A stretch of 53,996 nt of DNA from Verrucomicrobiota bacterium (GTDB lineage: Bacteria > Verrucomicrobiota > Verrucomicrobiia > Limisphaerales > UBA9464). The DNA lies in assembly GCA_026397755.1 (NCBI GenBank), contig JAPLUF010000090.1:1-53996 (forward strand), read 5' to 3'. Each line of letters begins with the position of its first letter. Position 1 is the first letter of the stretch. Of the stretch, positions 1 through 53,996 are shown piece by piece. Position numbers and translations under genes: made by a program. Below the pieces are notes generated by a model that searched no databases, was not told where the DNA came from, and saw only the letters and a list, made by a program, of their open reading frames with translations.

Positions 1-1
1 C

Positions 2-2335
2 ACCACCTTCGACCGCGCCGGCCAACCCTTCGTGTTCGCCGGCAACGGCCACGGCATCGCCCACCTTACGCAGGCGATGATCCGCACCGAGCACTTCGAG
101 GCGCATCCGCCGCTGTGGAACCAAGGCCGCAAGTTCGGCGGGGCCGACATCGCCGACAACAGTCACTGGCTCCCCGAGAACCGCGGAGAGTTCGTGGCGG
201 GCGGGTATCTTCATAACAGCGTCGAGCGATTCCGCCTCACCCCCCGCGGAGCAACCTTCCAGGTCGACCGGCTGCCACCCCTGGTGGAATCGACCAACAC
301 CGCCTTCCGCGTCGTCGATGTGCGCTTTGGTCCCGATGGCGCCCTGTACCTCTGCGACTGGTTCAATTCGCTCATTGGCCACTACCAAACGAGCTTCCGA
401 CATCCCGACCGCGACAAGACCCGCGGACGCATTTGGCGCGTGTCCGCCAAGGGGCGTCCGGCCCTGCGTGCCCCTGCGCTCGAGAAGGCTCCTCTGCCCG
501 CTCTCTTTGACGCGCTGCTTTCTCCCGAGCGCTGGAACCGGCAACTCGCTGCCCGCGTCCTCAAGGACCGACCGACCGAACCCGTGGTCGCCGGCCTCCA
601 AAATTGGGTGCACGCCGCGCCGTCCGCAGAGGCGGGTCTCGATCGAATATACGAAGGCATTGGTGTCCTCGCCTCACACGAAGTTCCCCAGGCGGAATTC
701 ATCGAACTCCTCTCCCACTCCAGCAATCCCGACCACCGCGCCCGCGCCGCGCGAATTACCGGTCACTGGGCCAGTCGCCTGAAAGATCCACTAGAGGTGC
801 TGACACGCCTGGCTGCGGACACCCAAGCCACGGTGCGTCTCGAAGCCGTGGTCGCCTGCGCCTATGTGCCGGATGCGCGCGCCGTCGAAGTAGCTGCCAT
901 CGCCATGGAGAATGCCACGGGAGCACCCGGAGAAGCCCCGGTGGCCTATGCCTTCACCCAATGCGTCCACGCCCTCAAGCCGCTGTGGAAAGGCCCCTAC
1001 GCGCAAGGCTCCCTGAGTTTCGGCAACAACCAGCGCCGACGCGACGCCTTTGCCCGCGCCGATCGGAGCGCCGACACTGTAAACGAAGCAGCTACCCGAT
1101 TGCGACGCATCCAAGAAGTCGCCCTACCCGCCGACACCCAAGCCTCGCTCGTCGAGTCCGTGCTGACCGCCGCTCGGCCTCAAGACATCCCACTGCTGCT
1201 GGCCCCTCGAACGTTCACGGTCGGAACTGCCTATGATGCCGGAGCCCACGCCCGAGCCTTACTTCAGTTGGACACGCTGGGCCGGAACCTCGGCCTCAAG
1301 CCCACCCAAGACGTTGGCCCTGCCCTGGGCGCGCTCCTGTCTTCGGCCCATCCTTCAGTTCAGGCGGCGGCGGCCCGGTTGATCGGTCGCTGGCAAATCC
1401 GCTCATTAGAATCGGATGTGGTCCGTATTCTCGAATCCCAAGATTCCCCCGAGGCGGTCCGTGCTGGAGCCATCGCCGGCCTAGCCCTCTTCCCCAGTCC
1501 CGAACACACGGCTCGAATCCTCCGCACGGCGGGCCCTGAGGCGCCCGCCGTCCTCAAGACCGTCGCCGCTGCGTCACTCACAGCCAGAGATCTGGGGGCT
1601 GCCTGCCGCTTGGCGGCCGAAGTTTTTGCCCAAGAAGCCAACACCGCAGCGATCGAAACCGTGATGACCCCAATCTTGCGGCAACCCGGCGGGGCCGGCG
1701 CTCTGGCCAGGGCTCTCCAAAAAGTCGCACCCCATCCAGAATCGGCCCGGGCTCTGGCAGGATTTTTGGCCCAGGCCGGACGCCAAGTGCCCGAGCTCGC
1801 CCCGGTATTAGGACAGGTGCTCGGTCGAACCGCAGGCAACCAGACCCTCACCGAACGACTGGCTAGCGGCCCCGCCCGCCAAGAATTTCTGAAGACTGTC
1901 CGCGCAACGGGGGATGCGCAGCGCGGGGCCACGGTTTTTGCGCGTGTTGAGCTCGGCTGCACTTCCTGTCACGGCATCGGTGCATCGCAACCGGGCCTGG
2001 GTCCCGACCTCGGAGCCCTCGGCACCGCCCAAACCCCCGACTTTATCCTGCGTGCACTCCTAGAACCCCAGGTCGAAGTGAAGGAAGGTTTCATGTCGTG
2101 GAACCTGACCCTTCGCAACGGCGAGGAAATCCAAGGCCGCATCGAAAGCACTTCTCCCCAGGAAATCGTACTGTTGGAGGCTGCCTCTCGCAGGCCACTG
2201 CGACTCGCCCGCTCGGAGATAAACTCTCAAACTCAAGCCGGCTCCATCATGCCAGCCGGACTCGTGGACGCACTCAGCGAAGTCGAACTCCGAGACCTTC
2301 TTCGCTACCTGTCCGGCCTCGGCCGCCGGGATTGA
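2..2335 (+). CDS. HEAT-repeat plus C-terminal cytochrome c (CxxCH) protein of the PVC 'membrane-bound dehydrogenase / heme-binding domain' type; 5' end runs off the window
   Basis: The frame is open from nt 2 (TTFDRAGQPFVFAGNGHG...), so the listed Met at 32 is internal. It has repeated HEAT-like helices (ARVLKDRP, ARITGHW, AARLIGRW) and a single heme motif GCTSCHG near the C-terminus followed by GPDLG. Stop at 2333-2335. Confidence 0.7.
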   Translation, partial: TTFDRAGQPFVFAGNGHGIAHLTQAMIRTEHFEAHPPLWNQGRKFGGADIADNSHWLPENRGEFVAGGYLHNSVERFRLTPRGATFQVDRLPPLVESTNTAFRVVDVRFGPDGALYLCDWFNSLIGHYQTSFRHPDRDKTRGRIWRVSAKGRPALRAPALEKAPLPALFDALLSPERWNRQLAARVLKDRPTEPVVAGLQNWVHAAPSAEAGLDRIYEGIGVLASHEVPQAEFIELLSHSSNPDHRARAARITGHWASRLKDPLEVLTRLAADTQATVRLEAVVACAYVPDARAVEVAAIAMENATGAPGEAPVAYAFTQCVHALKPLWKGPYAQGSLSFGNNQRRRDAFARADRSADTVNEAATRLRRIQEVALPADTQASLVESVLTAARPQDIPLLLAPRTFTVGTAYDAGAHARALLQLDTLGRNLGLKPTQDVGPALGALLSSAHPSVQAAAARLIGRWQIRSLESDVVRILESQDSPEAVRAGAIAGLALFPSPEHTARILRTAGPEAPAVLKTVAAASLTARDLGAACRLAAEVFAQEANTAAIETVMTPILRQPGGAGALARALQKVAPHPESARALAGFLAQAGRQVPELAPVLGQVLGRTAGNQTLTERLASGPARQEFLKTVRATGDAQRGATVFARVELGCTSCHGIGASQPGLGPDLGALGTAQTPDFILRALLEPQVEVKEGFMSWNLTLRNGEEIQGRIESTSPQEIVLLEAASRRPLRLARSEINSQTQAGSIMPAGLVDALSEVELRDLLRYLSGLGRRD

Positions 2336-2373
2336 TTGGATCGACCGGCCACCGAAACCCACGGTCCGGAGCG

Positions 2374-5300
2374 TTGACGGATAGGAAGACCTTCGGGGAA
2401 GGTGACGTCATCGTGCCCGTCCACCCGCTCATCGACCTCATCACGTCGCCGGAGCCCTCCGTGCGGAACCGCCCCCTAGAGGCATGGTCCGGGCCGGCCA
2501 CACTGGCTGAGCTGCTCGAGGCCTGCTCGGCCTTGGACCAGTTCCGCCGAGAGGCCCTGAACCTGTACGAACGAGTGCGGGCCCTGTTCTTCCTGTCGGC
2601 CCTCCATCGATTTCACCTTCCACCCAAACTCAGCACCTCAGGCCATGCGGGTTTGATCCCGTTTGCTGGCTTCGAACATCTTCTCAACCGCCGCTTCGAA
2701 GAGGCCATCGACTGCTTTCTCGGAGAGCTTGAGACGCAGGGTCCTTCCGATGGCATCGCCTCGGCCCTGGCGGCCGCTTACCACCGACTGGCTTTTCAGA
2801 CCCTCGCCGACCAGGTACGACGCAGTGTGCGAACCGTGCGAGGCAACCAGTGGATGTTCCGCATGGGCCATCCCGCCGATCAGCCACTCAGACTGCGGCC
2901 GGAACTCTTGGAGCGATCCTCAGACGGAGCTTATCCCATTCTCCGCGAACTCACACCGGTGCGGATGGATCTCACCCACTCGGCCTGGTCCGACATCTTC
3001 TTTCTGGGCATGGACTACCCCGAGGGGGCCAAGGTGCTCAACATCTCAGTAGACCTCGGTGTCCACGGACGCGATGCGGCTCCGCGCCCACCGGTGAGTG
3101 CCTGGCTGCGCGTGCTCGATGAGCCTCTGCTCCGCCTCACCTCGGTAGATCTTGGAGCGACCGCCGACCTCACCGCATTGAGCGAGGTTTTCGATTTCGC
3201 CAAAGACCATCTCGGGTTGCTGAAAGCGGCCGTCATCGCCGCAGGCGTGGTCCCGCCGGGCATCGAAGGTTCCGGCCAATCACTGGCCGACTTGCTCGCG
3301 CGCATCGTCGGTCCCGGACGCGGCCTCGAACTCTGTTCCAGCGTCAACGACATCCCCAAGGGATCGCGACTGGCGGTCAGCACAAATTTGCTGGGCTCGC
3401 TCATCAGCGTCTGTATGCGGGCTACTGGACAGGCCTCTTCACTGACCGGGCCTCTTGAGGAATCGGAGCGGCGGCTTGTTCTCGCACGGGCCCTCTTGGG
3501 CGAGTGGCTCGGCGGCTCCGGTGGCGGATGGCAAGACTCGGGCGGGGTCTGGCCGGGCATCAAGCTCATCACGGGCGTGGTGGCCACCGAAGAGGATCCC
3601 GAGTGGGGCATTTCCCGGGGATGCCTCATGCCAACCCATCATGTTTTCAGCCGCCAAGAAATCCCGGAGTCGTCTCGCCGCGCGCTCATGGATTCGCTGG
3701 TAGTGGTCCACGGAGGCATGGCCCAAAACGTGGGCCCCATTCTCGAAATGGTGACCGAAAAATACCTCCTGCGCTCCGCCTCCGAATGGTCGGGACACCA
3801 AGAGGCACTTGGGGTGTTGGACGAAATTATTGATGCGCTCCGATGCGGAGACATCCACGCCGTCGGCCAGGCCACCACGCGCAATTTTCGGCAGCCCCTG
3901 CAGGCCATTATTCCCTGGGCTTCCAACCACTTCACCGAACGTCTGATTCAACAGTGCGAGACCGAATTTGGTGCTGATTTCTGGGGCTTTTGGATGCTCG
4001 GTGGAATGTCGGGCGGCGGCATGGGTTTCATCTTCGCCCCGGAGCGGAAGGCCGAGGCTCAAAATCGACTCCTGAATTTGATGCTAGAGATCAAACGTAG
4101 CCTCGCGGAGGCCCTGCCCTTCGCCATGGATCCGGTGGTCTTCGACTACGCCATCAACGAGCACGGCACGATGGCCGACTTACTCTGCGGCGAGGAAGCG
4201 CTGATGCCGCTCAATTACTACGCGCTCACGGTACCCACCCTGCTGCGCGCCGATCGCCGCACTTTGACCCCGGCTCGCCGTACTGAACTCGACCGAGTGG
4301 GAATGGCTGCACGCTCGCGGCCAGAGCTGGGTGGTATGATCCAGACGCTCTTTGATGCCCTGCTGCCTCGCTCCCGAAACAGTGCGAGCGAACGCAGCGG
4401 ATTGCAGGGATTGCTCGAAGAGAACGGATTCGATCCAGCCCAGCATGAGCAAATCCGCTCAGACCTGCGGGAGGGTCGCATCGGACTCGCCCAAAATCGC
4501 CTCCGTGCCGACAGCCAGATCGAAGACGTCGATGCAACGGATGTCCTCCGTTGGGACAACCCTTCAACCACGGTGCCGCCCGAGGTCCGCGCTGCCGGTG
4601 AGGCTGCGTTGCGAGCCGGTGAGGTCGCCGTGATAACCTTGGCGGCGGGAGCCGGATCGCGATGGACCGGCGGCGCCGGCACCTGCAAGGCGCTGCATCC
4701 CTTCGCCCAGTTCGCCGGCCAGCACCGGACCTTCATCGAAACCCACCTGGCCAAGTCCCGGCGCTCAGGTCGCCTAGCGGGCCAGGTCCTGCCGCACCTT
4801 TTTACAACGAGCTACCTCACCCACGAACCCACCCAGCGGTTCCTCCGACAAGTCGAGGGCTATGGCTACCCCGGGCCCCTGATTCTGTCACCTGGCCGCA
4901 GCGTCGGCCTAAGACTCATCCCGACAGAACGTGATCTTCGCTTCGCGTGGGAAGAAATGCCTCAACAGGTGCTGGATGTTCAGCAGCAGAAGGTCCGCGA
5001 GAGTCTCCGGTCGGCCCTCATTGGCTGGGCCCTCGCTACAGGCGAGGCCGGCGACTACACCGACAACGTGCCGCTGCAATGCCTGCATCCGGTGGGCCAT
5101 TTCTTCGAGGTTCCCAATCTCTTCCGCAATGGCGTGCTGGCCGCACTCCTGAGTGAGCGACCCCAGCTCAAATACCTGCTGCTCCACAACATCGATACCC
5201 TCGGAGCCTCTATGGATCCGGCCCTGTTGGGGCAGCATATTCTCAGCGGGGCTTGTCTCACCTTCGAATTAATTGGGCGACGGCTGGAAGACCGTGGGGG

Positions 5301-5754
5301 TGGCCTCGCTCGGGTCAATGGCCACCCTCGGCTGGTCGAAGGGTTGGCCATGCCGCGAGAGGAAGATGAGTTCCGGTTGCGCTTCTACAACTCCATGACG
5401 ACCTGGATCCATCTCGACCGGTTGCTGGAAGCCTTCGGATTGACGCGGGAGGACATCCTTTCCCAGAACCAACCGAAGATTGCCTCTGCGATCCGCACCA
5501 TCGCCAGTCGGCTGCCGACCTATGTCACGATCAAGGACGTGAAAAAGCGTTGGGGACACGGCCAAGAAGATGTTTTTCCCGTCGCCCAGTTTGAGAAGCT
5601 CTGGAGCGACCTGAGTGCCTTGAGCGAGATCGATACCCGCTTTGTGGTGGTGCCCCGAATTCGGGGCCAACAGCTGAAGGACCCCGCTCAGCTCGATGGT
5701 TGGCTGCGCGATGGTTCTGCAGCCGCGGTGTCGGCGCTCTGCGATTGGTCTTGA
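2374..5754 (+). CDS. Large multidomain protein: unknown N-terminal region, degenerate GHMP/fucokinase-like kinase domain, and C-terminal UDPGP-family (UTP-sugar-1-phosphate uridylyltransferase-like) domain
   Basis: The long ORF 2098-5754 overlaps the upstream gene at its 5' end. Plausible starts are TTG 2374 or GTG 2413 (GGGGAAGG lies about 11 nt upstream of 2413). GHMP-like motifs: NDIPKGSRLAVSTNLLGSLISV (about 3343-3405; compare PxGSGLGSS) and WMLGGMSGGGMGFIF (about 3990-4035). UDPGP-like motifs: VITLAAGAGSRWTGG (about 4630-4675) and LLLHNIDTLGASMDP...DRGGGLARVNG. Confidence 0.6.
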   Translation: MTDRKTFGEGDVIVPVHPLIDLITSPEPSVRNRPLEAWSGPATLAELLEACSALDQFRREALNLYERVRALFFLSALHRFHLPPKLSTSGHAGLIPFAGFEHLLNRRFEEAIDCFLGELETQGPSDGIASALAAAYHRLAFQTLADQVRRSVRTVRGNQWMFRMGHPADQPLRLRPELLERSSDGAYPILRELTPVRMDLTHSAWSDIFFLGMDYPEGAKVLNISVDLGVHGRDAAPRPPVSAWLRVLDEPLLRLTSVDLGATADLTALSEVFDFAKDHLGLLKAAVIAAGVVPPGIEGSGQSLADLLARIVGPGRGLELCSSVNDIPKGSRLAVSTNLLGSLISVCMRATGQASSLTGPLEESERRLVLARALLGEWLGGSGGGWQDSGGVWPGIKLITGVVATEEDPEWGISRGCLMPTHHVFSRQEIPESSRRALMDSLVVVHGGMAQNVGPILEMVTEKYLLRSASEWSGHQEALGVLDEIIDALRCGDIHAVGQATTRNFRQPLQAIIPWASNHFTERLIQQCETEFGADFWGFWMLGGMSGGGMGFIFAPERKAEAQNRLLNLMLEIKRSLAEALPFAMDPVVFDYAINEHGTMADLLCGEEALMPLNYYALTVPTLLRADRRTLTPARRTELDRVGMAARSRPELGGMIQTLFDALLPRSRNSASERSGLQGLLEENGFDPAQHEQIRSDLREGRIGLAQNRLRADSQIEDVDATDVLRWDNPSTTVPPEVRAAGEAALRAGEVAVITLAAGAGSRWTGGAGTCKALHPFAQFAGQHRTFIETHLAKSRRSGRLAGQVLPHLFTTSYLTHEPTQRFLRQVEGYGYPGPLILSPGRSVGLRLIPTERDLRFAWEEMPQQVLDVQQQKVRESLRSALIGWALATGEAGDYTDNVPLQCLHPVGHFFEVPNLFRNGVLAALLSERPQLKYLLLHNIDTLGASMDPALLGQHILSGACLTFELIGRRLEDRGGGLARVNGHPRLVEGLAMPREEDEFRLRFYNSMTTWIHLDRLLEAFGLTREDILSQNQPKIASAIRTIASRLPTYVTIKDVKKRWGHGQEDVFPVAQFEKLWSDLSALSEIDTRFVVVPRIRGQQLKDPAQLDGWLRDGSAAAVSALCDWS

Positions 5755-5825
5755 GGAGAGTTCAACTGAATCCGGTCACTCCTTCACTCAGTCCCGCTCC
5801 GCTTTTTTTAAGCCGCCAAAAGCAA

Positions 5826-5856
5826 ACGCCCGTTCTGCAAGAAGCAGGACGGGCGT
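5826..5856 (-). terminator. Hairpin between convergent genes, most likely the efp terminator
   Basis: 13-bp stem ACGCCCGTTCTGC / GCAGGACGGGCGT (one G-U pair) with loop AAGAA. On the minus strand it is followed by TTGCTTTTGG. It lies 40 nt downstream of the efp stop. Confidence 0.6.
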
Positions 5857-5895
5857 CTGAAAACTTGAACGTGTTGGAAAGTGTAGAGAACTGGC

Positions 5896-6456
5896 TCAGG
5901 CGCGTTCCATGTACTTGCCGGTCCGTGTGTCCACCTTGATCTTCTCGCCCGTCTTGATGAAGAGGGGGACATTGATCTCAACACCGGTCTCCAGCGTCAC
6001 CGTCTTCTGCACATTATTGGCGCTGTCTCCCTTGAGACCGTCTGGCGCATTGGACACGGTAAGAATGACGCTCGAAGGCATTTCAATAATGACGGCCTTC
6101 TCCTCGACGAAGGTCATGGTCACTAAGCTGTTCTCGGTGAGATAATTCTTGGCATCACCGACGAATTCAGGAGTCACCGTGACCTCTTCGTAAGTCTCAG
6201 GATTGACGAACACATAGTCGTCACCGGACTTGTAGCTGTACTCCATCTTGTAGGTCATCAATGGGACCGTCTCTATCTTTTCCCCCGAGCCGAAGCGGAC
6301 ATCCATGCTCTTGCCGGTACGGATGCTGCGCAAAATGCCCTGTACGAAAGCCCGTAGGTTGCCGGGAGTCCGGTGGGTGACCTCAAGGACGACGCAAATG
6401 TCGGTATTGTACTTGATCGCTTGACCCTTGCGGAGTTCGTTCGCGTTAACTGCCAT
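5896..6456 (-). CDS. efp: Translation elongation factor P
   Basis: 186 aa. N-terminus MAVNANELRKGQAIKYNTDICVVLEVTHRTPGNLRAFVQ... followed by the typical EF-P OB domains (VNPETYEEV, GVEINVPLFI..GEKIKVDTRTGKY). Confidence 0.95.
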   Translation of the reverse strand: MAVNANELRKGQAIKYNTDICVVLEVTHRTPGNLRAFVQGILRSIRTGKSMDVRFGSGEKIETVPLMTYKMEYSYKSGDDYVFVNPETYEEVTVTPEFVGDAKNYLTENSLVTMTFVEEKAVIIEMPSSVILTVSNAPDGLKGDSANNVQKTVTLETGVEINVPLFIKTGEKIKVDTRTGKYMERA

Positions 6457-6657
6457 AAAATAAAAACGGGTGTTCCGCTGGGTAATCCGGCGGAAAGAAC
6501 ATTTATCCTACCGGCCGACGAATTGATGGCAAGCGTCCAATTCCAACGGCGCTGGCTCGGACCCGCCAAAGCTGCCAGAAATCTGCTTCACCTCCATCCA
6601 GATGCTGTCTCATTCTATCCTCTCCTCCGGGTTTCTCCCGAGGGAACTTCCGCCGCC

Positions 6658-6903
6658 ATGAAAGCCAAGCTCGTCATCACTCCGAAAAAGGCCGTCCTCG
6701 ATCCTCAAGGCAAGACCGTCGCCAACGCCCTCGAACACATGGGATACGCTGGAGTCACCGGCGTCCGCGTGGGCAAGTACATCGAGATCGACTTGGCCCC
6801 GGGCACCTCCGCTGCCGATGCCCACAACGCTCTCAACGAGGCGGCCTTGCGTTTTCTGAGCAACCCGGTGATCGAAGATTACCGTTTGGAGATCGTGGAA
6901 TGA
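6658..6903 (+). CDS. purS: Phosphoribosylformylglycinamidine synthase subunit PurS
   Basis: Internal ATG at 6658 of ORF 6373-6903 gives an 81-aa protein: [44 protein letters not shown]. The upstream part of the ORF overlaps efp on the other strand. Confidence 0.9.
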
Positions 6904-7637
6904 CGACCCATTCGGCTATGCGATTTGCCATCCTCCAGTTTCCCGCTTCCAACTGCGACCAAGACTGCGTGCACGCGCTTCGCGTGCTGGGCAGCCAAGC
7001 CAAACTCGTCTGGCACAAGGACACCTCGTTGGGCGACGTCGATGCCGTGATCGTGCCCGGTGGCTTCAGCTATGGGGACGCTCTGCGTTGCGGGGCCATC
7101 GCCCGTTTCAGCCCGGTGATGCAAGCGGTGAGCCGCTTCGCGGACAACGGCGGGCTCGTCCTAGGCATTTGCAATGGCTTCCAAATCCTTTGCGAGGCAG
7201 GTCTTTTGCCGGGTGCACTAATCCGCAACCGAGACCTGCGTTTCCACTGCGAACAGGTTTTTCTGAAAACCGCCAACTTCGAGACTCCATTTACTTCAGA
7301 AATCCGCCGCGACGGCGTTCCCCTCCGCATTCCCATCGCCCACGGCGAGGGATGCTACTTCGCCGATGCTCCCACGCTGGAACGATTGCAAACACAGCGC
7401 CAAATTCTTTGGCAGTACTGTGACGCGAGTGGGGCCGTGACTGAGGCAGCCAATCCCAATGGTTCCGTGCTGAACATCGCGGGCATCGCCAATGAGCGCT
7501 TCAACGTAGCGGGCCTCATGCCTCACCCGGATCGGGCAGTGGAAGGAATCCTCGGAACAGAAGATGGCCGTTCGATCCTGAACAGCATGATCTTGGCGCT
7601 GGAATCCCGACGGGCTTCAGCCGTGGCGGTCGCCTGA
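6900..7637 (+). CDS. purQ: Phosphoribosylformylglycinamidine synthase I (glutamine amidotransferase subunit PurQ)
   Basis: ATGA overlap with the purS stop. Class I GATase motifs are present: [18 protein letters not shown] (nucleophile Cys) and MPHPDR. Confidence 0.93.
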
Positions 7638-7681
7638 AGGGCTATAAGGCCAAGGACTGTCTGCGCCCTGCAATACGGCCG

Positions 7682-8356
7682 TCACCACCGCGAAGGTTGG
7701 CCCACAGCCCGGGCCAACCGATCCAAATAATCGGCCCGAGGAATTTCCATCGCTCCCAGCGAGCGGGTGACCGAGGTAACCATCTGACAGTCCAGCAAGG
7801 TGAATCCGCGGCTGAATAGATGACGGTCCAGGTGGACCAAAGCCACCTTCGAAGCATCATCCGCGCGGTGAAACATGGACTCACCGGCAAAGAAGCCTCC
7901 AACACTAACCCCGTACACCCCACCCACCAGCAGCCCTTCCTGCCAGCATTCCACACTGTGGGCATGTCCGGCCTGGGCCAGTTGTTCGTACGCCTCCAAA
8001 AGCTGGGGTGAAATCCAGGTCGAGCTAGCCCCGCCCCGGGGCACCGTGGCACAGGCTCGAATGACAGCAGAAAAATCCTGATCGAAAGTCACCGTGTAGG
8101 GGGCTCGACGCAACGTCCGGGCCAGACTCCGGGAAACATGCACTGCGCCCACCGGAAGAACGCCGCGGGGATCGGGGGACCACCAGGTGATCGGGTCCGC
8201 CGACCACGGAAAAAGACCGCTCTGATAGGCTTCCAGCAACCGCTCCACCGCCAGGTCGCCTCCCACTGCCACCAATCCATCTTCCCGGGCCTGGCTCGGA
8301 TCCGGCAACCGATCTCCTGGAGATAGGAAGGCCACGGAACCGACAGGTTTCCTCAT
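7682..8356 (-). CDS. aat: Leucyl/phenylalanyl-tRNA--protein transferase
   Basis: Sequence GLVAVGGDLAVERLLEAYQSGLFPWS..PITWWSPDPRGVLP...FAGESMFH. The start was chosen at MRKP (8356), which forms an ATGA overlap with the stop of the upstream ORF. The longer ORF to 8419 is less likely. Confidence 0.9.
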   Translation of the reverse strand: MRKPVGSVAFLSPGDRLPDPSQAREDGLVAVGGDLAVERLLEAYQSGLFPWSADPITWWSPDPRGVLPVGAVHVSRSLARTLRRAPYTVTFDQDFSAVIRACATVPRGGASSTWISPQLLEAYEQLAQAGHAHSVECWQEGLLVGGVYGVSVGGFFAGESMFHRADDASKVALVHLDRHLFSRGFTLLDCQMVTSVTRSLGAMEIPRADYLDRLARAVGQPSRW

Positions 8357-8676
8357 TCGAGAGATTCCTCGAAGATCAACCGCCCCTGGAGACGGGAGGC
8401 AATCTCCAGGGTCCACCAATGCAGGATATTGGGTGAGTCGGGAGCCAGATCGTCGGGAACCTCCGGAGGATCGGGTCGCCCGAGTTGTTCCCAGGCCCCC
8501 AGGCGCAATTCGTTCAGGGCCTGAAGACAGGATTCACGGTCTTCGCGTGTGAGACGGAGGATCCAGCCCGAATCTTCTCGGGGTCCGGTGGGGGTTTGGA
8601 TCGTCGTTTGGGCCGAAACCGCCACGCCCAAGAGCACCACCAATCGGGAACGTACCTCTGCTCGATGCTTCTCCAA
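8353..8676 (-). CDS. Hypothetical acidic 107-aa protein between clpS and aat
   Basis: Complete ORF, translationally coupled to aat by a 4-nt overlap and starting 9 nt after the clpS stop. I recognise no family motif (…ILRLTREDRESCLQALNELRLGAWEQLG…). Confidence 0.55.
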   Translation of the reverse strand: MEKHRAEVRSRLVVLLGVAVSAQTTIQTPTGPREDSGWILRLTREDRESCLQALNELRLGAWEQLGRPDPPEVPDDLAPDSPNILHWWTLEIASRLQGRLIFEESLE

Positions 8677-8684
8677 CTCACCGG

Positions 8685-9017
8685 CTAAATCCGATTGGCA
8701 CTGTTCCTCAAGGGCTTCGGAGGTGCGGGTTCTAAAGTGGCGGTGAGGGAATACTTCTGGAGCGCGTGGACGTAGTACTCCGCTTTTTCGAAGCTGTCTC
8801 GAACCACAACACTGCGGCCTTGCTCATGGACTTCGAGCATGTGCCGCTGTGCCTTTTCACGCCCCCAACCGAAAACCTGCTGAAACACATGGGTCACATA
8901 GGGCATGAGGTTGACCGGATCATCCCAGACGATGACGGTATAATCCTGCTCACGAACCTTCTTGGGATCCGTCTCCACATCGACGTCGGGCGTCGGTAAT
9001 TCGATGGTTCCCGGCAT
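8685..9017 (-). CDS. clpS: ATP-dependent Clp protease adaptor ClpS
   Basis: YTVIVWDDPVNLMPYVTHVFQQVFGWGREKAQRHMLEVHEQGRSVV is the canonical ClpS core. Confidence 0.93.
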   Translation of the reverse strand: MPGTIELPTPDVDVETDPKKVREQDYTVIVWDDPVNLMPYVTHVFQQVFGWGREKAQRHMLEVHEQGRSVVVRDSFEKAEYYVHALQKYSLTATLEPAPPKPLRNSANRI

Positions 9018-9196
9018 GCGGTTGACTGGCTCGAAGGATTTAGTTGCAGGAGGCTCACCTCTCCAAGCGGCGATCTAACCCAGTTGAGGAGAGGTGTTCG
9101 CTCAGCAAAGGTGCTAGCATAACAACGGCCGCCCGATGAGTGGCGGCAACTGTTTAAGCGGCGACTGTTTTACTGAATCCGATCCGGCAGATCAGT

Positions 9197-9604
9197 TCAT
9201 CGATGCTGACGCCGCTTCAAGTTCAGCTGGGTCAAGGAGTGCATGAGAGAGGCTTGGGCCATAGCCGTTTCTTCGTCTCCCAATCTCTGAGCGATCCGCG
9301 CCTCGGCCTTTTTCCGGGCTTCTTCGGCGCGAACTTCGTCGATATCTGCAACGCGGATAGCCATATCGGTCAAGATGGCCACCCGTTGACCGGTGATCTC
9401 TACAAAACCTTCTCCGACGGCGAGGAAGTGATCTTGGCCGCCCTTACGGACGATGATCTCGCCATGGGTGATCTGAGTCATCAGCGGGATGTGCATCGGG
9501 AAGATACCCATCTCGCCTTCGAGCCCAGGCAAGGTAACCATGTCGACCTCCTCGGAATAGATCCGGGCCTCGGGCGTGGCAATTTCCAGTTTGAGAGTGG
9601 CCAT
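9197..9604 (-). CDS. atpC: F1Fo ATP synthase epsilon subunit
   Basis: 135 aa, beginning MATLKLEIATPE... The N-terminal region is predicted beta-sandwich and the C-terminal region helical. It is the last gene of the atp operon. Confidence 0.9.
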   Translation of the reverse strand: MATLKLEIATPEARIYSEEVDMVTLPGLEGEMGIFPMHIPLMTQITHGEIIVRKGGQDHFLAVGEGFVEITGQRVAILTDMAIRVADIDEVRAEEARKKAEARIAQRLGDEETAMAQASLMHSLTQLNLKRRQHR

Positions 9605-9640
9605 GTCGTTGGGGTTCTGAGCGTGGGACGGACAACTAAG

Positions 9641-11104
<1,464 letters not shown>

Positions 11105-11989
11105 TCAGTTGCCCATCGCCATGGCGGCGCTGGTAATTTCGAGAAGTTCCTTGGTGATGTTCGCCTGACGGAGCTTGTTGTACTCGAGCGTCAGGTCCTT
11201 GATGAGTTGCTTGGCGTTGTCGGTGGCGCTCTTCATGGCAACCATGCGCGCCGAGTGCTCAGAAGCCTTAGCCTCCAGAAGCATTTGATACACCTGATAG
11301 TTCAGGTAGTGCGGGAGTAAGTTGCTCAACAACTGCGGTGCCGGCGGTTCAAAGCTGTACTCTTGGCTGGTAGCAGACTGAAGTTCCTCAGAGCTGCCGC
11401 TGCCTCGGATTTCAGCATCCAGTTTCTGGAGACGGCCCAGAGGCAACAGAGTTCGAACTTCACACTTTTGGGTCAAGGTGTTGATATAATTGGTGAAAAC
11501 CACATCAACTGCATCAACCTGGCCGCTGAGAAAAAGTTCTTGAGCGAACTTAGAAATAGCCCGGGCCTCTGCGAAGTCAGGGATGTCTTTGTAAGAAAAT
11601 TCGGCGACCAGTTTTCGCTTGAGCCGTGCCACCCACTGGGCTGCCTTGCGGCCGGCCACCACATAAACCGTACTGGGAAGATGAGCCTTGGCTGCCTCGC
11701 GCAACACGTTGGTGTTCAAGGCACCGCAAAGACCCTTGTCGGTGCTGATGATGATCAGCGCCCGGTTCTTGATCTCACGTTTTTCGGTGAGAGGATGCTG
11801 GAACTCTCCGGCCCCTGCAGTAGCAGCCGCCAGCACCTCGTTCATCAAGGATGCATACGGCCGGCCTGCAAGGGCAGCTTGCTGCGCCTTGCGCATCTTG
11901 GCCGAGGCGACCATTTGCATCGCCTTAGTAATCTGCGCCGTATTCTTGACCGACTTGATGCGGCGCCGGATGTCGCGTGTGCTGGGCAT
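11105..11989 (-). CDS. atpG: F1Fo ATP synthase gamma subunit
   Basis: N-terminus IRRRIKSVKNTAQITKAMQMVASAKMRKAQ and C-terminus LTLEYNKLRQANITKELLEI. Confidence 0.95.
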   Translation of the reverse strand: MPSTRDIRRRIKSVKNTAQITKAMQMVASAKMRKAQQAALAGRPYASLMNEVLAAATAGAGEFQHPLTEKREIKNRALIIISTDKGLCGALNTNVLREAAKAHLPSTVYVVAGRKAAQWVARLKRKLVAEFSYKDIPDFAEARAISKFAQELFLSGQVDAVDVVFTNYINTLTQKCEVRTLLPLGRLQKLDAEIRGSGSSEELQSATSQEYSFEPPAPQLLSNLLPHYLNYQVYQMLLEAKASEHSARMVAMKSATDNAKQLIKDLTLEYNKLRQANITKELLEITSAAMAMGN

Positions 11990-12022
11990 GATGAGTGGGA
12001 GGGGCTCCGGTCGGGCTGCGGC

Positions 12023-13549
<1,527 letters not shown>

Positions 13550-13594
13550 GTCGTCTGTGGGATTATTCGACTGTGGGAAAGTTGAAAATGATCG

Positions 13595-13987
13595 TTAAAA
13601 ACTGTTCTCGAGAGCGGCCAACCGTGTTTTCACGGTGCCATCAAACACATCGCTGCCAATCTGTATGCGGAGCCCACCGATCAGAGTGGGGTCTACAAAG
13701 AACTGGAAATCCAGACCGGTCCCATACTTCTGGGTCAGGCTGGCTTTGATGGAGTCCATCTGGGATTCAGAGGTGGGCACGGCGTTGTCAATGCGGACCG
13801 TGCGACTCTGGATGTCGAGCTCCACTAACCGTTGAAAGTGGGTCAGGGCAGCCAAATAATTGCGGGGTTTGCTCGCCAAGACCTGCGTCATCACCTGGCG
13901 GACGCGGCTCTCGTTCAGCACACCATCGAGCAGGCAAATCCGGTATAGATCCTTGCCGTCACGCCGCGCCTGTTTTCCAATCTTCAT
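13595..13987 (-). CDS. atpH: F1Fo ATP synthase delta (OSCP) subunit, unusually short
   Basis: The C-terminal part matches delta (TQKYGTGLDFQFFVDPTLIGGLRIQIGSDVFDGTVKTRLAAL). It is only 130 aa and cannot be extended much, because atpF ends at 14031. Confidence 0.8.
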   Translation of the reverse strand: MKIGKQARRDGKDLYRICLLDGVLNESRVRQVMTQVLASKPRNYLAALTHFQRLVELDIQSRTVRIDNAVPTSESQMDSIKASLTQKYGTGLDFQFFVDPTLIGGLRIQIGSDVFDGTVKTRLAALENSF

Positions 13988-14030
13988 CCGAGAAATTTAG
14001 GTTGTGATTCGGTTGGTGATTTGGGTTGGC

Positions 14031-14573
14031 CTAGGCGGCGATTTGCCGTTGGGTTTCCTCAGCTAAGCGCTTTTGGTCGTCCAGCGTTAGAATCTTTCCG
14101 GTGACCTTGATGCTGGCCTCGACGACCAACCTTCCAAATTCCTGACGGAGTTCCGCCTTCAGGCGGGCCAGTTCGGCGTCATTAGAATGACGCGCTTTGG
14201 CAATGATGTCGGCGGCGGCGGCGATCGCCTTTTGGGTTTCGATCTCGGTAACCCGTGCCGCTGCAGCTCTGGATTCTTCAATGATCCGACCGGTCTGGGC
14301 GCCCGTTTCTAGCAACAACTCTTGGGACTTGCGATGGGCAACGGCGAGATCCTCCCGTGCGCGGCTGGCATCAGCAAGACCTTGGGAGATGGTCGCGCGG
14401 CGGTCTTCCAAAGTCTTTTGGATGGGGCCGATCGCCCATTTCTTCAGAATGAGCGCAACCAACAAAAAGCTGATCGAATTGGCTACGAGCGCCGGAACGT
14501 TGGCCCCGAAAATCTTGGCAATTTCGGCGACCGGACCAGCATCGGATGCAGCAAGAATTAGAAGATGGCTCAT
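14031..14573 (-). CDS. atpF: F1Fo ATP synthase b subunit
   Basis: 180 aa. One N-terminal hydrophobic helix is followed by a long charged coiled-coil-type sequence. The operon position between c and delta supports the call. Confidence 0.88.
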   Translation of the reverse strand: MSHLLILAASDAGPVAEIAKIFGANVPALVANSISFLLVALILKKWAIGPIQKTLEDRRATISQGLADASRAREDLAVAHRKSQELLLETGAQTGRIIEESRAAAARVTEIETQKAIAAAADIIAKARHSNDAELARLKAELRQEFGRLVVEASIKVTGKILTLDDQKRLAEETQRQIAA

Positions 14574-14648
14574 TTCTGTAGGAACTATGGGATCTGAACT
14601 TCTAGTAAAGGGGGAGGCGCGGAACCATGGGGATCCGCGCCGACAAGA

Positions 14649-14903
14649 TCACTTCCCGTTCCAGAGGAACAAGGCGAAGAACACGATACCTTCGGCGAAG
14701 GCCGTGCTCAAGATCGCTTGGACTAGGATCTTGGTCGCGGCACCGGGATTGCGACCCACCGCTTCAGCGGCGCTTTTGCCGATCATTCCGACGCCGATGG
14801 CGGCGCCCAAGGCGGCTGCGGCGACGTGGATATTACCGGACATTTCTGCGATCATCATGGTGTTGTTTGTCTTGTTTGTCTTTGTAGTGTTGTTGCCAGC
14901 CAT
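14649..14903 (-). CDS. atpE: F1Fo ATP synthase c subunit (possible shorter start at MMIAEM, 14858)
   Basis: Two-helix hairpin: AALGAAIGVGMIGKSAAEAVGRNPGA...STAFAEGIVFFALF, with the helix-2 carboxylate (E). The N-terminal NNTTKTNKTNNT extension is unusual. Confidence 0.88.
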   Translation of the reverse strand: MAGNNTTKTNKTNNTMMIAEMSGNIHVAAAALGAAIGVGMIGKSAAEAVGRNPGAATKILVQAILSTAFAEGIVFFALFLWNGK

Positions 14904-14939
14904 CCCGGCAGTCTTGCCACCGTCTGAGGGCCGAAATTG

Positions 14940-15851
14940 TTAGTGATGAGAACCGTCCTCGGCAGGTTCCTCGTCGTGCGAACAGATGAGGAGGGTGAAG
15001 ACCGCAGTCAGCAACATGAAAACCAGAGCCTGAACCACTCCCACCAAAATCTCCATAAAGTAGAAGGGCAAGGCTGTCAGCCAACCCAGTTTTGCACCGC
15101 CCAGATGAGTCATGGCCTCCAACATGTTTTCGCCGGCAAAGACATTTCCGAAGAGACGAAAACTCAAGGATACGGGGCGGAACAAGATTGAGACCACCTC
15201 AAGAAGACCCACTGCGAAGAAGACCACCATGAGGATGAATCCCATGAAGCCGCCCAAGCCACCTTTGGCTCCAAAAAGATGCTTGAGGAAACCCACAGGC
15301 CCATTGGCCTGCAGCGCCCAGACGGTCCAAAGGATAAAGAACACCATCGCCATGGCGAAGGTCATGTTGAAATCCGCGTTAGCACCGCGTAGCAGGGGTT
15401 CCGTCACATCGAAACCGTGTTCCGTAGGATGACCATATCCGATGCTGCCAACTCCCGGCAGTAACCCAAACCAGTTGGTGGCCAAAATGAAAATGAACAA
15501 GGAGGCGAAAAACCAGAAAGTCTTATGGACCAATTCCGCTCCAATGATGCCTCCAAGGAAGTCATAAAGGCTTTCGACGAGCCACTCCCAGAAGTTCTGC
15601 GCTCCATCGGGGACGTCCTTCATGGTCCGTACCCCAAGGCGCACAGCCAAAACCAGCAACAGAGACACAATCCAAGTCAGGATCATGGAGTTGGACACTG
15701 GCAACGGTCCAATATGGAAAATGACCGGAGCCGCCGAGGGCAAGCCATGTGTCGCCGCGACCTCGGCAGGGTTTCCATGCTCTGCAGCAACGGTTGCCAA
15801 CTGAAGGCAGAGTCCGCCAAAGAGAAAAACTAAAGCTTTAGGCCAGGCCAT
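14940..15851 (-). CDS. atpB: F1Fo ATP synthase a subunit
   Basis: Polytopic membrane protein with the conserved LSFRLFGNVFAGE motif (essential Arg). The N-terminus is signal-like (MAWPKALVFLFGGLCLQLATVAA). Confidence 0.92.
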   Translation of the reverse strand: MAWPKALVFLFGGLCLQLATVAAEHGNPAEVAATHGLPSAAPVIFHIGPLPVSNSMILTWIVSLLLVLAVRLGVRTMKDVPDGAQNFWEWLVESLYDFLGGIIGAELVHKTFWFFASLFIFILATNWFGLLPGVGSIGYGHPTEHGFDVTEPLLRGANADFNMTFAMAMVFFILWTVWALQANGPVGFLKHLFGAKGGLGGFMGFILMVVFFAVGLLEVVSILFRPVSLSFRLFGNVFAGENMLEAMTHLGGAKLGWLTALPFYFMEILVGVVQALVFMLLTAVFTLLICSHDEEPAEDGSHH

Positions 15852-16071
15852 CGTAATAAATAGATAACCACCGGATCTGCTCCACGGGCACGCAGACGGC
15901 GAAGGTTCTCAACTACTGTTTGGACAGCCTAGCGAGATAGTGAAAAGTTTCACAAGCGGTTTTTGCAGATCTTTCCACCGACTCATCCCTCCATTTGAAA
16001 CCCTTCGTTGGTTTTAATCTTCATTTTGGCTCCTGGGTCCATTTGCGGGGACCGATCGTTCCGATGGGTTT

Positions 16072-16737
16072 CTATCCCCTGAGGAAAGCCCGAAGCCACA
16101 TCCAAGACTGCTCGGCTGCAAAGAAAATAACCCAGGTGACCAACGTAAAATAGATAAGCGTGACCACCAGACTCAGGAGAGCCATCAGGTACATGACGCC
16201 ATCTCGCTGAAGCCGTCCGACACACGCAAAAAAGATGACCAGTGCCGGGAGCGAGTTCTGAAGCGGAACCACCAGAAATGGGAGAGCCACCAAGAGGCCG
16301 CCCACCAGGATGAGCCAGCCAGCGCCCCTGCGCCCGACCGCATCCACCAGCCAAACCATGCGTTCGGTGCGGCTCACGCGACCGACAATCCCCAACAATC
16401 CGCACCCGAAGCCGGAAAATGCGTTCCAAGTCATCGCCCGAGGCCGGGTCGATCGGATACGCATCGGCAGCCAGACCGACTCATCACCGCGGATTAACCT
16501 CCAACCTATTCCCGCAAAGGCCAGGCCCCCGAAGGTGGCGATAGGCCCGGTGGGCAGGGGTTGAATGAATGGCAGGGTGAGGATCAGAGCCATCAACCAG
16601 GCGTTGCCCTCGCCCAGTTGATCGAGGAACTCACCGATGGTTTGCCCACCGGAGCGTGCGACCTGGGCCGAAGCACTCAAGGCACGGATGAAGTCCGCCG
16701 CGGTGGCGTTTCGGGGAGACTGAGGTGATGAGGACAT
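16072..16737 (-). CDS. ExoD-like (exopolysaccharide synthesis) membrane protein
   Basis: Start taken at MSSSPQ (16737), 20 nt downstream of the yqeY stop. Architecture: soluble N-terminus, then LMALILTLPFIQPLPTGPI... and several TM helices, as in ExoD-family proteins. The family call comes from sequence recall only. Confidence 0.5.
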   Translation of the reverse strand: MSSSPQSPRNATAADFIRALSASAQVARSGGQTIGEFLDQLGEGNAWLMALILTLPFIQPLPTGPIATFGGLAFAGIGWRLIRGDESVWLPMRIRSTRPRAMTWNAFSGFGCGLLGIVGRVSRTERMVWLVDAVGRRGAGWLILVGGLLVALPFLVVPLQNSLPALVIFFACVGRLQRDGVMYLMALLSLVVTLIYFTLVTWVIFFAAEQSWMWLRAFLRG

Positions 16738-16756
16738 CCAGCGAGGCTCTCTGACC

Positions 16757-17203
16757 TTAGGGCAGAAGCCTGGATACAAGGGCACTGACGGACTTGCCGT
16801 CGGCTCGGCCATCCACCTTGGACTGGGCGGCCTTCATGACCGCTCCCATGTCTTTCTTCGAGGTGGCTCCCACCTCGGTGATGACCTCTCGGATCAGGCT
16901 TTCCAATTCTTCGGCCGACAACGCCTTGGGCAGGTACTCGGTAAGCACTTCCAATTCGGCCTTCTCGTTGGCTGCCATTTCCGTCCGTCCAGCCTTTTCA
17001 AATTCCTCGATGGAGTCTCGGCGCTTCTTGGCCTCCCGTTGGATCATCGCCATCACATCGGCATCCGAGAGTGTCTCCGTTTTCTTTTCGATTTGGGCGT
17101 AACCCAGAGCCGCCTTGAGCATCCGGAGCGTCCCGGTTCGGACGGCTTGGCGGGCCAGCATGGAGGATTTGAGTTCGTCGTTAACGCGTTGTTGGAGGCT
17201 CAT
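16757..17203 (-). CDS. yqeY: GatB/YqeY domain protein
   Basis: MSLQQRVNDELKSSMLARQAVRTGTLRMLKAAL...MGAVMKAAQSKVDGRADGKSVSALV is the typical YqeY pattern. Confidence 0.88.
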   Translation of the reverse strand: MSLQQRVNDELKSSMLARQAVRTGTLRMLKAALGYAQIEKKTETLSDADVMAMIQREAKKRRDSIEEFEKAGRTEMAANEKAELEVLTEYLPKALSAEELESLIREVITEVGATSKKDMGAVMKAAQSKVDGRADGKSVSALVSRLLP

Positions 17204-17961
17204 GATTCGGAGGCTTGGAGTTTGCGAAGCTGATCGCGGACTTCTGCGGCGGTCTCGTAGTCCTCGATCCGGATGGCCTCGGCAAGAGCGAAGCGAAGGC
17301 GTTCGATCTCATTCTGCGGGGGCTTACGACGAATCTCGTCGAGCCATCCCCGCAAAGACAGGATTTCGCCACTTTGTTCGATGAGTTCTTCTCGTTCGTG
17401 ATCCCGGTAGAACTCAGCCAACTCGGTGATGCCGGCCTCGATGGCGATGAGGGCGGCATCCCGATCGCTCTCTTGGAGACGGGCCTCGCCGCGGGCTCGC
17501 GTGCGCATCATCGTGAGCTGAGGGGTAAATTGAACCACGCTCCATGACAGGTCGTCGGATTCAGCAAACCGGTCCACGAAGCTGAAGACTTCGAGGTTTC
17601 GGATGCAATCGCGCTCAACGGCCTCGTAGTCCTTGAGCTGGAAGAAACAAATGTATCGGTGGTGATACTGGATGGATTCCTGTTGGAGACGCCCGCATTC
17701 CTCCGACCCCAGGGCGAAATCTGGAGTCTCGCCATCGGCGCTGGTCGAGGCCTGTTCAGAACGCTTCCGGTAGAAATGGAACCAGGACTCATGACCCATG
17801 GGCTTTTTGCCATCCGGACGCCCCAGCACATTCATTTGGAGGATCCCCAGATCAACACGCAGCTGGATTTTCTCACCATCCTTGCCCTGAAAGCGGCGCG
17901 CCACCACCTGACCGGGCTTATAATCCCAGTCCTGCAGCATCTCAGTGAGGTCGAACGTCAT
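17200..17961 (-). CDS. Hypothetical protein with C-terminal UVR (UvrB/UvrC) motif
   Basis: 253 aa. The C-terminus LRFALAEAIRIEDYETAAEVRDQLRKL matches the UVR motif. There is an ATGA overlap with the yqeY start. Confidence 0.7.
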   Translation of the reverse strand: MTFDLTEMLQDWDYKPGQVVARRFQGKDGEKIQLRVDLGILQMNVLGRPDGKKPMGHESWFHFYRKRSEQASTSADGETPDFALGSEECGRLQQESIQYHHRYICFFQLKDYEAVERDCIRNLEVFSFVDRFAESDDLSWSVVQFTPQLTMMRTRARGEARLQESDRDAALIAIEAGITELAEFYRDHEREELIEQSGEILSLRGWLDEIRRKPPQNEIERLRFALAEAIRIEDYETAAEVRDQLRKLQASES

Positions 17962-18041
17962 CGGTCTGCCAATATGGAAACTTTTTTGACTGCGTCAACG
18001 CACAGGGCCGATGAGTTATTCTCACTCTCGCTCCCCATCGA

Positions 18042-19493
18042 CTAGGCCAAGATTCCCTGGATCACCTCTCCATGGACATCAGTGAGACGGAAATCACGCC
18101 CTTGGAATCGGTAGGTGAGCTTATGGTGATCCATGCCAAAGAGGTGCAGGAGAGTGGCGTGCAAGTCGTGCACGTGGACCTTGTTTTCAGTGGCATAGAA
18201 ACCGAAATCATCCGTCCCGCCATAGACGGTCCCGGGCTTGATGCCCCCGCCTGCCATCCAAATGGTATACCCATGCGGATGATGATCTCGACCGATCTGG
18301 TCTGGCTTGAGAGCTCCTTGCATCATCGGAGTCCGACCGAACTCTCCGCCCCAAAGGACCAAGGTTTCGTCGAGAAGACCGCGCTCCTTGAGGTCCTTGA
18401 TGAGGGCAACAGACGGCTGATCGGTCTCCGCGCAACGCTTCTTGAGATCAAAGACCAAATTACCGTCGGGCCCGCCATGATGATCCCAGCCCCGGTGGTA
18501 GAGTTGGACAAAGCGAACTCCACGCTCGACCAATCGACGGGCCAGTAGGCAGTTGTTGGCGAAGGAAGCCCGACCGGGAGTCGTCCCGTAGGCTTCATGA
18601 ACACGCGATGCCTCGCCCGTAATATCCATGACCTCGGGCACACTGGTTTGCATGCGGTAGGCGAGCTCATAGGAAGCGATTCGTGTCTGGATCTCTGGAT
18701 CTTGCAAGACATCGAAACGCGCCTGATTGAGGTCCCGAAGGACATCCAATGTTTGGCGACGGCGTTTGCGATCCATGCCCGGCGGATTTCCGACGTACAG
18801 CACCGGATCACCCTGCGAGCGCAATGTAACGCCCTGATGCACCGTCGGTAAGAAGCCGCTGCCCCAAGCCGCGTTGGTGAGGGGCTGTCCGACGCCCGTC
18901 ATCATGACCACAAAGGCCGGCAAGTCCTTGTTCTCGCTGCCCAGTCCATAACTGAACCACGAGCCCATGCCCGGCCGACCCGCCAACTGAGCTCCGGTGT
19001 TCATGAACAAGGTTGCCGGGTCATGGTTAAACGCCTCGGAGTAGAAGCCCTTCACGAAACAGACATCGTCGGCGATGGAACCCAACTGGGGCAGGAGTTC
19101 ACTAATCCAGGCCCCAGATTTGCCATGCCGGGCAAACTGATAGGGAGAGGCCAACAACTTGGACTCCTTGCCGATCTGAGCCAACCGGATGTTCTTCACC
19201 AACTCCTCGGGCACCCGTTGGCCGTTGCGCTTAGTGAGCTCGGGTTTGGGATCAAAGAGGTCGAGGTGCGAGGGCCCACCCGACTGGAACAGGTAAATAA
19301 TGTTCTTGGCCTTGGGGGCGAAGTGCGGGGCCTTGAACGCGGTTCCCGAATCCGGAGTGGCGGCCCCCAGTGACGGGTTGAGCAAGGTGCTCAATGCCAA
19401 GGCGCCCATGCCGGTCCCACAGTGCTGGAGAAAACGCCGCCGCGTGGAGGCCTTGAGGGATTCCAAGATGGGTGTCGGCAACTGCGGGTGCAT
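18042..19493 (-). CDS. DUF1501 family (sulfatase-like) protein with Tat signal
   Basis: Tat signal RRRFLQHCGTGMGALALS. Conserved DUF1501 blocks are present (FNHD, WDHHG, GGEFGRTP, GRDHHP). No DUF1549/DUF1553 partner gene lies next to it. Confidence 0.85.
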   Translation of the reverse strand: MHPQLPTPILESLKASTRRRFLQHCGTGMGALALSTLLNPSLGAATPDSGTAFKAPHFAPKAKNIIYLFQSGGPSHLDLFDPKPELTKRNGQRVPEELVKNIRLAQIGKESKLLASPYQFARHGKSGAWISELLPQLGSIADDVCFVKGFYSEAFNHDPATLFMNTGAQLAGRPGMGSWFSYGLGSENKDLPAFVVMMTGVGQPLTNAAWGSGFLPTVHQGVTLRSQGDPVLYVGNPPGMDRKRRRQTLDVLRDLNQARFDVLQDPEIQTRIASYELAYRMQTSVPEVMDITGEASRVHEAYGTTPGRASFANNCLLARRLVERGVRFVQLYHRGWDHHGGPDGNLVFDLKKRCAETDQPSVALIKDLKERGLLDETLVLWGGEFGRTPMMQGALKPDQIGRDHHPHGYTIWMAGGGIKPGTVYGGTDDFGFYATENKVHVHDLHATLLHLFGMDHHKLTYRFQGRDFRLTDVHGEVIQGILA

Positions 19494-19676
19494 CCAGAGA
19501 ATCTGCGTCCCGAATCCATCCCGATCAAGCCCCGCTCACAGGACTGCGTTCGTGGTTCTTTAACCGGGTCACTGCTCTTGAACCGATTGAGAGATCTGTT
19601 CAGCGAAACAGGGACAGAACCCAAGATCGGTCTGTCCCTATTCGTGTTGTTCGGTAGCGGCAAATGATCCGGCAAC

Positions 19677-20906
19677 TCAGGCGCCGTACTTGTCGAACAG
19701 ACGGGCATTGGCCTGCATCAGGCGCATGAGATACTTAGCCTCGAAGATACCGAGGGATCCTGAATTAGCTCCTGTCTCCGTGAAACGGGACAGCTTGTCG
19801 CTGCCGCTAATTTCCGAGTGGATGAGCACCGGCTGTGGATGCCACGAGTGACCCTTCACAGCCACCGGTGTGGAATGATCTCCGGTGATGGCCAGCACAT
19901 CGGGCTTCTTGGCCAAGAAGATGGGCAAGGCGGCATCGAAGTCCTCGATGGCCTTGACCTTGGCCGCGAAATCGCCGTCTTCGCCGGCCTTGTCGGTGTA
20001 CTTGTAGTGGATGAAGAAAAAGTCGTACTGATCGTACTCCTTCACGTAGCGCTCAAACTGCTGGGCGATCGTTTCCGGTCCCTCAATCTTCACCATGCCG
20101 ACCAACTGGCTCAAACCCTTGTACATCGGGTAAACCGCGATCGCTGCCGCCTTCAGACCGTAGCGCTGCTCGAAGGTCGGAATTTCAGGCTGATGAGCTA
20201 CACCGCGCATGAGGAACCCGTTGGCCATCTTCTCACCCGCCAAGAGCGGCAAGGCCAGCTTGTAGAAATCAACGATCAGCTTAGCGACCTTCTTCTGGCC
20301 GGCATTCTGCGGATCCACCGGCTTGGCCTCGGCGATCAGGAGCCCCTCGCGGTTGGGATCTGTATCGGTCAGCGGGCCTTCCAGACCCTGCCCCCGGAAC
20401 ACCACGACAAAGCGATGCTCCTTGCCCGGATAAATGTGGACCTCAGTTGCGCCGATCTTCTGAATCTTAGCAGAGAGGATTCCGCACAAACGCTCGCAAA
20501 CCTCGGTCGCGATGCGACCGGCGCGACGGTCTGTGACGATTCCCTTGGAATCGAGGGTGCAGAAATTAGCCCGTGCCGCCACGTCACCATTCTTCAGCTC
20601 AATGCCCAAACCCAGCGTCTCGATCACACCTCGGCCGACCTCCCACTCGATGGGGTCATAACCGAAGAGGGCCAGATGTCCGGGACCCGACCCGGGGGTA
20701 ATCCCCGGTGCCACCGGAATCATCCGTCCTTGGGCGCACCCCGACTGGGTCAGGGCGTCGAGGTTCGGGGTCTTGGCCGCCTCCAACGGCGTCATCCAAT
20801 TCTGGGAACGGGTCGCTATATCTCCTAGGCCGTCGAGAACGATGAGGGCCATTTTGGCCCCGGTCTTGACCTGAAGTTTCGCGTAAACGGAATCGAGTTT
20901 GCTCAT
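19677..20906 (-). CDS. apgM: Cofactor-independent phosphoglycerate mutase, archaeal type
   Basis: Start taken at MSKLDSVY (20906). Motifs: MALIVLDGLGD, TPNLDAL, PGSGPGHLALFGYDP, TDRRAGRI, ITGDHSTP. Confidence 0.85.
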   Translation of the reverse strand: MSKLDSVYAKLQVKTGAKMALIVLDGLGDIATRSQNWMTPLEAAKTPNLDALTQSGCAQGRMIPVAPGITPGSGPGHLALFGYDPIEWEVGRGVIETLGLGIELKNGDVAARANFCTLDSKGIVTDRRAGRIATEVCERLCGILSAKIQKIGATEVHIYPGKEHRFVVVFRGQGLEGPLTDTDPNREGLLIAEAKPVDPQNAGQKKVAKLIVDFYKLALPLLAGEKMANGFLMRGVAHQPEIPTFEQRYGLKAAAIAVYPMYKGLSQLVGMVKIEGPETIAQQFERYVKEYDQYDFFFIHYKYTDKAGEDGDFAAKVKAIEDFDAALPIFLAKKPDVLAITGDHSTPVAVKGHSWHPQPVLIHSEISGSDKLSRFTETGANSGSLGIFEAKYLMRLMQANARLFDKYGA

Positions 20907-21074
20907 AATCAAGGTGAGTTGGGTCTCCGAAGGGCCCCGATATAGAGGCTCCCTACAGGCTCCCGCTGGCAGACCCTGTTGGGCGGTTAATTCGCCGTCA
21001 ACGACACTTTGGTGCTGACCACCCAGCGGGTCACTCCGATGACTGAGCCGGCCGGGCTCCACTCAGTGCGCGGG

Positions 21075-22412
21075 TCACTTTTTGAAGAATCCCTTGGACT
21101 TAGGGGCCGGGGCCGGGGCGTCTGATTTGACCGGGACCTTTTCAAGGAATCGGTTGAGATCCATCTCGGAGACAGAATTGGTGATCAATGAGGCTTGATG
21201 GGTCTCCTTCGTTGTCAATTGAGCCAACTGAGAAGGTGCCTGGAGAATGTAGGGCGTCAGAAAAATGAGCAGTTCGGTCTTTGCATCGCTCTTGGCGCGG
21301 GTCTTGAACAAATTGCCCAGAATCGGGATGTCGCCCAAGTAGGGAACCTTCGTCTCGGTCTGGGATTGGTTATTAGAGATGAGGCCGCCGATGACGACGG
21401 TCTCTGCATGCGGAGTGACCACCACGGTGTCGGCTGAACGAATATTAATGTAGGGAGCCGAGACATTAGCCGACAAGAACTGCCGTTCAGTCGGTGAGAC
21501 TGAAGAGATTTGCGGTTGAACGATCATCTCGACTTGACCATTTGAACCAATGAACGGAGTGACGTTCAGGATGATACCCACGTCATCATAGGTAACATTG
21601 ATAATGGGGATGGTGTTGCCAGCGGAGCCTGAATAGGAAACACCGCTGGGCAGGGGAACTTTTTGACCGACCACAATGCGTGCTAATTGGCCATCGCGGG
21701 CGATGATCGACGGGCGGGATAGAACTTGCGCCTTACCAGATGTAGCCACAGCCCGGAGCGTCGCCTGAAACTCGGAGCCTGCGATGGAATAAAGGCCACC
21801 GGAACCGCCGCCGGTAGAAGACGGAGTCAGTGCCGTTCCCATCGATTGCCCCAAGCCGTTCAAGTTGGTGCTGATACTGTTCACCCCTGAAAGACCCATC
21901 ACGGTCCCACCACCGCTGCTGATGTTGTTTCCAATGTTGTTCTTGGCCCAAGCGCCTTCGACTCCGAGTTCAGAGCCGTTTTTCTTCTCAACCTCCATGA
22001 AGACCACCTTGATAAGCACCTGCGGCTTAGGTGAATCGAGATTCCGGATGACGTTGCTAATTTGCAGGGCTGTCAGGGCGTCCGCGATGACCACGAGATT
22101 GTGGGTCTGCGGATCAACCGAAATCAGGGCGCTGCCGACTCTGCCGTTGTTATTGTAGAGCCCGGAAGATCCAGTGCCTCCATTGCCACCGCCGCCTCCG
22201 CCACCAAAGCCACCACCGCCACCAAAGCCACCACCGCCTCCGAAACCACCGCCGCCGCCAAAGCCTCCGCCTCCGCCTCCGCCGCGCTGTTGGGCTATGG
22301 CGGGTAGGACCAAGGACAATCCGAGGAGCCCGACCAACACGCGGAGCGCCGGGGCCGTGGAAAGAAATCGCGAAAAGATAGAACCACTGGTTTTCATTTT
22401 GGAATCGTTCAA
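21075..22412 (-). CDS. gspD: Secretin C-terminal half: signal peptide, (FGGGGG)n tract, one N3-like domain and the secretin pore domain
   Basis: Signal-like LRVLVGLLGLSLVLPAIAQQ. N-domain motif NLVVIADALTALQISNVIRNLD..PKPQVLIKVVFMEV. Secretin core ...VPYLGDIPILGNLFKTRAKSDAKTELLIFLTPYIL. Confidence 0.85.
   Translation of the reverse strand: MNDSKMKTSGSIFSRFLSTAPALRVLVGLLGLSLVLPAIAQQRGGGGGGGFGGGGGFGGGGGFGGGGGFGGGGGGGNGGTGSSGLYNNNGRVGSALISVDPQTHNLVVIADALTALQISNVIRNLDSPKPQVLIKVVFMEVEKKNGSELGVEGAWAKNNIGNNISSGGGTVMGLSGVNSISTNLNGLGQSMGTALTPSSTGGGSGGLYSIAGSEFQATLRAVATSGKAQVLSRPSIIARDGQLARIVVGQKVPLPSGVSYSGSAGNTIPIINVTYDDVGIILNVTPFIGSNGQVEMIVQPQISSVSPTERQFLSANVSAPYINIRSADTVVVTPHAETVVIGGLISNNQSQTETKVPYLGDIPILGNLFKTRAKSDAKTELLIFLTPYILQAPSQLAQLTTKETHQASLITNSVSEMDLNRFLEKVPVKSDAPAPAPKSKGFFKK
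22179..22283. repeat. In-frame 18-nt tandem repeat encoding (FGGGGG)n in the secretin C-half
   Basis: aaagccaccaccgccacc / aaagccaccaccgcctcc / gaaaccaccgccgccgcc / aaagcctccgcctccgcc on the plus strand. Confidence 0.85.
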
Positions 22413-22423
22413 GGTTCTTAGGT

Positions 22424-23725
22424 TCAGAACAGTTGCCCGCCGGAGCGGCCACCGCCGCTATTCCCAAAGGTACCCGATCCACTGGAGGTACTGCCCGTGG
22501 TCTGGTTGTTGTTTTGCTGGCGCTGCATGAGCGCACTGTTCTGGGCGGTACCGCTGGTGCCTGTCCGGCTGCCCGATGTGCTCTGGAACATGTTCTGCAG
22601 CACCTGCGCCGCCTGCTGAGGGTCGCCGTTGTTCATACGAAACACGTGCACTTGCTGGTCCCGGGTGGAGACCACATCCAATTCGCGAACCATACCAGCG
22701 ATCTGGGTCATCAAATTCTTGGAAGCAGTTACGATCACCGAGGAAGTCCTGGAGTCGGGTACTGCCATGACCTGCGATGCACGCCGGATCCGATCGTTTT
22801 GTCCGGATGCGGAATTACCACCACCCCCGCCTCCGCCTCCGCCTCCGCCTCGTCCCCCGCCTCCGCCTCCGCCTCCGCCACCCATCATTGCCGCAAAACC
22901 TCCTGCTCCTCCAAAGGGTCCTCCACCAAACCGGACCGGTGCCTGATTGTTGTTGCCCGAACTGCTAGTGCTGGGAAACACCCCAGACAGCGCTGAGGCA
23001 ACATCGGACGGGCTGGCATGGGTCAGATGGAACACGCGAATCTCCGTCTCTGCTTCGGCGCTCGAATCAATGGCTTTGATGATCTCCACCATGTGCCGAA
23101 TATTGGCTTGGGTGTCCGTCATCACGATGGAGTTGCCGGCGGCGTTGGCCACGAAGGTCGCCTGAGGAGAAATGAAGGAAACCAGATCCTTGGCCAATTG
23201 CTCGGCCTCGACGTATCGGATCGGAATGATTTGCGTCACGATCTCATCGTTCTTCGGGATCATCCGGGGATCGTTGTTCACCTTCACCGGGATGTCCCGG
23301 GTCTTGGCCGCAGTGCGGTCGATAATGGTCAGAGTTCGACCATCCCGAATGGCGGCCAGGCCATTCTTGTTGAGTGCTGAACTCAGAAAATCCACCGCCT
23401 CGTCCTGACTCATGGGCTTGGCGCTAATCACGTTGACGGTGCCCTTAATAGGCGCGTCCAAAACGATGATGAACCCCGCCGCTTCGCTCAGGTATTCAAG
23501 AACCTGCTCCAATGGAGCATTCCTGAAATTCATCTGAATTCCCGCAGCGCTGCCGGCCGCCGAGTTCTGCTCCCGGGGCACGGGCGACGGACTCGCGGTC
23601 GTTTCCGTTCGGGTGATGGCTGGGGCATTGCTGGTGGGTGCTCCGGCATCCTGGGCTACCAGGCCGCCAGCCAAATATCCCACAGCACAGGCAGCGCCAA
23701 AGGCTCGAGTGATCAAGGTCTTCAT
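22424..23725 (-). CDS. Secretin N-terminal half: signal peptide plus N0/N1/N2-like periplasmic domains, with no pore domain
   Basis: Signal MKTLITRAFGAACAVGYLAGGLVAQD. N0-like NFRNAPLEQVLEYLSEAAGFIIVLD..VKGTVNVI. Repeats of the secretin_N pattern: IPIRYVEAEQLAKDL...NSIVMTDTQANIRHMVEIIKAID; IRVFHLTHASPSDVASAL; VMAVPDSRTSSVIVTASKNLMTQIAGMVRELD; VHVFRMNNGDPQQAAQVLQNMF. The ORF ends 11 nt before the next ORF. Confidence 0.8.
   Translation of the reverse strand: MKTLITRAFGAACAVGYLAGGLVAQDAGAPTSNAPAITRTETTASPSPVPREQNSAAGSAAGIQMNFRNAPLEQVLEYLSEAAGFIIVLDAPIKGTVNVISAKPMSQDEAVDFLSSALNKNGLAAIRDGRTLTIIDRTAAKTRDIPVKVNNDPRMIPKNDEIVTQIIPIRYVEAEQLAKDLVSFISPQATFVANAAGNSIVMTDTQANIRHMVEIIKAIDSSAEAETEIRVFHLTHASPSDVASALSGVFPSTSSSGNNNQAPVRFGGGPFGGAGGFAAMMGGGGGGGGGGRGGGGGGGGGGGNSASGQNDRIRRASQVMAVPDSRTSSVIVTASKNLMTQIAGMVRELDVVSTRDQQVHVFRMNNGDPQQAAQVLQNMFQSTSGSRTGTSGTAQNSALMQRQQNNNQTTGSTSSGSGTFGNSGGGRSGGQLF
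22815..22935. repeat. cgcctc-type hexamer run encoding a poly-Gly tract in the secretin N-half
   Basis: ccgcctccgcctccgcctccgcctcgtcccccgcctccgcctccgcctccgcc. The protein reads FGGGPFGGAGGF..GGGGGGGGGGRGGGGGGGGGGG. Confidence 0.85.
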
Positions 23726-24336
23726 TTCATCTCCTGTTCCCGTTTTTTCAAAAGCCGCTTCAAAATTTCATCGGATCCTGGGGGATCCTCGCTCGGAGTC
23801 GTCGGCGACGCGGCCGCTGTTCCGGTCGCTCCCTCGGCTGAGCCCACTCGCTTGAACCCATCTCCGCCGGTGCCGGACAACAATTGCCAAGCGCCCTCCG
23901 AATCTTGACGGAGACGTTGACCCACCTTCAGCAAAACTGGAGGGCGATTGGACCCCAACAAGGTGACCGACTGGGGAGAAACGAGGCTCAGGGTCTGACC
24001 GGCGATGATCGCGTTCACCTGGAGGGTCTTGCGAAGGTCCACGGTGTTTCCGTCAAAGAAGGCAAAGGTGCCTCTCGGATAGGTTATGACTCCCACGAGT
24101 CCAAACTCAGGGGCATCAGACGAGGCCACCGCCTTCGGCTTGGGCGCCGGTCGAGATTCACCCCGGATCTTGGGCTGCCTTTCTGGATCGAAAATATTTC
24201 GATCGCCCACCCGACGCGCCACCTCCTTGGAGTCGATCACCGACGTCGGATGAGTCTCGGCTGCGAAACCCAGCAAGGACCCAAACAGGACCCCGGCCGT
24301 TAGGGAGCCAATCCAAATTGAGGGAGGAACCTTCAT
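23722..24336 (-). CDS. GspC/PilP-like membrane-anchored periplasmic protein
   Basis: An N-terminal TM helix, an NIFDP motif, then a beta-rich segment GLVGVITYPRGTFAFFDG...IIAGQTLSLVSPQSVTLL resembling the GspC HR/PilP fold pattern. ATGA overlaps on both sides. Confidence 0.5.
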   Translation of the reverse strand: MKVPPSIWIGSLTAGVLFGSLLGFAAETHPTSVIDSKEVARRVGDRNIFDPERQPKIRGESRPAPKPKAVASSDAPEFGLVGVITYPRGTFAFFDGNTVDLRKTLQVNAIIAGQTLSLVSPQSVTLLGSNRPPVLLKVGQRLRQDSEGAWQLLSGTGGDGFKRVGSAEGATGTAAASPTTPSEDPPGSDEILKRLLKKREQEMK

Positions 24337-24869
24337 GGCTTAGACGAGGGATTGAGCACGAGGCCGTTGATTTGGAGGCTGAGAGTCAACTGACGACCGG
24401 CCGGATCGCGGCTCATCATCTGAAGGCTATCGACCTTGACGGCCAACGGACCCTCTTCAATCCGCTGGAGAAACTGAGTCAAACTGGCGAGAGACCCGGA
24501 AGTCTCGAGGCGACACCGCAACAGTTGGTAGGCGGCTTCGTCGCCCTTCCACTGCGGCATTCGATCCACGATTTGAGCCCCGGACGCCTTGGCCCATTCG
24601 TCGCAGGCCCTCAGCAGACGTTGCTCGGCCTGGGACGGTTCATGGGGCAGGGCATTGGTGCGCAAGTGATTCCACTGATCCCGAAGTCCTCCCTCGCGCT
24701 GGATCAACGCCCGTCCCTCGCTCACCTGACGCCGCAAGGTGGCGATGCGTGCTGAGCGCTCCGACCAAACTCGGCCCATCGGCGTGATGAACACGAGGTC
24801 GGCGATGTAGAGACCCACAGCGGCCAGGGTCACGATCATGAGCAGACGTTGACGTTGGGTGGGATTCAT
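24333..24869 (-). CDS. GspM/PilO-like assembly platform protein
   Basis: Start at MNPTQRQR (24869; ATGA overlap with the upstream stop). A single TM helix (LLMIVTLAAVGLYIADLVF), a coiled segment and a ferredoxin-like C-terminal region. Confidence 0.55.
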   Translation of the reverse strand: MNPTQRQRLLMIVTLAAVGLYIADLVFITPMGRVWSERSARIATLRRQVSEGRALIQREGGLRDQWNHLRTNALPHEPSQAEQRLLRACDEWAKASGAQIVDRMPQWKGDEAAYQLLRCRLETSGSLASLTQFLQRIEEGPLAVKVDSLQMMSRDPAGRQLTLSLQINGLVLNPSSKP

Positions 24870-26308
24870 CGGGCCATGCCTCCATTCCACACGAAGGTGA
24901 GGTTGAACTGCATCGGAGAAGCGCCGCGGGATTGGTCGTGGTGAACCTTGAGGACTCCGGGCAAGGCGCTCAGACGGGCCGTCATCGCCAAAAAGGCCGG
25001 ACTATCGGTGGCCGTGCCACTGCAGACCACCTCGCCTGATTCTCGAATTTCGATGACCTTGGCGGTCACCGATCCGTTCTCGGGGAAGGCGCTCGTCAGA
25101 ACCTCCAAAATAGCTAAGCCCCGGGCCGACTGAGGCGTCCACGGTCGGAATTGTCGCAAATCTTGCTGGATGCGTTCCAGCTCCCTGACCTTGCTTGAGA
25201 GACCCGCCCAACGAGATTCCAAGAGCGAGAGTTGGATTTGCTGAATCAGGAAAGCCAGAGCCACCAGGACAGCCACGCCGCCGGCGACCGTCCAGACCGT
25301 GCGTCGCTGCCCTTGGGCGTGACGGGCCAGGAATTGTTGGAGCACCGATGGCTTGGGCGGCAGGAACTCGAGGGTCGCCGGCCGCGAGGCCAGCACCCGG
25401 GCTGCGACCACCGCTGAAATTGGGAGCTCTTGAGACGAGGCCAACCCGGGCACTTCGGCGGTCTGGGGGCGGATGCGGAAACCGGCCACCGACAATCGCG
25501 TGGACAGCTCAGCGGCCAGCGTTTGGGCCAGGTCTTGGGGGCCAAAGATGCGAACATCGCGAATGGAGCCATTCCAAGGATCTGGGAGCTGCCCCAACGT
25601 AATCCGAATCTCCCGTGCGATGCTGTCGGCATGTAAAAGCGGTTGGCCAGTCGGGTCTTCGGTGACGCCTTCGAAGGAACGCAAGGCCACCAGACCGCCT
25701 CCAGCGCTCAATTGGAGTGTCACCGGACCCGGCCCGGATCCGAGGTGCAACGCGAGGACCCCCTCCGAGGCAGGATTTTCAGGAGGCTGGAGCTCGCACA
25801 GGGTCGCAGAAACGCTCACCAATTTGAGGCGCGCAGAACGCGTCCAACGTTCCAAAGAGGCCAAACGAGATTGCGTCAATGCGGCTAAGGTCACCCATTG
25901 ACTACCCTCACCCCGGACACACCGCGAGTGGGCCACCTGATGGGTCGAGGCGTCGCCGTGAAAACCCTTCTCCGCCTCCAGTTGCAACAAGCTGTGTGCA
26001 TCGGCATCGGCCAAGACTGGAATTTCAGTCTGGGTGACCAGCAGGCTAGAAACCGACAGGGCCACCGCACAGGTGCGTTCCCGAATACCAGCCTGATCTA
26101 GCTGAGCCCGTAGCTCCTTGCCGACGGTTTCTGGATCACCCGAATCAATGTCCAGAGACAGTTCGGCCTGAAATCCGAACGTTTTCTCAATCCCGTTCTG
26201 GGTCCGGCGCAGGAGGCTGCCCTCAATGCGACGGCCCTCCCACGAAAGCCCCAGAACGGAGGGCGGGGCTTTGCGCGGACGGGAACCCAGTTTCAGAAAA
26301 TTCATCAT
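24866..26308 (-). CDS. GspL-like protein (PilM-like cytoplasmic domain, TM helix, PilN-like periplasmic domain)
   Basis: 480 aa. The N-terminal roughly 300 aa has the PilM/GspL actin-like pattern (VLGLSWEGRRIEGSLL...AVALSVSSLLVTQTEIP), followed by TM VWTVAGGVAVLVALAFLIQQI and a periplasmic tail. Confidence 0.6.
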   Translation of the reverse strand: MMNFLKLGSRPRKAPPSVLGLSWEGRRIEGSLLRRTQNGIEKTFGFQAELSLDIDSGDPETVGKELRAQLDQAGIRERTCAVALSVSSLLVTQTEIPVLADADAHSLLQLEAEKGFHGDASTHQVAHSRCVRGEGSQWVTLAALTQSRLASLERWTRSARLKLVSVSATLCELQPPENPASEGVLALHLGSGPGPVTLQLSAGGGLVALRSFEGVTEDPTGQPLLHADSIAREIRITLGQLPDPWNGSIRDVRIFGPQDLAQTLAAELSTRLSVAGFRIRPQTAEVPGLASSQELPISAVVAARVLASRPATLEFLPPKPSVLQQFLARHAQGQRRTVWTVAGGVAVLVALAFLIQQIQLSLLESRWAGLSSKVRELERIQQDLRQFRPWTPQSARGLAILEVLTSAFPENGSVTAKVIEIRESGEVVCSGTATDSPAFLAMTARLSALPGVLKVHHDQSRGASPMQFNLTFVWNGGMAR

Positions 26309-26328
26309 GGGGTGGTCTGGGCCTTCAT

Positions 26329-27759
26329 CTAGCGATCGATTTGCTGGGCGATCTGCTCACGGACACGGTCGCCCAATGCCCAGCCCAATCGGCTGAGATC
26401 CTGACGGTAGAGGATCTTCGGGACTCCATCACTGATATCAAAAATGAACTTCACTCGGCGATAACCTCGGCCCAAGGGCCCTACTGCCACCAGATCGGCT
26501 CCATATTGGAAGCTCCGGGTCGTAAGGAGATCGCGGCCAGCCAAAGTGGTTACGGCCTGATGATCACGACCGAGTGCGGCCACCATCCAAGCGATGGAAT
26601 TCAGGCTCGTCGTATTTTGTTCCCGATACCGAACGAGTGTCGAGGCGGCGCCCTCTGCGGCTTCTTGAGCCAAGCCCGCCCCGACAAAGAGCGCGGTGAG
26701 GACCGTGGCGTTGGCCGTATTTAGGTTCACCCGCCCATAGCTGTAGGTATTGGTGGTGACGCAAAGTTCCGGGGCGATGCGTTCGAAGTCATCTTGGCTT
26801 AGGCCGCTGGTTAGATAAAAACGCAGTAAGCTCGGGAAATTGGGCGTCGCGGCCGCGGCTCCTCCCCCGCCTCCACCCCCGGGTCCCCCGCCCTGGGTGA
26901 AGCCCAAGCGAGTGAGAATTTCGCGGCTACGGCCGGTGCCGAAGGACGATTCGAGCAATCCCTGGATTTGGGCTTGGGTGTTGACGTTGGTGAGGAGGGT
27001 TCCATCGGCATGGAAATTGGGCTCCCGACTGAAGACGGTGGTCGTATCCAATAGGCCCGGAGTCGAATACAAGGATCCAGTGAGGCTGCGTTCGTCCGGG
27101 TCGAGAATCCCGTTCTGGTTGCGATCGTCCCCAAAGAGGTGATCTAAGGTAATGCCCTGGACCCAGCGCAATTCATCGACCGTTTCAAACGGACTCCGCT
27201 TGGCTTCATAGCCCAAACTCGAATAACCCAACTGCAAGGTCCCGTTGGTGCTCCTCCAATCTACGATGGCGGCTGCCAACTCGGTGGTCATCCCGGGCAA
27301 CATCGAGAGAGCATTGGAATTGGCCCGGTTGAGATTGAGCCTTCCCGACTCGTCCTGAAGGTTGAAAACCAACTGGTTGAGCCCGGATTCTGCGGCGGCC
27401 GGATTGCGGCCCAAAATCCAGACCTGAGATTCTCCGATAGGCAATGCCTGGCAAACAAACTGGGAATTGGTGGTCATCATCCCGTTTGTGGCGAACTGTG
27501 CCAAGGCCCACCCAACATAGCGCGCTGCGCCCTCGATGGCCTGACCGGCCGCCAGGTCGGCCGCTCGATTAGCCGAAGCCCGCAACTCCAAACTCATGGA
27601 GGCTGCAAAATAGAGAACCAGCGCGGTCAGTCCCGCCGTGATCCACAGCACGACCACCAAGACCGACGCCCGGGACCCGGTGCGAAGATCCATCTGGAGC
27701 TTGGGCCGGCCTAGGATCGCCCGCGTCCTCATTTTCTGGCTCAGGGTTTGAAGTACCAT
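26329..27759 (-). CDS. gspK: T2SS minor pseudopilin GspK
   Basis: N-terminal hydrophobic SVLVVVLWITAGLTALVLY without Glu5, and two helix-hairpin-helix-like motifs: LNLNRANSNALSMLPGMTTELAAAIVDWR and VNLNTANATVLTAL. Confidence 0.8.
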   Translation of the reverse strand: MVLQTLSQKMRTRAILGRPKLQMDLRTGSRASVLVVVLWITAGLTALVLYFAASMSLELRASANRAADLAAGQAIEGAARYVGWALAQFATNGMMTTNSQFVCQALPIGESQVWILGRNPAAAESGLNQLVFNLQDESGRLNLNRANSNALSMLPGMTTELAAAIVDWRSTNGTLQLGYSSLGYEAKRSPFETVDELRWVQGITLDHLFGDDRNQNGILDPDERSLTGSLYSTPGLLDTTTVFSREPNFHADGTLLTNVNTQAQIQGLLESSFGTGRSREILTRLGFTQGGGPGGGGGGGAAAATPNFPSLLRFYLTSGLSQDDFERIAPELCVTTNTYSYGRVNLNTANATVLTALFVGAGLAQEAAEGAASTLVRYREQNTTSLNSIAWMVAALGRDHQAVTTLAGRDLLTTRSFQYGADLVAVGPLGRGYRRVKFIFDISDGVPKILYRQDLSRLGWALGDRVREQIAQQIDR

Positions 27760-27761
27760 GC

Positions 27762-28466
27762 TTAGCCTCCGACGGTGCTGGTGGAGTTGGTGCGTGTCTG
27801 GGCGCTCACGGGCACCAATAATTCAACGCGTCCCGGGTCGGGACCCCAAGAAATCCCACGCTGAAGACGAATGCGGACGGCCACCGGAAGGTTGGTGGTG
27901 GTGCCAAAGACATCGGTGGTGTCCCATTGCGCGAGCCACTGAATGCCGTCGAAGGATTCCACATCCAGACGCGCCACATCGCGCAAGAGGAGTTGGTCCT
28001 CCACTTCGGCCACGGAGATGGCTAGAAGATTTCGGCACACGCCGCGATAAAGGTCCATCGAGGCCGATCCTCCTTCGACCGAATTCCGGAGACTGTAGGA
28101 AACGCGTTGAACCGCGCCCCAGGGCTCTGAAGCCCGCAGCGAACCGGTGGTTGTATTGAACTCGAGCGAAACGGGCTGGGCATTGACGGTACTGGACAGA
28201 GTACCGGCGCGGAAGGAGCCCGAAATGAGTCCGTTGGTCTTAGGGGTCACCGCACCCTGGATGTCTTGGCGCAGGGAATCGAGCGCCAGCTCCAGCGGGG
28301 CCGCCGATTCGATCGCATCAGAAACCGTGTTGCGGAGCCGAAGACTCGTGAAGAGGACCTGGTTAGCGACGATGAGGATGAGAGCCGCCGCACCGATCGA
28401 GAGGATTAATTCGATCAACGTGAACACCGATGGGTTCCTGCTTCCGGATGAAACTCGGGGGATCAT
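27762..28466 (-). CDS. Minor pseudopilin (GspJ-like by position)
   Basis: Start at MIPRVSS (28466; ATGA overlap with the upstream stop). Prepilin-type N-terminus SVFTLIELILSIGAAALILIV. Confidence 0.65.
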   Translation of the reverse strand: MIPRVSSGSRNPSVFTLIELILSIGAAALILIVANQVLFTSLRLRNTVSDAIESAAPLELALDSLRQDIQGAVTPKTNGLISGSFRAGTLSSTVNAQPVSLEFNTTTGSLRASEPWGAVQRVSYSLRNSVEGGSASMDLYRGVCRNLLAISVAEVEDQLLLRDVARLDVESFDGIQWLAQWDTTDVFGTTTNLPVAVRIRLQRGISWGPDPGRVELLVPVSAQTRTNSTSTVGG

Positions 28467-28885
28467 CGGATGGCGGTACTGCTGCCGCTGCCAGGGAGCG
28501 CATCGACGGGGTGACCCAGCGTGGAAAACCGGACCGAGGACTCCTGTCCCTGGGTCAAAAAGCGGACCTCGGCCGTCAATAGCGGCAGGCTGCTTTGCAC
28601 CCAGTTCTCGCGGGTCACCGTCCACCGGTAGTCCACCGTTCCCTCGACCTGAGTCCCGCTTTGCGTGGCACTGCTATTGGTGTAGAGGGTCGCCTCGGTG
28701 AGCATCCGTTCAGCAATGCGGGCGGCCACAGCCCGCCGAATAGACGCAGTGCCGGCTCGGCTCGCCACATGCAGGGCCTCGACCACGGCTGGGATAACGA
28801 TGGCCAAAAAGAGCAGAGCCGCCAGCGTCTCCGCCAGGGTATATCCCGCTCGCCGACGGTTATTGGAGACCGGTACGAATTTCAT
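28463..28885 (-). CDS. Minor pseudopilin (GspI-like by position)
   Basis: MKFVPVSNNRRRAG|YTLAETLAALLFLAIVIPAVV: a class III signal with Glu5. The start overlaps the upstream gene by 26 nt. Confidence 0.65.
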   Translation of the reverse strand: MKFVPVSNNRRRAGYTLAETLAALLFLAIVIPAVVEALHVASRAGTASIRRAVAARIAERMLTEATLYTNSSATQSGTQVEGTVDYRWTVTRENWVQSSLPLLTAEVRFLTQGQESSVRFSTLGHPVDALPGSGSSTAIR

Positions 28886-29462
28886 AATGACGGCGGTCAG
28901 ACCCTTCGACGAGCCACAGCACGGACCCATCCGAGTCCTCGATGCGGATGGCGTTGGGACTGTCCTCATCGATGGTCCCATCCGGCAGGAGCCGGATCGA
29001 CGGTTCGGTCCGGGCGGTGGTGGGTTTTTGAGAACTGGAAATTCCGGGCAGCAGACCCGTGGTGCGGGTACTCGTCAACGTCTGGCCGATAAGGCGCTGG
29101 GCCTTATCAAAGGTAATCCGGAGATGGTCATCGACGGTGAATTCTTGGGACAACGGGTCACCATTTTGCCCCCGAGTCTCGCGCTCGACTCCATAGCGAC
29201 CCTCGTTGGCATCGAGCCACAGTAGGACGGGCATGCTCTCAGAAATAGCCCGACTCCGGGCCGCATGCGTCAGGGCCAGAACCCGACGGGCCTCGGACTC
29301 CAAGGCTCGTCCGCGGATGAATCCCGACAGGCGCGGAGACACCATCGAGACAGCGACAACCAACAACGCCATCACCAGGATCATTTCGATCAAGGTGAAG
29401 CCGTGCCGCCGCGAATTCTTCGGGCAGTGACTCTTATTTGGCCGTCCAGTTGCCAAAGTCAT
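28860..29462 (-). CDS. Minor pseudopilin (GspH-like)
   Basis: ...NSRRHG|FTLIEMILVMALLVVAVSMVSPRLSGFIRGRALESEARRV resembles GspH/FimT. The start overlaps gspG by 29 nt. Confidence 0.7.
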   Translation of the reverse strand: MTLATGRPNKSHCPKNSRRHGFTLIEMILVMALLVVAVSMVSPRLSGFIRGRALESEARRVLALTHAARSRAISESMPVLLWLDANEGRYGVERETRGQNGDPLSQEFTVDDHLRITFDKAQRLIGQTLTSTRTTGLLPGISSSQKPTTARTEPSIRLLPDGTIDEDSPNAIRIEDSDGSVLWLVEGSDRRHYEIRTGLQ

Positions 29463-29889
29463 CCTCGGTTCCCGCCTTGCCGTCCGGCCCGATGGAGGAC
29501 AGGTCGAAGGAGGTGGCATTTTGTCGTCCCGGTTGAGCGTACAGATATTCGATGCCCCAGGGATCCTGAGGGATTTTGTCGAGGTACGGTCCGCGCCAGT
29601 TACGGGCCTGCCGTGGCGCCTGGAGGAGGTCAGCCAAGGTCTTGGGGTAGGAGCCATTGTCTACCTCGTAGGCGTCCAAGGCTATCTTGATCGAGGCGAT
29701 GTCGGCTCGTGCTGCCGACTGTCGGGCCTGTTCGCTGCGACCCATCATCTTGGGGACCACGAGGGCGGCCAAAATACCGATGATGGTGATGACTAACAGC
29801 ATCTCGACCAGCGTGAAACCACGGTGGCGACGACGTGTCTTGCCGGCGAGGGCTCCTGCCTGGGGACGAAGGGAGAGGTTCAGGTTCAT
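29434..29889 (-). CDS. gspG: T2SS major pseudopilin GspG
   Basis: RG|FTLVEMLLVITIIGILAALVVPK..ARQSAARADIASIKIALDAYEVDNGSYP...PYLDKIPQDPWG..Y...PG....FDLSSIGPDGKAGTEDD is the GspG signature. Confidence 0.92.
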   Translation of the reverse strand: MNLNLSLRPQAGALAGKTRRRHRGFTLVEMLLVITIIGILAALVVPKMMGRSEQARQSAARADIASIKIALDAYEVDNGSYPKTLADLLQAPRQARNWRGPYLDKIPQDPWGIEYLYAQPGRQNATSFDLSSIGPDGKAGTEDDFGNWTAK

Positions 29890-29903
29890 GAGGTCAGAAG
29901 GAA

Positions 29904-31163
29904 TTACTTGATGTAGTCTTGCAGCGAGAAAATCGGAAGCAGCATACCGATAAAGATGAAGCCGATAAAACCAGCGATCAGAAAGAGCATCAGCGGCTCG
30001 GCCAAGGCCACCGCAGTTTTAAGACGTCGGTCTAATTCACTCTCCGTGACGTTGGCGATGCGGATGAGTTCGACATCCAGTCGCCCACTCTCTTCCGCCA
30101 CCGAGATCATCTCCATCACGGACCCGCTGAAGAGGGTGGGACACTCCGCCAAACTCTGGCCGAGACGTCCGCCCTGCTGCACCTGGTCGATCGAACGAGC
30201 CACAGCATCGACCAGGATTTGGTTACCGATCGAACGACGCGCCACATTTAGTGCCTGAACCAATTGGACATCCGCCCCAATTAAGGTCCCCAGCATTCGG
30301 CAAAAACGCGCCATAGCAAATCGGGCACTGAGCGGACCCACGACCGGTGCCTTCAACGTCAGCCCTTCCCAAATGCGCCGGCCCGCCGGCGAGACGATCC
30401 AGGTTCTCAAAAAGAAACTCCCGAGCACCAACCCGACCAACACCAACAGACCGTAAGAACGTAGGATGTCGCTGGTGGCGATAATAATTTGGGTGATGAG
30501 GGGCAAGCCGCCCTTCACGCTGGCGAAGACTTTCTGGAATTTAGGAATGAAAAAGACCAGCAGCACACTCAGCACCACCGCGGCCATCAGCAGCAGAACC
30601 GCTGGGTAGATCATTGCCGTGAGCACCTTGGATCGGAGCTCCTTTTCTCGGGACTGGAAGTCAGCGATTTGCGCGAGGACAACGTCAAGAAATCCGCCGG
30701 CCTCACCGGCCTCGACCATCGCCGTGTAAACCTTCGGGAACGTTTCTGGGGATCGGGCCATGGCAGTGGCCAGGGACATACCATCCACCACCAGTCCGTG
30801 GATTTCTCGCCACTTCGCCGAGGCCACCGGCGACGAAGCCTCCTTACCGAGGATGGTCAGCGCCCGACTCAAAGGAACCCCTGCTGCGAGAAGGCTGGAG
30901 AGCAGCCGAGTGAAATTCTCTAATTCCTCCGAGCTCACCTTGGAACCACCAAAAGACAACCCGCCCAGACCCTGGATTCCATTGGCCGAATCCTTGCCAG
31001 GTTTGACGGTTCGATTTCCGCTGCCACCGGCTTCGGTGACGCTGACGGGACGCAAGCCTCGCGCTTCGATGACCCGCAAGGCTTCGGGACGGGTAGCCGC
31101 TTCGGCGGTGCCATCGGCCATCTGCCCATCGGCTTGGAGTGCTCGGTAGGTGAAGGTGGGCAT
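29904..31163 (-). CDS. gspF: T2SS inner-membrane platform protein GspF
   Basis: 419 aa with duplicated GspF domains and three TM segments; motifs such as LSSLLAAGVPLSRAL and MISVAEESGRLD. Confidence 0.92.
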   Translation of the reverse strand: MPTFTYRALQADGQMADGTAEAATRPEALRVIEARGLRPVSVTEAGGSGNRTVKPGKDSANGIQGLGGLSFGGSKVSSEELENFTRLLSSLLAAGVPLSRALTILGKEASSPVASAKWREIHGLVVDGMSLATAMARSPETFPKVYTAMVEAGEAGGFLDVVLAQIADFQSREKELRSKVLTAMIYPAVLLLMAAVVLSVLLVFFIPKFQKVFASVKGGLPLITQIIIATSDILRSYGLLVLVGLVLGSFFLRTWIVSPAGRRIWEGLTLKAPVVGPLSARFAMARFCRMLGTLIGADVQLVQALNVARRSIGNQILVDAVARSIDQVQQGGRLGQSLAECPTLFSGSVMEMISVAEESGRLDVELIRIANVTESELDRRLKTAVALAEPLMLFLIAGFIGFIFIGMLLPIFSLQDYIK

Positions 31164-31166
31164 GGG

Positions 31167-32939
31167 TCAGGTGCGTGAACCCGATGCCCCAGAACCACGG
31201 GTCTGGTCGGTGGCTTCGCCCGAATCGGCCGGTGCCTGAAATCGCGATGTTTCCTTGTCGGTCGTGACGCTCAGGACCTCTTCTACGGTGGTGATACCCT
31301 GAGCCACCAAGCGCCAACCGTCCTCGGCCAATGTTCGCATGCCGGAAGTTCGGGCTGCCGAACGAATTTGGTCGGTAGAGCCATTTTCCAGAATCAGCCG
31401 ACGGATATTCTCATCGGTGTCCATCCATTCGAAGATGGCATGGCGTCCGAAGAATCCAGTTTGCCGGCATTCGCGACATCCGACGGCCTTGAAGAGTTCA
31501 ACCTCTGGAGCAATGCCCATGCGGGATCGGAAGGATTTCGCATGAGCCGAGGTGTCGGGAACCTTGCAATGAGGACACAAGACTCGAACCAACCGCTGGG
31601 CTAGAACGGCTTCGAGAGACGACGCCACGAGGTACGGCTCGACCCCCATATCTACCAGGCGAGTCAGAGCGCCAGGGGCGTCATTGGTGTGCAGAGTGGA
31701 GAAAACCAAATGCCCGGTCAGTGAGGCCTGCACCGCGATTTGCGCTGTCTCCCGATCTCGGATTTCACCGATGAGCACGACATCCGGATCGTGGCGGAGA
31801 ATGGACCTCAACCCACGAGCGAAGGTGAGTCCGGCCTTCTCCGAAACCTGGATCTGGTTCACGCCCCGGAGCTGATACTCAACGGGGTCCTCGATCGTGA
31901 TGATCTTGCGGACCTCGTCGTTGATCTCGTTGAGGGCCGTGTAAAGAGTCGAGGTCTTGCCGCTGCCGGTCGGGCCTGTCACCAGCACTATGCCGTGCGG
32001 CAAATTCAGCACCTTCCGAAAATGCTCCAACTCGCGGTCTCCAAGACCGATATGGGACAGGCCCCGCAAGGTCGAGTTCTGTCGCAGAAGACGCATGACA
32101 ACCGCCTCGCCATGAAGCATCGGAATTACCGAGACACGAATGTCTACCTCGGTGTCTTCGATCCGAACCTTGATACGCCCATCCTGAGGCAAGCGCTTCT
32201 CCGCGATGTTGAGATGGCTGAGGATTTTGACGCGCGAAACGATGGCCGGTTGGAACTGCTTGAGCTGAGCCGGGAGCGGAATTTCCTGCAACTCACCATC
32301 GATGCGGTACCGAATGCGGAACTCGTGCTCGAAGGGTTCTAGATGGATGTCGGAGGCGCGCAGTTCAATGGCATCCTTAAGGACTTGGTTGACGAAGCGA
32401 ATGATCGACGCTTCATCCTCGGCTCCGGCGTCGAGGTTGGAATCCTCGGTGTTTTCATCGACGACCTGGACCGATTTCTCCTCGTCGAGTGCGCCGATGG
32501 TGTCGGCTCCGACTCCGAGGTTTTTCTTCATCTCCCGCAGGAGCGCCTCCCGCGGCGACAAAACTAATTTGAGACGGAGGCCTGTCAGGGAGCGGAGTGT
32601 GTCCAGCCCGCGCGTCGCAAAAAGACGGCAACTGGCGATCTCGATGGAACCGTTGTCGCGGCGCAGCGGCAGCAATTCTTCCTTCAGAAGAATGCGAGCC
32701 GGGAAGAGCGCCAGCACCTCGCGATCGGCCTCGACCGAATCCAAGGGGAGAAACCCCACCCCATATTCGTGGCACAGCCATTCCAGGACATCCCGCTCGG
32801 TGGCATCCTCACCACCCGCGGTTGAAGATCCTGTGAGCAACCGGGCCTGAACAAACGCCAACGCATCGGCGGCAGAGAGTTGCCGCTCGGCGATCATCCG
32901 ATCGAGGAGCGTTTGGGTGGGTGTCGAGGCTTCGGCCAT
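31167..32939 (-). CDS. gspE: T2SS/T4P-family secretion ATPase GspE
   Basis: An N-terminal MshEN/T2SSE_N-like domain, Walker A GPTGSGKT, Asp box, Walker B VVLIGEIRD, His box and a tetracysteine motif (CPHC...CRECRQTG). Confidence 0.95.
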   Translation of the reverse strand: MAEASTPTQTLLDRMIAERQLSAADALAFVQARLLTGSSTAGGEDATERDVLEWLCHEYGVGFLPLDSVEADREVLALFPARILLKEELLPLRRDNGSIEIASCRLFATRGLDTLRSLTGLRLKLVLSPREALLREMKKNLGVGADTIGALDEEKSVQVVDENTEDSNLDAGAEDEASIIRFVNQVLKDAIELRASDIHLEPFEHEFRIRYRIDGELQEIPLPAQLKQFQPAIVSRVKILSHLNIAEKRLPQDGRIKVRIEDTEVDIRVSVIPMLHGEAVVMRLLRQNSTLRGLSHIGLGDRELEHFRKVLNLPHGIVLVTGPTGSGKTSTLYTALNEINDEVRKIITIEDPVEYQLRGVNQIQVSEKAGLTFARGLRSILRHDPDVVLIGEIRDRETAQIAVQASLTGHLVFSTLHTNDAPGALTRLVDMGVEPYLVASSLEAVLAQRLVRVLCPHCKVPDTSAHAKSFRSRMGIAPEVELFKAVGCRECRQTGFFGRHAIFEWMDTDENIRRLILENGSTDQIRSAARTSGMRTLAEDGWRLVAQGITTVEEVLSVTTDKETSRFQAPADSGEATDQTRGSGASGSRT

Positions 32940-33082
32940 GGTACGGGTGAATGACGGAGCAATTGTCGGAATGGAATCCTGCGATAACGAGACCGGGAGG
33001 TGGCACCTGAAGAAACGTGGAGAAGCCTGGTTCCCCGCTTTCCGTCAAGTGCCCCTCCCGGGGTCGTCGCATGATTTGTCGT

Positions 33083-33712
33083 TTACTTCAGCAGGCCGAG
33101 CAACACCGCGCGGGCCTCTTGCTTGACGGAGAGGAGTTGGCGAAGTTCATCTTGGGCCTTCTCGAGTTGCCCTTCCTTCACCTTGGCCGCTGCGCGATAA
33201 GCCGTCAGCTTGACCTTAATATCATCCGCAGAAGCGCCGGAATCCAAGGCGGTCTGCAAGACCTCCGCATCCGGATTAGGCTGACCGAAACCGCCACGTC
33301 CCTGACGACCACCCTGACCGCCTTGGCCCGCTTGGCCCGCTTGGCCCGCTTGGCCCGCTTGGCCTCCAGGGCCTCCAGGGCCGCCGCCGGGACCGCCGAA
33401 GCCTCGACCCATGCCGGATCGGGAGTCGTTGATTTTCTTAATGCGAGACTCAATGACGCTCCACTCTGAATCATCTTTCACTGCCAGTTGCTCGCGAACG
33501 CGCTCCATCATGCGTTGACGCATTTGCTCGGGATCCCAGTTGCCCCGACCCTGGCGACCGCCGGCAGCGCCCGGTGCGCCCGGTTGGGCTGCCGGTGCCT
33601 CGTTCTGGGCCAAGAGCGACCCGGTGGCGGTGGAAAGAATCAGGCCACAAATGGCCAACAGGGAGGCGAGAGACAAACGTTTCATGGCTATCGTTGTTAA
33701 TTGCGGAGTCAA
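33083..33712 (-). CDS. Secreted Gly/Gln-rich helical protein (possibly Spy/CpxP-like), directly upstream of gspE
   Basis: Signal peptide MKRLSLASLLAICGLILSTATGSLLAQ. A central low-complexity tract GFGGPGGGPGGPGGQAGQAGQAGQAGQGGQGG is flanked by charged helices (EQMRQRMMERVREQL; LEKAQDELRQLLSVKQEARAVLLGLL). The family call is weak. Confidence 0.6.
   Translation of the reverse strand: MTPQLTTIAMKRLSLASLLAICGLILSTATGSLLAQNEAPAAQPGAPGAAGGRQGRGNWDPEQMRQRMMERVREQLAVKDDSEWSVIESRIKKINDSRSGMGRGFGGPGGGPGGPGGQAGQAGQAGQAGQGGQGGRQGRGGFGQPNPDAEVLQTALDSGASADDIKVKLTAYRAAAKVKEGQLEKAQDELRQLLSVKQEARAVLLGLLK
33322..33365. repeat. 9-nt tandem repeat (cttggcccg, about 4.8 copies) encoding (AGQ)n
   Basis: Four perfect copies plus a partial one, followed by two copies of ccagggcct. 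The repeat is in frame within the 33083-33712 gene. Confidence 0.9.
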
Positions 33713-33924
33713 AAGAACCCCAGACGTGAGTGCTGACCGCAGCCATCGCCGACTGGTTACGATGGAAGCGAATCGACCGGGCGCTCGACCCTTACAGCAC
33801 TCATTGGGTAAATTGGCTCCGATAGGCCCTTGATCGACTTCTCTTGGGACCCCAGCTCACGGATAAATCCGAAATCTGCGGGCTCTTTTATCGTCACCCT
33901 AGCTCTGCATCCATTCATCCATCC

Positions 33925-34416
33925 ATGCCACATCTCCACGAAAACATCGATTTCACCGTCGCCCTCTTCGTCGTTCAGGACCAGAAGGTGCTGGTGATTC
34001 TACACCGCAAGCTCGGCAAATGGCTGCCGCTCGGCGGACACATCGAATTGGACGAGGACCCAGAGCAGGCGGCCTTGCGAGAGGCTCGTGAGGAGAGCGG
34101 TCTGGAAATCGAGCTTCTCGGCGAGCGACCGCCAACCACCGAACCCGGTACCCGGGCCCTCATTGCTCCGCGATTCCTCGATATCCACCGCATTCATGCC
34201 TCCCACGAACACATCGGCATGATTTATTTTGCCCGTCCCATCGGTGGCTCGCTGACCCTGGCGGTCGAAGAGCATCGGGACATCCGTTGGTGTTCTCCCG
34301 AAGCGCTCGAGGAGTTGGATCCACCCATGAGCGGAGCCGTGAAGTGGTATTGCCTCAAAGCCATCGAAGAGGTTTCCGCCAACTCAGCCGGAACGACTCC
34401 ATTGGGAAGTCATTGA
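33925..34416 (+). CDS. NUDIX hydrolase
   Basis: Nudix box GGHIELDEDPEQAALREAREESGLE. Start chosen at MPHLHEN (33925). Confidence 0.85.
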   Translation: MPHLHENIDFTVALFVVQDQKVLVILHRKLGKWLPLGGHIELDEDPEQAALREAREESGLEIELLGERPPTTEPGTRALIAPRFLDIHRIHASHEHIGMIYFARPIGGSLTLAVEEHRDIRWCSPEALEELDPPMSGAVKWYCLKAIEEVSANSAGTTPLGSH

Positions 34417-34584
34417 TAGCGCGACGAACTCTTTTGCAAGACGAGGCGAGAGCGGGGCTCGGGCCAATTGGAGGCCCGTAGCCAGCGAACAACTCAGCGC
34501 TGGCTCGAGAGGGCGCAGCCAACACGATAGATCCAACAGAAATCGTTCGGACCAACAGGGTATCTTGGCTTTTTGCGAGGTTCT

Positions 34585-35628
34585 TTAAGGCGATGGGGAT
34601 CCCGATTCTAAAAGCACCTCCACCGCCCAATCAGGACTTGCGATGGCCGGGGTGACAAGCGGCTGATCGAAATTCTGGAAGATCCACACGTTGGTCTTCG
34701 TTCCCTTAGGCAACATTAGGCTCTGCGGTTCAAGCACCGGGATCAGTTCAACCCCGGCCGGCAAGGCCAGTGACCAGGTTTCCAGAGGCGTGGTCGCTGG
34801 TTTGCTCCAGTGCAGGCTCAGTCCCTGAGTCGAACCCGGGCCCTCGATCAGCCGCCATTCCAAGGCGGATGCATCGTTGACCACCCGCCGCCCCAACTCA
34901 CGAGGCTTCCCATTTTCCCAGAACCTGAGAACCACAGTCGTTGGTTTCCCAACCGCTGTTTTGAGGCGCAATTGACGCTGCGCAAAGAGCCCCGGTTCTT
35001 GCGGACCATTATAACGCCGGTTCTGACCACCTCCTCGGACGATTTCTGGGTGGAATGTGACCCACGCCTGAAACATCGAAAACGGCAATGCGGGTATGAG
35101 AACTAGGTGCAGCAGTAATCCCCCGGCAAAGGCCCACCAACCGCGTCCCCGTCGAGGTTTCTGGACTCCGCGAAGACGAGAGCGGAGGTACACCCCACTC
35201 AACAGGAGGGTGACGACGAGCCCGGCAATCCACCGTGACTTGAAAAAGTCCGGATCACCCCCCTCTTCGCCCCCGCGGCCTAAGACCACGGAACCTAAAG
35301 TCCCGCCAATTACCATTAATAGACCCCGAATACCGGCCGTTGCGAATAACGCCCAAGCCCGGCCGCGACGCTCAGGATCCGGGCCTTGGAGCCGCCGTAG
35401 TGCCAGCCCGCCGAATATTGCCCCTATAAATCCAACCCATACTGCGATGAAAAGCGTTACGACCACCGGCCCCAAGCCGTTCATATCCATCGCCATCATC
35501 CGCTGAAACAGCCATCCGGGGGTGATGAGAAGAATCCCGAAGGAAGGCACCGACAAAACAGCAGCTATCAAGGACAGCCGGGACCATCGCCTGAGGATGG
35601 GAAGGTCAGCCGGTGGAATAAAAACCAC
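34585..35628 (-). CDS. Hypothetical polytopic membrane protein with C-terminal soluble domain
   Basis: 347 aa. About six hydrophobic helices in the first 200 aa, then a beta-rich 140-aa tail. No recognisable motif. Confidence 0.5.
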   Translation of the reverse strand: MVFIPPADLPILRRWSRLSLIAAVLSVPSFGILLITPGWLFQRMMAMDMNGLGPVVVTLFIAVWVGFIGAIFGGLALRRLQGPDPERRGRAWALFATAGIRGLLMVIGGTLGSVVLGRGGEEGGDPDFFKSRWIAGLVVTLLLSGVYLRSRLRGVQKPRRGRGWWAFAGGLLLHLVLIPALPFSMFQAWVTFHPEIVRGGGQNRRYNGPQEPGLFAQRQLRLKTAVGKPTTVVLRFWENGKPRELGRRVVNDASALEWRLIEGPGSTQGLSLHWSKPATTPLETWSLALPAGVELIPVLEPQSLMLPKGTKTNVWIFQNFDQPLVTPAIASPDWAVEVLLESGSPSP

Positions 35629-35789
35629 ATCAGATGGAGTGTCGGAAGCGCTAATGGGATCCAGTGATAACCTAGGGTTTTCTGATTGGCGACACCTTGT
35701 CGCCGGCGCGTAAAACTTATGAGAGCCGGTCGTTCCCTGTGGAATTCACTTTCAGCCGGGAAGGACCCGTCCTAGACTCGCACCGCTGT

Positions 35790-35863
35790 TGGCCGATGGT
35801 GTAATGGTAGCACAGGGGCCTTTGACGCCCTTAGTCATGGTTCGAATCCATGTTGGCCAACCA
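35790..35863 (+). tRNA. tRNA-Gln (anticodon UUG), CCA encoded
   Basis: Manual cloverleaf: acceptor TGGCCGA/TTGGCCA (U1-A72, as in bacterial tRNA-Gln), D stem GTGT/GCAC, anticodon stem GGGGC/GCCCT with loop CTTTGAC, T arm CATGG-TTCGAAT-CCATG, discriminator A and CCA. Confidence 0.9.
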
Positions 35864-36022
35864 TATTTTTAGCCCTCCCTGGGCCCTTTTTGAGCGCTGA
35901 AACTTTTTGAGCGCTGACCAACTGCGCTGATAGAGACAAAATCTCCCCCTTTTCGGTGGAATCTTCCTTCAGCGGTGTCGGAAACTGAGCCCTGCCGGGC
36001 CTGCTCGGGACTTTAACCCGTT

Positions 36023-36789
<767 letters not shown>

Positions 36790-36820
36790 AATGAAAAACC
36801 CGCCTGAATCAGGCGGGTTT
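36790..36820 (-). terminator. Rho-independent terminator of the 36864-37163 gene; also the intron insertion site
   Basis: Minus strand: AAACCCGCC-UGAUUCA-GGCGGGUUU followed by UUCAUU, then the intron 5' G at 36789. Confidence 0.8.
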
Positions 36821-36863
36821 GTCTTCGAGCTAGAATTACGGCCAGCCCCTTCTTAAAGGTCTA

Positions 36864-37163
36864 TTACTTGACGGCCTCGATATGGGTCACGGCCAACTCG
36901 TGGTGTTCCTTATCCAAGGTGCCGGTCACTTTAACCTTCTTGGTCTCGCTGCAGATTTCCTTGTGGAAACCCTTGGAGACATCACCGGTCAACTTGTAGG
37001 TGGTGGTATGGTCGCCCTCTTTCACTTCGACGACGTTCTGGCACTTGTCGGCCTTCTTGAGGGCGCACTTGAGGCACTTGCCTTCGCCCGTGAGGGTCAC
37101 TTCCTTGGCGAAGGTAGCGGTGGACATGGCGGCCAGAACCGCAACAGCGAGGATCAGTTTCAT
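36864..37163 (-). CDS. Small secreted Cys-containing protein of unknown function
   Basis: Start at MKLILAVAVLAAMSTATFA (signal peptide). The mature part is about 80 aa, with CLKCALKKADKC...C and a Lys/Thr-rich beta-type sequence. Confidence 0.6.
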   Translation of the reverse strand: MKLILAVAVLAAMSTATFAKEVTLTGEGKCLKCALKKADKCQNVVEVKEGDHTTTYKLTGDVSKGFHKEICSETKKVKVTGTLDKEHHELAVTHIEAVK

Positions 37164-37521
37164 AGAGTTCTTATATGAGTATTCAGGGGGGAATAGATCG
37201 TATCTAACCCTCGATGGCAAGATCTAAATTAACGGTTTGAATTTCTTCAATCCGACCTGGGCTCCAATTCCATTACTGGACCCTTTCGACGGCTTCTCAT
37301 AACCACAAATTCTTGCTGCCGGTTGGGGAGCGCCCTTTGGAATCAGGGACCGACATCCTTCTGCTCTGCCTTTGTTCTAAGATTTTTCATCTCGGGATTT
37401 TTTGAAATTTGTTTCGTTATCGTTATTTTTATTCATTTAACCCTGTTTTGTAGTGATTGTTCGTCATAATCAAGGTTTTAGCTTTTACCTGAGTGTCCGC
37501 CTCAACTTCGCTTCTTCGCAC

Positions 37522-37537
37522 TGTTCCACGTGGAACA
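37522..37537. other. parS-type centromere palindrome TGTTCCACGTGGAACA (copy 1, 65 nt upstream of mnmG)
   Basis: A perfect 16-bp palindrome matching the parS consensus TGTTNCACGTGAAACA at 15/16 positions. An identical copy lies at 38320-38335. Confidence 0.75.
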
Positions 37538-37601
37538 TTAGAATCGAAGGACTGCCTCGCCCTAAGATTGCTGATTGTGAAGAAATCACTACTCTCCCGG
37601 G

Positions 37602-39590
37602 ATGTTCGTCTATCCTAAGCGGTATGATGTCATTGTGGTGGGAGCTGGCCATGCTGGGGTGGAGGCGGCCTTGGCTGCTTCGCGGATGGGCTGCAAGACC
37701 CTCCTGTTGACCATCAATCTCGACACCATTGGACAAATGTCCTGCAATCCCGCCGTTGGAGGGCTTGCCAAAGGTCACCTCGCTCGGGAAATAGACGCTC
37801 TCGGTGGAGAGATGGGAAAGACAACCGACCTCTGCGGTCTCCAATTCCGAATGCTCAACACGAAGAAGGGGCCTTCGGTATGGGCTCCCAGAGCGCAATG
37901 CGATAAAAAAGCCTACCAATTCCGTTTAAAGTGGGTTTGCGAACGCCAGCCCCTTTTAGACTGCAAACAAGGCCAAACAGTGAGCCTCCTCCATCGGAAC
38001 GGACGCGTTTATGGGGTCGAGACCGCCTTGGAGGTCCAATTCCACGCAGAAACTGTCGTGGTTACCACCGGGACGTTCCTGCGAGGTCTCATGCATATTG
38101 GGGCCAATCAGCAATCCGGCGGTCGTGCGGGTGAATCGGCAGCCACCGGCCTTTCAGGGTCCTTGGCTGAGGTGGGCCTCCGATTGGGTCGACTGAAAAC
38201 CGGCACCCCCCCTCGATTAGTCCGTCAATCCATCGATTTCACCCGAACTGAGCCCCAATATGGCGATGAACCGGTTCCCTGGTTCACTTATTGGAAGGAG
38301 GACCTCTGGAACGATCCATTGTTCCACGTGGAACATCGCTCCGGAGGTTCCACACCGCCTCCTGGGCCCTACCCTGCGGGATCCATTCTAGCACGACATG
38401 GCGGTCAAGAACCCTGTTACATCACCCATACCACCGATCGCACCCGGGAGATCATCCTGCAAAATTTGCACAAGTCCCCGATGTACTCAGGAGTGATTGA
38501 GGGCGTTGGACCCCGTTATTGTCCAAGCATTGAGGACAAATTCGTCCGGTTCGCCGACAAACCGAAACATCAGATCTTCTTGGAACCCGAGGGGATTGCC
38601 ACCGACGAAATTTACGTCAACGGGTTCTCGACCTGCCTCCCCTTTGAAGTTCAGGTGGAAATGGTCCATTCCATCGTTGGTTGCGAACAGGCAGAAATCC
38701 TCCGACCCGCCTACGCGGTCGAGTACGACTTCTCCGATCCCACCCAACTCTCTCCCAGCCTAGAAACCCGCTGCTGCCAGAATCTCTTCCTAGCAGGCCA
38801 AATTAATGGAACCTCCGGTTACGAGGAAGCCGCAGCCCAAGGAATCCTGGCCGGCATCAATGCGGCCCGACGAGTCCAAGCCAAGGACCCGGTCGTCCTC
38901 CGACGGGATCAGGCTTACATAGGGGTTCTCATCGACGATCTCGTCACAAAAGGCACCCTGGAGCCTTACCGGATGTTTACCAGCAGGGCCGAATACCGCC
39001 TCCTCCTGCGTCAAGACAACGCCGACCAACGTCTCAGCCCTATCGGTCGGGACATCGGTTTGCTACCTCAGCGACACTTTGATCAATTCTCCTCCAAACT
39101 TCTCTCGATTCAGGAAGAAGTCCGTCGGCTTCAAACCACCAGGCATGGTCAGGACCTCCTGTCTGATCTCCTCAAACGGCCCGAAGTGGAGTACAGCACC
39201 TTGCCCGGTCTCAGGACCGATCTGCCGGACGAAGTCACTCTCCAAGTCCAAATCACTCTCAAATATGCCGGTTACATCGATCGCCAAGAGGCTGAAGTCC
39301 AACGCCTGCGTCTTTGGGAGAATCAAGGCATACCGACGACCTTAGACTATGGACAAGTACCCAGCCTACGGATCGAGGCCCGCTCTAAGCTCCAGTCGAT
39401 TAGGCCCACCTCCTTAGGTCAGGCTGGCCGCATCAGCGGGGTCACCCCTGCCGATGTCTCGGTCTTGAGTCTCTTCCTCAAACGAATGATGGCAGCCCCA
39501 TCCAAAGCGGAATCGGAGTCCAACGCCTCCTGCTCGGAGGAACACTTAGATGCCCCTGGGGCCCACAATCAGTGCTGCGGAGACCTCTAA
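37602..39590 (+). CDS. mnmG: tRNA uridine 5-carboxymethylaminomethyl modification enzyme MnmG (GidA)
   Basis: YDVIVVGAGHAGVEAALAASRMGCKTLLLT..IGQMSCNPAVGG.AKG, GVGPRYCPSIEDK and NLFLAGQINGTSGYEEAAAQG. It carries an approximately 35-aa C-terminal tail. Confidence 0.96.
   Translation: MFVYPKRYDVIVVGAGHAGVEAALAASRMGCKTLLLTINLDTIGQMSCNPAVGGLAKGHLAREIDALGGEMGKTTDLCGLQFRMLNTKKGPSVWAPRAQCDKKAYQFRLKWVCERQPLLDCKQGQTVSLLHRNGRVYGVETALEVQFHAETVVVTTGTFLRGLMHIGANQQSGGRAGESAATGLSGSLAEVGLRLGRLKTGTPPRLVRQSIDFTRTEPQYGDEPVPWFTYWKEDLWNDPLFHVEHRSGGSTPPPGPYPAGSILARHGGQEPCYITHTTDRTREIILQNLHKSPMYSGVIEGVGPRYCPSIEDKFVRFADKPKHQIFLEPEGIATDEIYVNGFSTCLPFEVQVEMVHSIVGCEQAEILRPAYAVEYDFSDPTQLSPSLETRCCQNLFLAGQINGTSGYEEAAAQGILAGINAARRVQAKDPVVLRRDQAYIGVLIDDLVTKGTLEPYRMFTSRAEYRLLLRQDNADQRLSPIGRDIGLLPQRHFDQFSSKLLSIQEEVRRLQTTRHGQDLLSDLLKRPEVEYSTLPGLRTDLPDEVTLQVQITLKYAGYIDRQEAEVQRLRLWENQGIPTTLDYGQVPSLRIEARSKLQSIRPTSLGQAGRISGVTPADVSVLSLFLKRMMAAPSKAESESNASCSEEHLDAPGAHNQCCGDL
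38320..38335. other. parS-type palindrome TGTTCCACGTGGAACA (copy 2, inside mnmG)
   Basis: Identical to copy 1. It encodes LFHVEH within an MnmG segment that is absent from E. coli MnmG as I recall that sequence. Confidence 0.75.
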
Positions 39591-39819
39591 AGTGGAAAAA
39601 TTCAGCGGGATCGGTCGAGCGTGTCCGGTTTATTCCCGAAAGAGGTTCATTGCTCGCTCGTTACAGTCCCCCTTGACCCTCTCCCCGCTCTTCCACTTCC
39701 CAGCCGACTGAATCGTTCCGGCTACAGCCCTGGTCTCATACTCTTTGCCGAACCCCAGGCTCCTCCCGAGGCATGAACTCAACGAATAGCCTCCGTTCAG
39801 GGACTATTGGTTTGGAAGG

Positions 39820-41292
39820 TTGCCGAGACGGTCGAAGTCCGTGTACCGTCCTCCCGTGCCGAAGCCCTCGCGTCTCCAACGGATCCAGGCTGATGTCGCG
39901 GCCACCTTTCGCGATGGTGTCCACGCCCATCCGGATCCAGAGTCCCTGTCCGCGCTCCAGAAGTTTACTTATTTCTGGGCTCTGGTAATCCGCTTCTTCG
40001 CCAAGAACCGTTGCCAGGTCCGCGCATCGGCCTTGGCCTACACCACTTTAATGGCCTTAGTGCCGTTGCTGGCGGTGTCGATCAGCATGCTGGCGATCTT
40101 CCAGATCTCCAACGCCAAGAAAGCCATTGATCATTGGATCTCTCAGCTTGTCCAAAATGTTGCTCCGACGTTGGGATTGTCGGGTCAACAAGGAGCCGAC
40201 GTTTCGCAGGAAGCCGTGGTCACCAAAATCGTCAACATCGTCTCAGACATCCCATTCGGCACGATCGGCATCACCGCGATGATCGGTCTGATCTTTGCCG
40301 CTATCTCAATGATGCGGACCATCGAAGCTGCCTTCAACGACATCTGGGGTGTCACCCGCTCTCGGTCCTGGTGGAACAGCATTCTGCTCTACTGGGGCGT
40401 TCTGACGCTGGGGCCGGCCATCTTGGCCTTGGTCACCACCTCCAGTTATGTCCAGGCTACCTTCGAACAAGTTGAATGGATGCAGAAACTGCCCCTCTTG
40501 GGCATGCTCAACACCGCCCTTCTCCCCATCATCACGCTGACCATTGCCTTTGGCCTCTTCTACTTGTTGATGCCCAATACTCGTGTCGATCCGCGATCGG
40601 CTGCCGTTGGAGCCGCGGTTGCCGCCACCCTCTGGTGGGGTAACTCCCAACTGGGAGCGCTCTACAATACCCGAGTAGTCACCTACTCCAAGATCTATGG
40701 TTCCCTGGGTGCAGTGCCCCTGTTCCTCCTCGGACTCTACTTTTCCTGGTTGATCCTGCTCTTTGGATCGCAAGTGGCCTACGTCTTCCAAAACCGTGGC
40801 GCTTACCTTCAAGACCGTCAGGCCGACTCGATCCACCAAAACGGGCGCGAGTTCGCCGCCTTACGTTTGATGACCGCCATTGGGATGTGCTTCCAACGGG
40901 GCGAGCGCCCTCCGGTTGCGTCGTCACTGGCCAACCAATTGGGAATCCCTCCTAAACTCGCCGCATCCCTGCTCGGTTCGCTGGCCTCCTCCGGTCTTTT
41001 GCACGAAACCTCAGGGGCCGAAGCCGCCTTCGTTCCGGCTAAACCCCTGTCAGAAATATCCCTTCAATCCATCCTACTCGCCATCCGAACGGCGCATGGA
41101 CGGGATATTTCTACCGCTGAGGATGCCGGACGCCAGCCGGTGACTCAGGCGCTGGATGCGGTTCGGAAGGCTGAAAACTCCATGGCCTCGAACTTCTCGC
41201 TAGCCCAACTGGTCGGTGAGGCCCTTGAAGCCGCCAACACCTCCAACCCGAAGCTCCAACGCCCCTTGCCCAATTCTTCGTCGGTGTCCTGA
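39820..41292 (+). CDS. YihY/BrkB-family membrane protein with C-terminal Rrf2-like winged-helix domain
   Basis: YihY core: FAKNRCQVRASALAYTTLMALVPLLAV...YGSLGAVPLFLLGLYFSWLILLFGSQVAY. The C-terminal roughly 150 aa reads EFAALRLMTAIGMCFQRGERPPVASSLANQLGIPPKLAASLLGSLASSGLLHETSG..FVPAKPLSEISLQSILLAI, which is Rrf2-like. Confidence 0.75.
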   Translation: MPRRSKSVYRPPVPKPSRLQRIQADVAATFRDGVHAHPDPESLSALQKFTYFWALVIRFFAKNRCQVRASALAYTTLMALVPLLAVSISMLAIFQISNAKKAIDHWISQLVQNVAPTLGLSGQQGADVSQEAVVTKIVNIVSDIPFGTIGITAMIGLIFAAISMMRTIEAAFNDIWGVTRSRSWWNSILLYWGVLTLGPAILALVTTSSYVQATFEQVEWMQKLPLLGMLNTALLPIITLTIAFGLFYLLMPNTRVDPRSAAVGAAVAATLWWGNSQLGALYNTRVVTYSKIYGSLGAVPLFLLGLYFSWLILLFGSQVAYVFQNRGAYLQDRQADSIHQNGREFAALRLMTAIGMCFQRGERPPVASSLANQLGIPPKLAASLLGSLASSGLLHETSGAEAAFVPAKPLSEISLQSILLAIRTAHGRDISTAEDAGRQPVTQALDAVRKAENSMASNFSLAQLVGEALEAANTSNPKLQRPLPNSSSVS

Positions 41293-41334
41293 CATTTCAC
41301 CGCCCTGCTCTCCGACCCCGATTTGCTCCAACCG

Positions 41335-42108
41335 TCATCGAGGAACCGGGCCGTCAAACGCCAGCTCGGTTTTGGTCCCGCGGACGTCGTCGACCATGCT
41401 GACACTGCAAGTCCATCGATCAGCATGTTCTCGAAACTGGGTGATTGAAAAGTGCTTGAGGCGCACGTTGCGCGCGTCATAAACCTCAGCACTGAGGACC
41501 ACTCCTAGCTTTTCATCGATCCAGGACTTGACCGAAGCGGGTCCCTCGGATTTCTTCGAGACGCTTTCAAGCACTTGACACCACCTACCGTTGCTCAATT
41601 CTCGACCATTAACGCGCTGTTCTGGCCAATGAAGAAATTCCATACCCAATTCACGAAGTAAAAAATCACTCTTTGCGATCGCCTTATCACCGGCCACTAG
41701 AACGTCCTTCGATGGTGGTTTCCCTGACTCTTCGACCCATGCTTCATAGGTTGGAGGGCCCTCAGCATTGTAGTGGATCCTTGAAATCTCCCTGGCTCCT
41801 TTGACGCCATCGCCTCCCACTTGATATTCTACCCTCCAGCGCCCCTTCCCAGGTTGAGTGATGACCGTCACCGGAATTTGACGGCGTCCCTCCCGATTGC
41901 GGATCCTCAAGACCGCCTGATTGGTCGAGGGATCTTCAGGAACTACCGTCCGCAACCGCTGGGCCCACTCGCGTCCCAGGGTCTCCGCGGCCTCTTCGGC
42001 CCTCGCTACCGACAGTAAACCGGTGCTCACGACAAGAACCCAGATGAAGGCCCAGATTAACCCGGGCACCCCCCTCTTGGCCCTCAAAGCTGAAAGCATG
42101 ACTCTCAT
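41335..42108 (-). CDS. LolA-like / outer-membrane lipoprotein-sorting-like protein
   Basis: Start at MRVMLSAL (42108) with a signal-anchor. A beta-rich body has patterns (AVLRIRNREGRRQIPVTV...RWRVEY; RWCQVLESV..; TKTELAFDG) typical of LolA-like barrel proteins. The family call is moderate. Confidence 0.5.
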   Translation of the reverse strand: MRVMLSALRAKRGVPGLIWAFIWVLVVSTGLLSVARAEEAAETLGREWAQRLRTVVPEDPSTNQAVLRIRNREGRRQIPVTVITQPGKGRWRVEYQVGGDGVKGAREISRIHYNAEGPPTYEAWVEESGKPPSKDVLVAGDKAIAKSDFLLRELGMEFLHWPEQRVNGRELSNGRWCQVLESVSKKSEGPASVKSWIDEKLGVVLSAEVYDARNVRLKHFSITQFREHADRWTCSVSMVDDVRGTKTELAFDGPVPR

Positions 42109-42423
42109 CGGAGAATTACCTGAGGACGCTCTCCGCGTCGACCTTGCACGATTAATCCTGGTCCCCGCGGGGCCGAAGCGCCTCCCGAGCAGCCACACCC
42201 TCCCCCTCGGCTCCCCAGCTGACGCCGCCACCTTCGCGGTGCCCACTGAGCCCTGAAGAACAACCCCACCGTGATTCCCACCACGCTCAGAGCCGCTAAT
42301 TTCTGCCAGTCCATACGTGGCAGCATAACGGCCGGCACTTTGGGAGCAACCCCGCGCGTCGGAAGCGAATTTTGTCCGTTCCATACGATTGACCTGTTGG
42401 CTAGGCATGCTTGTCTGTCCGCC

Positions 42424-42810
42424 ATGCAGCCCCCCCTCTTGGATTGGTTACGTCGCCTGGGATGGGTCGTGGCCTTAGGGCCTGCTGTCGGCGGCGGTTT
42501 GTTAACCCTGTGCGGATGCTCTGCCTCCTCCCGAGCGCAGATGCTCATGCCTGCTCCAGATTTCCCTGCCGTCATACGCCCTTTAGATGGGAGTGTTGGC
42601 TCCGTGGTTCTGGTCAATGAGCGCCTGCGGTTTGTTGTCCTAGATTACTCCTTCAGCACTCTGCCACCCACCGGCTCCTTTCTGGAAGTGTACCGTTCCT
42701 CCAACCGCGTGGGCCGAGTCCGGTTGTCCCGATGGAGCAATCCGACGACAGCTGCCGCCGACATCATGGAAGGCGCCCCCCTTATCGGCGACACCGCTCG
42801 ACCCGATTGA
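42424..42810 (+). CDS. Small putative lipoprotein
   Basis: Start at MQPPLL (42424). Lipobox-like LTLCGC, and a beta-rich 90-aa body ending in a motif like the hybrid-barrel GDxV pattern (APLIGDTARP). Confidence 0.5.
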   Translation: MQPPLLDWLRRLGWVVALGPAVGGGLLTLCGCSASSRAQMLMPAPDFPAVIRPLDGSVGSVVLVNERLRFVVLDYSFSTLPPTGSFLEVYRSSNRVGRVRLSRWSNPTTAAADIMEGAPLIGDTARPD

Positions 42811-42900
42811 TGCCTCATGAGTTGGATTTAATTTCTTATACCTTTCATCCGAAGGGAGGCTCGCTTGACCCTCCAATGAGCCAGTCTACCATCCACGGCC

Positions 42901-44868
42901 GTGCGTTCCTTTTGCCTCTTCTTTCGCAGCGTGGTGCACCTCTTCGCCCTCTGCCTTGGGCTCATCTGCCCACATGGCCTGATGGCCGCCGAAGCCTCGG
43001 CGGGTCTGGCCCAAACACTGCGATCGGGAACCTCATCCGATCACCGTACTGCCGACGGCATCGCCTTATTCGTGCCTTCGGGCGAACCCGCGACCCCTTT
43101 CTTAGTTCAGGGACCCTTCACCTCAGCCTGGTCTGGAGAGCTGTCCGTCGATCTTCGCGGCGAGTACTTCTTCCATGGGCTTTTCACTGGGCACCTCAAA
43201 GTTTCCATTAATGATGCGGTCGTCCTCGATGCCGACGGCAAAAGCCCGGCCTGGATTGATAGCTCGAAGGTCCGACTCAACAAGGGGGCCAACAAAATCC
43301 TCACCGAATACTCGGCTCCCAAGTCCGGTGAAGCCCTGGTGCGAGTGTATTGGTCCGGCAAAGAGGTTCCCTTCAATCCCATCCCCGTGGGTTCCCTCAG
43401 CCACTCTACCAGTGCCGACATCACCTCGGCCAACCAGCTGCGACGAGGCCGCGATCTGTTTGCTGAGCTCCGGTGCTCGCACTGTCACACCACCCAAGGC
43501 GGCATGCCCGATCTGACAGCCGACGCTCCGGCCTTCAGTGGAATCGGCTCTCGGAGGCATTCGTCTTGGTTGGCTCTATGGATCGCCAACCCTGAATCGC
43601 TACGACCTGGCACTGCCATGCCCGCGCTCTTCCACGGAGCCGAAGCGGCCTCTCACTCCGAAGCCATTGCTGCTTTCTTAGGTTCCCTCAAGGCAGCCAC
43701 CCCTCTCACACCCAGCGCTTCTTCCACGGCCGACCTCATCGAAGCCGGCAAGTCCCTGTATGAGAAGCTCCACTGTGTCGCCTGCCACGTGGCTCCAGAA
43801 GACTCCAAAGCCAACCCGGCCAAGATCTCCCAAAAGCAAGTCCTGGCCAAATTCAAGCCGGGGGCTCTGGTCGCCTTCCTCCTGAAGCCCTCGGAACACT
43901 TCGCATGGATCGGGATGCCCGACTTCAAGCTCTCCTCCGACGAAGCCTCCCAGCTGGCTGCGTACCTCGAATCGGTCGCTGACAAACCCTCCGAACGTTC
44001 CATCCCCTCCGATGAAGCGCTGATCCTCAAGGGCAAAAACCTGGTCCAAAACTCCGGCTGCCTGAACTGTCACACCCTGGACCTCCCCAACGCTTACAAA
44101 GCTCCTGCGCTAGCCACACTCAAGCCCGAAGCCTGGTCGGCCGGTTGCCTGGCTGCCTCACCCGCCGCAGAATCCAAAGCACCCCGCTATACGCTCTCCT
44201 CGGCCGATCGCCAGGCGCTGGCGGCCTTTGGTCGAACAGACCGTTCTTCCCTCACCCGACACACCGCCGCCGATTTCTTGGAACGTCAATCGGTGTCCCT
44301 AAATTGCCGGGAATGCCACGGGAAATTCGAAGGCTTTCCTGCCTGGGAGCTCCTCGGTGGCAAGCTCAAGCCCGAGTGGGCCAGCCGCTTCATCGGTGGA
44401 ACCGAATCCTGGAAACCCCGCCCTTGGCTAGAATCACGGATGCCCGCGTTCCCGACCCACGCTGGGTTCTTTGGCCAAGGCTTAGCGACCGCCCATGGAT
44501 TGCCTCCGATGACTCAACCCGATGATGCTCCTGATGCCGAATTAGCCAAAGTGGGCCACAAACTCATCGGAACCTCTGGAGGCTTCGCCTGTATTTCCTG
44601 TCACAGCGTTGGCGACTTCGGAGCGACCCAAGTCTTCGAGGCTCCGGGCATCAACCTGGCTCACTCTTTTGAACGTTTGCAGCCCGACTTTTATCGCCGC
44701 TGGTTGCGCAATCCTGTTTCCTTGGACCCCAATTCCAAGATGCCTGCTTACTTTGATGAAGAGGGCAAGAGTGCCTTGGCCGAGGTGCTGGAAGGCGATG
44801 GACCCAAAACCATTCGCGCGCTCTGGGAATACATCCGACTCGGTTCCATAATGCCCAAGCCGGAATAG
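42901..44868 (+). CDS. Secreted PA14-like domain plus five-heme c-type cytochrome
   Basis: GTG start and a signal peptide. The N-terminal segment (GELSVDLRGEYFFHGLFTGHLKVSINDAVVLD...VRLNKGANKILTEY) is PA14-like. Five CxxCH motifs are present: CSHCH, CVACH, CLNCH, CRECH, CISCH. Confidence 0.75.
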   Translation: MRSFCLFFRSVVHLFALCLGLICPHGLMAAEASAGLAQTLRSGTSSDHRTADGIALFVPSGEPATPFLVQGPFTSAWSGELSVDLRGEYFFHGLFTGHLKVSINDAVVLDADGKSPAWIDSSKVRLNKGANKILTEYSAPKSGEALVRVYWSGKEVPFNPIPVGSLSHSTSADITSANQLRRGRDLFAELRCSHCHTTQGGMPDLTADAPAFSGIGSRRHSSWLALWIANPESLRPGTAMPALFHGAEAASHSEAIAAFLGSLKAATPLTPSASSTADLIEAGKSLYEKLHCVACHVAPEDSKANPAKISQKQVLAKFKPGALVAFLLKPSEHFAWIGMPDFKLSSDEASQLAAYLESVADKPSERSIPSDEALILKGKNLVQNSGCLNCHTLDLPNAYKAPALATLKPEAWSAGCLAASPAAESKAPRYTLSSADRQALAAFGRTDRSSLTRHTAADFLERQSVSLNCRECHGKFEGFPAWELLGGKLKPEWASRFIGGTESWKPRPWLESRMPAFPTHAGFFGQGLATAHGLPPMTQPDDAPDAELAKVGHKLIGTSGGFACISCHSVGDFGATQVFEAPGINLAHSFERLQPDFYRRWLRNPVSLDPNSKMPAYFDEEGKSALAEVLEGDGPKTIRALWEYIRLGSIMPKPE

Positions 44869-45073
44869 TCCTCACTCGATTGCTCCATCGACAGAAGAAA
44901 CCCCGGGCCAATTACGGCACCGGGGTCGAACCGAGCGAAACCAAAGTCATCGCTGATTTGGTCCGAAACCGGCGACGTGGGCTGTCTTCTTAAACTCGGC
45001 CCTGTCTCTAGGGTCTCATCAGAACGCCCGATTCAATACCCAACACATAGCTCTCTTCGGAGCTGGATTCGGG

Positions 45074-45958
45074 TTACCAGCGCACGCTCTCGAGGAACTT
45101 CAACGACTGCGGGATTTGCTCCACGCTGGAGGCCGATTCATCCTCGATGAAGTAGTGCTTAACGCCCGCCTTCTGGGCGGCCTTCAAGATCTTAGACCAG
45201 TCCATTTGACCAGTGCCCAATGCCACGTCGTTGTTGGGATCGGTTCCACCATTGTGGAAACCCGTTGGCACACCCTTCTTCAGGTCTTTCAGGTGCATCA
45301 ACTCCCAGCGACCGGGATACTTGGCCAGCCAGGCAGCGGGATCCTCACCGGGATATTGGACCCAAAGGATGTCCATTTCGAAGGCCACGTAGCGCGAGTC
45401 GGTTTCCCGAATAAGAATATCCATCGCCTTCAGCCCAGAACTATTCCGATGTTTGAATTCATAACCATGGCAGTGGTAAAATACCTTGATGCCATGGGCT
45501 GCCAGCGCTTTACCGGCCTTGTTGAAATCGGCGGCCGCCTTGTGAGCTGCCTCGATGTCGAACTCGCCTTTGCCCTTAATCCAGGCCGCGCCCACATACT
45601 TGATCCCCAAATCCTGACATTCCTTGGCCACAGCCTCGGTGTCTCCGGTGATGCGCTCCATGGGGAAATGCCCGGCGATAGGCTTTAAACCAGCCTGTTC
45701 TAGCATTTGGCGGTAGGCCGGATTCTTCAGGTTGTTGTTGCCCGCCAACTCGACCTCTTGAATGCCAAAACCTTTCACCGTTCCTATGGTCTGGGGGACG
45801 TTGCGGGTGAACTGGGCCCGAAGACTGTAGAGTTGGATGCCCACCGGACCCCGGAAATGAGAACCGGTGCCGACGGATGCGGTGTGAGTGGAGCAACCGG
45901 CAGTGACCCAGGCGGCCACCAGTGCAATCCAGAGGAAGGGACGAAACGCGCTCTTCAT
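45074..45958 (-). CDS. Sugar phosphate isomerase/epimerase (xylose isomerase-like TIM barrel), exported/lipoprotein
   Basis: Signal plus AGCS lipobox. TIM-barrel family patterns are present: GIQEVEL, YHCHGYEF, MDILW, HLKD, HYFIEDE. Confidence 0.75.
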   Translation of the reverse strand: MKSAFRPFLWIALVAAWVTAGCSTHTASVGTGSHFRGPVGIQLYSLRAQFTRNVPQTIGTVKGFGIQEVELAGNNNLKNPAYRQMLEQAGLKPIAGHFPMERITGDTEAVAKECQDLGIKYVGAAWIKGKGEFDIEAAHKAAADFNKAGKALAAHGIKVFYHCHGYEFKHRNSSGLKAMDILIRETDSRYVAFEMDILWVQYPGEDPAAWLAKYPGRWELMHLKDLKKGVPTGFHNGGTDPNNDVALGTGQMDWSKILKAAQKAGVKHYFIEDESASSVEQIPQSLKFLESVRW

Positions 45959-46047
45959 GACGGATCCGAGTCAACCTCATCGGATCCGTCCTGCGCAACC
46001 GGGGATTGCCGCTTGGGGCCTGTTTATCTTTCGACCATCGCCAACCT

Positions 46048-47163
46048 TCAGCTCATCCGCATCGGCATAATGACGTACAAGAAGGGCTCGTTGGTCTTCA
46101 GAACACCAGGGCTGAGTTCATCGATGAGTTCGAAATAAACCTCGTCGGTGTCCAAGGCTTTCAAGGGGTCCATGAGGTAGCCAGGGTTGAAAGCGATCGC
46201 AAAATCTTTGCCTTGATACTTAATGGCCACCGTTTGACGGGCTTCGCCCACTTCAGGGGCATTGGCAGTAATGGCCAACTGATTGCGGCTGAAGGTCAAC
46301 TTCACCGAATTCTGCTTATCGGTGGTCATGATCTCAGCCAGACGGAGCGACTTGAGAAATTCTTCCCGATTGAGCGGCACCCGTTCCAACGGCTCGGCAG
46401 GGATCACTTGGCGATAGTTCGGATACACTCCATCCACTAACTTGGTCACTAAGATCGCCGAGACGGCACCTTCGGTGGTTGGCTGCGTTGCGAATGAAGC
46501 TTGGTTTTCGGTAAACTTCACCTCCACGTTACCGCCACCCTGGAGCAATCGCGTTAGTTCGTTGATGGCTTTAGTGGGGAGGATGAAATCGGCCTGGTTG
46601 TCGGCTGATATTTCAAATTCCTCTTCGCACAAGGCCAGCCGACGTCCATCGGTGGCAACCAAGATCAGCTTGTTTTCCTTGAGGCTGATATAAATCCCGT
46701 TGAGGACAAAACGGCTCTCGTCGGTGGAAACCGCAAAACTCGTTTTGCGGAGCATTCCTTTGAGTTTGTCCTGAGGGATGATCACCGTGCGGTTCTGAGC
46801 GAACACCGGCAACGGTGGGAATTCCTCGGCCGCGAGACCGTTGACCTTGAAAAACGAGCTTCCTGCTCGGATCGAAGCCGTCGACTTCTCGTCAATCTCG
46901 ATCTCGATCTCCGTAGCAGTCAGCTCGCGGGTGATGTCTACCAGCTTTTTAACGGGCAGCGTAGCCCGACCCGCCTGCTCTACGGTGGCGGCTACCGAAC
47001 AGGTGATGGTTACATCCAGATCAGTGGCGGTCAGCGAGAGGCGCCCGTCACCGGTCTCCAACAGAACATTGGACAAGATGGGGAGCGTTGATCGCGACCC
47101 CACGATGTTCTGTACGGCCTGAAGGCCAACGAGCAGCTGATCTTTGGCGATCGTTAGTTTCAT
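46048..47163 (-). CDS. dnaN: DNA polymerase III beta sliding clamp
   Basis: MKLTIAKDQLLVGLQAVQNIVGSRSTLPILSNVLLE...; three-domain length (371 aa); C-terminus ...PFLYVIMPMRM. Confidence 0.96.
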   Translation of the reverse strand: MKLTIAKDQLLVGLQAVQNIVGSRSTLPILSNVLLETGDGRLSLTATDLDVTITCSVAATVEQAGRATLPVKKLVDITRELTATEIEIEIDEKSTASIRAGSSFFKVNGLAAEEFPPLPVFAQNRTVIIPQDKLKGMLRKTSFAVSTDESRFVLNGIYISLKENKLILVATDGRRLALCEEEFEISADNQADFILPTKAINELTRLLQGGGNVEVKFTENQASFATQPTTEGAVSAILVTKLVDGVYPNYRQVIPAEPLERVPLNREEFLKSLRLAEIMTTDKQNSVKLTFSRNQLAITANAPEVGEARQTVAIKYQGKDFAIAFNPGYLMDPLKALDTDEVYFELIDELSPGVLKTNEPFLYVIMPMRMS

Positions 47164-47427
47164 GTTCTGCTTACTATCAGTGGAGAGTCTTGAAAGAGAA
47201 AGTCCTTAGTAAGGACGGTGAACAAACCTTACAACCTGAGCAAACCCCGTCAAACAGGGCTGAAAAAAGTTTTTCTGACTGTGAACTGTTTTGGGAACAA
47301 CCCGGGCCGAAGGCTCCAACTGGGGTTGTTGGGCTCCTATCGGCACTCCTTTGGACCGTTGTTCCCAAAGTTCTGCAAAGAACTTCCTGTTCGCGAAGCT
47401 TGAACCGAAAGAAACCGTTCGTACCGT

Positions 47428-47718
47428 GTGCCTCGAATGGAAGCGATGGGCAGCGATGGAAACGCCAAAATCCGAGAATGGACCTTGGAAGGCGGGCATT
47501 TGGTCCGAACTGAAGAGTTTACCGATTTTCGAGCCGCGATGCTCTGGGTCAACCGGGTTGCCTGTCTGGCTGAGCAACGGAACCACCATCCAGACATCGA
47601 TATCCGTTGGAATCGAGTGACCTTGAAGCTGATGACGCATGAAACACGAGGGTTGACCGATCGGGACTGGTCCTGGATTCAGGCCGCCGAGACCCAATTG
47701 GTTATCGATAACCGTTGA
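47428..47718 (+). CDS. phhB: Pterin-4-alpha-carbinolamine dehydratase
   Basis: F.DF..A..WVNRVA.LAEQ.NHHPDIDIRWNRVTLKLMTH is the PCD/DCoH signature. Confidence 0.88.
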   Translation: MPRMEAMGSDGNAKIREWTLEGGHLVRTEEFTDFRAAMLWVNRVACLAEQRNHHPDIDIRWNRVTLKLMTHETRGLTDRDWSWIQAAETQLVIDNR

Positions 47719-47772
47719 TCCATAAAACGAGACCGGCAAAGGGCTGTTTAAAGACCAATAAAAGTCTAAAAA

Positions 47773-48780
47773 CTAATCTTTGGTCAGAAAAAACCCGCGT
47801 TGCTTCGTCGAGACCGGATAGCCCGCCCTCTCCATCACCTGAAGCATGTCTTCCCAAACCTTCCGTTTTTCGGAAAGGGCCAGATTTCGAAGCAGGTACG
47901 CTGGATGATACGTAGGCATAAGGGGCATGCCGCGATAATTCTGCCAAGAGCCCCTCAGTTGGCTAATTCCAGCCGTTCCCTTACCCAAGAGTCCTTCGAC
48001 CGCACTCGCACCCAAAGCCACCACGACTCGGGGCTGAACCAAGTCGATTTGCCGTTCAAGCCAAGGAATACACGTCGACACCTCGTCAGGCTTGGGTTTG
48101 CGATTGCCCGCTGAATCACCGGGGGTATCCGGGCGACATTTGAGGAGGTTGGTTATAAAAACAGATTCCCGACCTAAACCCATCGCCGTGAGAATTTTGG
48201 TGAGCAGGTCTCCGGCAGGACCCGCAAATGGTTCACCACTGAGATCCTCTTCAACACCTGGCGCCTCTCCGACAAACAAGATCTTGGAATGGATGTCACC
48301 CACGCCAAAGACCACCGACTGACGAGAAGCCGCTAAATGAGAGCAACGGGTACAAGCGAGGATTTGGGATCGAAGCTCGGCCATCGCTGCGGCTCGTGCC
48401 TCCGGAGGCAACGGAGAGGGCAACGGTGCCGCCACGAAAGAGGTTTTAGAACTCGATGACGTAGGAGGAACCACCGCAACGGCCTTGGACCACCGCGACA
48501 TCGCCGCCTCCGAACGGACAGCGGGAGGAACCACCGAAGACTGAGGAGACGCAGAGACAAAATTCTCGGTAGGAATAGAAGGACTCTGAGAATTCTGAAA
48601 GGCGGGCCTCACCGTTTTGGCAATATCGCGCCGGGCGACCGATGAAAGAGGAGTGAGGGACGGGCTAACGATGGAAAGGAGCGTGTCACGACGCACCGGG
48701 ACCCAACCGACACCTAGGCCTTTTAAGGTTTCCAGGTGGGCGATCGTAGCGTCCAACAATTGCAAGTAGGCAGAAGACAT
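47773..48780 (-). CDS. Family 4 uracil-DNA glycosylase with long Ser/Pro-rich N-terminal extension
   Basis: C-terminal domain ILFVGEAPGVEEDLSGEPFAGPAGDLLTKIL..MGL.RESVFITNLLKCRP...TYHPAYLLR. The N-terminal roughly 140 aa is low complexity. Confidence 0.85.
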   Translation of the reverse strand: MSSAYLQLLDATIAHLETLKGLGVGWVPVRRDTLLSIVSPSLTPLSSVARRDIAKTVRPAFQNSQSPSIPTENFVSASPQSSVVPPAVRSEAAMSRWSKAVAVVPPTSSSSKTSFVAAPLPSPLPPEARAAAMAELRSQILACTRCSHLAASRQSVVFGVGDIHSKILFVGEAPGVEEDLSGEPFAGPAGDLLTKILTAMGLGRESVFITNLLKCRPDTPGDSAGNRKPKPDEVSTCIPWLERQIDLVQPRVVVALGASAVEGLLGKGTAGISQLRGSWQNYRGMPLMPTYHPAYLLRNLALSEKRKVWEDMLQVMERAGYPVSTKQRGFFLTKD

Positions 48781-48887
48781 CAGGTCCGAAGTTCAGAGTC
48801 CAATTAATCAGTCCCTTTGCCAAGCGCCGTTGACCCGGCTCCAGATGGAGTGATGCTCCGGCAAGACAAGCAACCTACAGAAGACCC

Positions 48888-50315
48888 ATGAGCATCTACG
48901 GTTTCAGGAAAACCAAAATCATCGCCACCCTTGGACCGGCTACCGATTCGCCAGAGATGCTGGAGCGACTCATTCTCGCAGGGGCCAACGTTCTGAGGCT
49001 AAACATGAGTCACGCCAAACCCGAATGGGTGCGACGCGTGGTTCAAGACATTCGGCTCTTGTCCGAACGGCATAAGCGGGCCGTAGGAATTCTCTTGGAT
49101 ACCCAAGGTCCTTCGATTCGGACGGGCGATGTCGCAGAAAAGATCCCTTTGTCGGTTGGCGAGCATTTCACGTTCACGGTCCGCGGAAAAATCCCGACCC
49201 TGGGTAAGTGGACCAGCGTCGGTTACGATCAATTCGCCGAGGACGTGCACGCCGGCGACACCTTGATCGTGGACAACGGGGAAATGAAGATGCGGATCTT
49301 GTCCAAGACGGCAGACACCGTGGAATGTGAAGTGCTGACCGATGGAACCTTAGGCAGTCGTCGTCATATTAATTTGCCAGGGGTCCACGTCTCGTTGCCT
49401 GCGCTGACAGAAAAGGACAAGGAAGACATCCTACTCGGACTCGAAGTGGGCGTCGACTTCATCGCCTTGAGCTTTGTGCGCCAACCCCAGGACATCGAGT
49501 TACTGAGAGCCTTCCTGAAACAACACCCATCAACCCACCAACCGCAAATTGTCGCAAAAATTGAGCATCAGTTCGCGGTCAACCATTTCGATGCCATCGC
49601 CCGAGAGGCCGATGCGATCATGGTGGCCCGAGGAGATTTGGGAATAGAGTGCAACTATGAGGAGTTGCCCATCATTCAGCGGCGAATCGTCAAAACCTGT
49701 CAGCAACTGGGCCGACCAGTGATTGTGGCCACCCACATGCTGGAGAGCATGATACAAAGTCCGTTGCCGACTCGGGCCGAGATTACGGACGTGGCCAATG
49801 CGGTTTTTGAGCAGAGTGACGCCATCATGCTCAGTGGCGAGACCACCGTCGGAAAACATCCCCTGGGTTGCATCGAAGTCATGGACACGATCGCCCGACG
49901 CATCGAGCGCAGTGGCGGGACTAACTATCAGGAGAAAGCCGAGCTCACCTCTTCGCGACAGAAGTTGGTACGGAGTGCCGTGGGACTCGCCGATGACATC
50001 AAAGCCAATGCAATATTGGTCTTCACTAAACGGGGTCACATTGCTCGGTTTGCCTCGTGGATGCGGCCGCGCCATTCGGTTGTTTATGCGTTTACCGATC
50101 GATGGCCCACCGCCGATGGTTTGACCTTGCTCCGCGGAGTCATACCCCGGGTTGTGGCATTTAATTCGCAAGATCCCGATCGAACCGTCGATGCCGCTGT
50201 CACCCAACTCATGAACGACGGATTGCTCCGGCGAGGCGATACCGTAGTCGTAGTCACCAACATGGATTCCGGTGAGCGAATCGTGGATGGAGTAAAGATC
50301 CGTACGCTTGACTGA
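48888..50315 (+). CDS. pyk: Pyruvate kinase
   Basis: KTKIIATLGPA, LRLNMSHA, MVARGDLGIE and MLESM motifs; 475 aa. Confidence 0.95.
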   Translation: MSIYGFRKTKIIATLGPATDSPEMLERLILAGANVLRLNMSHAKPEWVRRVVQDIRLLSERHKRAVGILLDTQGPSIRTGDVAEKIPLSVGEHFTFTVRGKIPTLGKWTSVGYDQFAEDVHAGDTLIVDNGEMKMRILSKTADTVECEVLTDGTLGSRRHINLPGVHVSLPALTEKDKEDILLGLEVGVDFIALSFVRQPQDIELLRAFLKQHPSTHQPQIVAKIEHQFAVNHFDAIAREADAIMVARGDLGIECNYEELPIIQRRIVKTCQQLGRPVIVATHMLESMIQSPLPTRAEITDVANAVFEQSDAIMLSGETTVGKHPLGCIEVMDTIARRIERSGGTNYQEKAELTSSRQKLVRSAVGLADDIKANAILVFTKRGHIARFASWMRPRHSVVYAFTDRWPTADGLTLLRGVIPRVVAFNSQDPDRTVDAAVTQLMNDGLLRRGDTVVVVTNMDSGERIVDGVKIRTLD

Positions 50316-50344
50316 AGCGGACCGTCGGATGGGAATCCCTCATC

Positions 50345-51205
50345 TTGAGTTCTTCACCCCTTTCTTGGAGATCTTGGCTAATTCTTGCCCGGGCATCGAA
50401 TTTGCCAACGGTGTGGTCCAATTGTCTAGCGGCAGGGGTCTTGGGAGGAGGACTTGAATTAGGCCGAATGGGCGCGGTGATGTTCTTTGCCAGTCTGATT
50501 TACATAGGAGGCATGGTCTTGAATGACGCCTTCGACGCCGACTTTGACCGACAGTTCCGTCGGGAGAGACCGATCCCCTCGGGAGCGGTGTCCGAGCACC
50601 GGGTGTGGCAGGCGGGATGGTCTTTGATAGTAGCTGGTGTCATCGGGTTGGCAGTGCAGGGATGGTGGACAGCGATTTTGTCCTCACTGCTTGCAGGGTC
50701 GGTCATTCTCTACGATGCGATCCACAAGCGGGTGACGCTTTCTCCGGTGTTGATGGCAGCGTGTCGTTTCTTTCTTTTTTTGACGGTGGCTTCGGTGGGG
50801 GAACGCGGTGTCACAGGAGAAGTCTTGTGGGCAGCCTTAGCGCTCGCGGCGTGGATTGTAGGCTTGAGCTACATCGCCCGACGGGAAAGTCGGAGAGGTC
50901 CGATGGCCTATTGGCCTTTGGTATTTTTGGCGGTCCCCTGGATTTTGGCCGGGTTGGTCCACGGAGACAACCCGGGCTTGGGCGTGATTTTGACCGGTCT
51001 TTTGGCGTTGTCTTGGACCGTGTGGAGCCTGAGTCACACCGTGGCCCGGGCTCAACCCCACTACGGCCGGACCGTCTCCGGTCTTTTGGCCGGGATTTGT
51101 TGGGTGGACCAGCTCGCCATAGCACCCGATCCCAGCGGGATGGCTGTCTATGCCGGTCTCTTCGTTCTTTCTCTCTTGGCGCAGCGTTTCATACCTGCGA
51201 CCTGA
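50345..51205 (+). CDS. UbiA-family prenyltransferase
   Basis: Polytopic membrane protein with the Asp-rich motif NDAFDADFDR (NDxxDxxxD). TTG start as given in the ORF track. Confidence 0.75.
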   Translation: MSSSPLSWRSWLILARASNLPTVWSNCLAAGVLGGGLELGRMGAVMFFASLIYIGGMVLNDAFDADFDRQFRRERPIPSGAVSEHRVWQAGWSLIVAGVIGLAVQGWWTAILSSLLAGSVILYDAIHKRVTLSPVLMAACRFFLFLTVASVGERGVTGEVLWAALALAAWIVGLSYIARRESRRGPMAYWPLVFLAVPWILAGLVHGDNPGLGVILTGLLALSWTVWSLSHTVARAQPHYGRTVSGLLAGICWVDQLAIAPDPSGMAVYAGLFVLSLLAQRFIPAT

Positions 51206-51354
51206 CTCGAGGATCTAACAACCGACACCGGACACCGGTTGCGTCAAACGGGAAGGTAACCCGAGAGGCCGATGCCGAAAACATCCTGGGATTGAGGATT
51301 GAGGGTAGATCACTTTCCTTTTGGCGGAGACGCAGTCCAAGTCCATACTAGAGG

Positions 51355-53521
<2,167 letters not shown>

Positions 53522-53540
53522 GCCGGAGTCTTTGAGCTCA

Positions 53541-53577
53541 GCCGCAACGATGCAGTTGCAGTCCGTATCGTTGCGGC
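53541..53577. terminator. 11-bp perfect inverted repeat between convergent thiC and phnA (possible bidirectional terminator)
   Basis: GCCGCAACGAT-15 nt-ATCGTTGCGGC. There is no clear U tract on either side. Confidence 0.35.
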
Positions 53578-53650
53578 AACCCTCGAGTCGATTGAACCGG
53601 TTCCTAGCTCTGATTTAGACGGAACGCCCAGAGTGATCGGGACTAGCAGT

Positions 53651-53986
53651 TCAAGCCTTGCGCACGAAGCAGGCTTTCAGACCGAGGGCGATCCCATCGA
53701 TCTTGCAGGATATTTCGTGGTCTCCATCGACCAGACGGATGGGCTTGGATTTTGATCCGCCTTTGAGAACCCCGGAGGAACCCCGCAGGGGAAGATCTTT
53801 GATGAGGATCACGCAGTCGCCGTCATTGAGCACGGTGCCATGAGCATCCTTCACAATCCGGGGTGCGTCTGGGGCCTCGGCTTCCGTTGCGCGTTCCCAC
53901 TCATGCCCGCAAGTGAGGCACTCCCATTTCGCGGGGTGTTCCATCACATCGGTCATCTCACACATCGGGCAGGCAGGCTTACTCAT
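53651..53986 (-). CDS. phnA: PhnA/YjdM zinc-ribbon protein
   Basis: N-terminal CPMC...CLTCGHEW zinc ribbon, and a C-terminal VKDAHGTVLNDGDCVILIKDLPLRGSS.VLKGGSK.KPIRLVDGDHEI.CKIDG..LGLKACFVRKA. Confidence 0.9.
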   Translation of the reverse strand: MSKPACPMCEMTDVMEHPAKWECLTCGHEWERATEAEAPDAPRIVKDAHGTVLNDGDCVILIKDLPLRGSSGVLKGGSKSKPIRLVDGDHEISCKIDGIALGLKACFVRKA

Positions 53987-53996
53987 CCAACCAACA

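Follow-up and report, generated by a model that had tools for sequence, protein, structure and literature searches.

A type II secretion system secretin encoded as two polypeptides with the break inside the N3 domain in Verrucomicrobiota

The secretin of a verrucomicrobial type II secretion system (T2SS) is encoded as two polypeptides, and this arrangement is genuine rather than an error. The break falls within the N3 domain, between α1 and β2, and not between domains. Giant gated channels of the outer membrane have the secretins as their model. Canonical GspD, which forms a gated 12-15-mer in the outer membrane for the T2SS, follows the order signal peptide, N0, N1, N2, N3, and secretin pore; to our knowledge, all structural and assembly work on secretins assumes one chain. 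The divided secretin lies in a 53,996-nucleotide stretch of Verrucomicrobiota DNA (contig JAPLUF010000090.1), the whole of which we call the window.

The two ORFs, which a sequence-only reading of the window had taken for a divided secretin, were recovered by an ORF search at the same place on the minus strand and lie in different frames (Table 1). Directly upstream, Pfam matches revealed gspE, gspF, gspG, and minor pseudopilin genes, and the pair occupies the last position of a gspE-F-G-H-(I)-J-K-...-M operon, as canonical gspD does. The same gene order is found at loci L001 and L002 and also at L086, where gspD is fused. The two halves are adjacent and apparently cotranscribed. No promoter-like site was found in the spacer between them, and terminator-like matches there were at chance level. 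The 204-aa protein encoded just upstream had no match in Pfam or among PDB sequences, and a GspC/PilP-like role for it is a guess. No second secretin was found within the window.

Table 1. Features of the split secretin locus in the window (AF2, AlphaFold2).
Feature	Position	Strand	Description	Basis
Upstream T2SS operon	23722..32939	(-)	adjoins gspD-N	Pfam matches
gspE	31167-32939	(-)		T2SSE Pfam match
gspF	29904-31163	(-)		T2SSF Pfam match
gspG	29434-29889	(-)		T2SSG Pfam match
gspH-like gene	within 23722..32939	(-)		GspH Pfam match
gspJ	27762-28625	(-)		T2SSJ Pfam match
gspK	26329-27759	(-)		T2SSK Pfam match
Unannotated gene	within 23722..32939	(-)	480 aa	
gspM/PilO-like gene	24333-24890	(-)		T2SSM_b Pfam match
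Unannotated gene	23722-24336	(-)	204 aa	
gspD-N, secretin N-terminal half (ORF1)	22424..23725	(-)	433 aa + stop	Pfam, TIGR02517
Signal peptide of N-half	23654..23725	(-)	aa 1-24, MKTLITRAFGAACAVGYLAGGLVA before QD	sequence reading, heuristic
N0 domain	23339..23533	(-)	aa 65-129	PF21305 type_II_gspD_N0, 6.3e-15
N1 domain	23060..23236	(-)	aa 164-222, complete Secretin_N	PF03958 profile 1-66/69
N2 domain	22673..23041	(-)	aa 229-351, complete Secretin_N	PF03958 profile 2-66/69
Gly-rich N2 loop	22775-22972	(-)	aa 252-317, ~65 aa, interrupts N2	
N3 fragment a, β1-α1	22583..22660	(-)	ORF1 aa 356-381, QQVHVFRMNNGDPQQAAQVLQNMFQ	PF03958 profile 1-26/69
N-half C-terminal tail	22427..22582	(-)	aa 382-433, Ser/Thr/Gln/Gly-rich, ends ...GGQLF	
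Conserved tail motif	22508-22543	(-)	aa 395-406, QNSALMQRQQNN	kept across loci
Spacer	22398..22423	(-)	26 nt, gspD-N stop to gspD-C ATG	sequence
gspD-C, secretin C-terminal half (ORF2)	21075..22397	(-)	440 aa + stop	conserved ATG
Signal peptide of C-half	22293..22397	(-)	aa 1-35, ...LSLVLPAIA before QQR	motif pattern, heuristic
Gly/Phe-rich disordered linker	22143..22292	(-)	aa 36-85, GGGGGF repeats then YNNNG	AF2 pLDDT 30-45
N3 fragment b, β2-β3-α2	22035..22142	(-)	ORF2 aa 86-121, RVGSALISVDPQTHNLVVIADALTALQISNVIRNLD	PF03958 profile 25-69/69
Secretin pore domain	21243..21749	(-)	aa 217-385	PF00263 profile 2-168/169

A Pfam scan of the N-terminal half returned a significant N0 domain (55 bits), which aligns with the GspD N0 of 5wq7 and 5wq8, and a Secretin_N match in three stretches (5.5e-26), and it confirmed the absence of a Secretin pore domain from ORF1. 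Scanned alone against PF03958, N1 scored 46.5 bits and N2 44.3 bits, the latter match spanning the Gly-rich loop. Of the N0-like domain and at least three Secretin_N-like repeats read from the sequence, N0, N1, and N2 therefore stand, whereas the third repeat is only the first half of N3; the STN match was not significant (E = 0.015). The poly-Gly tract of ORF1, which had been placed close to the breakpoint, is in fact the N2 loop, about 115 residues before the C terminus, and it is the tail that lies beside the break. This tail has an AF2 pLDDT below 50 and an omega of 0.07-0.23, and in 57 of 80 loci it ends with an aromatic residue, F or Y. The signal-peptide pattern at the start of ORF1 is kept among N-half homologues in a heuristic analysis.

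The C-terminal half matches the secretin pore profile PF00263 with 160 bits (5.3e-47), as expected from the sequence-only reading, but only the second half of the N3-like domain that had been assigned to it is present. The 11-nt gap given for the two ORFs depends on a mechanically chosen TTG start at 22412 (445 aa); counted from the conserved ATG at 22397 (440 aa), the gap is 26 nt. From this ATG, the protein begins with MKTSGSIFSR, followed by a hydrophobic core and the putative cleavage site AIA/QQR. That ORF2 carries its own signal peptide is borne out family-wide: the Sec-type pattern of n-region, hydrophobic core, and A-x-A-type site was recognized heuristically in all 113 full-length C-half homologues, with a net positive n-region in 112, Ala (107) or Gly (6) at position -1, and a median core hydrophobicity (KD) of 2.73. 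The omega of the segment, 0.35-0.40, is at the level expected of signal peptides. A lipoprotein-type secretin was considered for the C-half and rejected at this locus, as the window signal peptide has no Cys; 55 of the 113 homologues have one, and a single sequence fits the strict lipobox. The linker that follows has a family-wide median length of 36 aa, with 48% Gly and 10% Phe (n = 113), and 105 of the 113 homologues have two or more G[FYW]G motifs in it. Together, the N2 loop, the N-half tail, and this GFG-containing linker amount to about 165 disordered residues per protomer.

Several lines of evidence place the break inside N3. The GspD profile TIGR02517 (600 positions) divides cleanly between the ORFs, with positions 1-296 on ORF1 (193.3 bits) and 283-600 on ORF2 (249.3 bits). 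N0 and repeated Secretin_N domains are laid out as in GspD, and N3 becomes complete only once the ORF1 tail and the ORF2 N terminus are joined. Taken singly, N3 fragments a and b scored 17.4 and 14.8 bits against PF03958, under its cut-off of 28.2 bits, whereas the joined fragments matched the whole profile (1-69) with 34.6 bits (E = 2.2e-8). Fragment b also aligns with XcpQ and GspD, in each case over the second half of N3. We modeled a 490-aa construct and a 99-aa chimera of the two fragments with AF2, in both cases as an artificial single chain and with alignments devoid of true N/C pairing and hence of interchain coevolution signal; overall model quality was moderate (pTM 0.45 and 0.52). 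In the larger model, about 100 disordered residues separate the two fragments, which are both ordered with confidence, fragment a forming a strand (358-362) and a helix (369-381) at a pLDDT of about 86 and fragment b reaching about 88. The chimera adopts a β-α-β-β-α fold in which the ORF1 β1 sits in the sheet, where only ORF2 strands can be its partners. All of the top 34 PDB matches of the chimera in Foldseek are secretin N-domains, the best being GspD 5zdh (rmsd 1.6 Å over 83 columns, TMq 0.59), and the joined fragments are accordingly modeled as a canonical secretin N-domain. For the 490-aa model, Foldseek confirmed the secretin family and no more (top matches PulD, GspD, and XcpQ); TM-scores were low, about 0.3, since the model shows a single protomer of a barrel that is oligomeric and has long disordered loops.

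The division is conserved far beyond the window. The secretin is split in 80 of 80 loci examined, at 48-96% identity, and the search for close relatives with a fused gene gave none. Separate ORFs are kept across a large verrucomicrobial clade comprising Limisphaerales, Verrucomicrobiales, and relatives; the best 120 matches of either half are all half-length, and in an exhaustive search, the roughly 25 closest representative clusters are short, the first fused forms appearing at 38-43% identity. Omega values of 0.06-0.11 for gspD-N and 0.08-0.11 for gspD-C show that purifying selection acts on the two genes. The Gly-rich, low-complexity DNA by the junction is error-prone and the window probably comes from a metagenome-assembled genome, so it could be imagined that an ordinary single gspD was broken by an error of sequencing or assembly, or by a pseudogenizing mutation of recent date. 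Such an origin is scarcely credible given that the same architecture recurs in 80 independent loci, which come from many studies and assemblers, and in database proteins by the hundreds, that four close relatives independent of one another (the metagenome-assembled genomes L004, L005, L009, and L012) have a nearly identical spacer sequence, and that strong selection acts on both genes, with the start codon and signal peptide conserved.

We also regard it as highly improbable that programmed ribosomal frameshifting, or readthrough of the stop codon, yields a single fused GspD, with the internal "signal peptide" being a hydrophobic loop segment. The window ORFs are indeed just 26 nt apart, and in 25 of the 80 loci they are in-frame with a stop between them. 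However, the offsets 0, +1, and +2 are evenly represented (25/28/27) and the spacers, mostly of 10-54 nt, vary in length and sequence, which leaves no one recoding mechanism that all loci could have kept. Moreover, the segment after the ATG has all features of a cleavable signal peptide in each of the 113 homologues, and a hydrophobic segment of 20 residues would be a stop-transfer anchor if it lay midway through a periplasmic domain. The earlier view that this is not a simple frameshift is upheld.

Canonical GspD/PulD/XcpQ (TIGR02517; PDB 5wq7, 5wq8, 6hcg, and 5wln) is the closest match of the window halves in sequence and fold and shares their domain set and order. It is, however, one chain, whereas the window secretin consists of two polypeptides with two signal peptides and a bisected N3, and carries long Gly/Phe-rich loops in N2 and at the break. 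The two halves fall contiguously on a single GspD profile, as they do on fused GspD relatives. The nearest of these are Planctomycetota proteins (Phycisphaerae/Tepidisphaeraceae) with 38-43% identity to ORF2; P0263, P0270, P0271, P0279, and P0321 were among those examined. They share the N0-N1-N2-N3-pore layout, the operon slot, and the Gly-rich N2 loop, and they carry a low-complexity Gly/Ser/Thr/Phe loop of 100-120 aa in N3, exactly at the break point of the window. In contrast to the split pair, they are continuous chains of 760-1350 aa without an internal stop, start, or signal peptide, and their loop has no equivalent of the QNSALMQR motif or the C-terminal Phe. In the split form, a new signal peptide was gained in a low-complexity loop, and the fused ancestral state persists in a sister phylum.

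Based on these observations, we think it probable that the window encodes a two-chain GspD that arose by ancient gene fission within the long low-complexity N3 loop, between α1 and β2, and that is exported separately and rejoined by complementation of the N3 fragments. Sec would export each chain and the signal peptides would be removed, cleavage being suggested by the motifs. In the periplasm, β1-α1 of ORF1 would complete the half-domain of ORF2, restoring a normal ring-building N3 and joining N0-N2, the module that docks the platform of the inner membrane, noncovalently to the outer-membrane pore. The halves are presumably present 1:1 in a roughly 15-mer, and the QNSALMQR motif and C-terminal Phe of the N-half tail may strengthen docking.

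Alternatively, the split could be real with N3 not rebuilt, the C-half acting as a minimal stand-alone secretin and the N-half as an independent periplasmic adaptor, comparable to RhcC1 in a linker role or to GspC/PilP-type partners. This adaptor would either use other surfaces for binding or work on its own, and β1-α1 on ORF1 would then be a remnant. Covariation would be compatible with this: among the top 40 scores (MI with APC) between the ORF1 N3 fragment and all variable C-half columns, pairs with the C-half N3 fragment were not enriched (6 observed, 4.6 expected, p = 0.3), and an N2 control behaved much like the N3 fragment, in a sample of 64 nonredundant genuine N/C pairs that is small, phylogenetically structured, and of low power. 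Secretins without N0-N2 exist, pIV and RcpA-type architectures being among the PDB matches, and the derived tail motifs of the N-half could mediate another docking mode. Secretin complexes with accessory proteins include those with pilotins, PilQ-TsaP, and GspC HR-N0. Stoichiometric binding near N3 is exemplified by BfpB-BfpG, in which a second polypeptide of the periplasm attaches close to the N-domains of the secretin ring, at 17:17 (PMC12531336). In all of these complexes, though, an unrelated accessory protein joins a secretin that is complete, whereas in the window the N-terminal half of the secretin itself serves as partner, with the inside of one domain as the proposed interface. Within the junction, furthermore, conservation is strongest in the supposed remnant (omega ~0, against 0.06-0.16 for fragment b), which is kept at all loci examined; a C-half without it would expose an incomplete half-domain of two strands and one helix; and the fragments together restore the full-length Pfam match and are packed by AF2 into a canonical N-domain. 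We therefore consider an adaptor role unlikely.

Two-gene secretins as such are already known from rhizobial-type type III secretion systems (T3SS), where RhcC1 (NolW) and RhcC2 have been described as a "split secretin gene" of unknown functional significance (PMC3574062, PMC3973906); what is new here is the break inside N3. As in the window, a protein of N-terminal domains and a pore-domain protein come from separate genes. The Rhc pair arose by partial homologous gene replacement and not by fission, RhcC1 being the remnant of a T3SS secretin (N0 and one Secretin_N) and RhcC2 a secretin of Tad/CpaC-like type that is complete and has pil_N and BON domains of its own (PMC3459982). The channel design judged unusual from the sequence has this precedent of a secretin from two genes, though one reached by another route. 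The domain layouts were confirmed on pNGR234a (RhcC2, pil_N + BON + Secretin), where the genes lie 11.6 kb apart on opposite strands. No domain is bisected in the Rhc pair, whereas the window halves are contiguous pieces of one GspD, cut within a domain; no BON or pil_N domain was found in either half by Pfam scan, a dual T3SS and Tad/CpaC-like origin is not seen, and the genes share a strand and a T2SS operon with a 26-nt spacer instead of lying in a T3SS cluster as separate transcription units. No split, fissioned, or two-gene T2SS GspD turned up in the literature we searched, which lay outside most subscription journals.

As to a benefit, it is speculative that the smaller pore half, not being tied to the periplasmic half, can be targeted and assembled by itself and crosses peptidoglycan more easily. 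An adaptive extension of the two-chain GspD, to which we give little credence, would have the pore half exported, crossing peptidoglycan, and assembling unaided in the outer membrane, with the N0-N2 half recruited later by N3 complementation, which could make the coupling of the pore to the inner-membrane T2SS platform reversible or regulated. The Gly/Phe-rich disordered residues of each protomer might then reach into the periplasmic vestibule where N3 forms a constriction, and there those of about 15 protomers could form a cohesive FG-type mesh, an extra permeability barrier resembling FG-nucleoporins in function, in a PVC bacterium.

Conservation of a secretin cut in N3 across hundreds of species means that covalent attachment of N0-N2 is dispensable. 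The split gspD is a clean case of gene fission inside a folded domain; it also provides a permissive split site for engineering two-part secretins and a ready-made system for assigning targeting, multimerization, peptidoglycan crossing, and inner-membrane coupling to each half. Verrucomicrobiota degrade polysaccharides and are abundant in freshwater and soil. Each half scores under the TIGR02517 equivalog cut-off of 351.35 bits, which applies to a single polypeptide, and NCBI names several split-secretin halves "hypothetical protein"; the T2SS content of Verrucomicrobiota is therefore easily under-annotated.

The secretin of the window's type II secretion system (T2SS) operon is encoded by two ORFs in different frames. 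A Pfam search found no pore domain on ORF1, and the coordinates and strand given by an earlier sequence-only reading, as well as the secretin N-domains it proposed for this ORF, were borne out by an ORF check and by significant profile matches. That reading started ORF2 11 nt after ORF1, which is correct for the mechanical start, a TTG five codons upstream of the ATG at 22397; the ATG is, however, the start conserved among homologues, and the spacer is then 26 nt (...GGQLF-TGA-(26 nt)-ATG-MKTSGS...). This spacer contains no promoter-like site, and terminator-like matches in it are no more frequent than expected by chance. The NCBIfam GspD equivalog TIGR02517 is shared between the genes, with profile positions 1-296 on ORF1 (193 bits) and 283-600 on ORF2 (249 bits), both below the 351-bit cut-off. 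Because each half falls below this cut-off, half-secretins such as the database proteins P0004, P0057, P0077, and P0082 are named 'hypothetical protein' by NCBI, and the T2SS secretins of the verrucomicrobial clade are under-annotated. No further secretin was found in a search of the whole 53,996-nt window.

Table. Split secretin genes of the window and operon genes without a Pfam match
Feature	Coordinates	Strand	Description
ORF1 (N-half)	22424-23725	-	433 aa; PF21305 GspD N0, 6.3e-15; PF03958 Secretin_N, 5.5e-26
ORF2 (C-half)	21075-22397 (conserved ATG at 22397)	-	secretin pore PF00263, 5.3e-47
204-aa protein	23722-24336	-	N-terminal TM segment, Pro-rich region, beta-rich C-terminus
480-aa protein	24866-26308	-	GspL-like slot

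As judged by profile alignment, the split site lies within the periplasmic domain N3 and not between domains, which is new here. The last 84 residues of ORF1 match only positions 1-26 of the Secretin_N profile (17.4 bits), and the mature N-terminus of ORF2 matches only positions 25-69 of 69 (14.8 bits), while a chimera of both fragments covers positions 1-69 with 34.6 bits, above the gathering threshold of 28.2 bits. As controls, N1 and N2 of ORF1 were both complete Secretin_N domains; the repeats noted from the sequence are thus N1 and N2 in full, with N3 shared out, its first half on ORF1 and its second on ORF2. N2 carries a Gly-rich loop of ~65 residues at α1-β2, the position equivalent to the N3 break. 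ORF2 residues ~82-124 (numbered from the ATG) align with the second half of N3 in the PDB sequences of XcpQ and Escherichia coli GspD. By these alignments, ORF1 consists of a signal peptide, N0, N1, N2, N3 β1-α1, and a Ser/Thr/Gln/Gly tail, and ORF2 of a signal peptide, a Gly/Phe linker, N3 β2-β3-α2, and the pore. A Gly-rich insertion occurs at the same α1-β2 position in N2 (22673-23041) and N3 (22035-22660). A motif common to the N2-to-N3 boundary LDVVSTRDQQVHVF and the N3-to-pore boundary LDSPKPQVLIKVVF is so strong that it misleads MAFFT.

A sequencing or assembly artefact and a pseudogene are both effectively excluded by the relatives. The lengths of the best 120 database matches are without exception about 395-445 aa for ORF2 (57-89% identity) and about 420-450 aa for ORF1; the ORF1 matches carry N0 and Secretin_N without a pore. 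Across GTDB, scanned at one genome for each species, 563 species had a relative. In 80 of the 80 best loci (48-96% identity), nearly all of them labelled Verrucomicrobiota, Limisphaerales, Verrucomicrobiales, or 'subdivision 3', separate stop-bounded ORFs held the N part and the C part; the closest relatives, checked for fusion, are split down to 48% identity. The order gspF-G-H-I-J-K-...-D_N-D_C recurs in long contigs of relatives at 57-60% identity, and against four close relatives omega was 0.06-0.11 for both genes. Recoding, by which frameshifting or readthrough would yield a single fused GspD, is likewise effectively excluded: the frame offsets 0, +1, and +2 occur in 25, 28, and 27 of the 80 loci, and the spacers vary, mostly between 10 and 54 nt. 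The split is real and, judged from these loci, clade-wide; the interpretation of the sequence-only reading, a two-gene secretin and no simple frameshift, was essentially right.

That ORF2 has its own signal peptide also held, by a heuristic sequence pattern present in all 113 full-length C-half homologues. The n-region is positively charged in 112 of them, the hydrophobic core has a median Kyte-Doolittle value of 2.73 over 10 residues, and in the cleavage-type site position -1 is Ala (107) or Gly (6) while position -3 is small or aliphatic; a conserved QQR comes directly after the site. The predicted peptide in the window ends ...LSLVLPAIA↓QQR; the ORF1 N-terminus, MKTLITRAFGAACAVGYLAGGLVA↓QD, is likewise a predicted signal peptide whose pattern is kept among N-halves. 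Omega within the signal peptides was 0.35-0.8, the level expected of such segments. Cys occurs in 55 of the 113 C-half peptides (homologues P0001-P0120), in 44 exactly seven residues before the cleavage site (C-A-A-x-E-x-H-A↓QQR). A lipoprotein-type C-half was rejected: a strict lipobox occurs in only one of the 113, and the window peptide has no Cys.

Two conserved, selected, and adjacent genes, each with a predicted signal peptide, carry complementary halves of N3. We consider it probable that these halves rebuild N3 in trans. Both would be exported separately by Sec and cleaved, N3 would be rebuilt in the periplasm from the two fragments, and it would tether to the pore the N0-N2 module, the part to which GspC and the inner-membrane platform dock in known T2SSs. 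AF2 models were obtained for artificial single-chain joins of window pieces, not as two-chain predictions. In construct 1 (ORF1 residues 349-433 plus mature ORF2; 490 aa, unpaired alignment), pLDDT was ~86 for N3 β1/α1 from ORF1 and ~88 for β2, β3, and α2 from ORF2, the ~100 residues between the fragments were disordered (pLDDT 30-45), and the top Foldseek matches were PulD, GspD, and XcpQ. Construct 2, a 99-residue minimal chimera whose ORF1 part had no alignment depth, adopted a β-α-β-β-α fold (pLDDT ~78-80 in structured parts, pTM 0.52), in which ORF1 β1 was assigned as a strand with ORF2 strands as its sole available partners. Its top 34 PDB matches were all secretin N-domains; the best, GspD 5zdh (rmsd 1.6 Å, TMq 0.59), spans 83 columns, a length that requires both fragments. 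The main rival, that both halves act without N3 being rebuilt, seems unlikely to us. A covariation test of low power on 64 genuine N/C pairs, a small and phylogenetically structured sample, showed no enrichment between the N3 fragments and favours neither reading. The models support complementation in trans, short of proof. A functional rationale for the split is plausible, since assembled secretin multimers do not pass through intact peptidoglycan, for which solutions vary among secretins (PMC10329019), and the channel is constricted at N3 (PMC9251779).

An exhaustive phmmer search with ORF2 against 1.84 billion representative proteins points to the origin of the split. The closest ~25 clusters (at least 44% identity) are short forms, and it is only at 38-43% identity that full-length secretins (809-855 aa) first turn up; these share the N0-N1-N2(Gly loop)-N3-pore layout. 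In their N3, a low-complexity Gly/Ser/Thr/Phe loop of 100-120 residues separates α1 from β2, at the exact position of the window's gene break. Their family is uniformly single-chain (760-1350 aa), its named members belong to the Planctomycetota class Phycisphaerae, and one stands last in a syntenic T2SS operon. These alignments indicate that the split gene goes back to a fused GspD of the PVC type whose N3 loop was long. On the simplest history, an ancestor of the verrucomicrobial clade would have undergone fission within this disordered loop and gained a stop, a start, and a signal peptide there. A QNSALMQRxQNN motif is conserved in the N-half tail, which ends in Phe/Tyr in 57 of 80 loci; neither feature was seen in the fused relatives examined, and both were probably acquired after fission.

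Phycisphaerae fused GspD proteins fall into two size classes, ~800 aa and ~1050-1350 aa (P0423, P0424, P0410, P0413, P0437, P0464), some of the larger with the extra domains PF02983 and PF14611. On L086, the contig carrying the fused P0263, several genes are called in pieces (T2SSF of 130 aa, T2SSK as two pieces, G6PD likewise), which suggests indel errors in a long-read assembly; gspD is intact there (845 aa) despite its fragmented neighbours. The best 150 representatives for ORF2 include giant proteins, 1.8-4.7 thousand residues long, with an extreme C-terminal secretin domain (P0326, P0371, P0368, P0365, P0375, P0385, P0389, P0384, P0381, P0350, P0291); in P0326 (4695 aa) the match lies at 4299-4609.

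A 'split secretin gene' (rhcC1/nolW plus rhcC2) is a hallmark of the rhizobial-type T3SS, with a functional significance described as unknown (PMC3574062, PMC3973906). Abby and Rocha showed that it arose by partial homologous gene replacement, with RhcC1 as what remains of an N-terminus and RhcC2 as a secretin of the Tad type (PMC3459982). The domain content on pNGR234a confirms this account: NolW has N0 and one Secretin_N, RhcC2 has pil_N, BON, and Secretin, and the genes lie 11.6 kb apart on opposite strands. In contrast to these replaced, distant T3SS genes, the window halves belong to a T2SS, would stem from in-situ fission of one gene, and are adjacent, in one operon, and cut through a domain. 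A stoichiometric partner near N3 exists in BfpB-BfpG (17:17; PMC12531336), but there the secretin is complete, whereas ours is divided. In literature of incomplete coverage, no account of a T2SS GspD split in this way came to light; the finding would be moderately to highly surprising to a secretion-system specialist and is experimentally tractable.

Unannotated genes fill the slots of the 204-aa and 480-aa proteins in L001 and L002, contigs of relatives, too. The 204-aa protein also lacks a PDB sequence match; its stop and the start of ORF1 overlap (ATGA), and it is a candidate for a GspC/PilP-like partner of N0. In L001, a WXG100-family gene and an FtsK/SpoIIIE (EssC-like) ATPase of 1304 aa lie downstream of the T2SS operon (13807-17233), a module that resembles type VII secretion in an unexpected phylum, Verrucomicrobiota.
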